From the sequence record KM190144: a DNA stretch of 64,000 bases. One strand, written 5' to 3'. The stretch is from Escherichia phage Av-05. Position 1 is the stretch's first letter, and the number at the start of each line of letters is the position of its first letter. Positions 1-64,000 of this stretch are shown here, piece after piece. The notes under the pieces were generated by a model. The model had not been told where the DNA came from, did not search any database, and worked only from the letters and a program-made list of their open reading frames with translations. Position numbers and translations under genes: made by a program.

Positions 1-2
1 TT

Positions 3-275
3 TTGGAAATAACTTATTTTCATTCCACAATGGATTCAGGAACAAGAAGCTATCAAGCATATTTTGAAGTGACAACCAAAGAACAAGAGGTTGTTAGGAT
101 TGCCTTTATAGGGCAGGATGAGTATTATTATCCAGAAGCTGATGCAGGGACAACAATCCTTTGCGATGATGATGGCTGGATACTTTGGGCTAACAAACTC
201 TATTATCTCATCAATTTCCGTTTGCCTCGTACAGGCGACGCAACTTGGTGGAATAAGTGGGCAACTAATGAATAA
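3..275 (+). CDS. structural protein, C-terminal fragment (gene begins upstream of window)
   Basis: ORF open to window edge; followed by terminator; sits upstream of baseplate/tail-fibre genes. Confidence 0.35.
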   Translation: MEITYFHSTMDSGTRSYQAYFEVTTKEQEVVRIAFIGQDEYYYPEADAGTTILCDDDGWILWANKLYYLINFRLPRTGDATWWNKWATNE

Positions 276-278
276 TGG

Positions 279-306
279 AAAGGGGCATAAGCCCCTTTAT
301 TTGTGT
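279..306 (+). terminator. rho-independent terminator
   Basis: hairpin AGGGGC-ataa-GCCCCT at 281-296 followed by T-rich run. Confidence 0.55.
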
Positions 307-380
307 TTACTATTTATAATTAAGACATATTGTGGTAAAATAACCACATCTTATAATAATTTACAAGAGGAGGCATAATC

Positions 381-695
381 GTGGCTGCTCAATTTGGATT
401 AAATGACTACGGTTTTTCAATTCCGTCCCTTGATGACTTGATAACAGATACCAAGCAATCCCTTATTAGAGCTTTTGGTGAAAACTTTAACACCCAAACT
501 AACTCCGTTGTTGATAAGATCACTACTATTTTCAACGAAAGGGAATATCAATTAATTCTTTTGGCTGCATCTATTTATGCAGCACAAACGTTAGCAGGGG
601 CAGAAGGTATATATCTTGACGAGATTCTTGGTCGTCGTGGGATATTCCGTAGAGGAAAAACCAAAGGGTCCGGTACTGGTTCAAATGGTAATTAA
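381..695 (+). CDS. baseplate wedge-like protein, N-terminal segment (possibly one frameshifted gene with 616-1875)
   Basis: GTG start at 381 preceded by AGAGGAGG; ORF ends 80 nt inside the next ORF, which is in the +1 frame; A-run GAAAAACC at about 654-661. Confidence 0.4.
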   Translation: MAAQFGLNDYGFSIPSLDDLITDTKQSLIRAFGENFNTQTNSVVDKITTIFNEREYQLILLAASIYAAQTLAGAEGIYLDEILGRRGIFRRGKTKGSGTGSNGN

Positions 696-1875
696 TAACA
701 CAGTGCCGTATAATATGATTTATGATGCCGCAACATACAGTATTGACGGTGGGAATTTTGTGTTAACAGAAGATACTGCCGTTGCTGGTAATATCATAGC
801 GCAGCAAATAACCAATCAGGATTGGGTTCTTGGTAACTACACCATCCAGATAGTTAACCAGAATGATGGGACAACAAAGACACTGAACCTATCTCTGAAA
901 AACAAAACCCCAAACAGCACCGAATTAAACTCTTTTATGATGGCTATGAAAGAGTTTATAGTCGATAATACAACTTATCTGAACGAAGATAAGATCTTTA
1001 TCGAATCTTCTTCAGGAAGTATGTTTATAGGTTATGATCAAAATAAGAAAATGATTGGTCTTAATGCTCCTGTTGACTTTAGAACATCACCCCTGCTTGG
1101 TCAAAGAACAATAACCATGGATGTTATTGCTGTTGAAGCAGGAGAAATATCTAGAGAAGCAGAGACAGTTACCAACATAAGCCCGACACCAAGTGGTTTT
1201 GTTAGCTTGACGAACAGGGAAGCATTTAGTGATGGTACAGATGTTGAGACGGATACAGAATATAAGCTGAGGGCTTCGAGCACCACATCAACAGGTGCTG
1301 CCGCAACACGGCCAGCTATTGTTTCTGCTGTTTTAAATGTGCCTGGTGTAAGTAAGGTTAAAATTTTCTCCAACAATACTGGTGTGACAAACGAGTACGG
1401 TGTTCCAGCGTATAAGTTTGAGACAGTAGTCTATGGTGGGGCCACAGAAGATATCAGTAAGGCACTTTATAATACCATAGCACTCTCTAATGCTACTTAT
1501 GGTGATGTATTCTATGATGTGACTACAGAAGATGACCAAGTAGAAAGAATTTATCATAGCAAGGCAAAAGTAAGGCAACTTGAAATTCGTGTCAGATATA
1601 AAGGTAAATTACTATCCCTTACAGAACAGAACACGATCAGGGATTCCCTTAAAGCTGTTGTTGATCCTCTTAACATTGCAGATACGTTGTACAATATCCA
1701 ACTTGTTTCTGCTGTGGGGTCATCCATCTCATCAGGTAGATTTACTCAACTTTTAGTAGATGTCAAAAACAAAGGTGAACCAGACAGTACGTATACTAAT
1801 GATGATATTGTTGCTACTATGACAGAAGTTTTCGCTGTAGAGTTAAATGACATAACTTTCCAGCAAGTTCTTTAA
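616..1875 (+). CDS. baseplate wedge-like protein, C-terminal segment
   Basis: 419-codon ORF; track start is TTG; first ATG (682) lacks a Shine-Dalgarno; position in a baseplate-like gene order. Confidence 0.45.
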   Translation: MTRFLVVVGYSVEEKPKGPVLVQMVINNTVPYNMIYDAATYSIDGGNFVLTEDTAVAGNIIAQQITNQDWVLGNYTIQIVNQNDGTTKTLNLSLKNKTPNSTELNSFMMAMKEFIVDNTTYLNEDKIFIESSSGSMFIGYDQNKKMIGLNAPVDFRTSPLLGQRTITMDVIAVEAGEISREAETVTNISPTPSGFVSLTNREAFSDGTDVETDTEYKLRASSTTSTGAAATRPAIVSAVLNVPGVSKVKIFSNNTGVTNEYGVPAYKFETVVYGGATEDISKALYNTIALSNATYGDVFYDVTTEDDQVERIYHSKAKVRQLEIRVRYKGKLLSLTEQNTIRDSLKAVVDPLNIADTLYNIQLVSAVGSSISSGRFTQLLVDVKNKGEPDSTYTNDDIVATMTEVFAVELNDITFQQVL

Positions 1876-1885
1876 GGATGTTATT

Positions 1886-2563
1886 ATGGCAGACTATTTA
1901 AAAGATGTAAATCATATACACACACTGCCAGATTTCGTTGAGGGAGGTATTGACTATCTCCCTGGTGATTTTCTGAAAGAGAAAAAGAATCTTGTAAAAT
2001 TTCTGACAATATACCTTGAAAGATTGAAAGCTGTTGATGAGATGCTTGTAAAGCTATCAGAAGGTAGATTATTAAGGAATGCCGCAGGGCTGAATCTTGA
2101 TGAGATAGGTAATCAGGTTGGTATTGAGAGAAACGGGCTTGATGATGCCACCTATAGGGCAATAATAATGATCTTGGCTGCTGGATCTGCAAGACACGGT
2201 ACAAGACCAGAGTTTATTGAAACATTAAATCAACTGTTTGGTGTTGGAAATTTTACAACTTACAAAGGGGATAATTACCGTTTTGACGTAAACGTATCGA
2301 AAAGCTGTTTCGACTTAGCAGCAGCGATAGATGAGATACTTGACCTATTACCGTTACCAACGCATCTTAGACTAACAGAGTCTGTGGGTTTGGCGTTTGG
2401 TTTTAAGAATGACAAACATGCACTTGGATTCGGATCTGTGACAGAGAAATCAAGAACTGGTGATGGTGGTTTAGCCCATCTAGTTTACGTACCGGATCCA
2501 CCAAGAACATCGGATGACATCCTTATTTATGTTGACAATATTTCTGTAGATGCTACAGAGTAG
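1886..2563 (+). CDS. baseplate/tail protein
   Basis: 225-aa ORF tightly packed between baseplate-like and fibre-like genes. Confidence 0.4.
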   Translation: MADYLKDVNHIHTLPDFVEGGIDYLPGDFLKEKKNLVKFLTIYLERLKAVDEMLVKLSEGRLLRNAAGLNLDEIGNQVGIERNGLDDATYRAIIMILAAGSARHGTRPEFIETLNQLFGVGNFTTYKGDNYRFDVNVSKSCFDLAAAIDEILDLLPLPTHLRLTESVGLAFGFKNDKHALGFGSVTEKSRTGDGGLAHLVYVPDPPRTSDDILIYVDNISVDATE

Positions 2564-2575
2564 AGGAGACCACAT

Positions 2576-4639
2576 ATGACAGAGGCTATTTTCACAGCCA
2601 GAAGAGAAGATGACTCTGTAGCTGTTAGCTTTGACTATGAAACAATATCAAACACAGCTATTGCTGGAAGAGATTATACACCCAAAGTAGGTACGGCAAC
2701 AATTCCTAAAGGGGAAAAGTCTGTACAGATACCTGTGGAGATAAAACAACATCCTAAAAACTCATTACCAAGAGAATTTACCTTGAAAATGAGTAATCCG
2801 TCTTTTGGTGCAAGGCTAGACAGGCTGGCTTCCAGATGTGTTATTAGCACCAAGGAGGATATGTCTGAGTTGGGGTGGGGAACAAAAGAAGAGAAAATGT
2901 TTCTACCTAAATATTGGACAATTGATTCTCAGCCCACAGAAAGTTGCTCTATAATATCTAATGGTAATATACTTACAGCTTATATGACTAATAGAACTGT
3001 AAGCGGTTTAGCAGGGGTTATTTGGAGCACAAAAGATAAGTATGATCATAAAGGGATCTCTTTTCAAGATCACACAGATCTTCGAAACGCTAAACTGTGG
3101 TTCGATATAGAGTTGGGCGACGGAATGCCTGATTTTAATAATGAGAAATTGACCCCGACATTAACTCTTAAACTTTTAGATGGGGCGACCCATTATATCC
3201 CTCTGTACGCTTATGCTGAAAATATCGGTGAGGATTATAAAAGAGCCACAATCAAACTTGATTTTTCAAATTTAAAATCCGGCCCTGATGTGAACGTGCC
3301 AGTGGATACCTCTCAAGTGGATCAGTTTTTCTTTTCTATGATATCTGAGAAGTATGCAGAAGGAGAAGATGTTGTCCCTAAAGAAAATCAGAACCTTATG
3401 TTGAAAATAACTCTTAAAGAGCCTGATACAGGCTATACAATGATGAGAGTTAATAATTTGACAATTCCTGCACATGATGTGCGTATGTGTACATCCTATG
3501 ATGATATGTATAACCTGACACCTGAACGAGTGGTGGACAACTGCTTGAAACTTGGGTACAGGGATATGATAAACCACTATAATGGTATGTCGCATTATTA
3601 CGAGTTCTCTTGGGAAAGCTCCGCATGGAAACTGAACAAAGATGTCCCTGTCAATAATGCAACCCTACAATGGATGAATAACTATTTCGCACTGACACGA
3701 GCAAATGGTTATAAGGTTATCAATTCTATTAGTTTTGAGTTGATGAGTACTGTATGTCCGGCAGAATGGGTGCAGCATGATTGGAATGATGCATTAGCTG
3801 AAACAGGATACACACCACCAAGTTGGGTATTATCTCCTAATATTAATGAGGGTATGCAATATATCCAAAGTGTGATAAATAAAATAGCAGCCACATGCGA
3901 ACAAGCTAACCAGGTTGTTATCATTCAGATAGGGGAGCCTTGGTGGTGGTATAATACTGCTACAAATTTACCTTGTGTGTATGATTATACTACAAAAGCG
4001 CGTTTTAATGAAGAGACTGGATTGTATGCTCAAGACATGGGGACAATTTATGACTTTAAGACCGGAACACCCTATGATGAGTATGTAGATTTTCTAAGAC
4101 AGTGCTTAGGGGAGCGAGTGGTAAAATTCGGTGCTGATCTTAAAAAATCTTATCCTAATGCAAAAATAACACTTTTACCGTTTTTACCATCCATTATTGG
4201 TAATGGTATTATGGAAAAGATAAATTTCCCTAGTGGTAGTTATACACCTGAGAATTTTGATCTCTATTGCTCCGAGTGCTATGACTGGTTACTCCAAGGG
4301 AAAATGGAAAAATCATTCCAAGCCATCACCATTCCGCGAGATGTCTTAAAATTTAAAGAAGATAAGATACATTATCTGGCAGGATTTGTTCCAGACGAAG
4401 GGCTAGCACCATTATACGGATTTGACCCTAATTCTAATTATAGAGAATATCTTTGGAAAATGATTATAGGGAACATTGTCCTTAATGAGTTTAAGTTTCC
4501 AGGTATTTATCAATACATATGGGCGTATCCACAAGTAATGCATGATTCTATAACAGTGCACAACTCTCAATCCGCAGTCTTTCATATGGGGCATACAGCA
4601 TTGAAAGGGTATTTAAAAGATACCCCACCAGAAGTTTAA
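2576..4639 (+). CDS. tail fibre/tailspike-like protein with Calx-beta-like N-terminal segment
   Basis: 687-aa ORF; N-terminal ...GRDYTP...GEKSVQIPVEI... resembles Calx-beta; large Trp/Tyr-rich C-terminal domain. Confidence 0.4.
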   Translation: MTEAIFTARREDDSVAVSFDYETISNTAIAGRDYTPKVGTATIPKGEKSVQIPVEIKQHPKNSLPREFTLKMSNPSFGARLDRLASRCVISTKEDMSELGWGTKEEKMFLPKYWTIDSQPTESCSIISNGNILTAYMTNRTVSGLAGVIWSTKDKYDHKGISFQDHTDLRNAKLWFDIELGDGMPDFNNEKLTPTLTLKLLDGATHYIPLYAYAENIGEDYKRATIKLDFSNLKSGPDVNVPVDTSQVDQFFFSMISEKYAEGEDVVPKENQNLMLKITLKEPDTGYTMMRVNNLTIPAHDVRMCTSYDDMYNLTPERVVDNCLKLGYRDMINHYNGMSHYYEFSWESSAWKLNKDVPVNNATLQWMNNYFALTRANGYKVINSISFELMSTVCPAEWVQHDWNDALAETGYTPPSWVLSPNINEGMQYIQSVINKIAATCEQANQVVIIQIGEPWWWYNTATNLPCVYDYTTKARFNEETGLYAQDMGTIYDFKTGTPYDEYVDFLRQCLGERVVKFGADLKKSYPNAKITLLPFLPSIIGNGIMEKINFPSGSYTPENFDLYCSECYDWLLQGKMEKSFQAITIPRDVLKFKEDKIHYLAGFVPDEGLAPLYGFDPNSNYREYLWKMIIGNIVLNEFKFPGIYQYIWAYPQVMHDSITVHNSQSAVFHMGHTALKGYLKDTPPEV

Positions 4640-4654
4640 GAAGGAGATACTTTT

Positions 4655-5725
4655 ATGGCTATACCAAGTATACCAATCGAGATTTGGGCAGCGGGAGATG
4701 TAATTCTCCCTAATACTCACGGGGAGAACAAAATAAGACCTATTGACGACCTTTGGTTAAAAGGTTGGGATATGGGAGAAAAACCAGCTTGTGAAGAGTT
4801 TAACTATGTTCTTCATATGATGACAAGTTGGATAAAATATGTTACAGGGGATCAAATTCCTGAATTAGATACAAGATTTTTAAGAAGAAGTGAAAATCTG
4901 TCTGATTTAGCGGATAAGGAAACATCCAGAGTCAACCTTGATGTGTGGAGCAGATCAGAGGCCGACAACCGTTACGTGAATGTAACGGGAGATACAATGA
5001 CAGGAGCTTTGTCATTGCCGAGATTGAATTTTCAACCTTCTGAGACAGATACTGCGTATATCACAACTACAAATCCGGCTTCTGACTGGACGTACTGGGA
5101 TTTTGTTCTTGGAGATAATCCAGGAACAGCAGGGACAAACGGTGTAGATTCTATACGTTTCCGATTCTCTCCTTCAGGTAACTCTGGGATGTTCACTATG
5201 ATGGAGCTTAATGCTATTAGCTCCTCAGCGGCTTTGTGTAAAGTAACAGGAAATGTTGTTGCCACAGGCACTGTACAAGGAACAAATGTTAATGGCACAA
5301 ATGCAACATTCACCACAACAAGAACATCCTCTTTGACGGCTACAGGGCAAATTCAAGGTCAAACTGTTGTAGCAACAAGCTCATTAACAACACCATATGC
5401 AAGGGTTAATGGGGAAGCGAATGTAAATTCACTGGTTGTAAATAATAACTCTGCAAGGGTTGCGGGGAGAAATATCGTAAGATCTGTTAATGGTGTAGGT
5501 GCTGACGGGAATGGTAATGTTAACTTACCAACAGGAAGTGTTCAGCAAATAAGACTTGGTAATCGTTTCTCTGCGGGGGTTGTTGAGTCTACGTTTTATC
5601 CTGGACATGTAATGACTGGCTGGGCATTTGGTAATAAAAAGGAATTGAGAGGTGGTACGTATTACACTGCTCCTTTGCAATATCTTGTGAATGGTCAATG
5701 GGTAACAGTAACAAATTTAAACTAA
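4655..5725 (+). CDS. tail fibre protein
   Basis: GDTMTG motif typical of phage tail fibres; Thr/Asn/Gly-rich beta repeats; followed by Tfa-like gene. Confidence 0.55.
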   Translation: MAIPSIPIEIWAAGDVILPNTHGENKIRPIDDLWLKGWDMGEKPACEEFNYVLHMMTSWIKYVTGDQIPELDTRFLRRSENLSDLADKETSRVNLDVWSRSEADNRYVNVTGDTMTGALSLPRLNFQPSETDTAYITTTNPASDWTYWDFVLGDNPGTAGTNGVDSIRFRFSPSGNSGMFTMMELNAISSSAALCKVTGNVVATGTVQGTNVNGTNATFTTTRTSSLTATGQIQGQTVVATSSLTTPYARVNGEANVNSLVVNNNSARVAGRNIVRSVNGVGADGNGNVNLPTGSVQQIRLGNRFSAGVVESTFYPGHVMTGWAFGNKKELRGGTYYTAPLQYLVNGQWVTVTNLN

Positions 5726-5728
5726 GGG

Positions 5729-6280
5729 GTGCATATGTACAAAATCTATGGTAATTTTCAGCCTTACACACCTGAAAGAACAGAGTATAATTCGGCCTTC
5801 ATAGACACAGGGGCAGGTTTCCTTAAAGACAGTGATGGTAGAGATTGGTATGAATTATCAAAAGAACTAGCTGATAACAAAGCGGAAAACCAAAAATTTT
5901 TGCTTCTGACTTCGGATGATATAGTCCTCTGTGTCTCACAAGACCCAACCGCTTATTTTCCTTATGGAATGAAAATAGTAGTTATTGAGAATCTTACTGT
6001 AAACTTAGACCCTAAACTCGGGCATATAAAATTTACAGATGGAGAATTTTTTGATTATAACAAAGAAGCGGTAGAACAAGCTCAATCAATTATAGAAACA
6101 GAAATGATGTGGGCTTCTAATCAAATCTCTACCTTGGAGGATATGATCTCTATGGGATTGGGTACAGAGAGTAGAAAAAAATATCTGGAAAAATTAAAAG
6201 AGTATCGCATAAAACTGTTTTCGTTAGACCCTGAAGAAGATATGAATATTTCTTTACCAGACAGACCTTCTAAAAAATAA
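5729..6280 (+). CDS. tail fibre assembly chaperone (Tfa/gp38-like)
   Basis: 183-aa ORF directly downstream of fibre gene; Tfa-like C-terminus. Confidence 0.5.
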   Translation: MHMYKIYGNFQPYTPERTEYNSAFIDTGAGFLKDSDGRDWYELSKELADNKAENQKFLLLTSDDIVLCVSQDPTAYFPYGMKIVVIENLTVNLDPKLGHIKFTDGEFFDYNKEAVEQAQSIIETEMMWASNQISTLEDMISMGLGTESRKKYLEKLKEYRIKLFSLDPEEDMNISLPDRPSKK

Positions 6281-6291
6281 GGAGACAAGGA

Positions 6292-6606
6292 ATGTCTATT
6301 GACCTATTTGCTATCTTAAAAGCCGTATGGGGTGTATTGACGTTTTTCTTAGTTGGTGTTCTGAAGTTAACATACTCAGACTATAAAAAGACACAGCAAC
6401 GTCTTGATGAACTTGATAGGGACATCATAAGAATTAAGGCAGAGATGGTCACTAAAGAGAAACTTGATGAGATTCTTGATAAAAAACTGAAAGCTGTCCG
6501 CGATGATGTTTCAGATTTTAGAAAAGACTTAAAAGAGGATGTGAGCAGTTTGAGAGTTGATCTTATAGACCAGCTTAAAATTCTTATAGAGAGTCAAATG
6601 AAATGA
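6292..6606 (+). CDS. membrane-anchored coiled-coil protein
   Basis: N-terminal hydrophobic helix then charged heptad-like region. Confidence 0.35.
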   Translation: MSIDLFAILKAVWGVLTFFLVGVLKLTYSDYKKTQQRLDELDRDIIRIKAEMVTKEKLDEILDKKLKAVRDDVSDFRKDLKEDVSSLRVDLIDQLKILIESQMK

Positions 6607-7076
6607 TAAGTTCTGCACTGTACTTTATATGCTTTGCAGTGCTACTTCTTGATAATGACAAAGGGATCCGAGCCATGTCAGTATTTGGCATGGTTCATAT
6701 CGTGGCAGAGAATATACTGTACTGGTGGTTCTGTTCCCATATCTACGCATTTGACTTGTCACTCTACCTAACCTTTTGTTGGTTCTTGGATATATCTCTG
6801 ATTTTCTTTACTGCATGTGCTTTGACAGGATGGAGAAAAAAGCTAATGCTTACACTATCTCTTCCTGTTCTGTTTTGCCAAATTTTAGTTATGCAGTTCC
6901 CATTTATTTTACCAATCGCATTAGGCTTCACGATAAATTCATCATATCCAACATTTATGGAAGTTCTTTTATTATGCGCAGCATACAAAAGCGGCACAAT
7001 AAAAGAATTGCTTGAGACTTCTGTTGTTGTTGGTTTCATAATTATAGCCAGAATTGTTCCTGGAGTAAATTATTGA
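6603..7076 (+). CDS. polytopic membrane protein
   Basis: 157 aa with several hydrophobic segments; start overlaps upstream stop (ATGA). Confidence 0.35.
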   Translation: MISSALYFICFAVLLLDNDKGIRAMSVFGMVHIVAENILYWWFCSHIYAFDLSLYLTFCWFLDISLIFFTACALTGWRKKLMLTLSLPVLFCQILVMQFPFILPIALGFTINSSYPTFMEVLLLCAAYKSGTIKELLETSVVVGFIIIARIVPGVNY

Positions 7077-7091
7077 GGATTCTAATGTATT

Positions 7092-7355
7092 ATGCTAAAA
7101 TCAATATTGAAATTTTTAAAAGACCTTGTCAGATCCCCAGTAAATCCAGAGAAGGCCTCTCACACAAAATTTTGGAGTAATATCGGCTTGGCTGCAATGA
7201 CAGCAGTTTTTTTAGATTGGGGTTTCAAAGGCACATTGACGGAGTGGTATATGTGGGTGTATGCCCCCACAGTGGCTGCTCCACAGTTAATAAGTAAGTT
7301 AATATCTCTACGTTGGGGTGTAGAAGCACAACGTAGGGAAGAATCAGACCAATAA
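7092..7355 (+). CDS. small membrane protein (holin-like?)
   Basis: 87 aa, central hydrophobic segment, charged C-terminus. Confidence 0.3.
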   Translation: MLKSILKFLKDLVRSPVNPEKASHTKFWSNIGLAAMTAVFLDWGFKGTLTEWYMWVYAPTVAAPQLISKLISLRWGVEAQRREESDQ

Positions 7356-7365
7356 GGAGATTCTT

Positions 7366-9120
7366 GTGGCAGACATGACTAAATTTGAACAGGCGGTCGA
7401 TCAGGTTGTAGAAGATTCTGAACGCCTTCATAAAGTTGTCAATGGGGCAGCTACTGAAACTGTAGTTACAGAGGATGGCAGTCTGATACCTACAGTCAGA
7501 AAAGCATTTCTTGACAATTTATTCTTTAAAACACCTCCACTACCGTGGGTTGCTGGACAACAGGCAACGGTATTTAATCAGTTGTATGCTTATACAGGGG
7601 AAAGAGGTGTCCAATGGTGGTATGCACCCGGTGCGACAGAGAGTTCACCTGTAACACTACCTTCTAATCCAGTCAACAATGTTAACTGGAGATTATACAA
7701 CGATTCAGAATCTATGTCTCAGCTATTTGCGCCTATTGACAGCCCTATCTTTACAGGGAACCCTCAAGCACCAACACCATCAGCGGATAGTAACAGTACA
7801 ACTCTGGCAACAACACAATTCGTTACCAGAGCTATTGCTACCGCTTTGGCTGGAATTGCGGGTGGAAATGGTACATTCGCAGATCTTACTGTAACAGGTT
7901 TAGCTAGTCTTAATACGCTTTCTGTTGGCGGTGTATCAACATTTAATGGGCCTGTTAATGCTGACAACCAAACAGGAAAATTCCAGAATCTTATCTTAAC
8001 AAAAGATAATTCAAGCCTATCTTTTGCCTACAGTGATGATTCTAACCCGACGTTTATAAAAACAAGGCTTGAAGCATACTCAGCACAGACCCATCAGTTA
8101 CATACAGATATCATCATAAACGGTGTGCCAGTAGCAGACAATACAACAATGTCTTTCACAGGTCTTGGTAATAATACCTTCGACTATGTTTATATTACAG
8201 GCAACTCTAAAAAAGACCCATCTGAAGCTCGTCTCAAAGTTTCTGGGATGACAGAACTTGAAAACTTAAAGATCACAGGTACTGTAACAGGACTTTCTTT
8301 TTCTGTCAATGGGGAAGACATCTCGCCTAATTCTGTAACAACGGCACAAGGGGTTACTGTAGGTGGTGATTTACAAGTCAATGGTAACACCAATCTCAAC
8401 AGTACAACATGTGAGAGCTTAGAAGTTACTAACAACCTTGTTGTTAATGGACAAACCAGCCTCAAGGATTTCTCCTCTACAACTGGTAATGTCACAGGGC
8501 TATTAACTTTAGGGGAGGGATTCACTGCGACTGGTGACGGGTCTGTAGGTGGTGATCTAACTGTCAACGGAACTTCAACCCTTGGTAAGATAATATCTGA
8601 TGGTGATGTGACTTTAAATAGATCTTCTGGCACAACAACAGTAAACAATTTGGTTGTTAAGGGGACTGTATCTGGTATTACGTTTGATTTGACAGGACAA
8701 AACGTAAACGTAGCATCTCTTTCTGCTCAAAGCAGTGTAACGACAAATCAGTTATTTGTTAACGGCCAGGCACAACTTTCTTCCACCAATGTAAGTTTCC
8801 TAACTTTACAATCGGAAGAGGTTGACGATCCAACAGCAACATGGACACCAAGCGGCACATCCAACATTTATAATATCACAGTGAATAAAAATCTGACAAT
8901 CGGAGCATGGCCTGATCCACAGCAACCTTTCTCCGCTATGATTTATCTGACGCAGGATGCCACAGGTGGACACAGTGTAACTCTGGATCCTAATTATGTT
9001 GTCCTTAACAGTGAAACTGTTAATACGGCAGCAAATTCAGTTACCATCCTTCAATTAACCTTTAATGGTGTTGAAGATGGGGTTGTTGACACCATTATTG
9101 TCCGTAGACCACAACCATAA
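7366..9120 (+). CDS. tail fibre protein
   Basis: 584 aa; ...PIFTGNPQAPTPSADSNSTTLATTQFV... fibre motif; long Thr/Gly/Asn/Val repeat region. Confidence 0.55.
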   Translation: MADMTKFEQAVDQVVEDSERLHKVVNGAATETVVTEDGSLIPTVRKAFLDNLFFKTPPLPWVAGQQATVFNQLYAYTGERGVQWWYAPGATESSPVTLPSNPVNNVNWRLYNDSESMSQLFAPIDSPIFTGNPQAPTPSADSNSTTLATTQFVTRAIATALAGIAGGNGTFADLTVTGLASLNTLSVGGVSTFNGPVNADNQTGKFQNLILTKDNSSLSFAYSDDSNPTFIKTRLEAYSAQTHQLHTDIIINGVPVADNTTMSFTGLGNNTFDYVYITGNSKKDPSEARLKVSGMTELENLKITGTVTGLSFSVNGEDISPNSVTTAQGVTVGGDLQVNGNTNLNSTTCESLEVTNNLVVNGQTSLKDFSSTTGNVTGLLTLGEGFTATGDGSVGGDLTVNGTSTLGKIISDGDVTLNRSSGTTTVNNLVVKGTVSGITFDLTGQNVNVASLSAQSSVTTNQLFVNGQAQLSSTNVSFLTLQSEEVDDPTATWTPSGTSNIYNITVNKNLTIGAWPDPQQPFSAMIYLTQDATGGHSVTLDPNYVVLNSETVNTAANSVTILQLTFNGVEDGVVDTIIVRRPQP

Positions 9121-9126
9121 TATAAA

Positions 9127-9151
9127 AGGCCACAGCAGTGGCCTTTGTTTT
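9127..9151 (+). terminator. rho-independent terminator
   Basis: hairpin AGGCCACagcaGTGGCCT then TTGTTTT. Confidence 0.5.
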
Positions 9152-9161
9152 AGGAGGATTA

Positions 9162-11105
9162 ATGTATCCAATCCCTTGTTTTTATATCATAATTTCCAAT
9201 AACCCTCTAGCCAACTCCATTTCCTTAACCTCCCTCGGTACGTGTCTTAAAGGAGGCAAAGCACAATTAATATGGTCTGTTGTGCCAGAAGGTGCAGACT
9301 TGCATGATATAACATTTACACCAGACAAACCGACAATTGTATCTGTTGATCCTACGGGGCTAGTATCTTTTCTTGAAGATGGTGATTTTATCATCACAAT
9401 GTCTGCAAAGACTGGCAAAGGAGATGAAGAAAAGACCTTAACAGCACAAATCAATGGGCATGTTGACACATTACGCATTGATGTTGATCCTATAGGCAGC
9501 AGAAGCATTAGTGATAGATTCTGGTTTGTCTACAAAGGCGACCCGTCTTTTGACCCAGGCAATCCGAATCCGAATATGATTGGCTTTAACATCTCCCCAG
9601 CAGAAGTTATGGAGGAGGATGACTTTTATGTCACCGCAGTTTCTGAAACACCTGATATATTAAGTCTGGCTCCTAGTGGTATCATTACATGTGTTAGTAA
9701 AGGTGTTGGGCATTGTGGCATGAAAGGAACCTATAAAGATGTGACAGTAACGACGCTTACCGATGTATATGTGGATATAGCACCAGCACTTATAAATCCG
9801 ACTGCTGTAGCCAACAGTTATGGTGACGTTAAGATAGCGTGGGATGTTCAATTTCCCTCCTCGGATGATATTTATACCGTAGAGGTTTATGACCCTAAAA
9901 TGCCAGATGCTGTGTGGAGTAAGAAAACCAAAGACACATTCGTATTCTTTGATGTTACAGAATCAGTGCCTATCTTTGGATTCGCCCCTACATATCTTGA
10001 TGTGGTCATCAAAGGATCAAATCCAGAAACACAACCTATAAGTCCTGATAGGAATATAACTGTTGACGACTCTTTTGTTAAAGAGGTGCTTGTTTTTGCT
10101 GGCGGTGATAACGCAGCAGCGCATTTTAACTCTTTTTCTGGTAGGGATAAAACAACCCAAAGTGCGACCACAGCACGTAATGAGTATGCTCTCAGCAAAG
10201 GGTTTTACCCAGCAGAAGTATTACCAATCAATGCCGCATTCATTACATCTTGTGCAGAAGCACAGGCAAACTCCTCTACAGGGTTAGCCACAAATTACTG
10301 GTATGACGTTAGTTCCTCCACAGCAGGTCCGTGTCTAACACAGTTCCTTGCGAAGGTTAAACCTTATAAGGATAAAATTAAGGCTGTTTTCTGGTCGTTA
10401 GGGGAACAAGATGCCATGGTAGCAGCAGCAAAACAAGAGGGAAAACATAGCGATGATGCTCGTTTTCAGACTGCTATGACCGCCATCTTTGAAAATATCC
10501 GATCTGTTATCACAAATCCTGAAGCCAAGATTGTATTGCAGACACTTGGCAGATGCTTTGATGATGATGTGGAAGTAGGTGGTGTTGAGTGGTATCGTTA
10601 TAGAAATATTCAACAACAGTTAGTGGTAGATTCCAAGGGTGGAGTTATAATTGGCTCTTGGGTTGATGGCGCTGAACACTACGGCAATTATGTTGTTTCA
10701 GGGGCAGGGGGTGGTTTAAGAATACACTACCGACCAACAATTTATAAGAATGCCGCAATATCCTTGGCTAACATGGAGGACTTGTCGAGCACACCTCCTG
10801 CTTGGGTGGATATGAAAGTTCCCATGGGAGGAAAGGCAGTAAGGCAAGCAAACCAAGATATTCTTTTATCATGGGATACCAGAGACTACAGCAAGTTCTC
10901 TCTTTTTAACTTTGATGTCCTGACAGGGGCTGTTATATCCCAACAAACATTGACCACCAATAGTTACACATTTACCTACGCAGATCAAGTAAAACAGTAC
11001 GGGTATGCTGCGGGTACAGTTTTGTTTGGTGTTGCATATGTTCAAACAACCAGTAAAGGTGATATTACATCTCCGTTGGCGAAATTCAATATTAATGTAG
11101 CGTGA
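9162..11105 (+). CDS. tail fibre/tailspike protein
   Basis: ATG at 9162 with TAGGAGGA SD (track start 9138 is a GTG inside the terminator hairpin); large beta-rich protein. Confidence 0.45.
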   Translation: MYPIPCFYIIISNNPLANSISLTSLGTCLKGGKAQLIWSVVPEGADLHDITFTPDKPTIVSVDPTGLVSFLEDGDFIITMSAKTGKGDEEKTLTAQINGHVDTLRIDVDPIGSRSISDRFWFVYKGDPSFDPGNPNPNMIGFNISPAEVMEEDDFYVTAVSETPDILSLAPSGIITCVSKGVGHCGMKGTYKDVTVTTLTDVYVDIAPALINPTAVANSYGDVKIAWDVQFPSSDDIYTVEVYDPKMPDAVWSKKTKDTFVFFDVTESVPIFGFAPTYLDVVIKGSNPETQPISPDRNITVDDSFVKEVLVFAGGDNAAAHFNSFSGRDKTTQSATTARNEYALSKGFYPAEVLPINAAFITSCAEAQANSSTGLATNYWYDVSSSTAGPCLTQFLAKVKPYKDKIKAVFWSLGEQDAMVAAAKQEGKHSDDARFQTAMTAIFENIRSVITNPEAKIVLQTLGRCFDDDVEVGGVEWYRYRNIQQQLVVDSKGGVIIGSWVDGAEHYGNYVVSGAGGGLRIHYRPTIYKNAAISLANMEDLSSTPPAWVDMKVPMGGKAVRQANQDILLSWDTRDYSKFSLFNFDVLTGAVISQQTLTTNSYTFTYADQVKQYGYAAGTVLFGVAYVQTTSKGDITSPLAKFNINVA

Positions 11106-11110
11106 TAGCA

Positions 11111-11141
11111 AAATAAAAGGGAGCTAAAAGCTCCCTTTTAT
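11111..11141. terminator. bidirectional terminator between convergent late (+) and early (-) blocks
   Basis: hairpin AAGGGAGCtaaaAGCTCCCTT flanked by A-run and T-run. Confidence 0.55.
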
Positions 11142-11158
11142 ATTAACAAATGCTACTT

Positions 11159-12331
11159 TTAGAAAGGAATATCTTCATCGTAGTCAAACTCAGGTGCTGG
11201 CGACTCCATATTCGGAATATCGCTGTTAGCACTGTTCAAAGGTTCCTTAGCATCCTGTTTGTTCTCTTGTTGTGTCTTCCCATCACCTTTAGATAAGAAC
11301 TCGTAAAAAGGCTCTGACAGCGTTAGGTAAACATCTTTAGCGGCATTAAGAATGCCATCTTCTGTTAGTTTATCGATTTGATGATACAAAGCACAAGCTA
11401 CTAAGATAGCATTACCCGCACTAGCACCCACCGCATTAGATTCCACATCTTTTCCTGTTCTCTCTGCCACAAAAGCCTTCATAGCTACTGTAGCGTTGTG
11501 AACCATCTTCGCGGCAGAGAGACGATCCTCGATCTTAAAACCAGCTTTAATGAGTTCCTTCACACCGTTGATGCCGTGCCCACAAGCAACACCTAAAGCA
11601 TCATAGCCGCCAGATGACTTCTTAGTCTGCCCAGCAGGACCGTAGGCTTTAAATCCACTTAAGACCGTACCATCACTTAGGTTAACAATCGCAGTGACAC
11701 GACCACCTACTGCAACTTGCGACAATTGCTCATCTGTGAGGACAAGGTTTCCTTGACCATTCTTCTCATCATTAACTGTCACCACATTGCCAACGATTGC
11801 AGCAATCTCACCATAAATTTTAGTGCCTTTAACTTGGGCATTTGCAGGTGATTGGGTCGAAGATTGCTGGCGAGGAGCACTTTGACCAACTTTGCTTTCA
11901 TCAAGAATGCTGAAGGTCTTTCCGTTTAAAGTGCCGTTTGTATACGTTTTATCCACACTCTTAGTAATTTTGAGAGGGAAAGAAACAACCATCCCCGCCA
12001 CAATATCTTTGTATCCAGAATCAAATTTCACCTGAATTTTGTCTGCATGGCTTGGGTGAAGTTTTTTCTCACCCATAGAAATCCACTCACCTTGGCTCTG
12101 TGGGTCAATAACGTTGTTATTATCGTCAACCTCTTGCATCAGGAAACTGATTGAGTGCGTGGCCTCAATAACTTTAGCTGGTTGCCCATTGCGAGCAGGG
12201 ATATGGGTACGCCGGATACCATCTGCGTCAGCGTTTTTCACTGGACGAATATTAACATACTTGATAAAACCTTTCGCAAAATAATCAACTTTTCCGTTGA
12301 TTGGGTTTTTAAATTCATTGATTACGCTCAT
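11159..12331 (-). CDS. DNA-binding protein with SSB-type acidic C-terminal tail
   Basis: C-terminus ...EFDYDEDIPF matches the E. coli SSB tip (DDDIPF); start taken at internal ATG with AAGGAGAG SD. Confidence 0.4.
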   Translation of the reverse strand: MSVINEFKNPINGKVDYFAKGFIKYVNIRPVKNADADGIRRTHIPARNGQPAKVIEATHSISFLMQEVDDNNNVIDPQSQGEWISMGEKKLHPSHADKIQVKFDSGYKDIVAGMVVSFPLKITKSVDKTYTNGTLNGKTFSILDESKVGQSAPRQQSSTQSPANAQVKGTKIYGEIAAIVGNVVTVNDEKNGQGNLVLTDEQLSQVAVGGRVTAIVNLSDGTVLSGFKAYGPAGQTKKSSGGYDALGVACGHGINGVKELIKAGFKIEDRLSAAKMVHNATVAMKAFVAERTGKDVESNAVGASAGNAILVACALYHQIDKLTEDGILNAAKDVYLTLSEPFYEFLSKGDGKTQQENKQDAKEPLNSANSDIPNMESPAPEFDYDEDIPF

Positions 12332-12344
12332 TCTCTCTCCTTTA

Positions 12345-12686
12345 TTACTTAACGCCTTCAGCAGTTTCGTTTCCAACGCTCAACATCTTATCTACCACTA
12401 AATCTTCAACTTGATTTAGCAGGTTCAATGCAAAAGTGGAAGCAGTATTTAATTTCAACAAATTGTTGCGGTGTCCTCGGATCCATGAAATTGCATCCTC
12501 TACCGTTTTATAGTTACCACTTTGGATGAGCTTTAGCATCTCTTCTCGAATTTCTTTCGACCCGATTACTGTTCCCATCTGGTGGCTGGCGCTGGACAAG
12601 TATACAATTGTTCCAAACTGCCCTTCATCAAGATCAAGAAAACGGATATCTTCTTTGCTTTCAGGTGTTTGTTTTTCTTCAGACAT
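12345..12686 (-). CDS. hypothetical protein
   Basis: 113-codon ORF in co-directional array. Confidence 0.35.
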   Translation of the reverse strand: MSEEKQTPESKEDIRFLDLDEGQFGTIVYLSSASHQMGTVIGSKEIREEMLKLIQSGNYKTVEDAISWIRGHRNNLLKLNTASTFALNLLNQVEDLVVDKMLSVGNETAEGVK

Positions 12687-12941
12687 GTCTATTCCTTACA
12701 AGGTTGGTGAGTATTACATCTTACACTATGCGTGTATGTATGTCAAGATGATTTTTTGTCTTTTTCTTGGAGAAAAGACAGGACAAATGCTGTAACCGCT
12801 ATAATCAAAGGTGGCATGACAACAATTGCCCATGGTAGGTATAGAGGGGCAAGAACTAACCACCAAGACCAGTCTATAATCTCACACAACTTCAACGCTA
12901 TGAAGAGAATGCTTAACGCAGATAAAAATCTCATAGAGACC

Positions 12942-13223
12942 TCAAGAGAAAAACTCTTCTATAACTTCCCAAACCCTTTCCGAATCCCCTCCTGAAAGGA
13001 TACTCCAAATAACCATATCTTGATAGCCTTTCTTACACACATCCACTTGTCGAAATGCTTTATGGAAACCCTCTGGACAACTATATTCCACAGGGAGCAT
13101 ATCCACATTATCTTCGAAATATTTAAGTAGCAATTCCTCTTCTAAAGAGGGATTGTTGCGAAGTTTCTCTTTGAGATTCTCAACAAGTTGTGCACCTGTT
13201 AACTTTTTGTTTGTCATGTCCAA
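12942..13223 (-). CDS. hypothetical protein
   Basis: 93-codon ORF. Confidence 0.3.
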   Translation of the reverse strand: MDMTNKKLTGAQLVENLKEKLRNNPSLEEELLLKYFEDNVDMLPVEYSCPEGFHKAFRQVDVCKKGYQDMVIWSILSGGDSERVWEVIEEFFS

Positions 13224-13570
13224 TCTCCATTTTTAATTTCTAGTACATCCACGCTCTCTGTTGGTACAAAACCAACAACAGGCTTCATACATTTCTCTTT
13301 TACATTGTCGAAAACATACATTTCATCCAATGCTTTTTGTGTTGTGCACGATTCCCAGTTTTTTGTGTACTCTTTGTAGCCATCCTCGTAAAGGAGAAAG
13401 TAGTTAATAGTTGTTGCCCCAAGAATAACGAACATAACAAAAGAGACAACAACGTGTTTCCATGTTCCTTTGTACGATAAAATGAAAGCCCAAATAGAAC
13501 ACAACACATAAAACGATAAAGCAGGGAACCAGTTATTATGCACCTGGACCCACTCTAAAAAAGACATCAT
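13214..13570 (-). CDS. membrane protein
   Basis: 118 aa with hydrophobic helices. Confidence 0.3.
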   Translation of the reverse strand: MMSFLEWVQVHNNWFPALSFYVLCSIWAFILSYKGTWKHVVVSFVMFVILGATTINYFLLYEDGYKEYTKNWESCTTQKALDEMYVFDNVKEKCMKPVVGFVPTESVDVLEIKNGDWT

Positions 13571-13574
13571 GTTT

Positions 13575-13868
13575 CTATCCTTTATTCATATATCTCTTCC
13601 AGTCAGAAACAATGTTAGATGCAAGCTGATAAGTTCCGTTGGCATGCCCATCAGCTTTTGCAGCCGCTTTTACATATGGTAGGGCTTGTTCGAGAGCATC
13701 CACAATCAAGGGACACATTGCAATAGCCAAAGCTAGGTTCCCGTTTTCAGCGGTACAGATTGGGGAGTAGCTCTCTATTCCGTTTCCGTATTTCTCAAGA
13801 CTACCTTTAACAATAACTTGGTTTTCACCGAACAAATCCTCGTGATGTTCCCACATTTCTTTGGTCAT
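13575..13868 (-). CDS. hypothetical protein
   Basis: 97-codon ORF. Confidence 0.3.
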   Translation of the reverse strand: MTKEMWEHHEDLFGENQVIVKGSLEKYGNGIESYSPICTAENGNLALAIAMCPLIVDALEQALPYVKAAAKADGHANGTYQLASNIVSDWKRYMNKG

Positions 13869-14090
13869 CTAGTTGTTCCTCAATTTTGCCATTGCATTAT
13901 TAAATATTTTTTCGAGTTTCCTGTATTTAATCTTTTGTTTTATGCTTAACTTTTTTCTCTCTCCGGCAACCATTGCGCCATAATACTTAAATAAAACAAC
14001 ACGTCTATTGCTTACTTTTAATACTTGGGATTCCCTTTTCCTTGGCAGGAGAAGGATTTTAGCTTTGCGATTTTTCAACTTTACCTCCAA
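13869..14090 (-). CDS. small basic protein
   Basis: 73 aa, Lys/Arg-rich. Confidence 0.3.
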   Translation of the reverse strand: MEVKLKNRKAKILLLPRKRESQVLKVSNRRVVLFKYYGAMVAGERKKLSIKQKIKYRKLEKIFNNAMAKLRNN

Positions 14091-14601
14091 TCATCTTATC
14101 CAGTTTTCGCCACATATCCCACACACCACCATTACCTATTGTGTTTTTCGATGGAGTCACACAGGCGATAAATTCCAGATCAGTGCCCTTATTCATAAGA
14201 TATTCAGATACCAACCCTGAAGCGATCAGTTTTATATTTTCAAGGTCTTCTTCAAGCTCCTGAATACGAGCCTGTGCTTTTTCAATTTCTTCCTTATGTC
14301 TTTTGTATTCTTGAAAAGCGTGCCAAGATTGTCCTTTATGAACACTTTCACAAATGGCCTCTACTTGCTCTTTTGAGAGCACAGTGAGTGGTTGAGATGG
14401 GAAAATCATTATTTGTCCACTATCCCAATCGAATCCTGCATGTATAGATTGAACATCAACCGAAGGTGTTGCTCCAACAGTGCCTGGGGAATGAATAACG
14501 ATTGTTACTTTAGTGTCTGGATCCAGATATTGTTTTCCACGTAGAGATGCTATGTGATTAACCAAGTCTGTAAATTTTGAAAATTTCATGTAAAACCTCA
14601 A
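14059..14601 (-). CDS. hypothetical protein
   Basis: 180-codon ORF with C-terminal coiled-coil-like segment. Confidence 0.35.
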   Translation of the reverse strand: MRFYMKFSKFTDLVNHIASLRGKQYLDPDTKVTIVIHSPGTVGATPSVDVQSIHAGFDWDSGQIMIFPSQPLTVLSKEQVEAICESVHKGQSWHAFQEYKRHKEEIEKAQARIQELEEDLENIKLIASGLVSEYLMNKGTDLEFIACVTPSKNTIGNGGVWDMWRKLDKMIGGKVEKSQS

Positions 14602-15008
14602 TATGCAAAATAAACTGTTGCCACGCCGTTATAGTGGTCAAACGATACGGCGTTTACTTCATAGCTGGCCGGGAGCTTCGAGCCGAGAACGTATCTGGGC
14701 CACGTATTCCATGGAGTTTCTATACCCTTACCATTTTTATATACGACACATCCAAGCGAACCTACAACCTCCCCAGAACGTTTGCCACATGTTACGAAAC
14801 CTATATTTTTGTTGCTGTCATTAATAACTATTTGGTCATACCTGACTGATGCATTAGCAGCACGCTGTGCCAGTTGAGTTGCGATATTCGTAGAGTTCGC
14901 AGCAGCCACAGTAGCCATGGTCGCGGCGGTAGATGCCATAATAGCCGTTGAAGCCTGCACCTGTTGGGTAATTGTCAGCAATGCCGCTGCAAAAATGATC
15001 TTCTTCAC
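14598..15008 (-). CDS. secreted protein
   Basis: N-terminal signal peptide MKKIIFAAALLTITQQVQA. Confidence 0.35.
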   Translation of the reverse strand: MKKIIFAAALLTITQQVQASTAIMASTAATMATVAAANSTNIATQLAQRAANASVRYDQIVINDSNKNIGFVTCGKRSGEVVGSLGCVVYKNGKGIETPWNTWPRYVLGSKLPASYEVNAVSFDHYNGVATVYFAY

Positions 15009-15073
15009 TTGTTATCTCCTTGATGAAGCTGGGCAACTAACCTATCACAGATATGCCAAATATTTGTTAATGT

Positions 15074-15328
15074 TCATGCGGCATCGCTATGGTAGATAAA
15101 GTCTTCTTTGAACTGTTTGTATGTTAAGCAGTGCTCTAAATAACCCTCGTTAATTTTAATCAAAGGGAAGTCAGTAATCAAGACATGATTTAAACCAACG
15201 GCAGTAACAAGGTATTTCTGCTCTGGATCCCAAGACAATTTAGACTTGTACAAACAACCTTGTCTAATTTTAAAATCTTCCATATACCCACCCTTCGCAG
15301 TTGTGATCACGACATCCTTCAAAATCAT
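15074..15328 (-). CDS. hypothetical protein
   Basis: 84-codon ORF. Confidence 0.25.
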   Translation of the reverse strand: MILKDVVITTAKGGYMEDFKIRQGCLYKSKLSWDPEQKYLVTAVGLNHVLITDFPLIKINEGYLEHCLTYKQFKEDFIYHSDAA

Positions 15329-16043
15329 AAGGATTGTACTGCCAGGTTATTTTTCCGCAGTGCGGACAATTCCAGCGCACCTTCCCGCTTCGCGACTTCT
15401 TTCTTCTGTTCTGCTTTTTCAACCAGTCAGGCATGACCAAACCTGCGCCCTGAACCATTGTTCTGCGGTTAAAGTTATTGATATTGAACGTCAGGCGCTT
15501 TGCTGAATCAGCAATGGAAAATGGCAACCAAACTATTCCTGGTTCGTTTTTGTTGGCGACGCTAAAGATGGTCGCTTTACTGAAGTCATCTGTTGGCAAT
15601 CCACCGTGTTGAAGCCAGTAAACATCGTTGCCGTTCCAGCTACCTTTTTTGTAGGCCACATACGCAGTGCAATCTGGCTCAATCAGGTTTTCTGTAGGGA
15701 TGTACTGGCAATCAACGTGCCACACAGCCATTGCATCAACGCTATCAGCGCAAACAGGCCGATCGATATCTCGACCACAATTCCAGGCTTTTTGGGCTTC
15801 TTCCAGCGTGTAAACATGGGCGCGATCGATATCAGAACTGTAACCATTACCGTTATGGCAATGGAATGAGGCGTTATTACCTACAGTTTCACGCAAGCAC
15901 ATCATGTAAAAACGATTTTTACACATCTTTAGCAACCACCTGTAGACAAGTGAGTAAACCCATGATAAAAGCACCAATATGCCCAGCAAAAAGCAGCCCT
16001 TTATGAACAGGTAGCCCCGCCATAACCAACGCCACAGGAACAC
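15270..16043 (-). CDS. Cys-rich zinc-ribbon protein (start uncertain)
   Basis: C-terminal CPHCG...CRDHNCEGW; GC-richer codon usage than surrounding genes. Confidence 0.35.
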   Translation of the reverse strand: MFLWRWLWRGYLFIKGCFLLGILVLLSWVYSLVYRWLLKMCKNRFYMMCLRETVGNNASFHCHNGNGYSSDIDRAHVYTLEEAQKAWNCGRDIDRPVCADSVDAMAVWHVDCQYIPTENLIEPDCTAYVAYKKGSWNGNDVYWLQHGGLPTDDFSKATIFSVANKNEPGIVWLPFSIADSAKRLTFNINNFNRRTMVQGAGLVMPDWLKKQNRRKKSRSGKVRWNCPHCGKITWQYNPYDFEGCRDHNCEGWVYGRF

Positions 16044-16257
16044 TTACAAGTGTGAACAGGAATGCCCATAATAATTCTTTCATTATTTTCTCTTATGTTT
16101 TGACTTTCTACGTATCTTAGCTGCTCGTCGTGCCGCTGCAATACCTGTACGGCGTTTCGAGGTTGTGATGCCGTTGCCACCCTTCTCTGGCTCTAGAGTG
16201 CCTGTGGCATCCAAAAACGGATCGGATATGGTAATAAACTACATAATGCCACACGCA

Positions 16258-16716
16258 TTACTCACCTCCTTTGCGAAGCTCTGCGGCGAAATATACGGCT
16301 GCGGAAACAATAGCTGCATGTAGGTTTTCACCATCAGAAAATAAAGGATCCCCCTTAAGTGCATTGACGATACTCTGATGATTTTTTGCCAACATCTCCA
16401 CCCCCTGCGCCCGTACTTCAGCCAAGAAAGCATCTGTTGCCGGAGTTTCAGGAATCAGTCTCCTCATCAGTCCTATTGCATGATTGAACCCGAAATCTTC
16501 AGCAAGAGATACGTCATCCATATTGTCATTGTCGTCCTCAATATCCCGTGGTTCTGGAATTGCAGACTTTATTGCCGCATTCTCCGCAGCCAGCGCCGCA
16601 AGATTAGCTTCCAGTTCTGAGATTTTCTTTTTGTCATGGTATTTCTCTTCTAAAAGAGTTGCACATTTAGCACCAAGGCGTTTGATTTCATCAATGTACA
16701 CCGATTTCTCAGTCAT
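16258..16716 (-). CDS. hypothetical protein
   Basis: 152-codon ORF in GC-richer island. Confidence 0.35.
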   Translation of the reverse strand: MTEKSVYIDEIKRLGAKCATLLEEKYHDKKKISELEANLAALAAENAAIKSAIPEPRDIEDDNDNMDDVSLAEDFGFNHAIGLMRRLIPETPATDAFLAEVRAQGVEMLAKNHQSIVNALKGDPLFSDGENLHAAIVSAAVYFAAELRKGGE

Positions 16717-17056
16717 GGCTAATTACCTCTCCCTTCAACAACTTGACATTAATTTTGAGTTCTGCAATTTGACACATAGCGTCAATATTTGTGTCTTCTA
16801 ACTTCTTAATTTCATCAAGAAGTGCCAGCACAAGCTGGGGCGTGACCATAGCACGGTAGTCAGTTATTTCTTGATGAGTACCACCATCTTTTGCTATCTC
16901 TGCTAACTTACGTAATTCTTGGTAGTCAATTTTCATAACTTGATAAGTCCTGTGTTGTTTTATTGACTGCATTATATGCCTCTTTGAGCACCCAGTCAAC
17001 AGCATCTTTCCATGCTCCGGTTTCGACGGGTGGATTCTCACGCTTAACCTGCTCAT
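16709..17056 (-). CDS. hypothetical protein (start uncertain)
   Basis: ORF overlaps the upstream ORF in another frame. Confidence 0.3.
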   Translation of the reverse strand: MSRLSVRIHPSKPEHGKMLLTGCSKRHIMQSIKQHRTYQVMKIDYQELRKLAEIAKDGGTHQEITDYRAMVTPQLVLALLDEIKKLEDTNIDAMCQIAELKINVKLLKGEVISHD

Positions 17057-17312
17057 AGAAGCGCACTGCTTTAATCAATCCTTCTAAGGTTACAGGTGTG
17101 GTGTATAACGCCTGAATTTCGTAGTTTGGTCTGTCGTTACAATCTTCTTTTGTTGGGACATATTTCCAGTCACCAGTCCACAGATTTCCCTGTTTTACAT
17201 AACGATAGCGCCAAGCAACTGGTTGTTGGGTTGCTGTTTTAAGGCTTGGTGACGAAGGTGGGAGCGAAACATTAGCCATTTCCGAGATGACAGGTTGATA
17301 ACCATTGCTCAT
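16926..17312 (-). CDS. hypothetical protein
   Basis: 128-codon ORF, GC-richer. Confidence 0.3.
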   Translation of the reverse strand: MSNGYQPVISEMANVSLPPSSPSLKTATQQPVAWRYRYVKQGNLWTGDWKYVPTKEDCNDRPNYEIQALYTTPVTLEGLIKAVRFYEQVKRENPPVETGAWKDAVDWVLKEAYNAVNKTTQDLSSYEN

Positions 17313-17487
17313 CTAAATCTCCTCCTGCCTCATATGCCACTTGTAACCAATACATAAATGTTTCAATAGAAACACAACCACAATCCACATCAATCTGGTC
17401 ATGTTGTTGTTCCAACCACTGCTGAAAACGTGATTTTTGAGTGTCATTCTCTGGCTGTTCTTTTATCATTATCACCCCCATCGGCAA
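17272..17487 (-). CDS. hypothetical protein
   Basis: 71-codon ORF. Confidence 0.25.
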   Translation of the reverse strand: MPMGVIMIKEQPENDTQKSRFQQWLEQQHDQIDVDCGCVSIETFMYWLQVAYEAGGDLDEQWLSTCHLGNG

Positions 17488-17551
17488 ACTGAGTACACTG
17501 CAAAGGCTACAGCCATTACAACCCCTACCGTTGTGAATGCTTCAGGCCAAG

Positions 17552-18214
17552 TCATTGATTCATCCCCTTCTTCTTGAGCATGGCGGCACGGCAAGCGTTC
17601 CAGCCATCAACATAATCAAACGTATTACTATCGTCTGGCTCGATTTCATCCGGTACTGCCAATGTCGGCTGGGCGGCAACATTGGCAAAGGCTGCACGCA
17701 ACCCTGTCTTAATTTCCTCTACCTCATCAGCGCCTAGCGATGAATCTGACAGTGCATGATGGAATGCGTATGCCATGTCGTCGTTTACTGTTATCGGTTC
17801 CACTTTCTGTACTGTAAGTGTTGGCGGCACATGATACAACGGGATTACACGACGCGGGTCTGTGCCTTTACCTGGTGGGTACGGCATTATCCAGCCTAAA
17901 CCAATCTGATCAACATCCCGCAACTCCTCTTCGTCCGTCCATCCCACCGGTTCTGCTCTCAACTCCACCTGTGCATTAGGGGAGGTGTAGAGCGGGATTC
18001 CTTTCCTCCCACCAGAAAATTCATTGCGAGCGTTATACTCACGACCATCTGCGTCCTCACACATCCATGCTACAGGCTTTGTCTCCAGCACTGCCAAAGC
18101 AATCCGTGCCAGTTCTTGCGCTTCTTCTGCTGGCAGTACAACGTTGCTACCAAGTCCGTATGTTTCACGCCACTGCTTGATTGTCAGAAGGCGTTCTTTG
18201 GTAAGAATACTCAT
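17552..18214 (-). CDS. hypothetical protein
   Basis: 220-codon ORF, about 50 percent GC. Confidence 0.35.
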   Translation of the reverse strand: MSILTKERLLTIKQWRETYGLGSNVVLPAEEAQELARIALAVLETKPVAWMCEDADGREYNARNEFSGGRKGIPLYTSPNAQVELRAEPVGWTDEEELRDVDQIGLGWIMPYPPGKGTDPRRVIPLYHVPPTLTVQKVEPITVNDDMAYAFHHALSDSSLGADEVEEIKTGLRAAFANVAAQPTLAVPDEIEPDDSNTFDYVDGWNACRAAMLKKKGMNQ

Positions 18215-18216
18215 AT

Positions 18217-18480
18217 CTATTTCACCTTAATCTCAACATTTCTCACATCTAGCTCTACGGGGAGTTCTGCCTTTCCAGTCAGTGCTAATGCAAGATTTTC
18301 TGGAGTAATAATGACAGTTATTGTTTTTCCTCTCTCCAGACGAATAGCCATTCTTATCTTGTCATCATCATCACCTGTGTTAGGTCGAGTAATTGATATT
18401 TGTCCGTTCATATATTTATCCTCTGTTATTAACATGCCAATCCTTAACAAATGGTTATGTGAATGAAAGAAAGCAGCCAA
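18217..18480 (-). CDS. hypothetical protein
   Basis: 87-codon ORF. Confidence 0.3.
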   Translation of the reverse strand: MAAFFHSHNHLLRIGMLITEDKYMNGQISITRPNTGDDDDKIRMAIRLERGKTITVIITPENLALALTGKAELPVELDVRNVEIKVK

Positions 18481-18587
18481 AGAATTGACTCAATAGCTGC
18501 CCAACCAATAACTGCACAAACAACACCAAGAAACAAGAAAAAACCAGGACCTGGCAAATTATTGAACATCCTCACTCCCCTTTGTTA

Positions 18588-18893
18588 TTAGCACGCTGTA
18601 AAAGCAAGTGGTGAAGTGTACACTTCAATTTTTCCGTTATCAATAGGCCATTCTCCATCTTTGATATAGTCGCTTGTACCATCGACTCGCTGCTCTGCGA
18701 TATGGAAAGCACCAATCGGTTTTGCTTCTAATGCATTTAATGCGATCTTGGCAATCTCCAAATCAAGAGATACCATATCAAAAATCTTCTTATACTCATC
18801 CCCAGCCTCACCAACACGCTGTTGGAGGTCTTTCAGATGGTCAACATTAGAGCGCACATGCTTAAGTAGCTTCTCTTTTGTAAATCTTTTCAT
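18588..18893 (-). CDS. hypothetical protein
   Basis: 101-codon ORF. Confidence 0.3.
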   Translation of the reverse strand: MKRFTKEKLLKHVRSNVDHLKDLQQRVGEAGDEYKKIFDMVSLDLEIAKIALNALEAKPIGAFHIAEQRVDGTSDYIKDGEWPIDNGKIEVYTSPLAFTAC

Positions 18894-18901
18894 AAGTCAC
18901 C

Positions 18902-19165
18902 TTATCCTGCTGTACTTGCCACTACCGAGGGAAATGTAATACTCTCTTCAAACAAAGCGCCAAGGTTTTCAACAGCCATGCAAAAATCAAATGCCGTCCC
19001 AGAGTCCAGTGCCTTAAAAATTTCATCTTCACGGCGTAAATCGTACAGATAAATATGCCTATCCCCTATGGTATAAAAACCTATCCTTTTTGGGGATGGG
19101 TAACGATCAATGATGCTTTGAAGGTCTCTTAACCACTTCTTTTCTTCTTTTGTCAGTTTTGGCAT
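18902..19165 (-). CDS. hypothetical protein
   Basis: 87-codon ORF. Confidence 0.3.
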   Translation of the reverse strand: MPKLTKEEKKWLRDLQSIIDRYPSPKRIGFYTIGDRHIYLYDLRREDEIFKALDSGTAFDFCMAVENLGALFEESITFPSVVASTAG

Positions 19166-19167
19166 AG

Positions 19168-19659
19168 TTACTCTTCCCTTTTGAATAATACATCCCGTAA
19201 TACAGGAACGCTTTTATCCATACTTGCTTCAAGTTGCTTACTGTCCGCACTTGCCCATGCATACACAACCATTTTAGCAACGTCGCTCAAAGTTTCATAC
19301 TTATTTCTTAAAGCTCCTTGCTCCTTCTTGAAAAAATCTATATTGTCTTGTACCCATTGCAAGCGTTCTTTGTTCTCATGGCAAGTATTTTTAAACATTT
19401 CTCTACTATAGGGACTTGTCTGGTTAAAAGGCAATCTTTTATCTAGCCCCGCCTTTTCGAAATCATCATGCAGCATGTCTAGTAGGTCATCTCTGTAGCC
19501 GGACAAATGATTCACATTACACCAATCATATAAATTAGCACACAAACCGCAGTCACGAGAGAAAATATCAGAGTCTGGTGCTCCTCTTTTTACCCAAGCA
19601 TCGTAAGAAAGGTAAAAACTTTGTAATAAGACATGTAGCTTTGTAATATCAAAATTCAT
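19168..19659 (-). CDS. hypothetical protein
   Basis: 163-codon ORF. Confidence 0.3.
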   Translation of the reverse strand: MNFDITKLHVLLQSFYLSYDAWVKRGAPDSDIFSRDCGLCANLYDWCNVNHLSGYRDDLLDMLHDDFEKAGLDKRLPFNQTSPYSREMFKNTCHENKERLQWVQDNIDFFKKEQGALRNKYETLSDVAKMVVYAWASADSKQLEASMDKSVPVLRDVLFKREE

Positions 19660-20117
19660 TGCTCGAAATCTCCATTGCGAAGTTGCTCTGCATAAAGAAG
19701 GGCTTGTTTTCCCGCATAGATGATGCTTTCTTCTTGCTCCTGCTCTCCGATACGGATTGTGAGCATACCGTACATATGAACACCTTGAGCCATCATCTCT
19801 GTGGAGAACTTCTTTGTGGCTTCCAAACTGGGCATCAAAGGTGACTGATCTGCTGGGGTATATGCATCAGAGATATCAGATTGTTCCCCATCAAAAACAT
19901 AACAACTCTCACGAATGAACTTCTTTAGGAGTGCATTTTCTGATGCTACGTCAATGAACATACCCTCCAGTTTCTTGTAGTCATCGTAAGAAACCATGTC
20001 TGTACAGAAGGAACTCCCTTGTACAGGGGGTGATAAATAGTCACTTGGTATTGCATGTATCTTTACATTTCTCATAGAAATTCTCCACAAAGTGTCAGGT
20101 AGTGAAATGATACACAA
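19656..20117 (-). CDS. hypothetical protein
   Basis: 153-codon ORF. Confidence 0.3.
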   Translation of the reverse strand: MCIISLPDTLWRISMRNVKIHAIPSDYLSPPVQGSSFCTDMVSYDDYKKLEGMFIDVASENALLKKFIRESCYVFDGEQSDISDAYTPADQSPLMPSLEATKKFSTEMMAQGVHMYGMLTIRIGEQEQEESIIYAGKQALLYAEQLRNGDFEQ

Positions 20118-20141
20118 ACAGATTGCCTATAGCAAGTGTTC

Positions 20142-20513
20142 TTAATTAGCCAATTCAGCATCCAACGACATTATATACTCAGGTAGCTTTCGAATGTTCT
20201 CATACAGCACAATCTCTCCGTGTGTCAATGGCCTGATTTCTTTATCCACACCAACATTATTATGGTAATCCCAATCTGCATCGACATGGACGAAGACCAG
20301 CGTTCCTCTATTGCCAGTCTTAGCGGCCTTTCTTACGATAATCTCTCCGTCTATTGAAGGTAGGCATCTTTTAAAGAACTTGTTTAAAAGTTTTTGTTGA
20401 ATTGCTTCTGCCAAGATCATTTTGTCTTGGCTATCTATGATTCTTTTAATTTCAGAGTTGTTTACTTCAACATCAATAAGTTGTGTTGTTGTCTGGGTTC
20501 CTTTTACTTTCAT
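20142..20513 (-). CDS. hypothetical protein
   Basis: start taken at internal ATG with TAAGG SD just after the HNH stop; longer track ORF overlaps the HNH gene. Confidence 0.3.
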   Translation of the reverse strand: MKVKGTQTTTQLIDVEVNNSEIKRIIDSQDKMILAEAIQQKLLNKFFKRCLPSIDGEIIVRKAAKTGNRGTLVFVHVDADWDYHNNVGVDKEIRPLTHGEIVLYENIRKLPEYIMSLDAELAN

Positions 20514-20523
20514 TATTTTTACC

Positions 20524-21162
20524 TTACTCTGATATAGGGTCTGTTTTTGATCTTCTTTTCTGGACTTTCTTGGGTCTTCCTGTGATATGTGACCATGAGT
20601 ATCCATTATTTAAAGAAGATATTGTATTTCTGGAAACTCCGAATAGTTCCGCAATAGCTTTGTGTGTTATCCCACAATCAATAAGCCGTACAATCTCTAA
20701 AACTTTCTCCTTTGTAAGGACAGATAAATGATAATCATCACCAAATTTTTGGATTCTCCCCATACTATAAGCCACTGTATTGTTATGGCTATAGGTACAC
20801 CACTCAAGATTTTCAACTCTATTATTATGTCTGTTACCATCTATGTGGTTTATAATTGGAACTCCTAGCACAGTTTTTCTGCATTCTTTCTGCAATTCTG
20901 GAGAAGGAGGCTCTTTAAAAGCCTCCGCTACAAGTCTATGGACTGAAAAACTTTTCCCTGAATCTTTACCCCTTTTGTACAAGCACACGCTCGGATAGCA
21001 TTGTGGAGATAAATTTTCACTTTTAGTTTTTAAATATTTCCACATTCCTGATTTAAAAGATCTTACATTTCCATAATTACTTACTTGATAATCAGGATAC
21101 CCTACAATATCCTTCCAAATTTCCTCTACTTCATCAGTGGGAATCTGCCCATGTGTATCCAC
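20524..21162 (-). CDS. HNH homing endonuclease, free-standing
   Basis: YQVSNYGNVRS (NUMOD4-like) and INHIDGNRHNNRVENLEW... (HNH) motifs; overlaps 3' end of polymerase exon 3. Confidence 0.65.
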   Translation of the reverse strand: MDTHGQIPTDEVEEIWKDIVGYPDYQVSNYGNVRSFKSGMWKYLKTKSENLSPQCYPSVCLYKRGKDSGKSFSVHRLVAEAFKEPPSPELQKECRKTVLGVPIINHIDGNRHNNRVENLEWCTYSHNNTVAYSMGRIQKFGDDYHLSVLTKEKVLEIVRLIDCGITHKAIAELFGVSRNTISSLNNGYSWSHITGRPKKVQKRRSKTDPISE

Positions 21163-21433
21163 AAAGATATTCTCCTGTAATTAAAACGGGAAGCCCCATT
21201 ATCTTAGACGCTTTTTCTACACATTTTGTTGCAAGCTCTCCTACTGGGCAATGCAGTATCCTGTATTTCCCATACACATCAGGTTCAACAATAACTTTAC
21301 CTGCTTTCACATAATGTCCGTCGAAACGATGGCCTTTTTCAAGCATCATATCTACATAGCTTTGTGCAGCCTCTAAGTTAGAATGCTCCGTTATTGATTT
21401 AAATCTTTCCGGTACTTGTACCTGTATCTCATC
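21134..21433 (-). CDS. DNA polymerase, family A (T7 gp5-like), exon 3 of 3
   Basis: starts DEIQV (motif C HDE after splicing to ...YYH); C-terminus resembles T7 gp5 end. Confidence 0.6.
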   Translation of the reverse strand, partial: DEIQVQVPERFKSITEHSNLEAAQSYVDMMLEKGHRFDGHYVKAGKVIVEPDVYGKYRILHCPVGELATKCVEKASKIMGLPVLITGEYLCGYTWADSH

Positions 21434-22276
21434 CACTAGTTCAAGGAGTTCGCTACTCTCCCCCGCACCGTTACGTGCATAGCCACAAGATTTCTCCTGT
21501 GGGTCAGACTATATCATAACCCTTTTTCAAGGGTTCCTCCCGTTTGGACCGCGCTTGCTGGCCTACTCTACTCGCTTCTTCACATCAGATGAAGCTGATG
21601 CTATGCTTTCGATAGTCGTTGAACGTCACTTACCAAGTATAGTCTTTAGAGATATGCACCCACAATCTCCGTTGTTTAATTCCTTTTACGGATGGGTAGG
21701 GGTATCCGAGATCTCTAATCTCGCATTGCCTTAGCCCTGACTGTAGCAATTCACAAATCTCTCTCACATCTTTTTCTGTGAGAATGGCATTCGCATTGTT
21801 TTCACCAATAGGTATAACACGTAATCCTGTATCGTAAGCATGTTTTATATTGCTGCCATGTGTCCCCCACTCAAGATTCCACGCTGCGTTATTAAGTTTG
21901 TTTCCATCTTTATGATTAACGCTGGTGAATCTTTCTGGATCTGGATTAGGCACAAAACATTCTGCCACCATCCGATGTATGGCTTTCGTACAGGACTTAC
22001 CGTCTATCCTTATAATTGTACACAGATATCCCCTCCCATTATCAAATACCTGCAAGGGAAGTTTATCTCTTTTTGAAAGAGGCGTGGAACCATCTTCAAA
22101 AACTGTATACCCATGGTAATCTTTTGCTTTTACCATTTTACTATACCTCTTTAAGTTTTCGCTGCGGATTGGCATATTGTCCTTATAACACAATACATTA
22201 TAAGAATCAACTTAGCTTTCCCGACAATTAGAGAGGTTTTCGACATGCATTACTGCATGAAGCCACAATGTTATTT
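21434..22276 (-). mobile_element. group I intron 2 in DNA polymerase gene
   Basis: on sense strand: starts right after exon T, in-frame stop, P-like aattgtcgggaaa, Q-like caatccgcagcg, R-like cgttcaacgactatcg, S-like gatatagtctga, ends in G; boundaries within a few nt. Confidence 0.6.
21630..22136 (-). CDS. intron-encoded HNH homing endonuclease
   Basis: HKDGNKLNNAAWNLEWGTHGSN HNH motif; start at ATG preceded by AAGAGG. Confidence 0.6.
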   Translation of the reverse strand: MVKAKDYHGYTVFEDGSTPLSKRDKLPLQVFDNGRGYLCTIIRIDGKSCTKAIHRMVAECFVPNPDPERFTSVNHKDGNKLNNAAWNLEWGTHGSNIKHAYDTGLRVIPIGENNANAILTEKDVREICELLQSGLRQCEIRDLGYPYPSVKGIKQRRLWVHISKDYTW

Positions 22277-22609
22277 ATGGTAGTAGATAACCCTTCTGAC
22301 ACCCTGGTCGTACCATCCCCGTTTCACCAATTCCCAATGGAACAGGACTCCCATGAGGTCAAACAATGAAGCACCACCGTTTTGTTGGTAAGCATTCAGC
22401 AGAGAATGTTTAGAACGAGTCCAAATTTTACGCCCATCCATACCTGGAATATAGCGTCTCCCATTTGCCTCCCAGAATTTTTCTAACCACTCCCTACGCA
22501 TTTTCAACCCGAAGTTACTATCCCAGAATGCGTCTATTACAGCCTGTGCTCTATTAAGGGGGATACCCAGCATTGCGGCTATCTTAGGAGCTTGTGCTCC
22601 ATACATGAT
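22277..22609 (-). CDS. DNA polymerase, family A, exon 2 of 3
   Basis: IMYGAQ... and GMDGRKIWTRSKHSLLNAYQQNGGASLF align with T7 gp5 motif B region and downstream. Confidence 0.6.
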
Positions 22610-23343
22610 CATATTGTTCAACATGGCTCGCTACACCATGCCCGTCCTTTTAGGAACTGCTACATATTTCTATGCAGATCAGACTATATCTTCATCCTTT
22701 TCAGGATGCCCACCGCTTCGGCAGTCTGAAAGACTGGAGGTTTCCCTCACCGCTTGGCCCTACGCCTTTCGGCTAGTCGTTGAAGTTTCGAATGCTTCCC
22801 AACATTTATGTTCTATTTGATGGCATTTTTTACAAAGTAATTCAAAATTACTTATTTCGTTATTCGTCCTGTCATGGTCAATATGATGAACGCACCATTC
22901 ATCTTTACCTGCATAAAGAAGATCTTTATTACATCTATTACAGTATCTTCTCTGTTCCTTTATGACAGGGGATAACTTACGAAACATCGATATGCCATTT
23001 TTATAAAATTTGGACAATTTCCCACGAGGCTGCCCACCACCTTTTCCTATGCCAACTCTGTCAAGCCTATTTTCTCTTTCGGCCTTTCTGCGTCTATATT
23101 CTCTGGTTTTTATCTTTGAATATTCTCTTCTACAACCTTCAGAGAGACATACTTTTTGATTTTTACCAGTTTTAACACATTGTTCACCGCAGATTATACA
23201 ACAAAATGTGCCCATATTCTCCCTCCTTTTGTAAGAGGGAAGCATTCGCTTACCTGCTGATTATCTTCGACATAACTCGGTCAGATTTCCCAGCAATTCA
23301 ATGGGTGCACCTTACAAATTACTTTGTAAGGGGGCTATCATTA
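22610..23343 (-). mobile_element. group I intron 1 in DNA polymerase gene
   Basis: sense strand begins taa after exon ...ITYG; P-like aattgctgggaaa, Q-like aatcagcagg, R-like cttcaacgactagcc, S-like aagatatagtctga; boundaries within a few nt. Confidence 0.6.
22760..23215 (-). CDS. intron-encoded HNH homing endonuclease
   Basis: Cys-rich N-terminus, CVHHIDHDRTNNEISNFELLCKKCHQIEH HNH motif; ATG with AAAAGGAGGG SD. Confidence 0.65.
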   Translation of the reverse strand: MGTFCCIICGEQCVKTGKNQKVCLSEGCRREYSKIKTREYRRRKAERENRLDRVGIGKGGGQPRGKLSKFYKNGISMFRKLSPVIKEQRRYCNRCNKDLLYAGKDEWCVHHIDHDRTNNEISNFELLCKKCHQIEHKCWEAFETSTTSRKA

Positions 23344-25380
23344 ACCATACGTAATCCCCTTTCCTCCAGAGCGTGTTACCTCCTTTCCTGCTGCTATTGT
23401 GTATGCTCTTGCGTTTCGTTCATGGGCATCCTCTTCCATCATGATACGTAAATACTCACCACCATCAAACTCAAAAGCCCCTGCTGCAGCAATCATACCT
23501 TCTAAGTTAGACCCGTCACAACCCATCAGGTAGTAGCCTTCAGGGACTGTCCAAAGACCCCGCATTTCTTTTCCCAACAAAACCTTCGGATCAGGCTTGG
23601 GCATGTTTGCGCAAACAGTGTGCTTGCACCTGCCCGTGTTAGTGATTCCAGAAAAACGTGCTGGAAGTTTTCCGTCAATGTCTAAACGAGGGTGATTTAA
23701 TAACCCTGTATCCGTCTTGTCCTCATCCATTGGGTCTAAAACAGATCGCCTGTTACGAAGTGATAACCACTTAACAATCTGTTTTGCCATATGCACATCA
23801 ATTTTCTCCAGATTTGGACACAGATGCCCAAAATTATCTTTTAGTTGAGGAGATGTCGGTAACTGGCGTGCCTTACGCCGAAATTTCTTAAATATCTCTG
23901 AATAACCTCTTTCAGATGCATGTCGATGGTCAAACTTACGCTCTGAAATGTTGAATTTCTCATCTGAATCATTAAGGTAGTCAAGAATAAGAGATTTATA
24001 CTCAGACTCAGCCAACTCTTCTATGTACTTCTTAACTAGTACATCAATTTCAGAATCTTCTCTGGCCTTTTTAAATTGATCCTTCGTAACGTCCTTTACA
24101 CGCCACAGTGTAGGTTTCCAACCAGCATCTTTGATCAGATATTTTTTAATGTCATCTTGATTGGAGATTTTCATTGGAACCATTAAATCTGGCATTTTTC
24201 TGTTTCGAAGGTCTTCTTTAGCCTTCTCTAGAAGATCCGGCGGCAAAGGTTCGAGTGTGTTCTCTTTGGTTCGCTGGGAACGAATGAAATTACCGTATAA
24301 AGCCGGATCTTCAATGCCATTCTGGATGCAATATCTCTCCCCTGCTGCACTTACATCCCCATTACTCTTAAAAGCTGTTTTTGGTGGGGCTTTAAACTCT
24401 AGAGCTTCTCTGTTAACAGGATAACCAAGTTTATATTCCAACCAATTCCACCCATGATAAGATATATTACCCGCTGTGTCAAAAGGGTTAGCTGGGAATT
24501 TTGGTTGTTGGGATTTCGTCATCTCTTTTTTTGGAAGAAGTGGTTCTACCTCTTCTTCAATCTCCCGCATCATCTTATCTATGCGGTCTCTTAATTTTTC
24601 TGCCTCCTCTCGATTAAAGTATACACCCTGTATTTCTTGCTCTATCATCAAATAGTCTGTGAGCATTCTCCTACGTAATGCATTTTTCCAATTAATCTGG
24701 TGCATCCCGTGAGGTTTATCAGCATACATGAACTGCTTGTCATCAGGCCATCGCGTACCATTTGACTCGTCAATAAGAGCTTTCCACACAAGTTCGTTAA
24801 TGATAACGTCTTCCCACACACGGTTTACATATTCCCACAATGGTTGATTACGCCAATCATCAATCTGTACTTTCTTGTTTGCCACACGATAACCCCATGC
24901 CAATAAGCCGTGTGGCCCAACCCTATCACGTTTTCCTGTTACAGGGTTTAATACAGAGTCTGGGCAGCCATTAGGCAATGGGCGATCTGGGTAAAGAACA
25001 CGACTCATTGAAAGAGTGTCGTAAAGATTTACCTGTTTATTACCTATCGTCCCCATACATTTTGGGTCTTTGAACATATCATATTCAATCCCAGAAAGTT
25101 TTTTCCACAGACGTAAATCATAGCCAAACAGGTTATGTATTGCTATCCCTCTTGGTTCGGTCTGTAACCAAGAGTAAAAATCATCATAAGAAAGGATTCG
25201 TAAATTAACACCTTCTTTGCTGCGTGCAAAATTAACTGCACTCTGGTATTCCTTGTGAGCAGGATCGAGAAACAACACCCAGTTATTTACAGCATATTCT
25301 TTAAAAAGTGTGCAGTGATATTTAGTTGCCTCTTCTAATAATCCGTCAGCCTCTGTATCGGCTAAAAAAAGTCCTTTCAT
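23344..25380 (-). CDS. DNA polymerase, family A, exon 1 of 3 (3'-5' exonuclease plus N-terminal polymerase part)
   Basis: MKGLFLADTEADGLLEEATKYHC resembles T7 gp5 N-terminus (exo motif I); ends KGITYG at motif B; start at ATG with TAGGAGGAG SD. Confidence 0.65.
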
Positions 25381-25575
25381 ACTCCTCCTATTCAAGATGG
25401 GCTTGACTGTATCGTCGCCCATCTCTTAGTTGGTTATAGATTATGTGGAAAACTACCTATTTTTGATTTATGTTTCTTTGCCAAAGGGCTTCTCTTGGCG
25501 GGAATGTATCCCTCAAGCCCCTTGGCAACACGAATAGCTAACTCATCATATTTTACATGTATCCTCTTTTTTCTC

Positions 25576-27576
25576 TCAAAATGGAGAATCGCTATCTAAA
25601 TCTTCAGGTTGCTCAATCACAACAGCAGGTTCTTGTTGAGGAACAGAAACAGCAATTTTCCCCACAGGTGTTTCAAGTTCCAGACTTTGAATCATTGATT
25701 TAGGTCTTAGCATTACCTCCCCATTAAGTTTAAACATACCATCTTCCCACACCCAACCAGATGCATCAGAAAACTGACCATTATCATCCATAATCAGAGT
25801 ATCCGCTATGCCTAATTTTTTGTGTGGACGGTTTTTCAAAACAACACTACGAATACGCCCACGAGATCGGTCAGGGAGTTCTTCAGGCTCGACACCTAAG
25901 ACAACCCACGATAACTGTTCGAGTGCTGCACTTCCCCTTAAAGATTCTTTTCTCACCGGATACCAGAAAGGTAACAAATTACCTTCTTTATCTTTCGGAA
26001 TTTGTATATCAACACGCTTCATATGACTGATACTGAGGATAAACACGTCATATTTTTTGCAGAAGGCAGCCAATTCCGTCATGATGTTATCTAAATCTCT
26101 TCTCTCGTTATCAGATTTTAATCCTGATATCACCATCGACAAGTGATCTAAAATAATCCACCTACACCCGTCAAGGAAAACCATCTGTTTCAATTTTTGT
26201 AGTAATTGGTCAGTCGGTATTGAACCAAAGTGATCAAAAATTTTAACCTTATCTTCGGCAATCCACCGTTGGTGTATAGCTAAGTGCTGCTCATCGGTAA
26301 GAAATTGCTCTGGATCTGCAACAAATGCTTTCGGGTCAATTTTTAACTCCTCAGCATATAGACTGTTTACAGACTCCTCTTCATCCTCCTCTAGACGGAT
26401 AATTGCAATTTTCTCGTTCTCTTTCCAACCGTCCAGTCGGGGAATATCCATGTTACGGAGGTACTCGATAATTGCATACTCAATCTTTCTTGAGAAAGTT
26501 GATTTCCCAGCTCCAGATGGGCCTGTCAGTGTCCACAATTCTCCTGTTCGTGGGCCTCTTGTTAGTTCATACAAACGAGGAAAGCACGGCAACGGAACGC
26601 CATCTTTTTTCTTTTTACGGAGATTTTCAATAGATATTCTCTCCAACCCAATCAATTTGTCTGGAACATATTTATCCTGCGCTTTAGCAAACATGTTCCA
26701 GATATCCATCCACTTACCTTTTTTGTAAATATCCCGGATATCTTTAACACCATTTGGGTCATTGCGTTCATTTGGGTATCGTGCAACGTAGATATTGTCA
26801 GACAGTAAAAAACCTGCGACATCATCTGTAGCTTCCTTGCCTTTCTTAATTCTGTGTTCTTTTTCCCTTGCTGTGGCTTCATCATTGTCTAAACCAAGGA
26901 CAATCTTTTCATATTCCCTGATAAACTTTTCGTTGTGGGCAAATGTATCTACCGCATTGGCTGTTCCACAGTTCAACCCGATAAAAGGTAATGTCGGGCA
27001 ATTAGAAACCTCCTCACCATCCTGAATGGCTTTGATACCTTTTAAAGCATTGTTTGCCCACTCACGTACTGAACGTGACGTATTAGGATTACTATGAAGA
27101 AATTTAATATACTCAAACCCAGCTTGCCAGCCAGCCGTTACATCGCCTTCCCCCTCAACAATAAAGATCTGTTTTTTACCAGATCCCATAGAGGCCTCAT
27201 GTTGACCAAAAAATTGAGAGGAAGCCTTTACTGTGCCAACAACAGAGAAATGCCCCTTTTTCTCTTTCGGAACAGTCCAGTCTCGTTTCTTGTACCCTGT
27301 CAATTTCCCATATTTGTCATAATATGGAAGATATGTTGCCACTACTGTAGTACCGTCTTTCAAATCTGTTGCAGATCTGATCTTGAAGTACTTAGCTGCA
27401 TCTAAACTAATATCCATTTGGGGGACAGCCAAGATCCTTGTACTATCCAGGACAGACTCTACAGTTTCTTCTTCTTTTTTCTGATAATTCACTTTACCAC
27501 CACTTTTTGTAGGTCGGAATGCTTTTGGGTTCTCACCTTCAAAGTATGCACCAGCCCCCCATTTTGTAATCTTCAT
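25576..27576 (-). CDS. primase-helicase (T7 gp4-like)
   Basis: Walker A GPSGAGKST, Walker B-like WIILDH, acidic C-terminal tail ...DSDSPF. Confidence 0.6.
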   Translation of the reverse strand: MKITKWGAGAYFEGENPKAFRPTKSGGKVNYQKKEEETVESVLDSTRILAVPQMDISLDAAKYFKIRSATDLKDGTTVVATYLPYYDKYGKLTGYKKRDWTVPKEKKGHFSVVGTVKASSQFFGQHEASMGSGKKQIFIVEGEGDVTAGWQAGFEYIKFLHSNPNTSRSVREWANNALKGIKAIQDGEEVSNCPTLPFIGLNCGTANAVDTFAHNEKFIREYEKIVLGLDNDEATAREKEHRIKKGKEATDDVAGFLLSDNIYVARYPNERNDPNGVKDIRDIYKKGKWMDIWNMFAKAQDKYVPDKLIGLERISIENLRKKKKDGVPLPCFPRLYELTRGPRTGELWTLTGPSGAGKSTFSRKIEYAIIEYLRNMDIPRLDGWKENEKIAIIRLEEDEEESVNSLYAEELKIDPKAFVADPEQFLTDEQHLAIHQRWIAEDKVKIFDHFGSIPTDQLLQKLKQMVFLDGCRWIILDHLSMVISGLKSDNERRDLDNIMTELAAFCKKYDVFILSISHMKRVDIQIPKDKEGNLLPFWYPVRKESLRGSAALEQLSWVVLGVEPEELPDRSRGRIRSVVLKNRPHKKLGIADTLIMDDNGQFSDASGWVWEDGMFKLNGEVMLRPKSMIQSLELETPVGKIAVSVPQQEPAVVIEQPEDLDSDSPF

Positions 27577-27727
27577 CTCTTCTCCTTAGAAGGGTTTGGC
27601 AACTACAGCCATATACCAGCCATTACACACAGATATGCCACCTGAGATACAGTAGCCTTTTCTAAACCAAGTGTTTAGTTTTGATTCTAATTCTGAAATA
27701 CTGGTTCCTGTGAGAATCTTGACATTT

Positions 27728-28468
27728 TTATCCACCAACCCTCCTAAAATCATTATATAGGAATACAGCTTTGGCAAAACCTCTTGGGGTTAACGATCTT
27801 ATAACCTTTGTCTTTTTTGATTTGCCACCCAATTTTAGGTGCTGCTCAGAATACCCGTCTAACACGGGGACGGGTAATTTCTCAGGCATCTTAAAACCAT
27901 TGCCTGTCCACAAACAAGTCTTTTTAGGGTAGGCATCTCTGGGTTTTATGTATTCTGGAAAAAATGGATGAACATCATTCTCTGGTAGATACCCGCCGTA
28001 CTCATAAGGATGAAATGAATAGTCTGGTTTACGCCACAGAGAAGATAGAACACTAACTGGATTTTCTATCATGTAAGGGCAGCCGTATTCATCTGCCAGC
28101 CTTGCTGCCACTTTTGCTGTATTTACAGCCTTTATCTGGAATAAAGGGTCTTTTGCAGCTTTTCTTGCGAAATGCGCTGCGCCACTAACAGCCATATCTG
28201 TGCATGGTGGGAATGCGAATATAATACTTGGCGTACATATCCCTATCTCTACTGGGTTAAACTGGTCGTCTATCCAAACATTGATATATTCTATATTTTT
28301 GTGTTTTATTCTGATACTTTCATAACCACCGTGATCAGCGCCATCATAGTTAAGGCATATTACTTTGTACCCATTCTTTGCCCACTCATAACCCATGATG
28401 CCGGATCCGTCAAACATGCACAAAACTGTATCACTCAATACACCTCCTATACCAGAAAACAGGCCCAT
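27728..28468 (-). CDS. DNA (cytosine-5) methyltransferase-like protein
   Basis: FSGIGG (motif I-like), PPC (motif IV-like), ENP (motif VI-like); short, no obvious target-recognition domain. Confidence 0.4.
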   Translation of the reverse strand: MGLFSGIGGVLSDTVLCMFDGSGIMGYEWAKNGYKVICLNYDGADHGGYESIRIKHKNIEYINVWIDDQFNPVEIGICTPSIIFAFPPCTDMAVSGAAHFARKAAKDPLFQIKAVNTAKVAARLADEYGCPYMIENPVSVLSSLWRKPDYSFHPYEYGGYLPENDVHPFFPEYIKPRDAYPKKTCLWTGNGFKMPEKLPVPVLDGYSEQHLKLGGKSKKTKVIRSLTPRGFAKAVFLYNDFRRVGG

Positions 28469-28495
28469 AGCTGGGCCTTTTAAGTTACGCTAAAA

Positions 28496-28717
28496 TCAGT
28501 GCAATACTGCATGAACAGGGCTTCCATCAGCCCCGTAAGGAATGTCTCGTACCTGGGCCAGCCTTTTCACTAAAGTATACACCAGCCAACCTTCAGCTTC
28601 ATGTTGTCCTGCAATATCATAACCATCATCAAGAAGTTCAGCCAGTTTGTTCTCTACTTCTTCTCTTTTTGTTCTGCTAATTTTGAACTCAATGAGTTTA
28701 ACAGTGTTTTTAACCAT
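28496..28717 (-). CDS. hypothetical protein
   Basis: 73-codon ORF. Confidence 0.3.
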   Translation of the reverse strand: MVKNTVKLIEFKISRTKREEVENKLAELLDDGYDIAGQHEAEGWLVYTLVKRLAQVRDIPYGADGSPVHAVLH

Positions 28718-28721
28718 AATT

Positions 28722-29006
28722 CTAGAAACCTTCTTCTCTATTGTAACACCCGTTTATCTCTAGATCTCTCAGGTATTCTCTTAAATGATGGTATAGCACA
28801 TCATCTGGAATGTCAAGATAGATTTGCTTACCGTTTTTGAATACAGCGTAATATTCCAGTTCCTGAAAGCCGTTGTAATCCCAGTCGCTTTCTTTACTGA
28901 AGAAGTCAGGTTTTTGAACAGAAAATAGAGCTTCGACAACCACCAATCCGCAATCCTCATGGTCGTATTCGAACTCAATGTCTACCATAGGGGATTTGCT
29001 ATTCAT
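28722..29006 (-). CDS. hypothetical protein
   Basis: 94-codon ORF. Confidence 0.3.
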   Translation of the reverse strand: MNSKSPMVDIEFEYDHEDCGLVVVEALFSVQKPDFFSKESDWDYNGFQELEYYAVFKNGKQIYLDIPDDVLYHHLREYLRDLEINGCYNREEGF

Positions 29007-29472
29007 ACTCCCCCAACTCTTGTTTTAACTCAATATTTTCTTTTAACAGGGCATTCACAAAAGCTAATATGTGAACAAGAGAACTCTGACAACCATTAGC
29101 ATATAGTTCAGCTTCTACACGCTTTTTCAATTTCGCACCATAACCGTCTAAGTTGTCGAGATGCTCTTTAATTTTATCATAAGCATCTCGTTTTCCTCTT
29201 AGCTCATTAATAATGTACAGAACATTATCTGGGCTTGCGGTGGCAATGTAACTGGCATCGTAGTCATTTTGCCAGTGAGATAAATTCCCAGTTCCCTCAT
29301 GTCTCTTTGCCGGACCCATTTTAGGATCTGTGATGAAAACAGTTTTTACCTCCTTATCATCCTGAAAGGATACCATCGAATGTCCATGGCTATCTATCCA
29401 CCAGTGCCCTCTGGTGGCTTTCTTTGCCAGTTTCTCAATATCTCCGATTAAGATATCAGCTTTTGTCTGCAT
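28999..29472 (-). CDS. hypothetical protein (Ea22-like?)
   Basis: 157 aa; ATRGHWWIDSHGH N-terminal motif and C-terminal coiled coil. Confidence 0.3.
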   Translation of the reverse strand: MQTKADILIGDIEKLAKKATRGHWWIDSHGHSMVSFQDDKEVKTVFITDPKMGPAKRHEGTGNLSHWQNDYDASYIATASPDNVLYIINELRGKRDAYDKIKEHLDNLDGYGAKLKKRVEAELYANGCQSSLVHILAFVNALLKENIELKQELGEYE

Positions 29473-29725
29473 TGATATCCTCCTTCTTCAAGACTAAACT
29501 TGCTCTTGAGATCTCAGAAGAAACATACTCTATGTGACTAATCACATATGTCGTTACTTCGCTTCCATCGCCAAAAATATTATCAAGATCTACGATAACA
29601 AGATCACCATTCTCCGGTTTTTCTACATCATCGGATAAGATAATCACAGCTTCTGCAACCTCCCCAGATTGGTTGAGACGCAGTGTAATATCATGACCAT
29701 TACCCCTATACTCAGTAAAATCCAA
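29456..29725 (-). CDS. hypothetical protein
   Basis: 89-codon ORF. Confidence 0.3.
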   Translation of the reverse strand: MDFTEYRGNGHDITLRLNQSGEVAEAVIILSDDVEKPENGDLVIVDLDNIFGDGSEVTTYVISHIEYVSSEISRASLVLKKEDINADKS

Positions 29726-29938
29726 AACCTTTTTCTGCTTTTTGGTGTGGTGGGAAAAACCACTTAAAGAGCTTCTTCAACATGCATTCGCTCCTTAATT
29801 TCATTTAGGATGTCTTCGTATCGCTGCCACGACTCTTCGGCAGACAACTTTGCTTCGAGAAAGTTGTCTCGTGCAACATCTCGTAATTTCAACAATTTTT
29901 CAGTTGAAACTTGACTCAAATCTGTAAAGTCTTCGACT

Positions 29939-30310
29939 TTAAACATCTTTATTTTCCTTAAAGTAGTTAAATAAATCAGTGATTTTCTCTTCCACACCTT
30001 TATAGAAGAGATACTTTGTGTCTGCCATACGAGAATTATATGCGTCTTGACCTTTTTCCTGCAACCAGAAGAACGCTTGTGCAAACTCACCCTCTTTGAG
30101 GGTCGGGTCATATTCAAAACCAATTCTTTTACAGGCTTGCAAAGACTGATGGATAAGAACATCCAAGGAGTTTATTATATGTGCAGCATTCTCAACATCG
30201 CACGCCATACGATGCTCACCTTTTGCAGAGAGTTCTTTAGAAATCTCCATAAGTCGACGGAAAGTTTCTTCTGCCACTGTTCTTGTACCTTTACTTGTAG
30301 ATATTTTCAT
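29939..30310 (-). CDS. hypothetical protein
   Basis: 123-codon ORF. Confidence 0.3.
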   Translation of the reverse strand: MKISTSKGTRTVAEETFRRLMEISKELSAKGEHRMACDVENAAHIINSLDVLIHQSLQACKRIGFEYDPTLKEGEFAQAFFWLQEKGQDAYNSRMADTKYLFYKGVEEKITDLFNYFKENKDV

Positions 30311-30312
30311 AA

Positions 30313-30738
30313 TTAGTCCTCGAATTTAATCCAACGCTTCTGGGATTTGATCTGACCTTTCTCACCTTTACCTTTCAAACGCTGGACAGCCACCTGTTGT
30401 ACAATTTTACTCCGTAAAGCAAAGCTGATAGCGTCAGGAGCTAAAACACGAGCTTTACAAACACAATTATTATGAAGTGACACAGCATCTTCAAAAGACA
30501 GGTTTAAAGGGTGTTTTTCAGAACCCCAAACACGATAATATCCAAAACGACCATCCTTAACATCTGGGTAGTTAGGTAGTAAACGAGGTGCATATCCTAA
30601 TGCAGCCATCATTTCATCAACCGATGCCATCTGGATATGTGTGGTGTCTTTACCATGATGAGATTCTTTATTATCCCACCAACCCTTTAATTCAGCTTTA
30701 AATTTCTTCAAAAGTTCACTTTTTGAATATGAGGTCAT
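30313..30738 (-). CDS. hypothetical protein
   Basis: 141-codon ORF. Confidence 0.3.
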   Translation of the reverse strand: MTSYSKSELLKKFKAELKGWWDNKESHHGKDTTHIQMASVDEMMAALGYAPRLLPNYPDVKDGRFGYYRVWGSEKHPLNLSFEDAVSLHNNCVCKARVLAPDAISFALRSKIVQQVAVQRLKGKGEKGQIKSQKRWIKFED

Positions 30739-30748
30739 CAGCTATCTC

Positions 30749-32053
30749 CTACTTACCAGGGAAAGTCTCTTCATAAAACTTAACAAGACGTTGATCAACG
30801 ATAATATCTTTATCCCTGATCCTACGTAATAACCTTAATCCTTTTGCACTTGTTGCTCTGCTAAAAGCCACGTATGCCATGCCCGGTGCAAAAGTCCCAT
30901 TGCCAAAGTCAACATTAACTTCCGGTAATGTTAATCCTTGTGCTTTGTGTATTGTAACAGCCCACCCAAGACGAATCGGTAAAGCCCTGTACTCACCAAT
31001 GATAATCTTCTCAATTTCTTCAGTTATTGTACCATCTGGGTTTTTCACCTTTATGGGGTTATACTCAACATTTTCCCACACATAAGGTTCTACGTCAACA
31101 ATATCCCCATTTTCAAGACGGACTCTAACACTGTACCTACGTAGTTCAACAATCTCTCCACGGGAACCATTCACATAGCTTGGTTCATTTAGTCCTTTAG
31201 GGTCATTGACAGTAATCATCACCTGCGCCCCCTCTTTCAGATACAACTCTTCCGGTACAGGTGTCTGGTTAAATTGCCCTGTCTTTTTTGCCTTGTAAAC
31301 TGTTGGGATTCCAGGTATTGCATCAAAACGTTTTTTGTTTATTTTGTCTGCTGCCGCGTTTGTTGAGGTTATTGTTATAGCATCCAAGGGTTTTCCCATG
31401 TTGTAGCAATAAGTATTCATAAACTCAACAATCTCTGGAATACGCTCTCCCTTGCGAAGGCAATTAAGAAGTGTTGAAAAATGAACACTACTTTGCCTGT
31501 ATATTTTATCAAGAAATACAGGATATGGGTTCAATTCTTTCCATGTTTTAGAAAAGCAACAAAGTTCTGTGTCGTGGAACTGGTAGTAGATCTCTTTTTC
31601 TTCACCTTTCAAAACAGGTGGATTCTGTAAGAAATCCCCGAACATGCACACCTGCAAACCACCGAAAGGCTCTTTAGGTTTTTTACGTGCCAGACGACAT
31701 TTCATGTCCATTTCCCAAAGTTTGTCTGCCCTGAACATACTTATCTCTTCAATAATAAGAATCTTCAGTGCTTTACTTTTAAGCAACTTCTTAGCCTTTG
31801 CCTTTATCTCTTCTGCATCTTTTTTAGTGGACACGCCTAATGAAAGTCCGAAAGCTCTGTGTGCCGTCATACCATCCACATTAATGGCAGCAGCCCCTGT
31901 AGGGGCCACTGTCAAGACTGAACCTGCGTATAAGGATTGGATAGTTTTTATGGTATGGCTCTTTCCAGCACCTGCATAACCACTGATAAACACATTTTCA
32001 CCGGACATTATAGCGCCAAGAGCATCTTCAACGCCAACCCCGTATTGAGACAT
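30749..32053 (-). CDS. SF1 DNA helicase (Dda/RecD-like)
   Basis: Walker A GYAGAGKSHT; C-terminal HKAQGLT...AYVAFSRA helicase motifs. Confidence 0.6.
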   Translation of the reverse strand: MSQYGVGVEDALGAIMSGENVFISGYAGAGKSHTIKTIQSLYAGSVLTVAPTGAAAINVDGMTAHRAFGLSLGVSTKKDAEEIKAKAKKLLKSKALKILIIEEISMFRADKLWEMDMKCRLARKKPKEPFGGLQVCMFGDFLQNPPVLKGEEKEIYYQFHDTELCCFSKTWKELNPYPVFLDKIYRQSSVHFSTLLNCLRKGERIPEIVEFMNTYCYNMGKPLDAITITSTNAAADKINKKRFDAIPGIPTVYKAKKTGQFNQTPVPEELYLKEGAQVMITVNDPKGLNEPSYVNGSRGEIVELRRYSVRVRLENGDIVDVEPYVWENVEYNPIKVKNPDGTITEEIEKIIIGEYRALPIRLGWAVTIHKAQGLTLPEVNVDFGNGTFAPGMAYVAFSRATSAKGLRLLRRIRDKDIIVDQRLVKFYEETFPGK

Positions 32054-33066
32054 CAGTCCTCCTTAGATTCTTGTAGATAAATCTCTTCAAGAATTTTACC
32101 CTGTACACCAATGACAATAATATCTGGCGCACCTGCTGGTTTTGGTGTTCCTGTCAGAACTTCATAACGACAGCAACGGCATTTTTTCTGGTTATAGTCA
32201 TAAGGGACACTGACAATATCTGCCGGATCCACAGATACTTCTACAAGTACCCTTGAAGTCTTCTCAAAGGTAGTGGCATAGTCAATAGATGCAACATGCA
32301 AACCTTGGCTACATGTTCTATTGGGATTATCCTCAACCATATTACGTGGCATGGAAATAACTTGCCCTTTATAATTAGGAACTTTACCTGTATGACAATC
32401 TCGTGGGCCATCTACAGTTATCTTAATTTTCTTGTATGCCTTAATATTTCCGTTTTCAAGGATCTCAAGATCATTATGTTTTACAAAATCATAAAGCATT
32501 TTAACAGAAGCATACGACGGGTTGTGTAGCAACTTCTGCATGAATTTGACATATCGTTCGTCAAAGCAATCATTCTCAATATCTTTAATGATTCGTTTAG
32601 CAATACTGCTTTCCTGTTTTTGCCCGTGCCAATACAAAACACCATCTATCAATACTAAATTATCACCAAAATCAATGGTCTTTTTCTTTTCTGCTTCTTT
32701 CTCTTCTAAAATACGTTGTACAGCAGCATCTATTCCTCCTGTCCAAAGGATAACACCAACTTCTTTGAAGATGGGGCTGCTACTATTTAGAGTATATTGT
32801 TCACCATTTAACAAAGTGATATGAATATTGTCTTGGGTAACAAGGACAATTGGTTGTGCAAGAGAATGCACTGGCTTCATAATACCTACAGGATCTTCCT
32901 TGGCCTTTTTGGTTGTCGGCATTCCTTTTTTGGGTGCAACTGTCCAGCGTTTAAGAACATTTAGACCACGATCAACAACCATCATATTATTTTTCTTAGC
33001 GTATTCACGAGCTTCACGACGTGACATGAATAAAGGATTACTCACCTTTTCCTCCTTTGCTGTCAA
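32053..33066 (-). CDS. rIIB: rIIB-like protein
   Basis: C-terminal region ...RTCSQGLHVASIDY...VSVPYDYN... resembles T4 rIIB; directly downstream of rIIA; start uncertain. Confidence 0.7.
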   Translation of the reverse strand: MTAKEEKVSNPLFMSRREAREYAKKNNMMVVDRGLNVLKRWTVAPKKGMPTTKKAKEDPVGIMKPVHSLAQPIVLVTQDNIHITLLNGEQYTLNSSSPIFKEVGVILWTGGIDAAVQRILEEKEAEKKKTIDFGDNLVLIDGVLYWHGQKQESSIAKRIIKDIENDCFDERYVKFMQKLLHNPSYASVKMLYDFVKHNDLEILENGNIKAYKKIKITVDGPRDCHTGKVPNYKGQVISMPRNMVEDNPNRTCSQGLHVASIDYATTFEKTSRVLVEVSVDPADIVSVPYDYNQKKCRCCRYEVLTGTPKPAGAPDIIVIGVQGKILEEIYLQESKED

Positions 33067-35038
33067 TAAATTTACGATACTCTAGCATCTCTGGAGTATT
33101 GAAATGCCTAATATTAATGTATTTTAACAATGGGTAGCGATCTTTCTTAATTTGTAGCAGCTTTTTACCAATTCTCTTCTTGGCCTCTATCATCCATAAT
33201 GCTTTCTCACGGCTATCTTCGTAGCCAGGAACTGAACAATAACTGGGCATGTTTACCTTCATCTCCCATTTTGGGAAACTGGCTACCATCACACCAAAAT
33301 AGCTAAGCTCTTTAACAATGTTATGATACTCATGATCTTTCCCCACTTCTTGATATAAATGATATTCAAGAAGGTTAGTTTTTGCAAGAGCATGAATATC
33401 CTCCTCAGTTATAACCCGTGCCTCATCTGGCAGCCAACTTGATCTGTTTAAAGGCACAATGTATAACTTACCTGCCACACCAAGATGTTTAAGAAATGTT
33501 GGTGGTTGCTTTCTCCAAGTTGTTCTAAGATTGGAAACGTATCCTAACGGGCATAATCCTTTCACCTGCCCACCCCAGTAGACCATAGCCGCCTCAATAT
33601 CTTCAAATTGAGCACGGGAAATACGGGTTACATCTACGGAGCCATCTTGGTTGATTATCCAAACTTTATGACCCGGTTCGTAATAACCATAGCCACCATA
33701 CTTTTTATCTGCTTTTTGCACTGGTCGTTTTTCAAGTTCAGATAACTTGAAAATCATCCCTTCAAAGAATTTATCACTGTATAAGGACAGAGCGTAATCA
33801 GCATCGGTTATAAACGATCTCTTACCGAACTTCTCTGCAAGCCAGTTACATTTAGAACGCACATACTTGCGATCATCATTGTAAACCAGTGGATGACCAT
33901 TCATCAACTCTGCGTATGAATAACGCTCATCCTTACCACGGCGTGAGCCTTCGCCACCATATGTTTCACAGTAATCTATGTAAGAACCATCAGTATAATT
34001 CTTGAATTTATTTGCAATAAAAGCAGCACCGTATTTTGTGGCGAAGTAACCGCCAATAAACTTCATATGATCAAGGACTGCTTTTAAAGTTGGCAGATCG
34101 CTTAATTCTTTTGTGATTTCTTCTCCGCGAAGTCGGATAGCTTTCGTCACAAAACTTTCAAGTTTATCACGGAATCCTCCGTCATTCTTTCCTTCTACTG
34201 TCCATTCTCGGCCTGGGTCTACATTACAATCCCCAATAGGGATAGATACCGTCATCATGGGCAGTTCTTTACGAGTCGAGAGATAATCAGAAAGATATGG
34301 TTGCTGACCCATGATAACAACACTATCCGCGTTTCTTGAAATGCTACTATACATCTCAAGAACCCAGCCAGTCTCCTCATCCTCATAACGATACTGAACA
34401 GGATAAGTGCGATCTTCAATCTGAGTTTTAACAAAAGGATCGTTAATGATATATGGAAATTTAGCATAGCGAAGGCATTTTACAATAGCCAGCCGATAAG
34501 CTCCTGTTTCCCAAGTGTTTACGTTAAATTTAACCTCTACACCATTCTCCTCTGTTGTTTCACAAGAGAATAAAGGCACAACCTCTGGGATTCCACTGTT
34601 TTTATGGACAGAGTATGTTGTTTTCACTCCATCTTTAACAGAAATAACTGTGAACATATCTGTTACTGCAAGAGGCGCTTTTGACCCAATACCTTTCGCG
34701 CCAATCAGATCATTACTGTTTCTTTTTGTGGACTCACCAATCATCATGAATGTACGTGTTACCATCTCATGATCCATACCTAACCCTGTATCCTTAACAG
34801 AATACCAAGGTTCCAAGTCTGTTGGTGAGTGGATGATGATGGGTTTGTCAGAACACCCTGCCTCTGTGTGAGCATCTACAGCGTTGAAGAGAGGCTCTCG
34901 TACTGCTGCTAAAGGTTTATCTTTATAAATTCCATCGATAAGAATACTGAAAGTCTCAGGATTCATTGCAATTGATGCTTGGTATCTTTCTACGTTCCCA
35001 GTTACCTGAACTTTGTTGTCAGATCTTTGAATAATCAT
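33038..35038 (-). CDS. rIIA: rIIA-like protein
   Basis: GHKL/HATPase-like N and G boxes (EPLFNAVDAH, GAKGIGSKAP) as in T4 rIIA; size 666 aa. Confidence 0.7.
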   Translation of the reverse strand: MIIQRSDNKVQVTGNVERYQASIAMNPETFSILIDGIYKDKPLAAVREPLFNAVDAHTEAGCSDKPIIIHSPTDLEPWYSVKDTGLGMDHEMVTRTFMMIGESTKRNSNDLIGAKGIGSKAPLAVTDMFTVISVKDGVKTTYSVHKNSGIPEVVPLFSCETTEENGVEVKFNVNTWETGAYRLAIVKCLRYAKFPYIINDPFVKTQIEDRTYPVQYRYEDEETGWVLEMYSSISRNADSVVIMGQQPYLSDYLSTRKELPMMTVSIPIGDCNVDPGREWTVEGKNDGGFRDKLESFVTKAIRLRGEEITKELSDLPTLKAVLDHMKFIGGYFATKYGAAFIANKFKNYTDGSYIDYCETYGGEGSRRGKDERYSYAELMNGHPLVYNDDRKYVRSKCNWLAEKFGKRSFITDADYALSLYSDKFFEGMIFKLSELEKRPVQKADKKYGGYGYYEPGHKVWIINQDGSVDVTRISRAQFEDIEAAMVYWGGQVKGLCPLGYVSNLRTTWRKQPPTFLKHLGVAGKLYIVPLNRSSWLPDEARVITEEDIHALAKTNLLEYHLYQEVGKDHEYHNIVKELSYFGVMVASFPKWEMKVNMPSYCSVPGYEDSREKALWMIEAKKRIGKKLLQIKKDRYPLLKYINIRHFNTPEMLEYRKFIDSKGGKGE

Positions 35039-35058
35039 TCAATACCTCTATGAACTAA

Positions 35059-35604
35059 TTATGCGTCAGGATGCTTGTAAAAAATATGATTCCCAACCTT
35101 CACTGTTCTCACCATAACTTTTGTCCAAGATGGTCTAACAGTAGTTGCATGATAGTACGTTGCTGATTTTGTGTAGTCAAGAGCTTTGTATAAACTTTTG
35201 TGGTCTTTATGCAATCTCATCAAGATTTTAGCATAAAATTTAGCCCTCAACCATCTATCCTTTTCATAAACTTTAAAGGATTGCCCACCGAATGTCCAAG
35301 AGAATTGCCCTCGCTGATAAACTACTTTCTTGATAGTACGAGGGAAATTTTTGTCATCCTTTCTGTTCAGCGTGGCAAACGCGACACCCATCATTCCATA
35401 ATCGCCTTCACCTCTTCCTTCTTTATACATATTACAGGCAAGAATATTAAGCTCTGTATCATTCTTCTTGCAAATGTGAAGAACTCTGGGCTTCTTTGCA
35501 CTTTCTTTGGCTAGAACAGGAGTAATAGACAGAGAAAGTGCACAGCAAACTGCAAATAATAAAGATCTTATTTTCAAAACTAACTCCAGACAAATAAGCC
35601 CCAT
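35059..35604 (-). CDS. secreted SleB/CwlJ-like cell-wall hydrolase
   Basis: signal-peptide-like N-terminus; GRGEGDYGMMGVAFATLNR and YQRGQFSW motifs; start uncertain. Confidence 0.45.
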   Translation of the reverse strand: MGLICLELVLKIRSLLFAVCCALSLSITPVLAKESAKKPRVLHICKKNDTELNILACNMYKEGRGEGDYGMMGVAFATLNRKDDKNFPRTIKKVVYQRGQFSWTFGGQSFKVYEKDRWLRAKFYAKILMRLHKDHKSLYKALDYTKSATYYHATTVRPSWTKVMVRTVKVGNHIFYKHPDA

Positions 35605-35618
35605 GAAGGGGCTTCTTG

Positions 35619-35960
35619 TTAACGATGGGTAATATCTCCAGATATTGTGTTCACACTACCATGGATCGTATTTGCGCAAACATCACCAGACACCGAAGAC
35701 ACATTGCCTAAAATATCTTTTTCAACATTAATATCCCCAGATGTTGAGATCACACCATTAGAGACATTTCCATAAACATTGATACCACCTGATGTTGTGC
35801 GTACCTCTTTAGCATCACCTTTGATAATAACTGTGATGTTTTTATCGTTTGTGGTGTGAACTAAATCACCATTGATATATACATTATCACCCTTAGTAGT
35901 GATAGAGATACTACCATTGGTATAGTTTCCAGAAATTGTATTGCCGTTAATTGTAATCAT
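35619..35960 (-). CDS. beta-repeat protein (bactofilin-like?)
   Basis: repetitive ...INGNTISGNYTNGSISITT...GDINV...GNVS... pattern; start at internal ATG. Confidence 0.35.
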   Translation of the reverse strand: MITINGNTISGNYTNGSISITTKGDNVYINGDLVHTTNDKNITVIIKGDAKEVRTTSGGINVYGNVSNGVISTSGDINVEKDILGNVSSVSGDVCANTIHGSVNTISGDITHR

Positions 35961-36131
35961 TGTTTTGTTTCTCTTTAACAATATGTGCTTTCTGAACAGA
36001 GTATACAAATGTTTTATTGTCTTCAATAAACTCTCTGCCCTGTTCTTCATTCTCAAAAATAATTGTGTCACACTTTGCCTTTAACATACCACGTTCTACA
36101 GTTGTGTGTGTCGTAGAAACAATTAAAGCCA

Positions 36132-37172
36132 TTAAGACACCTCGTTAAGTTGTTCCATGTACCAGCTACGGGCTTTATTTGTTGTAAATTTTGCCACGTC
36201 TTTCATAGAAAGAGAATTGGCTTCTAGCACATCAGCTTCTTCTTTGTTGATATCTCGGTTAACCCATGCGATAAATGCCCCCAGAGATGCGATGTCCAAT
36301 CCAATCTCTTGCAAACCTTGTTGCAAGCGGTTCTCGGTGACTGCATACTCCACAAAATCTTTGATAGATTGCAGTTTCACAGGATCAACAAAGGCTAGGG
36401 TTTTCACTTTAGAGACAGAATGTTTTTGCCCTTTCACTTTAAACCAAAGTGCAGAAACATGTGCCAAGTGGCGATCTTTAGGTGTCCATACCACACCCTC
36501 ACCAACACCAGATACACCAAAATATTTACCTACTGGGCACTCTTTTTCCACACCTTCGGTGATCTGTGCAATTTCTGATTGCACTGTCTCTGGCATGTTA
36601 AAAGGAATATCCAGTTCCCACTTACCAAAAGTTAAAATATTATAAATGCGTTGTTCTGGTAATCCAATGCCAAGAATATCGTCTAAAGCTAACCATTTTC
36701 GATGGTCATTCTCTTTTCCTACTGCCACACGGAAAATAGTAAAGAAAGGCATGATTTCAGATACCGCAACACCTTTCTGGATACCTTTTCCTGAAAATTC
36801 TCCAGCAATTTCTACTGGGAACTTAAATTCAATACCCCGATCTTCGCAGAGTTGCTTAACTTGCTCCAACAGGAGCTTATGGTCCTTTTCAACCATAAAG
36901 GCCATAAACCCATAATTGTCTTCTTCCAAAGACAAAACGCGTTCTTTGGACTGGTATACAACCTCATCTTCAGAATTAAAGACTACACGGCAATTAGTCC
37001 CGTGAATTTTAACTGTTCCCACATAAGGAATGAGATATTGGTCTGGAGAGGCAACCTTACGCTTTATATTGCCATTCTCATCACGACCATCATAGGTTAA
37101 ACGATCATGAATCGCTCGGATAACATTGCGAAATTGGCTAGTGCTTGGATACTTAGTTACTTGCATTATCAT
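36132..37172 (-). CDS. RNA ligase 2-like (Rnl2 family)
   Basis: nucleotidyltransferase motif I KIHGTN and EFSGKGIQK segment as in T4 Rnl2. Confidence 0.6.
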   Translation of the reverse strand: MIMQVTKYPSTSQFRNVIRAIHDRLTYDGRDENGNIKRKVASPDQYLIPYVGTVKIHGTNCRVVFNSEDEVVYQSKERVLSLEEDNYGFMAFMVEKDHKLLLEQVKQLCEDRGIEFKFPVEIAGEFSGKGIQKGVAVSEIMPFFTIFRVAVGKENDHRKWLALDDILGIGLPEQRIYNILTFGKWELDIPFNMPETVQSEIAQITEGVEKECPVGKYFGVSGVGEGVVWTPKDRHLAHVSALWFKVKGQKHSVSKVKTLAFVDPVKLQSIKDFVEYAVTENRLQQGLQEIGLDIASLGAFIAWVNRDINKEEADVLEANSLSMKDVAKFTTNKARSWYMEQLNEVS

Positions 37173-37539
37173 CTTCCTTATTAATAAAAGTCACACCAAG
37201 AGTTGCCTGGGCAAGAAGTTTCGTGATCTCCTGGCTCCATACAGGACTGGAGATAAAATGTTGTAATTGGAGGCTACCTAAGCGATAGGCACTGTTCATC
37301 GTAATAGCATAGATTTCTCCATCGTGCAGGATCAGACTTTCGACAACAGAAGTCCTGATATTAGAACCACTAAATCCACGCTTTTTGAGGTCATCTGCTA
37401 AGTATCCACAAATGCATCGAACATCTTTTGTATAACCAAAACCGAAATAGGGTTCAGCACCGAACAGGATACCAGCGTATCTCTTCCCACAGACATAGGT
37501 ATCTTTAGATATGCCTGTTACAGATTTACTTTCCATCAT
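37153..37539 (-). CDS. hypothetical protein
   Basis: 128-codon ORF. Confidence 0.3.
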   Translation of the reverse strand: MMESKSVTGISKDTYVCGKRYAGILFGAEPYFGFGYTKDVRCICGYLADDLKKRGFSGSNIRTSVVESLILHDGEIYAITMNSAYRLGSLQLQHFISSPVWSQEITKLLAQATLGVTFINKEDDNASN

Positions 37540-37739
37540 TGGCCCTCCACATCGTCAATATCTTCCATACCATCTTGCCACAGAACTTCATAGCAAGCGT
37601 CATAAATTGCGCTCATAGCATCTTTACGATCTAACACATCTACAATTTTTGGATCAATACTTTTAATTGCTTCCGCAATTTTATCGTAAGCAATATCAGG
37701 ATGCATGTTCTTTTTTGCCATCTGGGATCTCCTCTTCAT
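37536..37739 (-). CDS. hypothetical protein
   Basis: 67-codon ORF. Confidence 0.25.
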   Translation of the reverse strand: MKRRSQMAKKNMHPDIAYDKIAEAIKSIDPKIVDVLDRKDAMSAIYDACYEVLWQDGMEDIDDVEGQ

Positions 37740-38217
37740 TTAAGACATAAATTGTCACATCACAATCATGGAGAACAGATTCTATCATAGTTTCTATGAT
37801 TTTCCAATCCCCACCTGCTAGTCCAGCACCTATTTTTGGCAGCCCGATCTTATAATCAGACATAAAACCATCTGTGTGCCTTTGCAAACAATCTCGCATT
37901 GCTGCTAAGGAATCGTAAAGGGCGTTATAATTCAGATCCCTCACACCCATTCTACGCCCATTATAACCGTATTGTGTGTACAGATTAAAACCAGCCAGTT
38001 TACCTTCGTTCATGACAACCCAAGTATAACTGCCCAGTTTTGTTCGATCACCTTTCTCTGTCTTTAAATCTTCAGCATACATTTTTGGGAATGCATTCTT
38101 TATTTCTTTAGCAATTCCAGACCCCATGGTGCAAAATGTATTACAACCATGAGCTATTACATTAACATCCCTTTTAAGTGCTGCCTCTATTAAGCAACCA
38201 ACTTTATACTTAAGCAT
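37696..38217 (-). CDS. macro-domain protein
   Basis: VIAHGCNTFCTMGSGIAKEI and IGAGLAGGDW motifs; paralog of 54450-54917; start by alignment to paralog. Confidence 0.55.
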   Translation of the reverse strand: MLKYKVGCLIEAALKRDVNVIAHGCNTFCTMGSGIAKEIKNAFPKMYAEDLKTEKGDRTKLGSYTWVVMNEGKLAGFNLYTQYGYNGRRMGVRDLNYNALYDSLAAMRDCLQRHTDGFMSDYKIGLPKIGAGLAGGDWKIIETMIESVLHDCDVTIYVLNEEEIPDGKKEHAS

Positions 38218-38564
38218 TGTCTGATACCTCTTCGCATTCGTATGGATAGATATCCAGTCTTTTCCCATTCCATTCGCAAGAGTAACACTCAAGAAAACTA
38301 CCATTAAATATTTCTTCTCTTACTTCAAGAATATCTCCTGTTTTTGGATATCCATCAACATCCGAAAAATCAGAAATCATTTTAACCTTCATTCACAACT
38401 CCTTTCAAGGAAGGCATTCATACTTTCCAATGCCTCGCTTTTATTTTTAGCACAAACAACAAACACACGCTTATTTTTATAGGTGTATCCTGCCATGACC
38501 ATATCGGATCTTTCAATCCACCATTTCTCATGTAGCTGGTCTTTCTTAAATTTATGTTTTGCCA

Positions 38565-38981
38565 TCAACGATTATACCATACCACATGTGTGGCCCAGTC
38601 TGGTTTTTTATCCCATACTGAAACGTCAGATTCATAGCTATCGTTAGGACACCAGTATCCGTTCCCATCTTCAGGGCTGAAAATCGCAGCTAGGACACCA
38701 AAATTCCAATCATCAAGATCCATCACCTTAGCCCCAGCGGTCTTAAAATTAGCCTCTGTTTTAAGATGATCTTTCAGAAAATCACTGATAGATGGAATTG
38801 GCATGTAAGCAATAACAGGTTCAAAATCAAAGTAGAAAGACCCATTGATGACATGAATAATACAGTTATTGCCTTGATAGGATTCACAAATGCCAATCTT
38901 ACCATCTGCCAAGACGACAAGCCATCTACCAACATCAAGATCTTCAACACCATTGGGAGTTTTTATCCACACATCATTCAT
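38565..38981 (-). CDS. hypothetical protein
   Basis: 138-codon ORF. Confidence 0.3.
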   Translation of the reverse strand: MNDVWIKTPNGVEDLDVGRWLVVLADGKIGICESYQGNNCIIHVINGSFYFDFEPVIAYMPIPSISDFLKDHLKTEANFKTAGAKVMDLDDWNFGVLAAIFSPEDGNGYWCPNDSYESDVSVWDKKPDWATHVVWYNR

Positions 38982-39021
38982 TTAGGTATTCCTAGGAAAA
39001 GCAGCCATTAGGCTGCTGCTA

Positions 39022-40230
39022 TTAATTTAAAATTGCATCTACATCTTTTGCAAAGTTCTTGTGATATTCAGTAATAATCTGCATGACAACAGGATACTTC
39101 TTAAGTAACTTCGCTGGCAGTCTGTCACGAAGGCCATCTAACAAAATACCCTTCCCTGTAGAGCTGTCATTAATAAACGTCATGAAGACAGATGATACAA
39201 AATCACGGTTGGAATGAGCATCATCTTTACCAAAGTTATCATACAGATATTGCAAGAAATTGGCTGAGAAGTCAATAATCTGATCATCTGTGTAGTTGGT
39301 ATTCTTCATAGCCTTACGTAGCCAGATGCAACCTTGTGATCCTAGCGTCCACAATACATCAGAGCTATCAGAGCCAGTGTGTTCTTTAATTGAACCATCC
39401 ATTACTTTCTCAATGGGGACCATATCAGCAACGCGAGTATGGTAATACCATAACTCTTTCATTAATGGCCCACCAATACACCCTTGCAAAGCAGCCATTG
39501 CAAGACGGGAAGTCAGATCACCATCCTCATACGCATACAGAATATCACTTGCAGTAACCCAAGTTCGTGGTGTGGCATATGCAGGACTGTTAATCTCATA
39601 CATGGCCTCGAAGTTTTCCAGTTTATCGGGATTGGCCTGGATAAAACCAATTACTGATGGATGCACATTTTTACGCAACGCATAATCCTGCATCCACACA
39701 GAGGCATCGTAATCAAGTTCCACAACAATAAAACGGTTAGCCAAAGGAGCTTCCATCATGGTCACTGCCGTACCATCACCAGGACGGTTCCCTGCCGCTG
39801 CAAAAACTGCACCTTTTGGAAAGGTGTACTTACCAATTTTATGATCCAAAACAATCTGGAAAGCTACTTTCTGTAAGTAGTTATCTGCATGTAAAAGTTC
39901 ATCAAGGAAAATAATACCTTCCCAATCTGGGTCTTCTGGCCAGAAATCTGGTAGCGCATAGACTGTACGTGTTTTTCCATTGTCGTCTGTTACAGGAATC
40001 TGTACACCTACAACGTCTGTCGGATCTTTATCCGCAAGACGAAAATCAACGAGATTATCATCTCGTTCACCAAACATCTCATTGGCAACTTGCTTCATGA
40101 CTTGACTCTTACCAAGCCCAGCACCACCAAACATCATAAGTGCTTTGTTTGCCTTCTTACAAAATTTCATGAGGCTTGGAATATCACGGAGTGTAACACG
40201 ATGATCTTCAAAAATATTTCTACTAGACAT
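39022..40230 (-). CDS. MoxR/CobS-like AAA+ ATPase
   Basis: Walker A GGAGLGKS, Walker B IIFLDELL, arginine-finger region. Confidence 0.6.
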   Translation of the reverse strand: MSSRNIFEDHRVTLRDIPSLMKFCKKANKALMMFGGAGLGKSQVMKQVANEMFGERDDNLVDFRLADKDPTDVVGVQIPVTDDNGKTRTVYALPDFWPEDPDWEGIIFLDELLHADNYLQKVAFQIVLDHKIGKYTFPKGAVFAAAGNRPGDGTAVTMMEAPLANRFIVVELDYDASVWMQDYALRKNVHPSVIGFIQANPDKLENFEAMYEINSPAYATPRTWVTASDILYAYEDGDLTSRLAMAALQGCIGGPLMKELWYYHTRVADMVPIEKVMDGSIKEHTGSDSSDVLWTLGSQGCIWLRKAMKNTNYTDDQIIDFSANFLQYLYDNFGKDDAHSNRDFVSSVFMTFINDSSTGKGILLDGLRDRLPAKLLKKYPVVMQIITEYHKNFAKDVDAILN

Positions 40231-40465
40231 TCGTCTCGTTCCTTAAATCGTTCTTCTGCTCAAGATAACTTTCAATGATACTGTCTATATCTGCTGATTC
40301 AATATCAGCATACAGATTTGTAATGCTTGATGCAAGGTCTTTGGCAGAAAGATTGTCTACTCTTTCTGCACCAAAAACTAAAAACCATTGTCGCCGTGTC
40401 ATCCTCGCTCTAACAACAGTTTTTAAAAACTCCGCTCTCTCTGAAAAATCAAGAGGTTTTACCAC
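40223..40465 (-). CDS. hypothetical protein
   Basis: 80-codon ORF. Confidence 0.3.
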   Translation of the reverse strand: MVKPLDFSERAEFLKTVVRARMTRRQWFLVFGAERVDNLSAKDLASSITNLYADIESADIDSIIESYLEQKNDLRNETNV

Positions 40466-40707
40466 TTATCCACCCAAACTCTGTTCTCATCACACCAGTC
40501 GTAGAACTCGTTCAAAGCCAGATTGAACTGCTGTAGAGGACTCACGATAAGGTTGGGGTTATCTTCTTTACTACAGATTTCCAAGTATTCCTCATATGTG
40601 AGAATATGCTGCATTTCTTCAAGAATATCATATAACCACCCATCGAAGTCAGCATTCTCTTCATCAGTCTGCTTTGGTAAAAGTCGTTTTACTCTTTTTA
40701 CAAGCAT
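40459..40707 (-). CDS. hypothetical protein
   Basis: 82-codon ORF. Confidence 0.3.
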   Translation of the reverse strand: MLVKRVKRLLPKQTDEENADFDGWLYDILEEMQHILTYEEYLEICSKEDNPNLIVSPLQQFNLALNEFYDWCDENRVWVDKW

Positions 40708-40807
40708 ATCTACAAACAGGTGAATATTATCATCTGCCCAAGGCTCTACCTTACCTTCTACGGGATTACCTTTCCAGATATCACGTAAATCAAGTCGATG
40801 TTTCCTT

Positions 40808-41005
40808 TTATAGCTCCTTAAGAGATTCTAAATCAAGATAGTCAATATCTTCGTCCACTCGTTTACCGTCTTCCTTACGGTATTTTACCTTAGTTTCAAA
40901 TGCTACCCAATAATCACCTTCATCTTTAAAGGTATCTTCCCACCCTAACCGGACTGCTGTCTTCCTGATGGTTCCTTTGTGAGTATATATCTGTTTACAA
41001 TACAT
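40808..41005 (-). CDS. hypothetical protein
   Basis: 65-codon ORF. Confidence 0.25.
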   Translation of the reverse strand: MYCKQIYTHKGTIRKTAVRLGWEDTFKDEGDYWVAFETKVKYRKEDGKRVDEDIDYLDLESLKEL

Positions 41006-41006
41006 T

Positions 41007-41222
41007 CTAATCCTCCCATTTTATCCATAAAGGGTATTCTGCAACATGCACTTTCTTACCCTTTTTGTTAATAAAAGTATACTCAACAAACTTTGCTATG
41101 TAAAACCTATTGTAATCCTCTGTACCTTTAACAGGACAGTCTGTCTTCCTTCTCTCCACCCATTCTCTGTGGATCACCGCTTTGTTCTTTGGATCAAAGG
41201 GGTGTGGTTGATAAACATCCAT
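41007..41222 (-). CDS. small conserved protein (paralog of 54899-55126)
   Basis: QPHPFDPKNKAVIHREW...EYTFINKKGKKVHVAEY shared with the + strand ORF. Confidence 0.4.
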   Translation of the reverse strand: MDVYQPHPFDPKNKAVIHREWVERRKTDCPVKGTEDYNRFYIAKFVEYTFINKKGKKVHVAEYPLWIKWED

Positions 41223-41719
41223 TATTTCCCCTCGAATCTTTTTCTTGCATCAACAAGTTTAAGATGCATTTCATGGTATTTCTTTAACCTTACCAAATCC
41301 TTATCTGATAAGGATTTAAGACGTTTTACGTCCATATTGTCTTTTAAATCAGCGAGTTTTACACGAATCGCATCATAATTAGTACAGATGCCCTCAATGT
41401 ACTCTTCTTCAGTCAGGCTCTGTTTCTTTGTTAGCAGAAGAACTGCATCTTTTACTCTGTTAGTGAACCCCAACATTACCAAATCGTAAGCTGTAACTTT
41501 GGTATCCTCAAGGATATCGTGAAGGACACCGATTGCCATTAGCTGTAAGTCATCATTACCAAGTTCATGCATCACCCTTAATGGGTGAAGAATGTATGGC
41601 ATTCCACCACGATCTTTCTGCTTAAGATGGTTTTCAGAGGCCAACTTTATAGCTAAAGCTAACTCCTGATGGGGTCTTAAATCTTGCATGTTACTAGGGA
41701 CAGACTTCGATTGTACCAT
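41222..41719 (-). CDS. HD-domain hydrolase (small alarmone hydrolase-like)
   Basis: HPLRVMHELG...VLHDILEDT resembles the SpoT/Mesh1 HD motif. Confidence 0.5.
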   Translation of the reverse strand: MVQSKSVPSNMQDLRPHQELALAIKLASENHLKQKDRGGMPYILHPLRVMHELGNDDLQLMAIGVLHDILEDTKVTAYDLVMLGFTNRVKDAVLLLTKKQSLTEEEYIEGICTNYDAIRVKLADLKDNMDVKRLKSLSDKDLVRLKKYHEMHLKLVDARKRFEGK

Positions 41720-42534
41720 TCATATGCCTCTTTCATATCAAAGGGTTTTATACCAATATTATCAAAATCTACAAGAGAATCAAGAAAAAATTCTCCTTTG
41801 TACCCAGCCATTTCTATCATTAAGCGTTCCTCTTGGGTAGGGATCTCCCCCAAGATAAGCTCTTCCAGCTCCTTTTCTACAACACGATGATACATTACTT
41901 CTTGGGTATTACACACCAAGTAGTAGTGCGATTTCTTATTCTCTACGCCTGGTGTGTTGGTTATCTTAATTCCAGCATGGCCTACATAATCATACATCTT
42001 TGTTTGGTAACGCATTCCATAACAACCTACCAGGGAAAAGGGTCCACAACTGGAATTAATCTCCCTGATGTGGAGAATATCTGGGTTTGTTCTGACATAG
42101 GAAGCCTTTATGGAAAACATATTACCATCCCAATGCCCCAATTGGGACAAAACAGACAGGAATTTTTGTGTTCGTGCAGACAACGACCCTGCTAAACATA
42201 TTCCATAATTAAAGCCTTGGAAAGAGATTGTTATTTGCCCACAAGTAATATCATAGCTTGAAAACTCATGCGTTAAGTTTACGCTTGCCATGTAAGCACG
42301 CTCGTCAGCTTCAACATAATATTTCCAATAACATTTCCTATCCCGAGTATCAAAACACATAAGCACAGCATGTTTTATGAGTTCTATTAAAGGGTTTGGT
42401 TCATGGTGGCGACTTTCAACTTCCCTTATAATGGCTTCACGGAGTGCATTAAAATTTATTTTCATAGATTTTGTGTGATGCAGGTAGTCATCAAAATAAA
42501 AATCCCCTTTATAATCCGTCAGCTTCTTCATCAT
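41677..42534 (-). CDS. hypothetical protein
   Basis: 285-codon ORF, first gene of the minus-strand early block. Confidence 0.35.
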   Translation of the reverse strand: MMKKLTDYKGDFYFDDYLHHTKSMKINFNALREAIIREVESRHHEPNPLIELIKHAVLMCFDTRDRKCYWKYYVEADERAYMASVNLTHEFSSYDITCGQITISFQGFNYGICLAGSLSARTQKFLSVLSQLGHWDGNMFSIKASYVRTNPDILHIREINSSCGPFSLVGCYGMRYQTKMYDYVGHAGIKITNTPGVENKKSHYYLVCNTQEVMYHRVVEKELEELILGEIPTQEERLMIEMAGYKGEFFLDSLVDFDNIGIKPFDMKEAYEWYNRSLSLVTCKI

Positions 42535-42644
42535 GTCTGTCCTCTAAAAAACTTTCATTAGCTCTTAAGAGAGTACAGAACTAAAAAATCAAAGTCAACG
42601 CTTGACAAACTGGAAATTTGTGAGATACTACGAACACAAGCTAA

Positions 42645-43460
42645 GTGACAGAGATATTCTGTATGGACTGGAATGAAGAGTTTACAACCAAAGAGATAAG
42701 GTATCTCAAAACACGACTCTTTTTCAAAAAGAGGAATGCCAAAGCAAGGGGTATAGAGTTTAATCTGACAGAAGATGACTGGTTTATGATGGGTAAAGGC
42801 TTACTTGGGAAAGGTGTTTGTGATTACACAGGCCTACCTTTTTCTGCAACACCTAATGACCCTCTCTACCCATCTGTTGAACGAATAGATGACAAAAAAG
42901 GGTATGTTCGTGGAAACGTTTGTGTAGTCGGCAAGAGAGCAAACCAGTTAAAAGATTTTCTTGTAGACAAAAAGAAAGCTCTAACGATTGTAGACCCACT
43001 TGACATGGATATCGTCCAAGGGATGATATTAAATATGTCAAAGGACCACTTGGAAAAGTTAAAACTTAAACACATACCTACGGAAACAGATATGAAAGAG
43101 ACAGAGAATGTAATTATTAATGAGCAGGTTGAAGAGATGAAAGAAAAATCTCTTCCTGACGATGTTGAAATTGCACTTGCATACGCAAACTACTGTAAAA
43201 CATTTGCGGAAGCAGGTATGAATGTTAGCGTTACTTATGCACAATTTAAGGCTAAATATTCAAGAAACACCTGTTCTCTGACAGGGGAGAAGTTAACAAA
43301 AACACCAAAACCTATTCTCATTATGGATTTAGATCTTGGGTTCGCAAAAGACAACTTTATTATTGTTTCTGAAAAGATGGAAACAGCATTAACACAACTC
43401 ATGATCAATACGAAAATGAGTTTACCAAAAATCACAGCTATGCTGAATAAGGTGGTTTAA
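42645..43460 (+). CDS. hypothetical protein with two internal repeats
   Basis: two C.(Y/S)TG... modules; first gene of + early block. Confidence 0.35.
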   Translation: MTEIFCMDWNEEFTTKEIRYLKTRLFFKKRNAKARGIEFNLTEDDWFMMGKGLLGKGVCDYTGLPFSATPNDPLYPSVERIDDKKGYVRGNVCVVGKRANQLKDFLVDKKKALTIVDPLDMDIVQGMILNMSKDHLEKLKLKHIPTETDMKETENVIINEQVEEMKEKSLPDDVEIALAYANYCKTFAEAGMNVSVTYAQFKAKYSRNTCSLTGEKLTKTPKPILIMDLDLGFAKDNFIIVSEKMETALTQLMINTKMSLPKITAMLNKVV

Positions 43461-43663
43461 TGAAAGATTTTCTACCAAAACAGTGTCCATTTTGTAAAAA
43501 TGATGCACTTTTGCTTAAACAGAAACGCTCTGGGCAAACAGTTTTCCACTACATTTATTGTCAGAAATGCGGGACTTCTGGACCCCACGCGCTGAGTGAG
43601 CTTAGTGCTATAAGTTGGTGGAATATCGGCAGCAAGAAATTAAAGGTAAAAATGTATGTTTGA
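43460..43663 (+). CDS. Lar-like zinc-ribbon protein (restriction alleviation family?)
   Basis: CPFC...C.KCG...WN pattern in 67 aa. Confidence 0.4.
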   Translation: MKDFLPKQCPFCKNDALLLKQKRSGQTVFHYIYCQKCGTSGPHALSELSAISWWNIGSKKLKVKMYV

Positions 43664-43919
43664 AGAAATTCTTGGGAGACCAGCTACCCTTCAGGAAGCC
43701 CAGATGATTGAATCTGGAAATAAGCCAAATTTTAAAGTTGGTGATAGGGTTATTTATAAAAATGCAAAGAACATTAAAACTTCTGTAGAAGCTATCGTAC
43801 TTTTTATGTTCCCAAGCCAACCATCAGGAAAGCAAGTTCCTGTATGGGGAGCCAGATTAACTGGTGGTAATAATTTTATGCCGCTTGATACCATAGAATT
43901 ATTTACAAGTAAAAAATAA
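43656..43919 (+). CDS. hypothetical protein
   Basis: 87-codon ORF. Confidence 0.3.
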   Translation: MFEEILGRPATLQEAQMIESGNKPNFKVGDRVIYKNAKNIKTSVEAIVLFMFPSQPSGKQVPVWGARLTGGNNFMPLDTIELFTSKK

Positions 43920-43970
43920 CAAGTATAATAGGCTGTCGAAAGATAGCCTATTTTTGTATGGAGAATAGTT

Positions 43971-45407
43971 ATGCAAAAAGAAGAATATGAAATGATTGCC
44001 AGATTAGAGAAGGATGCTGTAAAAATTATCCAATCGGCACGAATAGCTCTTTTAAAGTACCGACCATTCTACGGTACTTTGTTAAGTTCTCTTCCTTTAG
44101 TTGCGAACTGGAAATGGTTGCCAACAGCAGCTACTGACCACAAAAACCTCTACTTCAACCCTGAGTTTATTATGGGTATGCCTGAAGAAAGGAAGAAGAA
44201 GGTTTTTGAGCGTGTGGATAATCACCCCACAATGACACAACAAGAAAAAGATGACTATAAAGACTATGTGAACGTATTTTATCGTAAGAAAACACCCAAA
44301 GAGGTTGTTGTTATTCTTATGCACGAGCTACGTCATATTACAAATGACCATCTATCTCGTGGAAAAGCATTTGACTCTAAAACCTACAACACAGCAGCGG
44401 ACCACTATATCAATACAGATTTGGTAGTATCAGATCTCGGACCGCGCTCAAACCAGATGTGTTTCTTCCCAATGGGGAAACAGACAATCTTTGACAAAGA
44501 TAAAGAGTTTGGGTTTATGGCTTATTGCTATTGTGATTTTAATTTCCACGGCATGACAGCAGAGGAGATTTACAGTCTCATAAACAAAGGCCAGCCGTCT
44601 GTTGGCAAACCTATGGGCACACACATAGGGGATTATGATCAGGACAGCAATATCCTAGGGTATGAAGATCCTCACCCAGTGCCAAGCCAGACAGAAAAAG
44701 ATGATAATATGTCGTGGTCATCTGGTCTTATCGAAGCAGCAATGGAAGCAGCGGGAGGAGAGGGGCCGAAAGAGGTGCGTGATGTTATTGCAAGAATGCG
44801 TAAACCACACATAAATTATCTTCAGATAATAAAACAGCGTATGCTTTCTCGGATCAAGTCTAACCTGACATACAGGAAGCCATCTCGTAGGTCTGGATCT
44901 ATGACACAGGCACTTCGACAGTACGGAGCTATCGGTAAAAAACAGCATATCGTTTTACCAGGAAGAGAGTACGATAATACTATCGATATAGTTATTGGTT
45001 TTGATGTGTCTGGATCAATTTCGAAGGCAAATTTGGACAAAATCTTTGGAGAAATCGTAGGATTATGCCAGCTTTACCGTGTTTTTCGCGTGACATTGTT
45101 CTGTTGGTCAACAAAAGTCGGAGAGGTTAAAGTTTATACACACGAAAACATCAAGGAAATGCTTGATTATAAAGTGAATTCTACTGGTGGGACTCTTGCA
45201 GCATCAGCTTTTGAGTATATTGAAAATAACATTTTTGATGCAAAAGACGTTATTATTTTTACAGACGGGTATATAGAGGATTTAAGCCACAAGAAAAAAG
45301 ATTGGGGACGCAAATGGGATATTCTTTGGGTTATTTGTGGTCGTGGAAATAATAAATTTGTACCACCTTTCGGAAGGGCTGTAAATTTAGATGAACACGC
45401 AAAATAA
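43971..45407 (+). CDS. vWA-domain protein with N-terminal HExxH metallopeptidase-like motif (CobT/CoxE-like)
   Basis: LMHELRHITNDH motif; C-terminal MIDAS-like DVSGS; likely partner of the AAA+ ATPase at 39022-40230. Confidence 0.55.
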   Translation: MQKEEYEMIARLEKDAVKIIQSARIALLKYRPFYGTLLSSLPLVANWKWLPTAATDHKNLYFNPEFIMGMPEERKKKVFERVDNHPTMTQQEKDDYKDYVNVFYRKKTPKEVVVILMHELRHITNDHLSRGKAFDSKTYNTAADHYINTDLVVSDLGPRSNQMCFFPMGKQTIFDKDKEFGFMAYCYCDFNFHGMTAEEIYSLINKGQPSVGKPMGTHIGDYDQDSNILGYEDPHPVPSQTEKDDNMSWSSGLIEAAMEAAGGEGPKEVRDVIARMRKPHINYLQIIKQRMLSRIKSNLTYRKPSRRSGSMTQALRQYGAIGKKQHIVLPGREYDNTIDIVIGFDVSGSISKANLDKIFGEIVGLCQLYRVFRVTLFCWSTKVGEVKVYTHENIKEMLDYKVNSTGGTLAASAFEYIENNIFDAKDVIIFTDGYIEDLSHKKKDWGRKWDILWVICGRGNNKFVPPFGRAVNLDEHAK

Positions 45408-45825
45408 ATTAAAAGTTTTCGACATGTTAGTGGATATTCACTTCCTGTCTCTGGGGTGTGCTATAGATATATCATGGAAGAGTTGGAACGGTGGCAAATT
45501 TATTTTTGGGTCGCTTAGACAAGATACCACAAAATATTTTGTAAGTTGCACAAGGAAATCTCTTGAAATACAGAAATTTTCTGGGTCTGGTTGGAAAACA
45601 TTAATTGACCCCAGCATGACACTTGACCCACAAAATATCTCAGAGAGTGAAAAACTCTTGGTAAATATCCTCCCAGGACTGACCGATTTTGAGAGGGAAC
45701 TCTACGAAGTGGCTGGGAATGTGGCTAAAATGTGGGCAGATGACCACACACAAGAAACGGATGCAAGGGAGTACGTGAGGAAGTTTCTCCGCAGACATCT
45801 CGATTGGGATACAACAGAAGAGTAA
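45391..45825 (+). CDS. hypothetical protein
   Basis: 144-codon ORF. Confidence 0.3.
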   Translation: MNTQNKLKVFDMLVDIHFLSLGCAIDISWKSWNGGKFIFGSLRQDTTKYFVSCTRKSLEIQKFSGSGWKTLIDPSMTLDPQNISESEKLLVNILPGLTDFERELYEVAGNVAKMWADDHTQETDAREYVRKFLRRHLDWDTTEE

Positions 45826-45928
45826 AATTTAACCACACAGGGAGGCTAACGCACGTAGTCTCCCATATGTCCCCATTTCAGGGACTATGTTATAGTAGTC
45901 CTAACAAAACAACAAAATGGAACCTAAA

Positions 45929-46192
45929 ATGAAAACTTTCAACGAATTCATCTCAGAATCGTCTGGTGTGAAAATTAACAAAGCGGTCAATCAGGTTATT
46001 GCTGATATTCTTAATTTGTATAACATTGACTTAACTCCGCATATCACGCTTGGTAACAAACGAAACTTTTTCATATTTAACACATCCGAACTTGACGAAA
46101 ATCAGTTCAATAACATTCAACGTTTTGCGAATGATAAAGGTCTTCGACATGAGCCTGGTGGCTATAAAAAATACGCAATATATTTGAAATAA
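45929..46192 (+). CDS. internal-protein-like small protein
   Basis: N-terminus MKTFNEFISES resembles the T4 internal protein capsid-targeting sequence. Confidence 0.4.
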   Translation: MKTFNEFISESSGVKINKAVNQVIADILNLYNIDLTPHITLGNKRNFFIFNTSELDENQFNNIQRFANDKGLRHEPGGYKKYAIYLK

Positions 46193-46252
46193 AGGTATAC
46201 AAGCCTATAGGACTATGTTATAGTAGTCCTATTAAAACATGAGGAGAATATT

Positions 46253-46558
46253 ATGAAATTAGGCGAAACCAACCGAATTGGTCTTTTTACAATATTTGCA
46301 TCACCTTTTTACGCAGCTCTTTCTGTTGCAGTATTACAAAAGGCTTACGATATGGATGGTGTTCCTGGTTTTGTATTCTTATCACCATTTTTATTATTCG
46401 TCGGGGCTTTGTTATTATATGCCACGACTAGTTTTGACCATAACGTCTGGGTTAATTATAAATGTAAATTGTCTGAAGAAGAACATGCAGAAGCTCGTAA
46501 AAAAGCTATTGAATCTACCAATCTAGAAAATTTCATTAAAGAATGCCGAGGAAAATAA
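46253..46558 (+). CDS. membrane protein
   Basis: hydrophobic helices. Confidence 0.3.
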   Translation: MKLGETNRIGLFTIFASPFYAALSVAVLQKAYDMDGVPGFVFLSPFLLFVGALLLYATTSFDHNVWVNYKCKLSEEEHAEARKKAIESTNLENFIKECRGK

Positions 46559-46559
46559 T

Positions 46560-47246
46560 ATGAATAGTTCTAAAGTGTTTAATAGTCAAGCTCGTGCAGT
46601 AGGTGGTTTTGCTCATAACGTACAAAATGACCAAATCAAAAATGAACCAATGTTCTTTAACTGTGATTTGAGTTTTGCTTGGGATAACGGTGGTCCAATT
46701 ACTCGTAGCTTTATCCAAAATCTCCCTGACGATTGGAAAGGCTCGGATGTAGTATTTGATTCACGAGTCCACATGCTGATGCCTGGTTGGTATCCTGCTA
46801 TTCCTGGATATCACCATGATGATGTTCCTCGCCCTGATATTCCAGTCGGCCAACACTTTATTACTGCAGGACAACCTGACTATGATAACCCTCGTTACCA
46901 TTCTGAACATATTCTTGGTCTTGTTAACGCTGATGTGTGTCCTACTCATTTTGCAACAGGAACTGCAGAGTTCAGTCAGATTCCTGATGGCGAACTTATC
47001 TATCGCCAGTGGCACAAAGAAGTCCTCGAAAAAATTGAAAAAGGTGAACTAGAGAAATGGGAAGCTCCGGACCGTACTCTTCTTCAGTTTGATTGGCAAA
47101 CATGGCACACTGGTTCTCGTGCAATTAGTAATGGATGGCGTTGGTTCGGACGTGTATCTCGTAATACAGACCGAGTTAAAAAGATTACTAATGAAATTCG
47201 TGTCAATGCTCAAGTTTATCTGGAATTCCCTATGGAAGGCTGGTAA
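46560..47246 (+). CDS. hypothetical protein
   Basis: 228-codon ORF, His/Asp/Trp-rich. Confidence 0.35.
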   Translation: MNSSKVFNSQARAVGGFAHNVQNDQIKNEPMFFNCDLSFAWDNGGPITRSFIQNLPDDWKGSDVVFDSRVHMLMPGWYPAIPGYHHDDVPRPDIPVGQHFITAGQPDYDNPRYHSEHILGLVNADVCPTHFATGTAEFSQIPDGELIYRQWHKEVLEKIEKGELEKWEAPDRTLLQFDWQTWHTGSRAISNGWRWFGRVSRNTDRVKKITNEIRVNAQVYLEFPMEGW

Positions 47247-47737
47247 TGATTAACAAAACATATTGGTCTAATATAGACGACGGTAATGAAGGTATTTCGT
47301 ACTATTCAGTAGATTGGACAGGATGTCCATCCTACTTAGTGAAACGTATTTGTCAAGAATTTAAAATCGACCAGCCAGCAGGTATTATCGTGAACAGATA
47401 CATTAATGGATATCAACCTATCGATGAAGTAATACGAACAACTCAAGCTGAGCTTGAAAAGTTTTTCAATAAGTGCCAATGGATAACAGGATGGATTATA
47501 TTTGTACCGTCGGTATGGTTTTTTAGTACTAAAGTAAGTGCCTTTGCCATACCAGATATTATCGCTATATTATTAGCATCTACTATCGTAAGTATTATTG
47601 GTGGTATTATTGGTGGAGGTACTATAGGCATCATTATTAATCTTGTTAAAAGTAGTTTACAGGAACGTAAAGACAAGATAAAGGCCAAGAATAATGAAGT
47701 TGAACGTTTTATTACCGAATGCAGGAATTTGAGATGA
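47246..47737 (+). CDS. membrane protein
   Basis: hydrophobic segment with GG(I/T)IG repeats. Confidence 0.3.
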   Translation: MINKTYWSNIDDGNEGISYYSVDWTGCPSYLVKRICQEFKIDQPAGIIVNRYINGYQPIDEVIRTTQAELEKFFNKCQWITGWIIFVPSVWFFSTKVSAFAIPDIIAILLASTIVSIIGGIIGGGTIGIIINLVKSSLQERKDKIKAKNNEVERFITECRNLR

Positions 47738-47970
47738 GTATAGCAATTTACATTAAATCAGAATCATGTGATAGTTATCTGTACACATATGATAAAGATG
47801 TGTCAGAAGAAAAAATCAAAGACGATCTTAATATGGACCTTGATATGTTCTGTCCTATTGCAGATTACAAACTTGCGGTTTCTAATAGTGAAAGTCCATC
47901 TAAAGAAACGCGCATTGAAGAATTTATGTCCGAATTAATGGCCAAATCATGGGACCGAGATGATGAGTAA
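47719..47970 (+). CDS. hypothetical protein
   Basis: 83-codon ORF. Confidence 0.3.
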   Translation: MQEFEMSIAIYIKSESCDSYLYTYDKDVSEEKIKDDLNMDLDMFCPIADYKLAVSNSESPSKETRIEEFMSELMAKSWDRDDE

Positions 47971-48418
47971 GAAAAATAAAGTGAAAGAACTATCAGCCGG
48001 TATTATCTTCATGACAAAAGATAAAGAGTTATTCATGGGCCGTGTAACTGGTTCTCGTCCTAAAGGTGCATTAGCTCATCGGTGGGATATTCCTAAAGGC
48101 CGTGTCGAGCCAGGTGAATCTCCTATTGAAGCCGCTATTCGTGAATGCGAAGAAGAAACTGGGTTTACACAATATGACCCTGCCTTCCTGAAAGACCTAG
48201 GCGAACATCATTACTCAGACAATAAGAATATTCATCTATTCCAATATACCATCCCTGTAGAGCACGAGCAATTCAGAAACAGTGTTTGTAATTCCTATCA
48301 TACATTCCCAGACGGACGACAGATTCCTGAATTTGATGCATTCGCTTTAATTAAACCTTCTCAATGGGAATATGTAATGGGCAAATCATTATATAAGGTG
48401 CTCACTACCATCCTATAA
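47960..48418 (+). CDS. nudE: Nudix hydrolase
   Basis: Nudix box GRVEPGESPIEAAIRECEEETG; immediately upstream of e as in T4. Confidence 0.6.
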   Translation: MMSKKNKVKELSAGIIFMTKDKELFMGRVTGSRPKGALAHRWDIPKGRVEPGESPIEAAIRECEEETGFTQYDPAFLKDLGEHHYSDNKNIHLFQYTIPVEHEQFRNSVCNSYHTFPDGRQIPEFDAFALIKPSQWEYVMGKSLYKVLTTIL

Positions 48419-48425
48419 GTAATAA

Positions 48426-48451
48426 ATACCTCCTATAAACGTAGGAGGTAT
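48426..48451 (+). promoter_or_regulatory. SD-sequestering hairpin with late-promoter-like TATAAACG in the loop
   Basis: perfect inverted repeat ATACCTCCTA/TAGGAGGTAT; 3' arm is the ribosome-binding site of e. Confidence 0.5.
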
Positions 48452-48452
48452 T

Positions 48453-48941
48453 ATGAATATATTTGAAATGCTTCGTAATGACGAAGGTCTTAGACTGACT
48501 TTATACAAAGACACCGAAGGCTTTTGGACGATTGGCATAGGCCATTTAGTAACAAAGAACCCGTCTTTAGCCGTAGCTAAAGCTGAACTTGACAGAATGA
48601 TCGGTCGTAAATGCAACGGTACAATTACCCTTGATGAGGCTGAAAAGCTATTTAATGAAGACGTCGATAAAGCCGTTCGCGGAATCTTGGGTAATGCTAA
48701 ACTTAAACCGGTATATGATTCTTTAGATGCGGTTCGTCGATGTGCATTGGTCAATATGGTCTTTCAAATGGGTGTAGCAGGCGTTGCTGGTTTTACTAAT
48801 TCTCTTCGTATGCTTCAACAGAAACGTTGGGATGAAGCGGCAGTAAATCTAGCCCAATCTAAATGGTATCGTCAGACACCTAATCGCGCGAAACGCGTAA
48901 TCTCAACATTTAAAACAGGAACTTGGAAAGCGTATATATGA
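48453..48941 (+). CDS. e: T4-type lysozyme (endolysin)
   Basis: about 80 percent identical by eye to T4 lysozyme (MNIFEMLR...EGLRL...YKDTEG...TIGIGHL...). Confidence 0.9.
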
Positions 48942-49219
48942 AAACATACAGTGAATTTTTATCAGAATCTATTCTTAACGAAGCTACTGACACATTTGCA
49001 ACTAAGCTAGGTGCAGCTTTAGTTGAAGCTGAAAGTCTATTAGCACGTATTTCTGAACTTGCCAGTAAGATAGATACTCGCAAATTTGAGCGCACCAGTG
49101 ATATCGTTAAGCTTGAAGCACTGCTGCGTATGTGCGATAAACCGGAAGAAATCGCTAAGAACGGCTCGTTAATGAAACAACGTCTTGAAAAATATATTTC
49201 AGGCGCTTCAGAAAAATAG
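48938..49219 (+). CDS. internal-protein-like protein
   Basis: N-terminus [11 protein letters not shown]; ATG overlaps the e stop (ATGA). Confidence 0.5.
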
Positions 49220-49220
49220 T

Positions 49221-49250
49221 GTTTACTTCCTCCAAGGGTTTTGATACTAT
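49221..49250 (+). promoter_or_regulatory. T4-early-type promoter
   Basis: -35 GTTTAC, 17-18 nt spacer, -10 TACTAT; spacer is inverted-repeat partner of the denV SD. Confidence 0.5.
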
Positions 49251-49277
49251 ACATCTATCAACTACTTGGAGGAAATT

Positions 49278-49691
49278 ATGACTCGTATCAATTTAACACT
49301 TGTTTCTGAACTGACCGACCAACATCTTATGGCTGAGTATCGTGAATTACCTCGTGTATTCGGTGCAGTCCGTAAACATGTTCAAAATGGTAAACGTGTA
49401 AAAGATTTTAAAATCTCTCCAACATTTATTTTAGGCACGGGCCACGTAACATTCTTTTACGACAAACTCGAATTTTTACGTTTACGTCAAATCGAGCTAA
49501 TAGCTGAATGTTTGAAACGTGGTTTCAAAATCAAGGACACGACAGTCCAGGATATTTCCGACATTCCTGTAGAATTTCGTAATAATTATGTCCCGTCCGA
49601 AGCGTCCATTGCGATAAGTCAAGCACGCTTAGATGAAAAAATTGCTCAACGTCCCACTTGGTACAAATACTATGGTAAATCAATTTACTAA
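49278..49691 (+). CDS. denV: endonuclease V (pyrimidine-dimer glycosylase)
   Basis: near-identical by eye to T4 endonuclease V ([12 protein letters not shown]...[16 protein letters not shown]...). Confidence 0.9.
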
Positions 49692-49697
49692 GGAAAA

Positions 49698-49958
49698 ATG
49701 AAAATGTATCAAGAATTTATCACTGAAGCGGATGCCAAAGACCCCAAATTTAAAGTTAAAGCTTTCATTGGTGATGCGGAAGACTTTGGCTCATTAAAAC
49801 GTAATGGGTATTCTTTCTTAGGTGGCGATGGTAAAGAAATCAACACCTATGCAAAACGTAGTGAAATTGCTTATGTTGTAGCAAGTCCTAAAGTAGATGC
49901 TGATGATATTGGATACGATTTTAACAACTTCGGAATTATTTCTGGCGGTAAAGCTTAA
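49698..49958 (+). CDS. internal-protein-like protein
   Basis: N-terminus MKMYQEFITEA. Confidence 0.5.
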   Translation: MKMYQEFITEADAKDPKFKVKAFIGDAEDFGSLKRNGYSFLGGDGKEINTYAKRSEIAYVVASPKVDADDIGYDFNNFGIISGGKA

Positions 49959-49961
49959 ATT

Positions 49962-49991
49962 GTTTACGCTTAAGTATTAATATGGTATAAT
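49962..49991 (+). promoter_or_regulatory. T4-early-type promoter
   Basis: -35 GTTTAC, about 18 nt spacer, -10 TATAAT. Confidence 0.45.
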
Positions 49992-50021
49992 TACTCTATC
50001 AAAACAAACAAGGAAACAAAA

Positions 50022-50600
50022 ATGAAAACATATAAAGAATTTATCGCCGAGGCCTTTGCAGGAAAAGCTCAAGGCATTAATAAGGACGAGTGGAATTATC
50101 GTGGCGGAAATGGTTTTGACCCTAAAACTGCTCCACTTGAACGATATCTAGCCACAAAAGCTTCTGATTTTAAAGCCTTCGCTTGGGAAGGACTACGCTG
50201 GCGTAACGATCTAAATATTGAAGTTGACGGACTTAAATTTGCTCATATTGAAGATGTTGTTGCTAGTAACTTAGACGCAGCTTTTGTTAAAGCCGACAGT
50301 GACCTTCGTCGCTGGAATTTAAAACTGTTCTCTAAACAAAAAGGCCCGAAGTTTGTGCCTAAAGCAGGTAAATGGGTCATTGATAATAAATTGGCTAAAG
50401 CTGTCAACTACGCTGGTCTTGAATTTGCCAAGCATAAATCATCATGGAAAGGTCTTGATGCAATGACTTTCCGTAAAGAATTTGCCGATGTTATGGCTAA
50501 AGGTGGCTTTAAGGCAGAAATAGATACCTCTAAAGGTACGTTTAAAGACGCTAATGTTCAGTACGCTTACGCCGTCGCTAATGCGGCCCGTGGTAATTAA
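50022..50600 (+). CDS. internal-protein-like protein
   Basis: N-terminus MKTYKEFIAEA matches the T4 capsid-targeting sequence. Confidence 0.5.
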   Translation: MKTYKEFIAEAFAGKAQGINKDEWNYRGGNGFDPKTAPLERYLATKASDFKAFAWEGLRWRNDLNIEVDGLKFAHIEDVVASNLDAAFVKADSDLRRWNLKLFSKQKGPKFVPKAGKWVIDNKLAKAVNYAGLEFAKHKSSWKGLDAMTFRKEFADVMAKGGFKAEIDTSKGTFKDANVQYAYAVANAARGN

Positions 50601-50629
50601 TAAGGCCTATTTACATTTAAAGGAAACAT

Positions 50630-50959
50630 ATGAAAACGTATCAAGAATTTATCACTGAAGTTACATTATCTGCGGAACAGAAAGCTGCTATCGAAGAAGG
50701 TAAAAATCCCAAAGTAACATATAAAGTAAATGGTAAAGGCGTTTTTGATGGCTTGGTTCAAGACCCTGAATTGAAAAAAGCTCTTTCTAAAACTAATGCA
50801 TACTTTGCTCCTAAATTTAACGCAGCTGGTGTACTTATTGGATTGGATGTATTCAACTCTAAAGGTGTTCTATCTAATGCCTTTGGTTATGCCGCTAACA
50901 AAATTACCAAAGCCGCATGGGAATCCAATACCAAACAAGCTCAAAAGCCTAGAGTATAA
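50630..50959 (+). CDS. internal-protein-like protein
   Basis: N-terminus MKTYQEFITEV. Confidence 0.5.
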   Translation: MKTYQEFITEVTLSAEQKAAIEEGKNPKVTYKVNGKGVFDGLVQDPELKKALSKTNAYFAPKFNAAGVLIGLDVFNSKGVLSNAFGYAANKITKAAWESNTKQAQKPRV

Positions 50960-51133
50960 TTCTTGCCTAATAAAGGGAAACGCAACCTCTCCTCATGAAC
51001 GTCGAGTCCTCTGAGTGATGTACCTTTTCCAACCTGTAATAAGGTCGAGCCCAAGTGCGGTAATGGGTTTACATAGCGAGTCGAAGGACCTAACATGTGC
51101 CATGGAATGGCCCCAACCTAAAAGAGAAACTAA

Positions 51134-51673
51134 ATGAGAACATTTTTAACCGGACCTTATCTATCCCTGATGAATGCTTTTACACACCATTCTGATGCTA
51201 GAGTAGAAGAAATTTGTAAGAACGGTTATGCCCCACCATTTGAAGACGTACTCAAGCAGTACTGTACACTTCGTTTAGACGGCGGCAGACAATCAGGTAA
51301 ATCGACCGCAGTAACTAATTTTGCTGTTAATTGGCTGTATGATGGCGGAACAGTTATTGTTCTTTCTAATACTTCAGCTTATTCTAAAATTTCTGCTGGC
51401 AACATTAAAAAAGAATTTTCTCGTTATTCTAGCGACGATATTCGATTCCGTTTATTTACTGATTCTGTTCGTAGTTTTATTGGCAATGAAGGTTCTAAAT
51501 TCCGTGGATTAACGCTTTCTCGTATTCTATACATAATTGACGAGCCTATTAAAGCTCCTGATATGGATAAGATTTACAATGTACATATTAAAACAGTCCA
51601 ACACTGTTGCAAAAGCAAATATTGCAACGGCGGTAATGCTCGTCCTCAATTTTTTGTGATTGGAATGCAATGA
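51134..51673 (+). CDS. P-loop NTPase-like protein
   Basis: Walker A GGRQSGKST and Walker B-like ILYIIDEP. Confidence 0.4.
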   Translation: MRTFLTGPYLSLMNAFTHHSDARVEEICKNGYAPPFEDVLKQYCTLRLDGGRQSGKSTAVTNFAVNWLYDGGTVIVLSNTSAYSKISAGNIKKEFSRYSSDDIRFRLFTDSVRSFIGNEGSKFRGLTLSRILYIIDEPIKAPDMDKIYNVHIKTVQHCCKSKYCNGGNARPQFFVIGMQ

Positions 51674-51978
51674 TGACCACTATTGAAGTTTTTGAGTATT
51701 GTTATAACAGCCCAGTATGCAATAAAAGGGCTCTTGTAGAAAATTACGAGATTTACCATTTTAAACCTAAACGATATCGTTTGACTAAAGGTCCGTTCGC
51801 AGGGCAGCAGGTTCTTTGTACTGCTCCTAATGCACGACTGATGACTAGTATTCCGCATTTCAAAATGGAATTTATTGATGGGCCATTTAAGGGATTAATC
51901 ACTCAAAGTTTAATGGCGTTTAATTCCGACCCATTTTTGATTAAAGAAAAAACTTGGATAAATTTATTTTCTAATTGA
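51670..51978 (+). CDS. hypothetical protein
   Basis: 102-codon ORF. Confidence 0.3.
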   Translation: MMTTIEVFEYCYNSPVCNKRALVENYEIYHFKPKRYRLTKGPFAGQQVLCTAPNARLMTSIPHFKMEFIDGPFKGLITQSLMAFNSDPFLIKEKTWINLFSN

Positions 51979-51984
51979 GGTTAT

Positions 51985-52347
51985 ATGAAAGCATATCAAA
52001 TTCTTGAAGGTACACATAAAGGCACTATTTATTTTGAAGACGGTACTCAAGCCCGGATTATTGTCTCTAAGACTTTTAAAGAAGACGCTATTGTAGACCC
52101 GGAAATTTTCTACGGTTTGAATGCCCGTGAAATTGAAATTGAACATCAACCTAAAGTTAAAATTGAAGGTGGTCAACATCTGAACGTTAACGTTCTGCGT
52201 CGGGAAACTCTGGAAGATGCAGTTAAGCATCCGGAAAAATATCCGCAGCTGACCATCCGTGTATCCGGTTATGCAGTTCGCTTTAACTCTCTGACTCCGG
52301 AACAGCAGCGCGACGTTATCGCTCGTACCTTTACTGAGAGTCTATAA
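51985..52347 (+). CDS. autonomous glycyl-radical cofactor (GrcA/YfiD-like; T4 Y06I-type)
   Basis: C-terminal 60 aa with RVSGYAVRF glycyl-radical motif appears identical to E. coli GrcA; codon usage shifts mid-gene. Confidence 0.7.
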
Positions 52348-52571
52348 TGGCTAAATTGATTATAGAAGGGTCTGAAGATGTTTTAAAATGTTTTGCCGCC
52401 TGGTTTAGTTGCTCAGGCGAGCAATCATTCACTGAAGCATTTAGAATGGGTGATATTACTGGAAACTATCCGACAACTGATATCATTGTACGTGGATATG
52501 GTATTAATGAGCCTATCCAATTGGTCGAATATGACCTTGCCACCGATGAGGAAATTCCTTATGTCGATTGA
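52347..52571 (+). CDS. hypothetical protein
   Basis: 74-codon ORF. Confidence 0.3.
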   Translation: MAKLIIEGSEDVLKCFAAWFSCSGEQSFTEAFRMGDITGNYPTTDIIVRGYGINEPIQLVEYDLATDEEIPYVD

Positions 52572-52827
52572 AGATATTAAAGGCTACAAGCCACATACCG
52601 ACGATAAAATAGGTAAAGTGAACGCTATTAAAGATGCAGAAGTCCGTCTTGGATTGATGTTTGATGCTCTGATTGAAGAAGCCTATATCTTGAAAGAAAA
52701 TGAAACAGAGCATCAAACCAAAGAAGATATGGATGCAGTGCAGGCTCTTAAGTACGCTAAGCAACATCTAAAAGAAGCCAGCATGTGGGCCTGTCGTGCA
52801 GTATTTCGTCCTGAGGAAAAATACTAA
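52560..52827 (+). CDS. hypothetical protein
   Basis: start at ATG 52560 overlapping the upstream gene end. Confidence 0.3.
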
Positions 52828-53042
52828 TGGCTTCTACTATTACTGGGTTATTGGACTTCCAGGAAAAGGTCAACAAAATTTGTAGTGAATACTTAAAGTA
52901 TCTTGAAGAAGACCTTGAAGATTGTAAGGAAGAAGGCGAAGAAGATTATGCTGACCAGCGTCGTCGCCAAATCGAAGAGATGAGACATTTCGCCGATATG
53001 GTATCTAAAGAATCTTGGACTTTAACTCCATTTTATCAATAA
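52827..53042 (+). CDS. hypothetical protein
   Basis: 71-codon ORF, acidic. Confidence 0.3.
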   Translation: MASTITGLLDFQEKVNKICSEYLKYLEEDLEDCKEEGEEDYADQRRRQIEEMRHFADMVSKESWTLTPFYQ

Positions 53043-53046
53043 AGTA

Positions 53047-53075
53047 GTTTACTTCTCCTCTAGTTGTGTTACTAT
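53047..53075 (+). promoter_or_regulatory. T4-early-type promoter
   Basis: -35 GTTTAC, 17 nt spacer, -10 TACTAT; spacer TTCTCCTCTAGTTG is the perfect inverted repeat of CAACTAGAGGAGAA at the regB SD. Confidence 0.55.
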
Positions 53076-53103
53076 AGACCTGTCAACTAGAGGAGAAATA
53101 AAA

Positions 53104-53562
53104 ATGACTATCAATTCGGAAGTTTTTATCCGTCGCAATAAACTCCGTCGAATCTTTGAAACGGAGTTTCGTCAAATCAATGCCGGTATAAAAGATGCTG
53201 CAAAGTCTCTTGGACTACCAGGCTTTCATATCAAGTATTCTCAACATCTCTTAGATCGTGCCATCCAGAGAGAAATAGATGAGAATTACGTTTTTGAATT
53301 ATTTCGTAAAGTAAAAAATCACGTTAAAGAAGTTGCAGAATTTTTATCAATGCCGGCACGTCCAGATGTTGATGAAGATTTTGTCGAAGGTGTCGAATAC
53401 CGCCCAGGCCGTTTAGAAATAACTGATGGAAATCTTTGGTTAGGCCTTACAGTTTGTCGCGAAAATCCGGCATTCAAAATGAAGACTCTTCAATGTAGAA
53501 TGGCTATTATTAACAATAAACGACTACCAGGAAAAGCTTCTAAAGCAGTGATTAAAATCTAG
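53104..53562 (+). CDS. regB: RegB endoribonuclease
   Basis: close match by eye to T4 RegB (MTIN.EVFIRRNKLRR...YSQHLLDRAIQREIDE...LQCRMAIIN..RLPGKASKAVIK). Confidence 0.85.
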   Translation: MTINSEVFIRRNKLRRIFETEFRQINAGIKDAAKSLGLPGFHIKYSQHLLDRAIQREIDENYVFELFRKVKNHVKEVAEFLSMPARPDVDEDFVEGVEYRPGRLEITDGNLWLGLTVCRENPAFKMKTLQCRMAIINNKRLPGKASKAVIKI

Positions 53563-53570
53563 AGGTAAAC

Positions 53571-54113
53571 ATGAGAAAAGCACTACTCGCTGGTCTATTT
53601 GCTCTTTCATTATCAGCACATAGCTCCGAGCATACTTTTAGTAATGTCCAACTCGATAACTTGAATTATGCTTATCAGTTTGGGGAACAATTTTCTAAGG
53701 ACGGAAAATTTAAAACGCATGAAAATATGCATAAGAAAGGACTTGGATACATAATGGCCGCAATACTATGGCAAGAATCATCTGCCGGTATTAATCTTAA
53801 AGATAAGAAAGGTCACCATGCGTATGGAATGTTCCAAAACTATCTACCAACAATGAGGGCAAGAATTAACCAGCTTGGTTATAATATGACTGATGCCCAA
53901 ATTAAGAAAATGCTATCTAAGCGGTCTAATTCAGCCAGATGGGCTTATATCGAATTTTCTTATTGGTTAAATATACATAACGGGGATATAAGAAAAGCTA
54001 TATCCTCATATAATGCGGGATGGAAGACAAGTGCTGGAAGTAAATATGCTTCTGAAGTCCTAGAAAAGGCTAATTACCTTAAATCAAATAAACTACTGGA
54101 AATAAAAGAATGA
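53571..54113 (+). CDS. secreted lytic-transglycosylase-like protein (T4 vs.1-like)
   Basis: signal peptide; position after regB. Confidence 0.45.
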   Translation: MRKALLAGLFALSLSAHSSEHTFSNVQLDNLNYAYQFGEQFSKDGKFKTHENMHKKGLGYIMAAILWQESSAGINLKDKKGHHAYGMFQNYLPTMRARINQLGYNMTDAQIKKMLSKRSNSARWAYIEFSYWLNIHNGDIRKAISSYNAGWKTSAGSKYASEVLEKANYLKSNKLLEIKE

Positions 54114-54457
54114 CCAAAATGTTGGCTTTAATAGTTAGCTTGGTTTCATTTAACGCTCTTGCTAATACTACATATACTGATGTAACGGAGTATACAAACA
54201 GAACGGCGTCTGATTACTGTGGTAAAAGTCAAGAGTGTAAAGTAGATTTTTCACAAAAATTGTTATATGCGTATAAAGACGGAGAAAAAGATGGGGCGTC
54301 TAGTAGGTTCAAGGCGTCTACCTTAATTAAACGATATCATAAAAAATGGCAAATATTAGAATGCTCGGTGGCGGAACCTAAAGATAAGGCAGCATGCAAT
54401 TCTATGGTGGACCGTCTAGTTGACTCTTATACTAGAGGACTTGTAGCAAGTGATTAA
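54110..54457 (+). CDS. secreted protein
   Basis: signal peptide MTKMLALIVSLVSFNALA. Confidence 0.35.
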   Translation: MTKMLALIVSLVSFNALANTTYTDVTEYTNRTASDYCGKSQECKVDFSQKLLYAYKDGEKDGASSRFKASTLIKRYHKKWQILECSVAEPKDKAACNSMVDRLVDSYTRGLVASD

Positions 54458-54917
54458 AAACTATATCAAGGGCGATATTGTCGCCCTGTTTTCTAAAGGT
54501 AATAATATTGCTCATGGGTGCAATTGTTTTCATACAATGGGCGCCGGTGTAGCAGGTCAATTGGCAAAGGCTTATCCAAAAATTCTGGAAGCCGATAAAC
54601 TTCAAACTGAATTCGGAGACGAGTCTAAACTTGGGACTTATTCGGTTTATGAAAAATATTTTAAGACTCATAAAGCTTATTGCTTTAATCTTTATACTCA
54701 GTTTGAGCCGGGACCTAATTTTGAGTACTCTGCTTTAATGAATTGTATAATAGAATTAAATGAATTCGGAAAAAATAAGATAACAAAGCCTGTGATTTAC
54801 ATGCCAAGAATTGGAGCAGGTATAGGTGGTGGAAACTGGGATATCATTGAAGAAATTCTTGATACATATTCCACTAAACTAGAAATTGTGATTGTTGATT
54901 GGGAACCATTGTTATGA
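54450..54917 (+). CDS. macro-domain protein
   Basis: NIAHGCNCFHTMGAGVAGQLAKAYP and IGAGIGGGNW motifs; paralog of 37696-38217. Confidence 0.55.
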   Translation: MIKNYIKGDIVALFSKGNNIAHGCNCFHTMGAGVAGQLAKAYPKILEADKLQTEFGDESKLGTYSVYEKYFKTHKAYCFNLYTQFEPGPNFEYSALMNCIIELNEFGKNKITKPVIYMPRIGAGIGGGNWDIIEEILDTYSTKLEIVIVDWEPLL

Positions 54918-55126
54918 ATGTGCATTATCCTCACCCGTATGACCCAAAGAATAAAGCAGTTATTATTCGTGAATGGGAAGAAATTCGTCAGACTAAGTGT
55001 CCTATTAACACCCCTCACGATGTTGAACGTCGTTATCATGGACGCTTTATGGAATATACCTTTATTGATAAGAAAGGTCGTAAAAAGCATGTCGAAGAAT
55101 ATTGCATGCAGGTCAAATGGTTATGA
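54899..55126 (+). CDS. small conserved protein (paralog of 41007-41222)
   Basis: shared HPYDPKNKAVIIREWEE...EYTFIDKKGRKKHVEEY. Confidence 0.4.
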   Translation: MGTIVMNVHYPHPYDPKNKAVIIREWEEIRQTKCPINTPHDVERRYHGRFMEYTFIDKKGRKKHVEEYCMQVKWL

Positions 55127-55329
55127 GCCAAACAAAAATTCTTACAGGTGCTAAATGCGAAAAATGCGAATGGCCTGTAGTTTTTGCTTTATGCAATGAC
55201 GAAATGGCTTGTGATTTTGATTATTGGTGTTACTGTTCGAACAAAGGTTGTAGCAATCATAAAGGTGAAGGGTTTTACTCAGGATTTTACCCTTACCCAG
55301 ATTTCGTTAAAGAAGGTGAACCTAAATGA
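55102..55329 (+). CDS. Cys-rich small protein
   Basis: 75 aa with CxxC pairs. Confidence 0.3.
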   Translation: MHAGQMVMSQTKILTGAKCEKCEWPVVFALCNDEMACDFDYWCYCSNKGCSNHKGEGFYSGFYPYPDFVKEGEPK

Positions 55330-55508
55330 AATTGACTAAAGAAGAGAAAACTAAACTGTTCGAACTTATCCATGACCTATTGGATGAGCAAGCAGCCACC
55401 AATGCGTACGATGAATATGCTCCTTTAACAGACGAAGAATATCAAGCATTGATGGAATCATTTGACAGGAAAGAACAAGAACTCATTGACTACGTGAATT
55501 CACTATAA
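55326..55508 (+). CDS. hypothetical protein
   Basis: 60-codon ORF. Confidence 0.3.
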   Translation: MKLTKEEKTKLFELIHDLLDEQAATNAYDEYAPLTDEEYQALMESFDRKEQELIDYVNSL

Positions 55509-55517
55509 GGGACTCTT

Positions 55518-56099
55518 ATGGCTAGTTTAATTTTTACCTATGCCGCTATGAACGCTGGTAAGTCTGCTTCATTACTTACTGCCGCACATAACTATAAAGA
55601 ACGTGGCATGGGTGTATTAGTTCTTAAACCGGCTATTGATACTCGCGATTCAAAAGGTGAAATAGTCTCTCGTATTGGTATTCGTCAGGATGCCAATATA
55701 ATTACAAAAGACATGGATATCTTTGAATTTTATAAATGGGCTGCAGCACAAAAGGATATTCACTGTGTATTTGTTGACGAAGCTCAGTTCTTAACTACTG
55801 AAAAGGTGTATCAACTTAGTCGTATTGTTGACGTATACAATGTGCCGGTAATGGCATACGGACTACGAACAGATTTTAAAGGTAATCTATTTGAAGGTTC
55901 TCAAGCATTAATGGCTATTGCCGATAAGCTTGTTGAACTTAAAGGTGTCTGTCATTGCGGTAAAAAGGCCACAATGGTAGCTAGAGTCACGGAAGACGGA
56001 CTTCCAATTACAGATGGCAGTCAAATTGAAATTGGTGATACCGATAGATACGTGTCATTATGCCGGAAGCATTGGAATGATTTGACAGGGTTGTTATAA
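55518..56099 (+). CDS. tk: thymidine kinase
   Basis: MASLIFTYAAMNAGKS P-loop, VFVDEAQF, C-terminal CHCG...C zinc motif; close to T4 Tk by eye. Confidence 0.9.
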   Translation: MASLIFTYAAMNAGKSASLLTAAHNYKERGMGVLVLKPAIDTRDSKGEIVSRIGIRQDANIITKDMDIFEFYKWAAAQKDIHCVFVDEAQFLTTEKVYQLSRIVDVYNVPVMAYGLRTDFKGNLFEGSQALMAIADKLVELKGVCHCGKKATMVARVTEDGLPITDGSQIEIGDTDRYVSLCRKHWNDLTGLL

Positions 56100-56126
56100 A
56101 TACTAATATCTAACCAAGAGGTATAT

Positions 56127-56339
56127 ATGCAGCAATTAAACGAAAGACAACTTCGTAATCTTACTGTAACCCAATTGGACGAAATCCGAAGAGAATTAGG
56201 ACATTCTATTTCTCATTTAAACGAGGATATTCGTCAAACTGGTTCTAAAGCTGATTATACACGCAAGCGCAAGCTGGAAAAATACCTCGCAGATGTTAAG
56301 GCCGTTCAAAGGCGAAAAATAAATACTGGCCAAAATTAA
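56127..56339 (+). CDS. hypothetical protein
   Basis: 70-codon ORF, basic. Confidence 0.3.
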
Positions 56340-56351
56340 CAGGAGGCCTAT

Positions 56352-56654
56352 ATGGCCTTAAGAGCGATAGCTGTCATGGCGATGCTGGGGTTTTTTGCAG
56401 CAACAACTCCTATTGTTGGCACTGCATATGTTGACCCGTACTTTGATAACTTTATGGAATCAGGGATTAAAAACGTATATACTTTGTTCGAAATTCAAAA
56501 TGTTGAGAATTCTGAAAAATTTTATAAGTATATGGCAAAGCATTACAAAAATAGCCCCTGTGATGATGCATTTGAATGTCATGAACAAGGCATAAAAACT
56601 GCCAGAAAATTTGCTGAGTTCATGAAAATAAAATTAGAGCCTACATCTATCTAA
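56352..56654 (+). CDS. secreted protein
   Basis: signal peptide MALRAIAVMAMLGFFAA. Confidence 0.35.
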   Translation: MALRAIAVMAMLGFFAATTPIVGTAYVDPYFDNFMESGIKNVYTLFEIQNVENSEKFYKYMAKHYKNSPCDDAFECHEQGIKTARKFAEFMKIKLEPTSI

Positions 56655-56660
56655 TTTACT

Positions 56661-56690
56661 AGCCCCTTCCGAAAGGTTGGGGCTTTTTTG
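56661..56690 (+). terminator. rho-independent terminator
   Basis: AGCCCC-ttccgaaaggtt-GGGGCT then TTTTTG. Confidence 0.55.
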
Positions 56691-56699
56691 CATCTATCA

Positions 56700-56728
56700 G
56701 TTTACTTCTCCTCAGGTTGTGTTATAGT
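56700..56728 (+). promoter_or_regulatory. T4-early-type promoter
   Basis: -35 GTTTAC, 17 nt spacer, -10 TATAGT; spacer TTCTCCTC is complementary to the downstream SD GAGGAGAA. Confidence 0.5.
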
Positions 56729-56755
56729 AGACCTTACTTACTAGAGGAGAACGTT

Positions 56756-56935
56756 ATGTCACGTAAAGAAAAAATTTCTAAGTTAATGTTTTTGATTGAA
56801 GAGTACGCTAACGCTGTATCCGATTGGGAAAATGCCCATGGGTGTGAAGACGGTGATATCGATATCAATAAGGCAATGAAAAAGATGGCTGATACGCACA
56901 CTGAATTGCAAATGTATGTTAACGAGATTATGTGA
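56756..56935 (+). CDS. hypothetical protein
   Basis: ATG at 56756 with GAGGAG SD. Confidence 0.35.
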   Translation: MSRKEKISKLMFLIEEYANAVSDWENAHGCEDGDIDINKAMKKMADTHTELQMYVNEIM

Positions 56936-56942
56936 GGATATT

Positions 56943-57149
56943 ATGCTTTACGATTATACTGGAAAATCTGAAGACGGTGTACTTGAACTTTTACCTGAAA
57001 GCGCTGAAGATGATGATATGGTGGCGATGTTTTGTAAAAATGGTCCTGGGGATAAGGGATGGATTTATCTTCGACAAGAAAATGACTTAATTGTTTTGGA
57101 CCCTAAACAAGTTGAAGAACTTTATCAACATTTAAAACACAATCGGTAG
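56943..57149 (+). CDS. hypothetical protein
   Basis: ATG at 56943 with GAGGAT SD, overlaps the upstream stop. Confidence 0.3.
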   Translation: MLYDYTGKSEDGVLELLPESAEDDDMVAMFCKNGPGDKGWIYLRQENDLIVLDPKQVEELYQHLKHNR

Positions 57150-57180
57150 TTTACATCTTGGTAGGACTAAAAAAAAAATT

Positions 57181-57690
57181 TTAAGATGCTTCTAATTCAG
57201 ATTTAAGATCAGCAATCATCTTTTCAAAGGATTTGTTCTTAGTCAGTGTAACACCTTTAGAAAGTGCAAACTCAACTAATCTATCTTTACTACCTTTTTT
57301 ATCAGCTTCATCATTCAGAGACATTGCTTCCTCTAAAATCAGATCAATAGATAGATTTTCTTTGTCATCCTTTTTATCTTGCACTTCTACAATCTTGGCA
57401 TCAACTGCCTTACCCATACTATTTGGATTAGGAATATCTTTGTTAAAGAATACAATATAAGAACCCATACGAATAGTAGAGTGCTGTGCATCAACATCAA
57501 GACCAGACATCTCAGCAAGAGCAGTGAAAAACTCAACAGTGTTTCTGAATGCCTTGTGTTGTGTCCCCACACATAAACCATTCAAAGGCAGTCTTGCAGA
57601 TACCGCTGCATTCAATTGTGGTGCATATGCTCCGAAAAACTTAAACAGTTCCACTTTATTAGGGAAAATACGATAATTTTGATTTGCCAT
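57181..57690 (-). CDS. hypothetical protein (head-module associated?)
   Basis: 169-codon ORF downstream of the major capsid gene. Confidence 0.35.
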   Translation of the reverse strand: MANQNYRIFPNKVELFKFFGAYAPQLNAAVSARLPLNGLCVGTQHKAFRNTVEFFTALAEMSGLDVDAQHSTIRMGSYIVFFNKDIPNPNSMGKAVDAKIVEVQDKKDDKENLSIDLILEEAMSLNDEADKKGSKDRLVEFALSKGVTLTKNKSFEKMIADLKSELEAS

Positions 57691-57764
57691 AAAATCTCCT
57701 TTTATTCCTTAGTAAAAACCACTTGACAACACAGGATAAGTGGCTATTATTAAGGTCAGAATGT

Positions 57765-57794
57765 GAAAAAGGGGAGGTGATAATTCACCTCCCC
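57765..57794 (-). terminator. rho-independent terminator after major capsid gene
   Basis: 10-bp stem GGGGAGGTGA/TCACCTCCCC, followed on the minus strand by a U-run. Confidence 0.55.
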
Positions 57795-57820
57795 TCATTA
57801 GAGGTAGCATTTAAGCTATC

Positions 57821-58834
57821 TTATGCGAAAGTACCAGTAGAACGTACAACCAGTTCAGGACGGGTGTTAACCGTCAGGAAGGAAGTTTCAGATTCAACTT
57901 TCTCTTCACGCAGATATGCAGAAGATTTGTACCACAGATACAGTTCTTCAGCTACAGTGTTTGCTTCACGAACATCATCTGCCGGAGCATAATGGATCTG
58001 GAACATATCATCAATACCTTGCGGCAGGATGTATGCTTCACCATCTGGGATATATCCAGAGATGTCTTCAATGTAGGTTACGTTCTTATGAACAAACATA
58101 CGGTTGTTGGCATTCTCAGAACCCATACCCAGACGACGACGCAGCGGTTCTTGGGTAGAAGAGTAATACTGGTAAGCGTTCATGATCAGCGGGTGGGCGA
58201 TCAGAGCAGAGAACCATTTACGAGAAGCCAGAACAATGATATTATAGTTATTGCCGTTATCACCTGCATTGTCGATGATGTATGCACGAGCGTCTTTCTC
58301 AATCAGATCAGACGGGTCAACTGCAACATCTGTGAAGTTGATATTGGCAGTATGCTGGGTAACTCCCCACTCAGTAAAGTAGTTGTACTGTGCGGTCGGA
58401 TCTTGTGGAGACCATGATTTACCCATGATTGCCTGAACCATTGCTTTTTCTTTCAGTTGTTCATGAGAAACGCGAATACGCTTAACTACGCGAGCAACTA
58501 CGTCTTCAACAGTTCTCGGAGCGTCCGTAGTGAAGTATTTACGGAAGTTCTGAACATCTGCCGCAGTGATCTGACGATCCAGAGGGAAGAACGGAATGTT
58601 GAAGTTCTTGATTTGGGCTTTTTCACTACCCACATAGTTACGTTCTCCACCACGACGACGTGCAGGAATATCCGCAACAATTTCGTCAACACGCTCAACA
58701 CGAGCAATTGTGGTTTCACCATGGTAGGCGGTGAACAGATCCATGTTGGTAATCAGGCGATACTGACGTGGAACAAGTTCCAGTGCTGCGCCAAGGTTTA
58801 CGATTTGAAAGTCGTTAGTCTGTACTGCTGCCAT
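57821..58834 (-). CDS. major capsid protein (lambda gpE-like)
   Basis: 337 aa; several segments parallel lambda gpE; highly expressed-type codon usage. Confidence 0.6.
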   Translation of the reverse strand: MAAVQTNDFQIVNLGAALELVPRQYRLITNMDLFTAYHGETTIARVERVDEIVADIPARRRGGERNYVGSEKAQIKNFNIPFFPLDRQITAADVQNFRKYFTTDAPRTVEDVVARVVKRIRVSHEQLKEKAMVQAIMGKSWSPQDPTAQYNYFTEWGVTQHTANINFTDVAVDPSDLIEKDARAYIIDNAGDNGNNYNIIVLASRKWFSALIAHPLIMNAYQYYSSTQEPLRRRLGMGSENANNRMFVHKNVTYIEDISGYIPDGEAYILPQGIDDMFQIHYAPADDVREANTVAEELYLWYKSSAYLREEKVESETSFLTVNTRPELVVRSTGTFA

Positions 58835-58857
58835 TTATAAATTCTCCTTGATGCAAA

Positions 58858-59280
58858 TTAGCTGATAGCCGTTACTTTAATATCTTCAGAACCATCGAAA
58901 TATTTATCGGTGATTTTCAGACCTCTTGCCTCAAGAGCTTTAATAGCAGTCTCGTCAATTCCTGTGGAACCATCAGAGAACACAATCTTGGACTTATTCA
59001 GAGTAAGGCCACGAACAGCAACAACAAAATTATATTTGGTTCCTACTTTGAACGGGGTAACAGGTTCGTATGCAGGTACAAGGTCATGGTCAACCAGAAC
59101 ACCATAAGCCTGAGCAGCATCACCAGATGCAGCTAAAGTACCGTCTTCTTTAACGATCATACCTGCTTTCATACCTGCTGCGTACTGAATCTCCATTTCC
59201 TTGAAGCTATAGCCTTGGTCAGAAGAATCAACTTTACCCAGTACAATGTCAGAGTAGAAACCTTGAATTGGATTAGCCAT
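58858..59280 (-). CDS. head decoration protein (gpD-like)
   Basis: 140 aa between scaffold and capsid genes. Confidence 0.45.
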   Translation of the reverse strand: MANPIQGFYSDIVLGKVDSSDQGYSFKEMEIQYAAGMKAGMIVKEDGTLAASGDAAQAYGVLVDHDLVPAYEPVTPFKVGTKYNFVVAVRGLTLNKSKIVFSDGSTGIDETAIKALEARGLKITDKYFDGSEDIKVTAIS

Positions 59281-59298
59281 TTATTTAATCTCCTCGAA

Positions 59299-60300
59299 TT
59301 ACGCTTTCATTGCAGCCGCTTCGCGTGCACGGGCGCGAGCTTTTTCTACGTTGGCTTTCAGAATATCTTCAGCAGACTTATTAATGTCGTCTGTAGTAGC
59401 TTCAGCACCGGAACCATGTTCAGCGGTAGCAAATTCTTTTTTCACAGTCTTAACTTCTTCTTCAAGTTCCTTAATACGAGCCTGTGCTTTTTCCAGAATA
59501 GCCACCACAGGAGCATTAGCTTTCTCGATAATAAAGTTAGCCAGTGCTTCATGATCAGAGTCAGCAGCGAAAGTGAAAGTTTTTGCTTTATTCAGAGCTT
59601 CTTTCTTTTCCACTTCAACGGCAGCTTTGATAATTTCATCAGCTTTAGCAGCTTTGGCTTCAGCTTCTTCTAATTTTTTAACCAGATCCAGATATTCCTG
59701 AGATTTGGTCACATCAACATTATTAGACACTGAGGTCTCCTCTTTTTTCTTGGATTTATCAACTACAGGTTTTGAACCTGCTTCTTTGACGACCCCAGTC
59801 ACCTGGAGATCTTTATCATCACCCTCTACGAAAGTGACTCCTAATTCTGCAACACCTTTTTCAAACAATTGTTGTAATTTTAGCAACTCATATTGTTTAG
59901 CGAGATCTAATTCTTTACCTTCGTGAGCAGCTTTAGCAATTGTTATTGCTTGCACGCGTTCTTCAAGAAATTCTTGATGTTGTGCATTCCATGCCACAAT
60001 AAATTCATCATCAGGGTTTTGCGCCGCATCGTATTCAAGTTCAGTTTCAAAACCAAGAAGTTTTGCCAGCAGTTCTGCATCATCATGCCACATGTAGAAG
60101 AATCTACGCAGAAATTCTTCAAAGCTCATTGTAACAGTTACTTGCTGGAGGGCTTTGATAACGTCTTTAGTAAGCTGCTCAGGTTTAAGATCAGACTTCA
60201 TAAGAAGTGATACTGGTCTTAAATTAGCAGAATACCCTTGAAGCTCATGACACAGTGCAATACCCTTCTCCTTAATGGCTTTGGCCTTTACAATTGTCAT
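59299..60300 (-). CDS. scaffolding protein
   Basis: 333 aa, Ala/Glu/Lys-rich coiled coil; between protease and decoration genes. Confidence 0.5.
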   Translation of the reverse strand: MTIVKAKAIKEKGIALCHELQGYSANLRPVSLLMKSDLKPEQLTKDVIKALQQVTVTMSFEEFLRRFFYMWHDDAELLAKLLGFETELEYDAAQNPDDEFIVAWNAQHQEFLEERVQAITIAKAAHEGKELDLAKQYELLKLQQLFEKGVAELGVTFVEGDDKDLQVTGVVKEAGSKPVVDKSKKKEETSVSNNVDVTKSQEYLDLVKKLEEAEAKAAKADEIIKAAVEVEKKEALNKAKTFTFAADSDHEALANFIIEKANAPVVAILEKAQARIKELEEEVKTVKKEFATAEHGSGAEATTDDINKSAEDILKANVEKARARAREAAAMKA

Positions 60301-60986
60301 TCGTCCTCTTCCTCTGTTTCATCTAGATAACCCAGACATTCGATACCGAAATCAACATCTGTTATTTCTCCTGTTGCTGTGTCCACACGCCCAGAGCACT
60401 GGATGCTTAAACCACCAACAACATTTGCTTTTTTCAAATCCCACAAAGCAGGATCATTATACTTAACCTTGGCTACCCATGTTCCTGCTTTAATTATCTG
60501 TTCCGTCCCAATGACCACAACATCCAGTTCTTCTTGAATCCAAGTTTTTTCAATAGTGAATGCATCAGTCTCGCTAAGATGGAATAAATTTTCTTTCACC
60601 AAACCAGCAGCGAGTGCCTTATCGTAGGATTCTTTTGCCTTTACTATCGTTTCAGGAGACATCCACTCTCCATGGGCATCCTTAGTGTTTGGCTCATAAA
60701 TAACCTCATAAGAGATCATTTGTTCCGCATCTTTTTGGATATTAACTACAGATGTTTCTTTATTAAGACTCTTTTTAAGATTTAGAGATAAAACTCTCTC
60801 AGAAGCCTTTTCTACAGAAATTTCTGGAGAATGGCCTGAGGCAATCAGGCCATTAGCGATATTCAGTATCTTGCTCTTTTGAACAAGAGACAGATCAGAT
60901 ACTGATGAAGGAAGGTCTTTAATGCTTTTAAATTTCATTATTTCCCCATTAACAGTTATTTTAACATCGTTCTTTTTCTTTTGCAA
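60297..60986 (-). CDS. prohead protease
   Basis: 229 aa between portal and scaffold; acidic C-terminus. Confidence 0.45.
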   Translation of the reverse strand: MQKKKNDVKITVNGEIMKFKSIKDLPSSVSDLSLVQKSKILNIANGLIASGHSPEISVEKASERVLSLNLKKSLNKETSVVNIQKDAEQMISYEVIYEPNTKDAHGEWMSPETIVKAKESYDKALAAGLVKENLFHLSETDAFTIEKTWIQEELDVVVIGTEQIIKAGTWVAKVKYNDPALWDLKKANVVGGLSIQCSGRVDTATGEITDVDFGIECLGYLDETEEEDE

Positions 60987-61007
60987 GTTATTTCAGAAGG
61001 TTGAGTG

Positions 61008-62549
61008 TTAATTCTCTAAATTAGAAACAGAATTATCCCTGACAGTAGATATTTTTGATGTTCCGTTACCTGTTGATCCTGGTGTCATACCATCTCCAGA
61101 ACGGCTTACATCCTGACCAAGAATTTGCAACAATTCATCAAGCTCCATATCTTCAGGGATTTCTTCGTCAAAGCCACCAACCTCAAGAATTTTATTAATA
61201 ACTGTAGGTGTTTTAGGCAAATACCCAACAGCACCAATACGCTGAACAAATTTAGAGAAGCCTTCCATATCGACTTCTTGAATAAGTCCAGGTTTCAGTC
61301 TTGGCATATCTTCGTCAGACAATCTTATATCGTTCAAAGCAAGAAGTTGAGGTATTAAGTTCTTATTGAACGCCTCAACAATAATATCAATATCTCTCTG
61401 GACAAAATGACCATGAATAGTTTGTTTTGATTCTGAAAGATTATAAGATCCTTGCCCATCGTTACCTAAGTTAATAAACCCCGCACCAAAACGATCAAGA
61501 ATAGCCTTCTTGCGAGAATTAACAAGCTCTTGAGTGCTGTATTGTTTACCTGCCCCATCTATCCCTTTGAGGGACATTTCATATTGTTTGCCACCTTGGT
61601 TATTGAGATCAGATGGTAAAATAAAGTAGGCTTGTTCTCCAGCATGTGCGTTAGCAGCATCTGCCATTAATCCTTGCACCATAGCAGCTTCTGGTGATGT
61701 TGGATCTATTGCTGCTTTATTAAGGATTTGGGAAGGTATTTTAAGTTCTATGATACCACCAAGGTCTTTAGATGCCCCAATAGTCTCCAAATTTTCTATA
61801 AGGATCTTCTCTCGGAATGCCCTATAACAACCCACTAATGGTGATACCCCAGCCGGGTTTGATTCTGTGCCTCCCAAACTCATTATCATTAACTTATTAA
61901 CTGGAATAAAAACATCATCACCATTAGTTAATTTACGGATAATGCTTAAAGTGTCACCTAGCATTCCGTTTTGTAAATTAGAGAAAGCCAAACTGCTTTG
62001 GTTAATGCCCTTCAGCGTCTTGCCATCGGCATCAAATACCCAAGGCTTTGATCTAGAAAGGCTGCACTGTGGCCTGAATGCAATTTTATCAATCGTAATA
62101 TACCCAGCATACCTTGAAGTCTCTGACTCAGTACGATAAACTTTTTCAAATATCGAAAACCCATACTCATTGAACGTTGCTGCGCTTCGGGCTATATCAC
62201 GCAGAGTTTGTTGGTTAGCAAGATTCTTCAGCGCATACTCCACAAACTCAGCAGCTTTCTTAGATTTTCTGCTACCTCTGTTGTACAAGATTTTAAAATC
62301 ATTGAATGCTTTGGTCACAAAGACATACTTTGTATCAAGGGCTGTGGAAACTGTATGGTCTTGCTTCATGGCTTCAACAGTGGCGATGAAATTAGGCCAT
62401 CTCAACTCCTTAACTTTCATAATCTCTGATTCAGCCCTAAGTTGAGAAAGAGCACCAGAGCCTAACTCTCCGGTGCGAAGACGACTAACAGCAAGTCTCT
62501 CATTACCTGCTTTAGAAATCTCTTCTTGTTGTGCAAATCTTGTTGACAC
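61008..62549 (-). CDS. portal protein
   Basis: 513 aa immediately downstream of terminase fragment. Confidence 0.55.
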   Translation of the reverse strand: MSTRFAQQEEISKAGNERLAVSRLRTGELGSGALSQLRAESEIMKVKELRWPNFIATVEAMKQDHTVSTALDTKYVFVTKAFNDFKILYNRGSRKSKKAAEFVEYALKNLANQQTLRDIARSAATFNEYGFSIFEKVYRTESETSRYAGYITIDKIAFRPQCSLSRSKPWVFDADGKTLKGINQSSLAFSNLQNGMLGDTLSIIRKLTNGDDVFIPVNKLMIMSLGGTESNPAGVSPLVGCYRAFREKILIENLETIGASKDLGGIIELKIPSQILNKAAIDPTSPEAAMVQGLMADAANAHAGEQAYFILPSDLNNQGGKQYEMSLKGIDGAGKQYSTQELVNSRKKAILDRFGAGFINLGNDGQGSYNLSESKQTIHGHFVQRDIDIIVEAFNKNLIPQLLALNDIRLSDEDMPRLKPGLIQEVDMEGFSKFVQRIGAVGYLPKTPTVINKILEVGGFDEEIPEDMELDELLQILGQDVSRSGDGMTPGSTGNGTSKISTVRDNSVSNLEN

Positions 62550-62564
62550 GAATTATCCCCTCTG

Positions 62565-63350
62565 TTATATTCTTTTATACAAGGTAGGAGCTACAATTTT
62601 TGGAATAACAACAGGTTTGACTATTTCTTCTTTTTCAAGATAATTTATCCCAGAAGAAATGGCGTCGACCCAATCGTCTTTTCTTGTCGTCGTACTCCTT
62701 TCCCCATTGAACTTTTCAAGCTCTGTCATAAGGGCTTCATAAGTTTTAGGATCAAAACTATCACGAACTATTCTCACCATACCTGCTTGAGCAAGTTTTG
62801 CAAACGGTGTGAATCGTGTTAATTTTGATTTATTGCTTGGTGTAGGATCTTTTTCTACTGTAAACCCTTCCGCTATTAGTTCACGGGAGCTTGTTAAAAA
62901 TTCACTTATTCCTGCTTGTCCTGGGTCAACACTGAAAATTATGGTGACATCATCACCATCAAAATAAGCCTGTTTCTTAATGATAACATCACGTTCCCCA
63001 GCTTTTTTACAGAATCTTCCCTGCGTTTGAGTCGAATATCTACCATCATCAAAAAATTCAGGACAATAATCACCAGACAAGTAGTAAAAACCATCATTGT
63101 CTTTACTTACCTTAACAGATGCTGTAAAGTCAGGATATCTGTTTCCAGATGTTCTTTCTGTACCTGCTTTATCATACGGACGAACAGATACAACACCGAG
63201 AGGTAAGCAGGGAACCTCTTTTAAATAAGATCTCTGGAAATAGTTTGCCCCTTCAGGTCTTGCATTCCAGTTCCCATGCAACAACTGGGCTTTTTCTACC
63301 TCTGGAAGACCTTCAAGGAATGCTAGATAATCTGGGTTATTCTCCAGCAT
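62565..63350 (-). CDS. terminase large subunit, nuclease-domain portion (N-terminal ATPase portion not contiguous)
   Basis: RNase H-like motifs incl. ...RKDDWVDAISSG...; no Walker A/B; reading frame open only to 63374. Confidence 0.55.
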   Translation of the reverse strand: MLENNPDYLAFLEGLPEVEKAQLLHGNWNARPEGANYFQRSYLKEVPCLPLGVVSVRPYDKAGTERTSGNRYPDFTASVKVSKDNDGFYYLSGDYCPEFFDDGRYSTQTQGRFCKKAGERDVIIKKQAYFDGDDVTIIFSVDPGQAGISEFLTSSRELIAEGFTVEKDPTPSNKSKLTRFTPFAKLAQAGMVRIVRDSFDPKTYEALMTELEKFNGERSTTTRKDDWVDAISSGINYLEKEEIVKPVVIPKIVAPTLYKRI

Positions 63351-63398
63351 GGGAGGATTATCGAATCCTTGTATTCAAGGTTGGACGCAACGCCAACC

Positions 63399-63450
63399 CC
63401 CGCACCGCTACGTGCTGCTGCATGTCACCAGCAGCACGTAGTGGTGCGGG
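63399..63450. repeat. 22-bp palindrome with 8-nt loop (one G-T pair)
   Basis: CCCGCACCGCTACGTGCTGCTG / CAGCAGCACGTAGTGGTGCGGG; each arm continues into sequence resembling the 3' end of pol intron 2. Confidence 0.8.
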
Positions 63451-63864
63451 ATAAGAGTAGCGATCTTATCTGAACAAAAAACGACACAATTCACATGGTC
63501 ACAGATAGATTATCTGATATCTCGTCTACGTTCAAACTCTAAATATCCGAGCAGGATGGTTATTTCTTGTAACCCTGATCCAGATCATAAGATCAAGGAG
63601 TTGATTTCTTGGTATTTAGATGATGAGGGATATCCTATACCTGAACGCGATGGGGTGATTAGATGGTTTATAAGACGTGACGGGGAGTTTATCTGGGGTG
63701 AATCAGAGCAAGAATTAATTGAAAAGTATTGGGATGGCAAGGATGAGAAAAGAAAGCCTAAACCACTTTCATTTTCCTTCATTTCCGCAACCATTAAAAG
63801 AATAGTGGCTTCATGCAGTAATGCATGTCGAATAACTTCGTTAATTGCTGGAAACTCTCAATAA
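63442..63864 (+). other. open frame on opposite strand with possible terminase ATPase motif-III-like segment
   Basis: frame open 63442-63864; ...SRMVISCNPDPDH... loosely resembles terminase ATPase motif III; ends with TAA directly before intron-like core. Confidence 0.3.
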
Positions 63865-64000
63865 GAGACAATCAGCAGCGAAGCGTCTATTGACGAACGT
63901 TCAACGACTATCCCGTAAGGGAGTAGAGCGCAAGCTAATGGCGTTCGAAAAGCGAAGCACCCATTATGTGTGGGTGGTGATATAGTCTACTCTGCATGGT
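63865..64000 (+). mobile_element. group I intron-like core on + strand, truncated by window end
   Basis: Q-like caatcagcagcg, R-like cgttcaacgactatcc, S-like gatatagtctac in plus orientation, near-identical to pol intron elements. Confidence 0.5.

Follow-up and report, generated by a model that had tools for sequence, protein, structure and literature searches.

An accessory slot with temperate-phage-like genes in the rV5-like myovirus Escherichia phage Av-05

Genes of the accessory slot

The window, a stretch of 64,000 nt from Escherichia phage Av-05 (KM190144), has the backbone of a Vequintavirinae (rV5-like) myovirus and shares 93-97% nucleotide identity (about 95%) with vB_EcoM_TH18 (TH18). 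Meanwhile, Seunavirus and related phages align with few segments of this backbone, at 72-77% identity. Judging by the taxonomy of its relatives, Av-05 would have a virulent (lytic) lifestyle. Two core Vequintavirinae genes (13214-13570 and 20142-20606) bound a variable slot with the following features.

13575..20117, minus strand: whole variable accessory slot, ~6.5 kb; GC 42.6% vs 39.4% in the backbone
13869..14090, minus strand: 73-aa ORF; phrog_1380 (E = 1e-21); related to a small temperate-phage protein
14059..14601, minus strand: protein of ~176-180 aa; phrog_6026 and part of Ea22-like phrog_368
14598..15008, minus strand: 136-aa protein; phrog_8805 (2e-76); GC 46.5%, E. coli-leaning codons
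15074..15283, minus strand: 69-aa ORF; phrog_20019 (1e-39), aligned from residue 16 of an 84-aa ORF
15270..15926, minus strand: HkaG/Upf87.6-like protein, 218 aa; phrog_2457 (E = 1e-115)
15919..16083, minus strand: 54-aa ORF with two hydrophobic segments, putative small membrane protein; called and conserved in siblings
16083..16257, minus strand: decayed gene for a small basic protein of ~60 aa; peptide halves in different frames
16258..16716, minus strand: Ead/Ea22-like protein, 152 aa, coiled coil and C-terminal domain; Pfam PF13935 and PHROGs
16709..16933, minus strand: 74-aa Ea22 N-terminal and coiled-coil piece (MKIDYQELRK...); phrog_368
16926..17312, minus strand: 128-aa protein with 'PVAW...LYTTP' module; phrog_660 (1e-32)
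17272..17481, minus strand: ORF of ~69 aa; N-terminal piece of phrog_924
17552..18214, minus strand: 220-aa modular protein at the GC peak (50.7%); modules shared with DUF551-family relatives
18217..18411, minus strand: 64-aa protein; phrog_1222 (E 7e-34)
18588..18893, minus strand: 101-aa protein; central segment matches the N-terminal part of a temperate DUF551 gene at 85% nt identity
18902..20117, minus strand: three accessory genes of 87 aa (phrog_1714), 163 aa (phrog_2510) and 153 aa (Ead-like)

No homologues of the slot genes were found in the syntenic regions of SSE121 and FFH2, whereas the flanking genes do have homologues there. SSE121 carries PnuC/NadR genes in the slot instead, and the slot of FFH2 is short. 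Furthermore, slot gene content varies among sibling phages of ~95% identity, and a presence/absence matrix of nine sibling loci showed that the slot genes turn over. The cassette occupies the same genome position in at least nine independent assemblies, including the TH18 group and ENA and Logan contigs, one of which is a 137,934-bp scaffold.

In the HkaG-like protein, a basic linker joins an N-terminal alpha/beta domain to a C4 zinc ribbon at the C-terminus. A Cys-rich zinc ribbon had been noticed in the sequence-only reading, and its four cysteines (C187, C190, C205 and C210) are indeed conserved. The gene extends over 15270-15926 from an ATG start, and the 257-aa ORF with a GTG start, an over-extended version of it, was rejected. 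The AlphaFold2 model of the protein reached a pLDDT of 93 and had no fold relatives in PDB or BFVD; the similarity of the ribbon to eL43 was below threshold (E = 0.06). The HkaG-like protein is probably one of the zinc-ribbon proteins that bind nucleic acids.

The Ea22-like gene is split: the 74-aa ORF is the upstream half and matches phrog_368 positions 1-125, and the 152-aa ORF matches positions 76-237. This split is kept in TH18 and in siblings L009, L010 and L013. The N-terminal motif of the 74-aa piece resembles the MTIDYQ of temperate alleles. The 152-aa protein scored 30.0 bits with PF13935 (cut-off 27), matched phrog_368, phrog_492 and phrog_614, and ends in ...LRKGGE, where the motif CTTCGCAAAGGAGG lies at 16265-16278. 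In addition, the 153-aa protein has a second Ead-like C-terminal domain, ends in QLRNGD... and is paralogous to the 152-aa protein (E = 8e-6); the motif recurs with 2 mismatches at 19669-19682.

The 220-aa protein consists of an N-terminal helix module (DUF551, DUF550 and Ea22-type), two 'PVAW/PVGW...PLY' repeats and a conserved C-terminal module. It had no Pfam match and lacks the DUF551 domain; it has 6740 relatives, and in many of them PF04448 follows the common modules. The structure model reached a pLDDT of just 51, too low for interpretation. Its gene is 87-90% identical to temperate loci at 17577-17800 and 18075-18204, and the TH18 homologue is annotated as 'EaA protein'. The region 18071-18411 is 83% identical to an epsilon15-like prophage, in which the homologue of the 64-aa protein likewise adjoins, upstream, a DUF551 gene. 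Weak paralogy was found between the 101-aa and 220-aa proteins.

The remaining genes also have temperate relatives. The 73-aa ORF is 52-53% identical in amino acids to loci L006 and L002, and the ~69-aa ORF at 17272-17481 is 66-70% (74% nt) identical to P7 and a P1-like plasmid. Sequences of E. coli prophages and P1-like plasmids adjoining ead/Ea22-like genes match 14278-15021 at 79-86%. The 136-aa gene, 86% identical to prophages and plasmids, was present only in L013/L014 and the window among the siblings; its product has an N-terminal segment that, read by eye, resembles a signal peptide. The 69-aa ORF at 15074-15283 overlaps the end of the HkaG-like gene and is conserved in the siblings (dN/dS 0-0.2), and the 128-aa protein is 90-96% identical among them (dN/dS 0.10-0.16). 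The 87-aa gene is 67.5% identical to a gene that adjoins ead/Ea22-like genes in P1-like plasmids and prophages, and the whole 18902..20117 block is missing from siblings L010-L012. Thus, the proteins, described as unrecognised from the letters, have Pfam Ead_Ea22 and PHROG matches and 83-97% nucleotide identity to annotated temperate-phage genes.

Composition and the apparent non-coding gap

The GC content of 15270-18480 is 45.0%, compared with 39.7% in the whole window and 39.7% and 39.5% in the flanks. Non-overlapping windows of the same length averaged 39.4% (sd 1.3, maximum 42.5), giving a z of about 4.3. The GC island is therefore real, but the proposed contrast of 45-50% with 35-40% roughly fits only the extremes: the HkaG-like gene has 46%, the 220-aa gene 50.7% and the gap 44%, while several genes within the island have just 37-39%. 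The rise is modest and patchy, and mostly due to three genes. Similarly, E. coli-like codons hold for only three genes (HkaG-like, 220-aa and 136-aa), which lie at least 2 sd off the backbone toward E. coli usage, with GC3 of 0.43-0.48 against 0.33 +/- 0.04; the remainder are backbone-like. One of the three, the 136-aa gene (14598-15008), lies outside the proposed island. The bounds 15270-18480 thus capture the visible GC-rich core, and the foreign region is wider, about 13575-20117. Temperate donor regions have 45-48.5% GC, which accounts for the raised GC of the island; older, more diverged modules may have drifted toward the 39% GC of the phage, an argument based on a few short segments.

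The supposed 210-bp non-coding gap (16044-16257) contains the frameshifted remnant of the small basic-protein gene, beside an intact 54-aa ORF (15919-16083) that the over-extended 257-aa ORF had hidden. The stop of the 54-aa ORF overlaps the HkaG-like start (ATGTGTAA). This ORF had no match in PHROG, Pfam or NCBIfam, and is 87-100% identical in amino acids in L009, L013, L014 and L016 (dN/dS 0-0.3). In the decayed gene, the N-terminal part MRVALCSLLPYPIRFW and the C-terminal part KRRTGIAAARRAAKIRRKSKHKRK no longer share a frame, and there are an in-frame TAG and deletions of 1 nt and 6 nt. The same gene is intact in sibling L009 and temperate locus L006 (5003-5179).

The gap is thus a decayed gene, neither an RNA nor a regulatory element. 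A functional non-coding RNA or regulatory element would agree with the conserved flanks of the gap in the window, L009 and temperate loci, and a 43-aa TTG ORF (16083-16214) retaining the basic C-terminal half is still open. However, the suggested Rfam search matched no family even at E <= 1, and the conservation follows a protein-gene pattern, intact in L009 and temperate phages with conserved peptide termini, while the divergent centre carries the indels and the stop codon. We consider a functional element here very unlikely.

Origin and age of the slot genes

The prophage match proposed as a check was found. The segment 15288-15920 (633 bp) of the HkaG-like gene is 95-97% identical to P7 upf87.6 (95.9%), IME10 hkaG, 611R6, P1-like plasmids and lambdoid or epsilon15-like prophages, and other island segments reach 83-91%. 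Matches occur in 1304 of 5426 complete E. coli genomes, and of the 290 E. coli matches found for the HkaG-like gene, 181 are plasmid-borne. Among phage records, no alleles above 90% were seen outside temperate phages and the TH18 group. From these identities, the slot genes must have entered the lineage from the E. coli temperate-phage pool.

The transfer itself is hardly in doubt. Elevated GC1 and GC2 in some island genes (GC1 0.62 in the 220-aa gene) and the backbone-like codon usage of several others would suit a GC rise caused by native amino-acid composition or an assembly chimera. Nevertheless, nucleotide identities of 83-97% to temperate-phage DNA make convergence impossible, and the same cassette at the same position in independent assemblies speaks against a chimera; an origin without transfer is refuted and its probability is negligible. 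The reverse direction, in which genes native to the virulent lineage were taken up by temperate phages and P1-like plasmids, is highly improbable. Gene flow between lifestyles is generally two-way (PMC8136500), and the virulent hkaG alleles occupy long branches. However, the families have a very wide distribution among temperate elements, as seen in the 1304 E. coli genomes, in HkaG-like homologues of Klebsiella, Yersinia, Serratia and Vibrio phages and in the many relatives of the 220-aa protein, while SSE121 and FFH2, the other Vequintavirinae examined, lack these genes. Moreover, the composition matches temperate regions and not the virulent backbone, and the TH18 allele nests within temperate diversity, an hkaG pattern that refutes this direction.

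A single block inserted from an E. coli prophage shortly before sampling would explain the 95-97% identity of the HkaG-like gene and a GC equal to that of the donors without amelioration; GC-to-AT bias is absent in this gene (7 vs 6 changes). Very recent imports do happen, since the TH18 hkaG-like copy and P7 share 99.8% identity over 633 bp (99.6% over 687 bp), and this copy was evidently replaced very recently by a P7-like allele. However, no temperate locus examined has the module order of the window, which is permuted, slot identities spread from 67% to 97%, and no temperate locus covers more than 25% of 15000-19000. The best hkaG allele among 280 E. coli genomes reaches only 96.7%. In addition, four sibling virulent phages (the window, L009 and L013/14) have alleles that group in a separate clade, set apart from every temperate allele by 11 fixed differences, and 11 of the 15 window-specific changes are at third codon positions. 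Between siblings, island genes have a dS of about 0.03-0.34 (mostly 0.10-0.23), which overlaps the 0.07-0.14 of the one core gene used as benchmark. A single recent insertion is thus largely refuted for Av-05 and appears unlikely. Of the proposal of a recently acquired accessory cassette, the foreign, temperate-pool origin stands and the one recent event does not.

Because of the separate hkaG clade, the core-like dS and the dN/dS of island genes between siblings (0.0-0.56), the cassette must predate the sibling split and be maintained by selection. These comparisons show that the genes must already have been present in the common ancestor of the ~95%-identical siblings and have been kept under purifying selection. 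Meanwhile, remodelling of the slot continues: genes are gained, lost or decay, and single modules are replaced by other alleles, as in TH18. The exchange would occur by recombination during infection of cells with prophages or P1-like plasmids, and two conserved module boundaries may be the crossover sites: the Ea22 N-terminal M(T/K)IDYQ segment and the C-terminal 'LRKGG' with the Shine-Dalgarno motif CTTCGCAAAGGAGG. Taken together, the island is likely to be the core, made visible by its composition, of a larger variable slot in a virulent rV5-like myovirus, filled from the temperate pool, long resident, selected and still being remodelled.

Known systems and possible functions

The gene types of the slot match three settings: the lambdoid/P22-like early-left 'exo-xis / ea / hka' region, an epsilon15-like prophage cluster and the C1-controlled P1/P7 operon. 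The slot has families in common with lambda and Stx-phage exo-xis (Ea22, Ea8.5, orf60a, orf61, orf63, orf73), P22 'ea' and HK620 'hka' (PMC10834534), namely the Ead_Ea22 domain, the Ea22 N-terminal MxIDYQ segment with its coiled coil, DUF551-family modules (N-terminal and middle) and the HkaG homologue. In both, small ORFs are tightly packed and overlapping, modules are swapped in a mosaic manner, and nucleotide identity reaches 97%. However, the slot lies between Vequintavirinae core genes and not between exo/erf and xis/int, its order is permuted, and its Ea22-like gene takes the form of two ORFs (74 aa and 152 aa). Neither the DUF551 domain nor Ea8.5 nor an orf73/TraR homologue was found in the slot, and a virulent phage has no lysogeny decision for these genes to influence.

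The P1/P7 operon (upf87.6, upf88.3), preceded in P7 by an annotated C1 operator, shares the HkaG-like gene and adjacent ead/Ea22-like and small ORFs with these phages. Nevertheless, single modules are shared and not the operon, and the window lacks the P7 operator and the pap, shtA and shtB context. Transfers of genes between temperate phages and large virulent ones are documented: Moura de Sousa et al. 2021 (PMC8136500) took the same pattern, near-identical genes in large virulent and unrelated temperate phages of the same host, as the sign of a recent transfer. Here, by contrast, accessory genes of the early region are concerned, and the comparison of siblings shows two events at one locus: an old acquisition kept by selection, and an allele replacement that is very recent.

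In the yfdQ-yfdR-yfdS-yfdT cluster of CPS-53, a cryptic prophage of E. coli, which inhibits DnaA-dependent initiation (PMC4776307), YfdS carries the DUF551 found in E. coli relatives of the 220-aa protein, but the 220-aa protein itself does not. No homologue of YfdR (HD-domain) or YfdQ was detected in the slot. The DnaA analogy is therefore indirect, since the window has neither the DUF551 domain nor a YfdR homologue. Early lytic expression in the donors is suggested by the C1 operator ahead of the P7 operon and by the exo-xis genes, which are among the earliest transcribed (PMC10834534). The one near-consensus sigma-70 site (16999-16971) falls inside coding sequence, and the window shows no enrichment of sites of this type. 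The slot proteins had no PADLOC or NCBIfam match. By analogy with the exo-xis genes and the yfdQRST cluster, we tentatively propose that they could be dispensable, early-expressed host modulators, with replication initiation, cell-cycle or stress physiology, or competition with resident temperate elements as candidate targets.

The slot is a clear but ordinary case of genes flowing between phage lifestyles, and exchange of its genes with lambda-like and P1-like temperate phages goes on.

Backbone, slot and composition

The flanks of the cassette (1-13251 and 19000-40000) showed 93-97% nucleotide identity to vB_EcoM_TH18 (hereafter TH18) and to three partial records from the same source, all of which are classed by NCBI as Vequintavirinae, and the backbone match to TH18 spanned 89-94% of 35 kb. 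Meanwhile, Seunavirus and related phages showed 72-77% nucleotide identity over a few alignable segments (baseplate and DNA-polymerase genes), and the core genes were syntenic between the window, Salmonella phage SSE121 and phage FFH2. Thus, backbone homology and synteny with classified members place the phage in the Vequintavirinae. The rV5-like phages are virulent, and the lifestyle label used here comes from this established knowledge. The genes from ~11.1 kb to 42 kb all lie on the minus strand, as the GC skew indicates. In addition, a strong terminator-like hairpin (11141-11113, minus strand; 13-bp stem and T run) stands where this block ends and meets the plus-strand structural genes, and the GC skew switches there.

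The variable accessory region, or slot (13575-20117, minus strand), is bracketed by the core genes 13214-13570 and 20142-20606, each of which has a homologue in Seunavirus SSE121 and Vequintavirus FFH2. For the genes between them, no homologues were found within the syntenic slots of SSE121 and FFH2, and in FFH2 the slot measures just ~1.2 kb. Across the subfamily, this position serves as a general cargo site.

The GC content of 15270-18480 was 45.0%, compared with 39.7% for the whole window and 39.7% and 39.5% for the immediate flanks. Non-overlapping windows of the same length had a mean of 39.4% (sd 1.3, maximum 42.5), and this stretch is the top compositional outlier for its size within the 64 kb. 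The GC-richer island described in the sequence-only reading was thus confirmed, since the computed profile is not flat. Two other local GC rises, at 21300-21750 (46-48%) and 58001-59000 (44.5%), are both smaller. The increase within the island is uneven: the genes 15270-15926 and 17552-18214 reach ~46% and 50.7%, and several genes between them have only 37-39%. We also compared codon usage with 25 long backbone ORFs and, as an approximate comparison, with an E. coli codon table. Only three genes (15270-15926, 17552-18214 and the 136-aa gene at 14598-15008, which lies just outside the island) were above the backbone GC3 range and leaned to E. coli codons. The E. coli-like codons claimed for the whole island therefore apply to these three genes and not to the rest.

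Furthermore, the limits 15270-18480 proved too narrow, because foreign-type content reaches both sides, and the slot as a whole has a GC content of 42.6%. The features outside the island are as follows:

14278-15021, minus strand: stretch with 79-86% identity to prophages and P1-like plasmids
18618-18728, minus strand: stretch with 85% identity to a temperate DUF551 gene
18902-19165, minus strand: 87-aa gene with 67.5% identity to a gene adjoining ead/Ea22-like genes
19656-20117, minus strand: gene for a 153-aa protein, the second protein with an Ead-like C-terminal domain

Next to the slot, an HNH homing-endonuclease gene (20524-21162, minus strand; NUMOD4, HNH_3 and HTH) adjoins the split DNA-polymerase genes, as in relatives. 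At 36% GC (GC3 27%), it is the GC-poorest gene of this area, and it was present in none of the sibling loci compared. Its product begins with VDTHGQI, which echoes the MDTHGHI of the downstream core gene 20142-20606, and the family homology of this core gene starts only at residue 32. Thus, these features suggest that the HNH gene was inserted and duplicated the 5′ end of the core gene.

Temperate relatives and gene content

A megablast search with 15000-19000 matched 122 phage records, the majority from temperate phages (P1, P7, SJ46, IME10, Stx-converting phages and a Lederbergvirus), and 1304 of 5426 complete E. coli genomes, in chromosomes and in ~90-100-kb plasmids, several of which are P1-like by annotation. 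The annotations under the matches included "ead/Ea22-like", "DUF551 domain-containing", "EaA", "hkaG" and "Upf87.6". Seven or more segments were 67-97% identical at the nucleotide level to lambdoid exo-xis, P22 ea or HK620 hka-type regions of phages, prophages and plasmids. In the temperate elements, these genes occurred in three contexts, namely the early-left accessory region from erf/recT/abc to xis/int, a site after the replication genes of an epsilon15-like prophage, and a P7 operon with a C1 operator in front. The constituent genes of the cassette are thus homologous to the lambdoid exo-xis/ea/hka and P1/P7 upf genes, and the cassette works like them. However, unlike the lambdoid regions, it sits in a virulent backbone without exo or xis neighbours: its neighbours are Vequintavirinae core genes instead of temperate-phage recombination genes (exo/bet or erf) on one side and xis/int on the other. 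The single-chain Ea22 of lambda and the DUF551 domain are also absent from it.

The sequence-only reading called the encoded proteins unrecognised, which is overstated, because Pfam Ead_Ea22 and PHROG families are recognised among them, although their functions are uncharacterised. The 152-aa product of the ead gene (16258-16716) matched Ead_Ea22 (PF13935) at 30.0 bits (E = 8.7e-7), above the gathering cut-off of 27, and the product of 16709-17056 scored 20 bits, under the cut-off. PHROG 368, 492 and 614 were common to these two products and that of 19656-20117. Lambda Ea22 proper is a tetrameric protein whose single chain has three domains, namely a short N-terminal segment, a coiled coil and the lambda-type C-terminal domain (PMC10834534); here, the N-terminal plus coiled-coil part and the coiled-coil plus C-terminal part are separate overlapping ORFs (74 and 152 aa), and this split is kept in the siblings. 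In PDB sequence searches, the 152-aa protein gave no Ea22 chain and no significant match; the sole match of its Ead-like C-terminal domain (residues 88-137) was borderline (E = 0.052) to 9def_A, an unrelated 164-residue "Win" chain. PDB searches with the 220-aa and 128-aa proteins gave no significant matches either. Every island ORF but the 54-aa one matched PHROG families of unknown function. For the ten cassette proteins, NCBIfam gave nothing useful, and none of the ten matched the anti-phage defence profiles of PADLOC-DB.

The 220-aa protein (17552-18214) belongs to a mosaic superfamily with 6740 detected relatives. Its shared helix module at the N-terminus is followed by two "PVAW...PLY" repeats and by a conserved module at the C-terminus, which in E. 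coli prophage relatives is followed by DUF551 (PF04448). The shared part ends where the window protein ends, and the latter has no Pfam match. Its structure model was unusable (pLDDT 51). In addition, we observed a short module (hydrophobic-PVAW/PVGW/PIGA, ~25-35 residues, (L/V)Y(T/H)xP) in the proteins of the adjacent genes 16926-17312, 17552-18214 and 18588-18893, and twice inside the 220-aa protein. Its copy number differs between relatives, and no Pfam model covers it.

The product of 15270-15926 belongs to the HkaG/Upf87.6 family, matching phrog_2457 over positions 2-218 of 222 (E = 1e-115), and has 93-97% amino acid identity to P7, 611R6 and prophage proteins. This family is widespread in prophages and plasmids (245 matches) and has no Pfam model. 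Its C-terminal CxxC...C...C pattern is strongly conserved in 41 sequences (C187, C190 and C205 invariant, C210 at least 90% conserved), which agrees with the earlier description of a Cys-rich zinc-ribbon protein. The AlphaFold2 model had a pLDDT of 93, and no fold relative of it was detectable in the PDB. Judging from this model, the HkaG-like protein may combine a C4 zinc ribbon with a new fold or domain. The P7 homologue is annotated as a "putative tyrosine phosphatase", for which we found no Pfam support, and we found no literature on hkaG function.

A longer gene model for hkaG, a 257-aa ORF with a GTG start, was rejected as an over-extension. Its extra part overlaps, in a different frame, a conserved 54-aa ORF, and the temperate hkaG alleles are all homologous only as far as 15920, next to an ATG at 15926 in the window. 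The real HkaG-like protein is 218 aa (15270-15926). The shorter model exposes the 54-aa ORF (15919-16083), which encodes two hydrophobic segments and whose stop overlaps the hkaG start. Gene calling picked up this ORF in four sibling contigs, where it is conserved (dN/dS 0-0.3).

It lies beside what had been described as a 210-bp non-coding gap (16044-16257). An Rfam search had been proposed for this gap; our covariance search of 14500-19500 at E ≤ 1 gave no match there, and the sole match, at chance level, was elsewhere (17474-17534; 18.9 bits vs a gathering score of 58.6). The rest of the gap, 16083-16257, aligns to the gene for a small basic protein of ~60 aa, which temperate loci and the sibling contig L009 retain intact. 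The window copy has a diverged centre, with deletions of 1 nt and 6 nt and an in-frame TAG, and its conserved N- and C-terminal peptides sit in different frames. By these results, the gap is a decayed gene and neither an RNA nor a regulatory element.

Age, turnover and exchange

The cassette had been read as recently acquired. It is indeed foreign and homologous to temperate-phage genes, but it does not look like one recent insertion. The transcription order in every temperate locus was hkaG, ead, small genes and DUF551 gene; in the window, hkaG comes last. No temperate record covered more than 25% of the 15000-19000 query, and identity to temperate alleles varied by module from 67% to 97%. 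The best match of the window hkaG among 280 E. coli genomes was 96.7%. In a tree of ten hkaG alleles, the window allele formed a clade with those of the sibling contigs L009 and L013/L014, set apart from every temperate allele by 11 fixed differences, and 11 of the 15 window-specific changes were at third codon positions. Between siblings, dS of the island genes was about 0.03-0.34 (mostly 0.10-0.23), overlapping that of a core gene (0.07-0.14), and dN/dS was 0.0-0.56 vs 0.10-0.17 for this core gene. Because of the differing gene order, the spread of identities, the separate hkaG clade, the core-like dS and these dN/dS values, the cassette must date back at least to the ancestor of this phage group, and it is under purifying selection.

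The temperate donor regions had a GC content of 44.7-48.5%, matching the island, and highly similar modules keep donor-like GC (hkaG, 46.6% in the phage vs 46.4% in the donor). Diverged modules are lower in the phage, with 42.8% vs 46.4% in temperate elements at 83% identity, and 39.0% vs 53.3% at 74% identity. This hints at amelioration, a claim with few short segments behind it, and a test on the HkaG-like gene found no GC-to-AT bias.

A presence/absence matrix of nine sibling loci (TH18 plus ENA and Logan contigs, one of them a 137,934-bp scaffold) showed rapid gene turnover. For instance, hkaG survives only as a C-terminal remnant in L010 and L011, only the window and L013/L014 have the 136-aa gene, L010-L012 lack the 18217-20117 block, and TH18 lacks window 13252-15287. 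Other genes were also seen at this position: a Dam-like DNA methyltransferase (MethyltransfD12) in L013 (6756-7646) and L015 (2481-3359) only, and not in the window; and, in SSE121 (12538-16392), genes for NMN transport (PnuC-like) and for a nicotinamide-nucleotide adenylyltransferase (NAD salvage), which take the place of ea-type genes between the same pair of core genes.

The hkaG of TH18 occupies the same genomic position as the window copy, yet it branches within the temperate clade, and 633 bp of it match P7 upf87.6 with 99.8% identity. The similarity extends into the downstream Ea22 N-terminal codons (TH18 locus 2961-3647 vs P7 locus 4288-4974; 99.6% over 687 bp). Because of this 687-bp stretch, we take the alignment as evidence that a virulent Vequintavirinae genome and the phage-plasmid P7 recombined very recently, and exchange at the locus is ongoing.

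The junctions coincide with gene boundaries bearing short conserved sequences, two of which are prominent. One is the Ea22 N-terminal sequence ATGA(C/A)AATTGACTA(T/C)CA(G/A), encoding M(T/K)IDYQ. The other, CTTCGCAAAGGAGG, codes for LRKGG at the C-terminus of Ead-like proteins and provides the Shine-Dalgarno of the next gene. It ends the window ead gene (16265-16278) and, with two mismatches, the second Ead-like gene; in TH18 it closely precedes the hkaG start, and three of five temperate loci that were compared carry variant forms of it at that place. Three matches to the motif were found vs 0.33 expected. Lambdoid mosaicism is classically explained by homologous recombination at boundary sequences of this kind. 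Here, such recombination would swap modules at the conserved boundaries, presumably during infection of cells with prophages or P1-like plasmids.

Possible roles and significance

The evolution of the cassette is well resolved, and its functions are opaque. A scan of the window for promoters and terminators gave counts at chance level. A near-consensus (11/12) sigma-70-like site (16999-16971, minus strand; TTGACT, 17-nt spacer, TATAAT) lies within the coding sequence of the 128-aa protein, ~35 nt ahead of the Ea22 N-terminal ORF, and is conserved in TH18 and L009; such 11/12 sites are not enriched in the window (5 observed vs 3.0 ± 1.6 expected). Previous studies showed that exo-xis genes are the first transcribed after infection and that Ea22 alters developmental outcome (PMC10834534, PMC7093339), and that the CPS-53 yfdQRST cluster inhibits DnaA-dependent initiation (PMC4776307). 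In addition, the P7 homologues stand behind a C1 operator and would therefore be expressed in lytic development. By analogy, it is quite possible, if short of probable, that the cassette encodes early-acting proteins that the phage can do without and that modulate host physiology or resident temperate elements. Since the genes are retained under selection in a phage without a lysogeny decision, their biochemical targets are suggested to be host-directed and not lysogeny-specific.

A wider proposal, which we consider unlikely, is that the main role of Ea22- and HkaG-type genes lies in lytic infection, that the boundary motifs form a dedicated recombination interface to the temperate gene pool, and that the HkaG-like protein is possibly a new nucleic-acid-binding effector. 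If this were true, candidate roles would be to silence resident prophages and P1-like plasmids or exploit them (for example, by keeping them uninduced) or to block host replication initiation, and the boundary motifs would give virulent phages live access to temperate accessory genes.

Gene flow between temperate and large virulent phages has already been documented (PMC8136500). We found no paper on TH18, or on ea-type genes or this cassette in Vequintavirinae. The locus is a clean, datable case in which genes of temperate phages and phage-plasmids have passed to a large virulent coliphage, and this one locus shows an old selected acquisition, allele replacement at 99.6-99.8% identity, gene decay and presence/absence turnover. 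For phage-therapy genomics, it is a caution that "temperate-like" genes in a lytic phage need not mean a temperate lifestyle. The phage group also offers a simple genetic background for probing Ea22-like and HkaG-like proteins. Finally, exo-xis and Ea-type genes are usually treated as modulators of the lysis-lysogeny decision, yet here they are kept without lysogeny, which points to a host- or competitor-directed role in the lytic cycle.

Follow-up and report, generated by a model that had tools for sequence, protein, structure and literature searches.

Two group I introns with HNH open reading frames, and a free-standing HNH gene, at the DNA polymerase locus of Escherichia phage Av-05

The DNA polymerase gene of Escherichia phage Av-05 is broken by two inserts, each carrying an HNH endonuclease ORF (HNH-1 and HNH-2), and is followed by a further HNH gene (HNH-3). 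The window analysed was a stretch of 64,000 nucleotides from sequence record KM190144, and all features described here lie on its minus strand. Exon 1 (25380..23344, 679 aa) encodes the exonuclease domain, the thumb and motif A and stops midway through motif B, with ...RSGGKGITYG, the last codon being GGT; its start at 25380 is consistent with the TH18 and NDO71 annotations, and it is 99% identical to that of TH18 and 63% identical to exon 1 of CB7. Exon 2 (22609..22277, 111 aa; IMYGAQ...VIYYH) opens with the remaining half of motif B and closes with the His of motif C; exon 3 (21433..21134, 99 aa plus the stop codon) runs from DEIQV... to ...GYTWADSH. Intron 1 (23343..22610, 734 nt) lies within motif B, and intron 2 (22276..21434, 843 nt) separates the His of motif C from its Asp. 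All these boundaries had been placed exactly by an earlier reading of the letters alone (the sequence-only reading), as had the exon ends KGITYG and IMYGAQ (motif B), VIYYH and DEIQV (motif C). Exon 3 is unannotated in the TH18 record. The three-exon, two-intron arrangement is already described within the Vequintavirinae; the present copy was unannotated until now.

Joining the exons reproduced the predicted product of 889 aa and thereby restored motifs B and C of family A. The sequence-only reading had suggested comparing this product with T7 polymerase, and its alignment to residues 470-660 of T7 gp5 (E 8e-18) proved free of gaps through both junctions. In this alignment the D of GCDGSNLE in motif A corresponds to T7 D475, motif B reads R-x3-K-x3-Y-G-x2-Y-G and motif C reads HDE. 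The Pfam DNA_pol_A profile matched the spliced product only (39.9 bits, cutoff 34.3), and exon 1 alone matched no Pfam family. With a profile score above cutoff and motifs A, B and C intact, the spliced protein is a T7-type family A polymerase. Intron 1 is inserted after the residue matching T7 G527, inside motif B (the O-helix), and intron 2 at a position equivalent to T7 H653/D654 and to 881/882 of E. coli Pol I, ahead of the catalytic Asp.

That both inserts are group I introns, as had been proposed, is supported by several independent lines: Rfam matches, P1 and P10 pairings, covariation, intron-free alleles, the restored polymerase motifs and splicing in CB7. Insert 1 opens TAA TGA TAG and insert 2 AAA TAA straight after the exon T, and the final base of each is G; the in-frame stop and terminal G noted earlier are thus true of both. 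The P/Q/R/S-like elements were also found in both, as AATTGCTGGGAAA, AATCAGCAGG, TTCAACGACTA and AAGATATAGTCT in intron 1 and as AATTGTCGGGAAA, AATCCGCAGC, TTCAACGACTA and ATGATATAGTCT in intron 2. The Rfam model Intron_gpI (RF00028, gathering score 50 bits) matched within the two inserts with E-values of 4.5e-10 and 3.9e-08. Intron 1 scored 47.5 bits (E 4.5e-10), with a correct alignment for the 3' half only, and its NDO71 ortholog scored 42 bits over the whole intron; no ORF-less copy of intron 1 was found in the sequence search. The window copy of intron 2 gave split matches of 41.1 and 24.5 bits because its 530-nt ORF interrupts P6, and the ORF-less ortholog at the same site in TH18, with a core 90-97% identical, scored 91.2 bits (E 1e-22), above the gathering score. 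Both window introns fall under that score because their ORFs divide the core.

Both splice sites can be paired as expected. In intron 1, P1 is formed by GGU/U with AGCC, over just 4 bp, and P10 by the 3' exon sequence AUCAU with AUGAU, the intron ending in ...AUAUG. In intron 2, CCAU/AA pairs with UUGUGG in P1 and GAUG with CAUU in P10, the intron ending in ...UAGUG. At the 5' splice site, P1 is closed by a U.G pair that is invariant across all copies of both introns. Extra helices P7.1 and P7.2 are present between P7 and P3', and the introns are IA2-like, a subgroup assigned by resemblance to known introns. P7.1 of intron 1 is GCC-GAAA-GGC, with a compensatory U-A pair in NDO71 and CB7, and P7.2 of intron 2 (4 + 2 bp) has three compensatory pairs. 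In the present lineage, P7.2 of intron 1 contains an extra 28-nt insertion of two hairpins (22749..22722), without counterpart in NDO71 or CB7.

The borders were also read from alleles that lack the inserts. The polymerase of 4MG is uninterrupted, with a single HSP over residues 1-889 and both inserts exactly absent; in NDO71, intron 2 is missing with base precision, the coordinates being contiguous across 22276..21434, and intron 1 is absent from rV5-type phages and from PVP-SE1. In 4MG and NDO71 the intron-free alleles break off exactly at the predicted borders. U was found at position -1 in 12 of 12 intron-plus junctions examined (five at site 1, seven at site 2); five of the seven intron-minus junctions have G or C there.

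For intron 2, covariation was assessed by comparing the proposed pairs with pairs in which the partners were slid. Here 98.4% of cells were paired, compared with 35-42% after sliding, and double changes affected 27 of 63 pairs, compared with 0-6; in 500 shuffles, the observed paired fraction, number of compensatory changes and covariation score were never attained. In intron 1, 16 of 77 pairs were compensatory in a small set of five sequences, two of them nearly identical, and 95.8% of cells were paired, a percentage inflated by derivation of the structure from the window copy, which leaves the double-change count unaffected. Covariation is strong throughout the core helices, and in both introns it backs a P3-P8 core with a P3/P7 pseudoknot: either intron has compensatory changes in P3, whereas in P7 they are confined to intron 2, the P7 of intron 1 being invariant. 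The P6a stem of intron 1, a long-range helix of 11 bp formed by CGAAUGCUUCC (23248..23238) and GGAAGCAUUCG (22799..22789), closes the loop that holds the ORF; when compared with NDO71 and CB7, it shows double compensatory changes at two of its pairs.

These data bear on whether either intron, or both, is a decaying relic that splices poorly or needs a protein cofactor, which would make the gene helper-dependent or partly disabled. The short P1 of intron 1, its P7.2 insertion and the overlap of the HNH-1 ORF with P6a', P7 and P7.1 could be taken as signs of such decay. However, the P1 of the T4 td intron is comparably short, every core helix is paired in the window copies of both introns, and the compensatory changes indicate purifying selection on structure; moreover, the phage cannot do without its polymerase, and isolates of this lineage have been obtained repeatedly. 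We consider decay very improbable, and both introns of the present phage almost certainly self-splice.

The closest precedent is Pectobacterium phage vB_PatM_CB7 (Certrevirus, Vequintavirinae), in which RT-PCR and Sanger sequencing showed that both polymerase introns splice (Buttimer et al. 2020, PMC7344957). Its locus comprises exons CB7_49, CB7_51 and CB7_53, the intron HNH genes CB7_50 and CB7_52, and the flanking free-standing HNH genes CB7_48 and CB7_54 (PMC7344957). As in the present phage, there are three exons with the same codon boundaries, ...TYG/IMYGAQ and ...YYH/DE. Intron 1 of CB7 is orthologous (68% nucleotide identity over the full length, 68% amino acid identity for its HNH protein), and the core of its intron 2 is homologous to the present one. 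CB7_48, directly downstream of the polymerase, is a free-standing I-HmuI-like HNH gene, 38% identical to HNH-2 and HNH-3. CB7 differs in its host genus, in a polymerase about 63% identical, and in the extra HNH gene upstream of the polymerase, where the present phage has none; its intron 2 ORF, CB7_50, is distant from HNH-2 (29%, E about 1e-7), compared with 72% for the ORF of rV5-type APECc02.

Splicing of the CB7 introns at the same sites (PMC7344957) argues against a second possibility, that the inserts stay in the RNA and three separate polymerase polypeptides assemble after translation. Such assembly has precedent among HNH-split genes, in Aeh1 NrdA and possibly in the CB7 nicotinamide phosphoribosyl transferase, and one HNH-interrupted CB7 gene did not splice (PMC7344957). 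In-frame starts exist shortly before exon 2 (ATG 22624) and before exon 3 (GTG 21436), and the GenBank annotators of TH18 used starts of this kind, but these pseudo-starts have no Shine-Dalgarno sequence. One break would lie inside the O-helix of motif B, and the other would detach the catalytic Asp of motif C from its His; in addition, covariation shows that the group I core, intact in both inserts, is under constraint. Separate polypeptides therefore appear highly improbable. A reading of the inserts as inteins or as assembly artefacts, favoured by nothing more than endonuclease ORFs within a host gene, has a negligible probability, as Rfam recognises RNA introns and the inserts recur across several genera in genome records that are independent of one another. 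An intein was ruled out by the stop at codon 1 of intron 1 and at codon 2 of intron 2, which leaves no continuous frame.

The sequence-only reading had assigned to each intron a different HNH ORF with its own Shine-Dalgarno sequence. This was borne out, with the starts refined: HNH-1 (23215..22760, 151 aa) probably begins at ATG 23215, preceded by AAGGAGG, and HNH-2 (22136..21630, 168 aa) at ATG 22136, preceded by AAAGAGG. The refined lengths equal those annotated in TH18 and APECc02. HNH-1, in the P6a loop of intron 1, is of the CxxC zinc-finger type (CxxC...HH-x-DH-x-N...CxxCH) and matched the Pfam profiles HNH_3 (21.8 bits) and HNH (20.3 bits) slightly under their cutoffs. It is 97% identical to the TH18 ORF, 76.5% to NDO71_orf015 and 68% to CB7_52, an ORF with an HNH annotation; a PDB search returned no close relative with a solved structure. 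HNH-1 was present in every copy of intron 1 seen; its 3' end traverses P6a', J6/7, P7 and P7.1, and its Shine-Dalgarno sequence lies within a predicted hairpin. HNH-2, in the P6 loop of intron 2, scored 25.5 bits with Pfam HNH_3 (cutoff 24.8), matched I-HmuI (PDB 1U3E, E 6e-6) and is 72% identical to the APECc02 intron ORF. Intron 2 of TH18 lacks the ORF segment 22157..21627, the rest being 90-97% identical.

HNH-3 (21162..20524, 212 aa) starts with GTG and overlaps the 3' end of the polymerase gene by 29 nt, in agreement with the third, free-standing HNH gene described earlier. It contains NUMOD4 (1e-10), HNH_3 (8e-8, 32.2 bits) and the helix-turn-helix HTH_7 (2.5e-6), and matched I-HmuI (PDB 1U3E) with E 2e-11. 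HNH-2 and HNH-3 are paralogs (34% identity, E 5e-16); both exceed the Pfam cutoff for an HNH nuclease domain and are homologs of I-HmuI. Judged by their sequences, HNH-1 and HNH-2 belong to different HNH subfamilies, HNH-2 and HNH-3 both being I-HmuI-like. In NDO71, the gene that follows the polymerase shares 38% identity with HNH-3. HNH-3 lies in a cassette of 622 nt (21135..20514, delimited by local blastn against TH18), in place of which TH18 has a 48-nt intergenic terminator region; the flanks of this presence/absence polymorphism are 96.5-97.4% identical in the two phages (local blastn). TH18 and 18-1-2, which are about 97% identical to the present phage, have neither the HNH-2 ORF nor the HNH-3 cassette, a difference between close relatives that speaks for the mobility of these two elements. 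The view of the locus as an HNH hotspot held: in a phmmer scan of the 64 kb window with 14 related HNH queries, limited to the HNH type, the three genes at the polymerase locus were all that was found.

Family A polymerase genes of other phages carry similar introns. In SPO1 and SP82, the group I intron encodes an HNH nicking endonuclease (I-HmuI, I-HmuII); the insertion site (674 in E. coli numbering) and the Gram-positive hosts differ. I-HmuI (1U3E), a characterised nicking endonuclease homologous to HNH-3 and HNH-2, is intron-encoded, in contrast to the free-standing HNH-3. The intron of PhiI and W31, likewise in a T7-type family A polymerase gene, is inserted at site 881 (E. coli Pol I numbering), which is the H/DE position of intron 2 through the T7 alignment; it resembles the present introns in being IA2 with P7.1 and P7.2 and an HNH ORF in P6a, a likeness drawn from descriptions, but these phages are Autographiviridae with a single intron. 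The intron of the T7-like Yersinia phage Yepe2 has an Endo VII-like ORF and interrupts motif B at a point three codons upstream of site 1. The core sequence elements of the T4-type td, nrdB and sunY IA2 introns are nearly identical to the present ones, and over 50 nt the 3' core of intron 1 shares 88-90% identity with the T-even nrdB introns; the T4-type introns differ in their host genes and endonuclease families (GIY-YIG in td and sunY). An ORF looped from a peripheral stem, with a ribosome-binding site predicted to be sequestered, resembles the regulation of I-TevI.

We consider it very probable that the locus is a self-splicing polymerase gene with two introns, an HNH ORF in each and the free-standing HNH-3 downstream. 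The gene of this rV5-like coliphage (Vequintavirinae) would be transcribed as a single pre-mRNA in which each IA2-type intron folds into a P1-P9 ribozyme core with its HNH ORF looped out of P6. Splicing would take the standard two-step course: guanosine would first attack the RNA just behind the exon U that P1 pairs with G, and P10-guided exon ligation after the terminal G would yield the mRNA for the 889-aa T7-type polymerase. HNH-1 and HNH-2 would be translated from their own ribosome-binding sites, that of HNH-1 being, in the predicted fold, partly hidden in a hairpin. The presumed targets of both proteins are the intron-free polymerase alleles of relatives infecting the same cell; these would be nicked or cut, and recombinational repair would then copy the intron or the ORF across (homing). 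HNH-3 may spread by the same break-and-repair route with no need of an intron. At site 1 of PVP-SE1 and site 2 of NDO71, the intron-free sequence matches the exon context of the intron-plus alleles, which makes these sites candidate endonuclease targets.

The polymerase gene of the window is carried by the minus strand in three coding blocks. Exon 1 (25380..23344) ends in ...RSGGKGITYG and is followed directly by TAA TGA TAG, exon 2 (22609..22277) encodes IMYGAQ...VIYYH, and exon 3 (21433..21134) encodes DEIQV...GYTWADSH before its stop codon. The blocks are separated by inserts of 734 nt (23343..22610) and 843 nt (22276..21434), each with one HNH ORF on the same strand (HNH-1 and HNH-2), and the polymerase stop is overlapped by 29 nt by a third, free-standing HNH gene, HNH-3 (21162..20524, minus strand). 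All these coordinates had been correctly placed by the sequence-only reading, as had the three HNH genes.

The joined product of 889 aa aligned with residues 470-660 of T7 gp5 (E 8e-18), and both junctions were free of gaps. Motif B contains junction 1 (RSGGKGITYG/IMYGAQ compared with T7 RDNAKTFIYG/FLYGAG; slashes mark junctions), and junction 2 separates the His of motif C from the catalytic Asp (VIYYH/DEIQV compared with T7 WVH/DEIQV), so that the exon ends do fall in motifs B and C, as had been proposed. The Pfam DNA_pol_A cutoff (34.3 bits) was exceeded only by the joined protein (39.9 bits), which bears out a split family A polymerase, and exon 1 by itself matched no Pfam family. A polymerase made of three unspliced subunits is unlikely, and inteins are excluded by the immediate in-frame stops. 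On sequence grounds, the joined product is a single family A polymerase of 889 aa.

Intron-free relatives provided natural controls for the insert boundaries. The 4MG polymerase is uninterrupted, one HSP spanning residues 1-889. In Klebsiella phage NDO71, window 22276..21434 is missing to the base, the phage's own coordinates running continuously from 5401 to 5402, and insert 1 is absent in rV5-type phages and in PVP-SE1. A T, as required by the U.G pair of P1, was found at position -1 in all 12 intron-plus junctions examined, compared with a synonymous G or C in five of the seven intron-minus junctions. As read from these alignments, the intron-free alleles fix both predicted boundaries.

An Rfam search at the gathering threshold reported nothing within the polymerase locus, because the ORFs split the intron core and thereby break the model. 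In E-value mode, matches to Intron_gpI at 47.5 bits (E 4.5e-10), 41.1 bits (E 3.9e-08) and 24.5 bits covered both inserts. Intron 2 of phage vB_EcoM_TH18, which like phage 18-1-2 (both Vequintavirinae, rV5-like) is colinear with the window from base 1 at about 97% identity, is an ORF-less copy of 317 nt, the core of which is 90-97% identical to the window copy; it scored 91.2 bits (E 1e-22) with the full model covered. An ORF-less intron 1 was sought for an equally clean test and none was found, all full-core copies being in two pieces with the ORF present.

For both introns, helices P1-P9.2 were assigned manually. P1 of intron 1 pairs GGU/U with AGCC, and P10 pairs AUCAU of the 3' exon with AUGAU of the P1 loop; P1 of intron 2 pairs CCAU/AA with UUGUGG, and P10 pairs GAUG with CAUU. 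Both introns have GNRA-capped P2, P8 and P9, a terminal G, and the helices P7.1 and P7.2 that are characteristic of IA2 introns. A 28-nt insertion in P7.2 of intron 1 (window 22749-22722), composed of two small hairpins (GAGG-GAAA-CCUC and CAGUCU-UUC-AGACUG), was observed in the lineage of the window and TH18 and is not present in the intron 1 copies of NDO71, CB7 and SSE121.

Covariation was measured for both introns. In ORF-trimmed alignments of nine intron 2 copies, which represent five genera, 98.4% of cells were paired, compared with 35-42% when partners were slid. Both sides had changed in 27 of 63 pairs, compared with 0-6 for slid partners, and in 500 shuffles the observed values were never reached for cells paired, for compensatory counts or for the covariation score. 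For intron 1 (five copies), 95.8% of cells were paired and 16 of 77 pairs were compensatory; two double changes fall in the 11-bp long-range stem by which the ORF loop is closed (strands 23248..23238 and 22799..22789). For neither intron did the measure of further pair types differ from shuffles. Two caveats apply: the window copies were the source of the structures, and few copies of intron 1 were compared. Counts of double changes are more robust than the other measures. Taken with the Rfam scores and the intron-free alleles, these results uphold the group I identity first proposed: both inserts are, by sequence and predicted fold, group I introns.

The arrangement has a characterized counterpart in the same subfamily. 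The polymerase of Pectobacterium phage CB7 is in three pieces (CB7_49, 51 and 53), its two HNH-containing introns were shown to splice by RT-PCR and Sanger sequencing, and free-standing HNH genes lie at the polymerase gene ends (Buttimer et al., 2020; PMC7344957). The CB7 exon breaks fall at residues identical to those of the window polymerase, CB7 intron 1 and its HNH gene are orthologous to the window's (68% nt, 68% aa), and the two intron 2 cores are homologous. From this splicing in orthologs we infer that the window introns are spliced, and standard group I self-splicing with HNH homing is supported as the mechanism. Intron sites in phage family A polymerases have been reported at 674, 676 and 881 in E. 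coli Pol I numbering (PMC3428280); the intron 2 site corresponds, through the T7 alignment and by published site number only, to 881, the PhiI/W31 site. The gene 5 intron of the T7-like Yersinia phage Yepe2 (sequence L011) also interrupts motif B, three codons upstream of the intron 1 site (...RDNAKTF/IYGFLYGAG). The ORF of this intron is Endo VII-like, and over 81 nt the 3' core shows about 83% identity to the 3' core of window intron 1.

HNH-1 (151 aa, likely start ATG 23215) is a CxxC zinc-finger HNH protein that scores under Pfam cutoffs and has no close solved relative. Its Shine-Dalgarno sequence (AAGGAGGG) is predicted to pair with CCCUCUU upstream of it, forming a hairpin immediately within P6a (window 23247-23213), and NDO71 and CB7 have equivalent predicted hairpins; the predicted pairing suggests that translation of the endonuclease is restrained. 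HNH-2 (168 aa, likely start ATG 22136) and HNH-3, which combines NUMOD4, HNH_3 and helix-turn-helix domains, are paralogous (34% identity, E 5e-16), and both are homologous to I-HmuI, a nicking endonuclease (E 6e-6 for HNH-2 and 2e-11 for HNH-3). Besides HNH-1, HNH-2 and HNH-3, the 64 kb window has no HNH gene of these types. TH18 lacks both HNH-2, with 17 nt in place of window 22157..21627, and the 622-nt HNH-3 cassette (window 21135..20514), where a 48-nt terminator region is found instead; both differences are therefore recent gains or losses.

Downstream of HNH-3, an ORF at 20142-20606 has a listed start at ATG 20606 (MDTHGH...). In TH18 the homologous gene most likely starts at MRVKGTQ, equivalent to an internal MKVKGTQ about 31 codons into the window ORF, and the upstream extension, out of frame over the HNH-3 3' end, is probably untranslated. 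The MDTHG N-termini shared by HNH-3 and this ORF were considered as a target-site duplication; this was rejected because the second MDTHG is an out-of-frame overlap inside the HNH-3 C-terminus (...NNGYSWSHIT...).

Across the Vequintavirinae compared, the motif C site is occupied by ORF-less introns (rV5, HMD-6, TH18 and also Vibrio phage K470), by HNH-bearing introns (APECc02, SSE121, CB7 and the window) and, in Salmonella phage PVP-SE1, by a LAGLIDADG-bearing intron (sequence L010, 1513-2431) with one mismatch in P7. With the latter, three endonuclease states (none, HNH, LAGLIDADG) occur at one insertion site. The motif B intron of SSE121 (sequence L009, 1510-2192) carries the ORF module of the CB7 motif C intron (sequence L003, 25480-24794), with 92% nt identity over 123 nt from P5 to the ORF and proteins 55% identical, and the flanking intron cores remain site-specific; these identities indicate that one ORF module moved between introns of the two sites. 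Because intron 2 occurs with and without HNH-2, and the paralogous HNH-3 is present or absent adjoining the gene, the window phage, TH18 and 18-1-2 might conceivably have caught endonuclease-gene movement in progress, apart from intron movement; we consider this doubtful. In collaborative homing, a proposed route, a mobile intron arises when a free-standing endonuclease gene inserts into an intron that has no ORF. Cleavage at or close to the motif C site by HNH-3 or relatives of it would make the locus a natural enterobacterial example.

The window arrangement is already described in kind and reveals no new mechanism. It is a further well-supported example of an essential phage gene in which group I introns and homing endonucleases cluster where the catalytic motifs are most conserved, and the near-isogenic endonuclease-plus and -minus phage pairs are usable for co-infection work on homing and marker exclusion. 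No literature on TH18 or 18-1-2 was found in the library searched. In their GenBank records, the closest to the window, the pieces carry the labels of two different polymerases and of hypothetical proteins, and exon 3 is omitted; the window polymerase is a new, currently mis-annotated member of a described arrangement. In TH18 (ON075799, sequence L001, 21354-25480) the introns were missed and exons 1 and 2 appear as separate 'DNA-directed DNA polymerase' CDSs. The annotated start of the downstream TH18 gene peg37, a GTG inside the polymerase 3' end, is probably too far upstream.

A third group I intron was observed at the window end, in the terminase large subunit gene (62565-64000); it matched Rfam at 71.2 bits (63785..64000, plus strand) and extends past the window end. 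TerL exon 3 (63350..62565) and about 85 nt of intron tail (to about 63434) are on the minus strand, and exon 2 with the 5' part of the intron (63484..63879) is flipped to the plus strand, as is the 3' part (63899..64000), which is without the HNH ORF of the TH18 intron. In TH18, unlike the window, all three terminase exons are on the same strand. The flip, joined at about 63435, reflects an assembly fold-back or else a genuine inversion, which would break terL. A palindrome lies at the orientation junction (63429-63450), and a sub-threshold mir-2066 match (63397-63452) arising from it was rejected as spurious.

Follow-up and report, generated by a model that had tools for sequence, protein, structure and literature searches.

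A probable orphan DNA cytosine-C5 methyltransferase from a compact phage 'Dcm-like' family in Escherichia phage Av-05

What is encoded by the short open reading frame (ORF) that lies beside the primase-helicase gene of Escherichia phage Av-05, and is it a cytosine methyltransferase at all? The window analysed here, a stretch of 64,000 nucleotides of the phage (sequence record KM190144), contains an ORF whose translation includes the strings FSGIGG, PPC and ENP, from which the original prediction of a C5-methyltransferase-like protein, possibly an orphan, was made. The predicted fold, the invariant catalytic residues, 55% identity to a phage Dcm reported to form 5mC and the lack of a restriction endonuclease among 30 ORFs of the window bear this out, and we conclude with considerable confidence that the product of the gene is a SAM-dependent DNA cytosine-C5 methyltransferase, solitary (an orphan) and belonging to a compact phage 'Dcm-like' family, PHROG 757.

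The Av-05 protein matched PHROG 757, labelled 'DNA methyltransferase', with E=9.4e-88 over residues 13-239. Homologues numbered 4,556 in a large protein collection, with 1,083 representatives among 50%-identity clusters, and tblastn located them in 1,506 phage genome records. The phages that carry these genes include Drexlerviridae (Tls, Stevie and KarlJaspers), Vequintavirinae, SSE121-type Salmonella phages, Dhillonvirus, and Klebsiella and Campylobacter phages, and many of the homologues are annotated as 'Dcm' or 'DNA cytosine methyltransferase'. The strength of the PHROG match, the number of homologues and the invariance of C89, E135 and P137 in 51 diverse members that are 34-76% identical to the Av-05 protein (the set used for all conservation counts) place the ORF far beyond chance; judged by its sequence it is not a fortuitous reading frame. 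The family blocks FPPCTD, IENP, WRKPD..F.P.EYGGY, Y.K.T.LW and IRS.TP.GFA are all present. As nearly all members comprise 210-260 amino acids, the short length is the norm of a large, already annotated phage family and not a quirk of the Av-05 gene. Scans of the Av-05 protein against Pfam and NCBIfam gave no match, PF00145 being absent even at E<=10. Within the family this model is matched by only three of the 51 members, at E>=0.007 (best E=0.0067), and for a small number of close homologues a PF00145 match has been precomputed. The family is already known, is widely annotated and includes one experimentally studied member; the Av-05 gene, whose counterparts in the four nearest phages in GenBank are labelled 'hypothetical protein', is a previously unannotated member from a phage of the Avunavirus type. 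One family member, P0269, is a natural fusion of the methyltransferase domain to a D12 Dam-type DNA methyltransferase, which points to DNA as the substrate.

The ORF of 246 amino acids described in the original prediction is real, but its product is probably somewhat shorter. The reading frame begins ATG GGC CTG TTT TCT GGT ATA GGA GGT GTA TTG, in which the codons GGT ATA GGA GGT contain AGGAGG and an in-frame TTG occupies codon 11. ORF residues 1-10 have no counterpart in the 51-member alignment, whose sequences start approximately 3-12 residues before 'V.SLFD.TG' ('SLFDxTG'). The N-terminal extension is common to the closest relatives, for example P0001, and the N-termini of more distant relatives are unrelated. 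In phage 19-1-2 (95% identical) an ACG stands at the position of the window ATG and a 1-nt indel alters the upstream frame, while the Shine-Dalgarno sequence (as GGAGG) and the TTG are both kept; the GenBank start of the 19-1-2 gene is this TTG. Reading from TTG yields 236 amino acids, the exact length of the Dcm of phages K42 and Bas06 (711 bp). The family N-termini, the retention in 19-1-2 of the Shine-Dalgarno sequence and TTG but not of ATG, the GenBank start and the length of K42/Bas06 Dcm are all consistent with a product that most probably comprises 236 residues and is translated from the TTG at 28438. The coordinates of these and other features are collected in Table 1. In 19-1-2 the frame is open further upstream, so that another translation start is conceivable.

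The position of the start codon bears on the motifs. The 'GIGG' of FSGIGG is the Shine-Dalgarno sequence translated as codons, and FSGIGG (residues 4-9), proposed as motif I, falls in the N-terminal extension outside the family alignment. The true motif I is FDGSG, which sits between β1 and the first helix of an AlphaFold2 model and aligns both to 'SLFDGIATG' of DNMT3A (hhalign) and to motif I of M.HaeIII. FDGSG conforms to the canonical FxGxG, in a family where motif I is degenerate and the central glycine is found in 4 of 51 members. The remaining motif assignments stand. PPC (residues 87-89) is motif IV, in register with known C5 methyltransferases, and its Cys89, invariant in 51/51 members, aligns to the PC of M.HaeIII, M.HhaI, E. 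coli Dcm and DNMT3A; the motif reads PPCT, in keeping with the lack of PCQ originally noted. ENP (residues 135-137) is motif VI, aligned to the ENV of M.HhaI, Dcm and DNMT3A, with its glutamate and proline invariant (51/51) and its asparagine present in 50/51. In all, nine residues are invariant across the 51 members: C89, E135, P137, Y180, K182, T184, W187, R224 and G230, the last two lying in 'IRSxTPxGFA'. The acidic position of motif II is Asp in 47/51 members and Asn in the Av-05 protein, as it also is in the active K42/Bas06 enzyme.

Table 1. Positions in the window of the methyltransferase gene, its sequence elements and the neighbouring primase-helicase gene
Feature	Coordinates	Strand	Remarks
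ORF	27728..28468	minus	246 aa from first ATG, stop included in span; translation checked
Probable true coding sequence	27728..28438	minus	TTG start, codon 11 of the ORF; 236 aa plus stop
Shine-Dalgarno AGGAGG	28443..28448	minus	4 nt upstream of TTG (28436..28438)
Motif I, FDGSG	28400..28414	minus	ORF residues 19-23; SAM-binding loop after β1; DNMT3-type 'LFDG' variant
Motif IV, FAFPPCTDMAVSG	28181..28219	minus	Catalytic Cys89 codon 28202..28204
Motif VI, MIENPVS	28052..28072	minus	Glu135 codon 28064..28066
Motif VIII-like, YPKKTCLWTGN (β7)	27899..27931	minus	Y180, K182, T184 and W187 invariant; stands in for QxRxR
Target-recognition-like segment, minimal (33 aa)	27800..27898	minus	From the conservation profile; contains the sole hypervariable loop in the C-terminal half
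Motif X-like block, RSLTPRGFAKAVF, C-terminal helix	27761..27799	minus	R224 and G230 invariant
DnaB-type primase-helicase, neighbour	25576..27576	minus	PF03796, E=1.4e-11; DNA primase/helicase in relatives

The C-terminal half of the Av-05 protein is where it departs from canonical enzymes, as it has neither the QxRxR of motif VIII nor motif IX. In a global hhalign alignment the motif VIII-like block falls on 'HRARYFWGN' of DNMT3A, with its two lysines on R-A-R, and on this sequence register the KK pair is a plausible functional analogue of the motif VIII arginines. Approximately 33 residues separate the motif VIII-like from the C-terminal, motif X-like block, and the original view that the protein has no clear target-recognition domain (TRD) is essentially right. 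The string 'RSLTPRGFAKAV' could represent motif X (compare GRSWSVP of DNMT3A) or resemble motif IX; from the sequence pattern we infer that the motif X-like block would be equivalent to 'GNxVPP' and to DNMT3A 'GRSWSVP'. Variability in the family is greatest at residues 31-70 and in a short loop, rich in indels, at approximately 191-205 (236-aa numbering). Between motifs VI and VIII the family has an insert of its own, WRKPD..F.P.EYGGYLP..HP..P..I..RDAY, which shows high conservation.

The AlphaFold2 model, built on the 51-sequence alignment (mean pLDDT 94, pTM 0.91), displays a C5-methyltransferase fold, with a Rossmann-like catalytic domain and the PC loop after β4. A Foldseek search of the PDB with this model returned 50 matches at E<=0.001, all of them to the methyltransferase domains of DNMT3A, DNMT3B and DNMT3C or to the methyltransferase of E. 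coli prophage CP-933R (3g7u); the next matches were generic Rossmann methyltransferases in which only ∼120-140 residues were aligned. The model and the structural matches thus reveal the methyltransferase fold whose absence would have spoken against the prediction. Consistent with the structural matches, hhalign of the family profile against DNMT3A (a query 100% identical to PDB 5yx2_A) gave E=7.7e-4 and brought motif I and motif IV (FPPCTDLAVSG on GSPCNDLSIVN) into register, and the global alignment set ENP on ENV and 'KKTCLWTGN' on 'RARYFWGN'. Sequence searches of the PDB, with the single sequence and with the family profile, found nothing significant, the best relevant match being the N-terminal half of M.HaeIII (E=0.17). 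Profile comparisons with M.HhaI (a query 100% identical to P0271), with an alignment of the HhaI family and with E. coli Dcm were insignificant, although PC and ENV align; the HhaI-family profile, of 20 members, is too uniform (71-80% identity). A forced global alignment to M.HhaI was meaningless and was discarded, leaving DNMT3A as the source of the usable alignment. As the matches to DNMT3A are significant and those to M.HhaI, the HhaI family and Dcm are not, the family is a divergent DNMT3-like branch of C5 methyltransferases and not a relative of the host Dcm.

Identity to the catalytic domain of DNMT3A/3B is only 12-18%, and DNMT3, at ∼285 amino acids, keeps motif IX and a larger TRD; the conserved insert described above is particular to the phage family. 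DNMT3 acts on CpG as a DNMT3L-containing oligomer. With E. coli Dcm and M.EcoRII-type enzymes (PF00145) the Av-05 protein has in common the chemistry, the PC and ENV motifs in register and, by family name, a presumed CCWGG target, but there is no significant similarity to E. coli Dcm (BLASTP E=1.2; hhalign E=0.22), which comprises 472 residues, has a large TRD together with motifs VIII-X in canonical form, and is paired with vsr. 'Dcm-like' is a functional label and not a statement of orthology. M.HhaI and M.HaeIII, ∼90 residues longer than the Av-05 protein, contain PCQ, QxRxR, an 80-aa TRD, motif IX and the 'GN' of motif X, and function in restriction-modification systems, whereas the Av-05 gene is solitary.

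An experimentally studied relative is the Dcm of phage K42, the K42 and KarlJaspers/Bas06 genomes being 95.4% identical (10.1101/2023.08.16.553469). Bas06_0055, a 'Dcm-like C5 cytosine methyltransferase', is 55% identical to the Av-05 protein over 229 amino acids. In a study of retron Ec86, four out of four K42 escapers had lesions in or just upstream of the 711-bp dcm gene, and expression of K42 Dcm increased C5-cytosine methylation on msDNA as measured by LC-MS, was toxic only in retron-bearing cells and triggered Ec86 defence; a C82A/E128A/K175A/K176A mutant was inert and gave no increase in 5mC (10.1101/2023.08.16.553469). A later paper cites this Dcm as the accepted trigger of retron Eco1 (PMC12916289). 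The mutated residues C82, E128 and K175/K176 correspond, with identical spacing, to C89, E135 and K182/K183 of the Av-05 protein (C79, E125 and K172/K173 in the 236-aa form). The two proteins are also alike in family, in length (236 amino acids) and in the Asn at motif II, and both genes are solitary among early or replication genes. They differ in their carriers, Av-05 being a myovirus of the Vequintavirinae/Avunavirus type and K42/KarlJaspers a T1-like siphovirus (Drexlerviridae), and in the variable loop between 'NGF' and 'LGGKS', which is essentially unrelated in the two. The activity of K42 Dcm is known from experiment, that of the Av-05 protein by prediction. While family membership, fold, conservation of the catalytic residues and orphan context are observed for the Av-05 gene itself, the formation of 5mC by its product would follow by analogy with this 55%-identical homologue.

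By analogy with other C5 methyltransferases, the target cytosine would be flipped out, its C6 attacked by Cys89 of PPC and its N3 protonated by Glu135 of ENP, with Lys182/183 replacing the motif VIII arginines in holding the base. The FDGSG loop and the RS..P helix at the C-terminus would hold SAM, whose methyl group would pass to C5, after which β-elimination would free the enzyme.

The gene neighbourhood is consistent with a solitary enzyme that acts during replication. The gene adjoins the primase-helicase gene, as originally described, this being the next large gene downstream; an ORF of 63 amino acids lies between the two and one of 73 amino acids lies upstream of the methyltransferase gene. 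Neither of these small flanking ORFs can be credibly annotated; a match of one of them to a PHROG with the label 'DNA ligase' looks like a mislabel, given a protein of 73 aa. Neither is homologous to the flanks of Bas06 dcm, and a conserved partner gene that might supply the missing TRD was thus not found among them. The long minus-strand block to which the gene belongs encodes DNA polymerase, the primase-helicase, a PIF1-type helicase, rIIA, rIIB, RNA ligase, a thymidylate-kinase-like protein and several HNH endonucleases. The 30 window ORFs that were screened included no restriction endonuclease partner, no second methyltransferase, and no CmoA, CmoY-type ligase, hydroxymethylase, glycosyltransferase or other hypermodification gene; the nucleases seen were limited to ORFs of the HNH homing type, located within or close to the polymerase gene. 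The lack of restriction and hypermodification genes among the ORFs screened identifies the methyltransferase as an orphan. Up to ∼45.9 kb the window is 95% identical to Escherichia phages 18-1-2, 19-1-2, 24-2-1 and TH18 (Vequintavirinae/Avunavirus).

The location of the gene in the leftward replication module, beside the primase-helicase and DNA polymerase genes, suggests that phage DNA would be methylated as it replicates. The enzyme would probably serve to protect that DNA from restriction enzymes that 5mC blocks, with EcoRII-type CCWGG sites, by analogy, the leading candidate. The authors of the BASEL collection regarded a role in protection from restriction as intuitive, yet saw no simple correlation between such genes and resistance to restriction (PMC8594841). 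Such enzymes also carry a cost, as they can trigger retron Eco1/Ec86 (10.1101/2023.08.16.553469).

By analogy the target of so minimal an enzyme would be CCWGG, an assignment to which we give at best an even chance. In the K42 study this sequence was assumed from the host Dcm and not mapped, its sole support being the CCTGG of the msDNA stem, mutation of which abolished defence against K42 (10.1101/2023.08.16.553469). A search for a published mapped methylome or specificity (Drexlerviridae, Vequintavirinae, rV5/PVP-SE1, nanopore/CCWGG) returned only annotation-level statements and data on unrelated phages. The frequency of CCWGG in the window (49 sites, observed/expected 0.5) was considered as a clue to specificity and dropped, as CCSGG, GGWCC and CCNGG are equally depleted and the figure carries no signal.

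It is plausible, although less likely than not, that the protein is a true C5 methyltransferase with a target other than the inner cytosine of CCWGG, be it another or a relaxed sequence or a preference for hairpin or single-stranded DNA, and that a very small recognition segment dictates a specificity unlike that of the host Dcm. The recognition-like segment comprises only ∼33 amino acids, its variable loop has ∼3 of 21 residues in common with the K42/Bas06 enzyme, and the protein bears no detectable sequence relationship to E. coli Dcm. Moreover, 5mC on msDNA was low in dcm+ MG1655, where the retron became active only once the phage enzyme was expressed (10.1101/2023.08.16.553469), observations that in our view are hard to reconcile with identical specificities of the host and phage enzymes; the BASEL data cited above, with no simple link between gene and restriction resistance, point in the same direction. 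Against a different target stand the effect of the CCTGG mutation in the msDNA stem and the blocks that flank the loop (WRKPD..F.P.EYGGY and LGGKS..TK.IRS), which are highly conserved throughout the family and would fit a shared target. In addition, K-12 MG1655 is named as host in at least 74 records of phages that carry a homologue. This strain is mcrBC+ and, although Dcm-type C(m5C)WGG is tolerated in it, many other 5mC contexts are not; its use by phages with homologues would therefore argue against a target other than CCWGG.

A broader and rather improbable extension of this idea is that the minimal family as a whole reads DNA in a manner unlike the host Dcm, whether by recognising another or a less strict sequence, by acting on the outer cytosine, or by acting on hairpin or single-stranded DNA. 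As the variable loops are unrelated, the Av-05 member would perhaps have yet another specificity, distinct from that of K42. Were this so, it would explain why Ec86 is activated by the phage enzyme but not by the Dcm of dcm+ MG1655, and it would represent a new mode of target recognition with swappable specificity loops; the family would also be, to our knowledge, among the smallest single-chain C5 methyltransferases.

The view that the protein is a related base-modifying enzyme, also raised in the original prediction, is not favoured. In one form of this view the protein would transfer a non-methyl group to cytosine C5, for example carboxymethyl from Cx-SAM like phage CmoX, as the first step of a hypermodification; we consider this very improbable. 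The cofactor would be available, as E. coli itself makes Cx-SAM with CmoA. SpCmoX (PDB 8yf3; 333 amino acids in the solved chain) contains SPPC and has Arg350 at the position of Asn304 of M.HhaI (PMC12783734), features that recall the FPPC and invariant Arg224 of the Av-05 family. The resemblance is incomplete, however, as the Av-05 motif is FPPC and not SPPC, and by sequence register Arg224 would correspond to the Gly of 'GN', placing Ser225 at the Asn304 position. The 'RS..P' pattern is also found in the SAM-using DNMT3A ('GRSWSVP', sequence verified), the two being equivalent if the register holds, and in structure searches DNMT3B, 3g7u and HhaI methyltransferases score equal to or better than CmoX. 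CmoX is typically accompanied by CmoA and ligase genes (PMC12783734), whereas the 30 window ORFs held no such partners, as described above, and the product identified by LC-MS for the K42 homologue was 5mC (10.1101/2023.08.16.553469). A carboxymethyltransferase of the CmoX type was rejected on these grounds.

Equally improbable is a protein that is no working DNA methyltransferase, either a dead methyltransferase-like DNA binder or decoy or a Dnmt2-type RNA (tRNA) m5C methyltransferase: the missing canonical motifs VIII and IX, the lack of a Pfam match and the degenerate motif I of the family (central Gly in 4/51) would fit such a protein, but the nucleophilic Cys, the ENP Glu and seven other residues are strictly invariant down to 34% identity, the FxGxG of the Av-05 protein itself is canonical (FDGSG), one family member (P0269) is fused to a Dam-type DNA methyltransferase, and the K42 homologue is active on DNA while its quadruple active-site mutant is inert (10.1101/2023.08.16.553469).

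The reading of the gene as an orphan C5 DNA methyltransferase allows it to be annotated as such with a corrected start codon, and the main gains of the analysis are that correction and the assignment of motif I. The family, although very abundant, is without a Pfam or NCBIfam model. It may offer a compact 5mC 'writer', and how it relates to the catalytic domain of DNMT3-type enzymes merits structural study. BL21-type hosts carry retron Eco1/Ec86. Such methyltransferases probably help to determine the restriction systems that a phage can evade, and at least one of the family is sensed by retron Eco1/Ec86, which gives the family relevance to the prediction of host range and to the choice of strains in phage therapy.

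Sequence comparison shows that two unrelated phage genomes meet in the window. Positions 1 to ~45,889 match the Avunavirus-type phages 18-1-2, 19-1-2, 24-2-1 and TH18 at 95%, and the scaffolds of these four phages terminate exactly at ~45,889. From ~45,882 to 52,000, the point up to which the comparison extended, the window corresponds to T4-like Tequatrovirus phages (phiC120, 100%; phiE142, 98%). The joint, in the region ~45,880-46,235, falls inside the 22-nt element GGACTATGTTATAGTAGTCCTA, a second copy of which lies at 46,211-46,232. It has the look of an assembly artefact, either a chimera or contigs strung together, and not of a biological event.

The replication module is rich in open reading frames (ORFs) for HNH/homing-type endonucleases, with five in ~25 kb, at 20,524-23,245 (-) and 42,645-45,407 (+). 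The gene for the family-A DNA polymerase (21,134-25,422, -) is apparently in three parts (motifs B and C in the table are assigned by eye); two HNH endonuclease ORFs lie between the parts, and the region contains three Rfam matches to group I introns, all scoring just below gathering. The polymerase gene is likely interrupted by HNH-bearing group I introns.

Features of the replication module and of the methyltransferase flanks (window coordinates)
Feature	Position	Strand	Remark
Polymerase part	23341..25422	-	stops directly after motif B '...KGITYG'
Polymerase part	22271..22624	-	last residues '...YYHK'
Polymerase part	21134..21436	-	first residues 'MDEIQV', within motif C 'HDE'
HNH ORF between polymerase parts	22760..23245	-	
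HNH ORF between polymerase parts	21630..22193	-	
Additional HNH ORF	20524..21162	-	
HNH/homing-type ORF	42645..43460	+	phrog_3118
HNH/homing-type ORF	43971..45407	+	phrog_1314
Group I intron match	22660-22863		E=8.6e-10
Group I intron match	22023-22286		E=7.5e-8
Group I intron match	21486-21790		E=0.007
Small ORF downstream of methyltransferase	27,586-27,777	-	63 aa
Small ORF upstream of methyltransferase	28,496-28,717	-	73 aa

The DnaB-type primase-helicase next to the methyltransferase (25,576-27,576, -) comprises 666 aa, compared with 975 aa in phage 19-1-2 (L001:6890-9817). The longer protein carries, after residue 550 and within the DnaB-like helicase domain, an in-frame insertion of ~300 aa starting 'CLNGYVEFL...', which is most likely an intein that is absent from the window copy.

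The small ORFs on either side of the methyltransferase show weak mutual similarity, a pairwise comparison giving 30% across a 40-aa stretch at E=5e-5, and share the pattern 'ELE.KL.....GY.I.G....GW'. The downstream ORF, which is without annotation in the relatives, shares a 50-nt overlap with the 3' end of the methyltransferase gene. Its upstream counterpart matches phrog_10384, labelled 'DNA ligase', probably a mislabel given that the protein is so small.

P0269 (563 aa), a protein of the representative library, displays the compact C5-methyltransferase domain at its N-terminus (residues 6-180), naturally fused to a D12-class Dam-type N6-adenine DNA methyltransferase (PF02086, E=2.5e-48). P0244 has an HNH_2 domain at its C-terminus.

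Experiments on K42 Dcm, a homologue of the window methyltransferase, were performed in dcm+ MG1655, where, without the phage enzyme, 5mC on the msDNA was low and the retron silent; CCWGG as the K42 Dcm target was an assumption rather than the result of mapping (bioRxiv 10.1101/2023.08.16.553469). On this evidence, the cytosine modified by the compact phage family may or may not be that of host Dcm.
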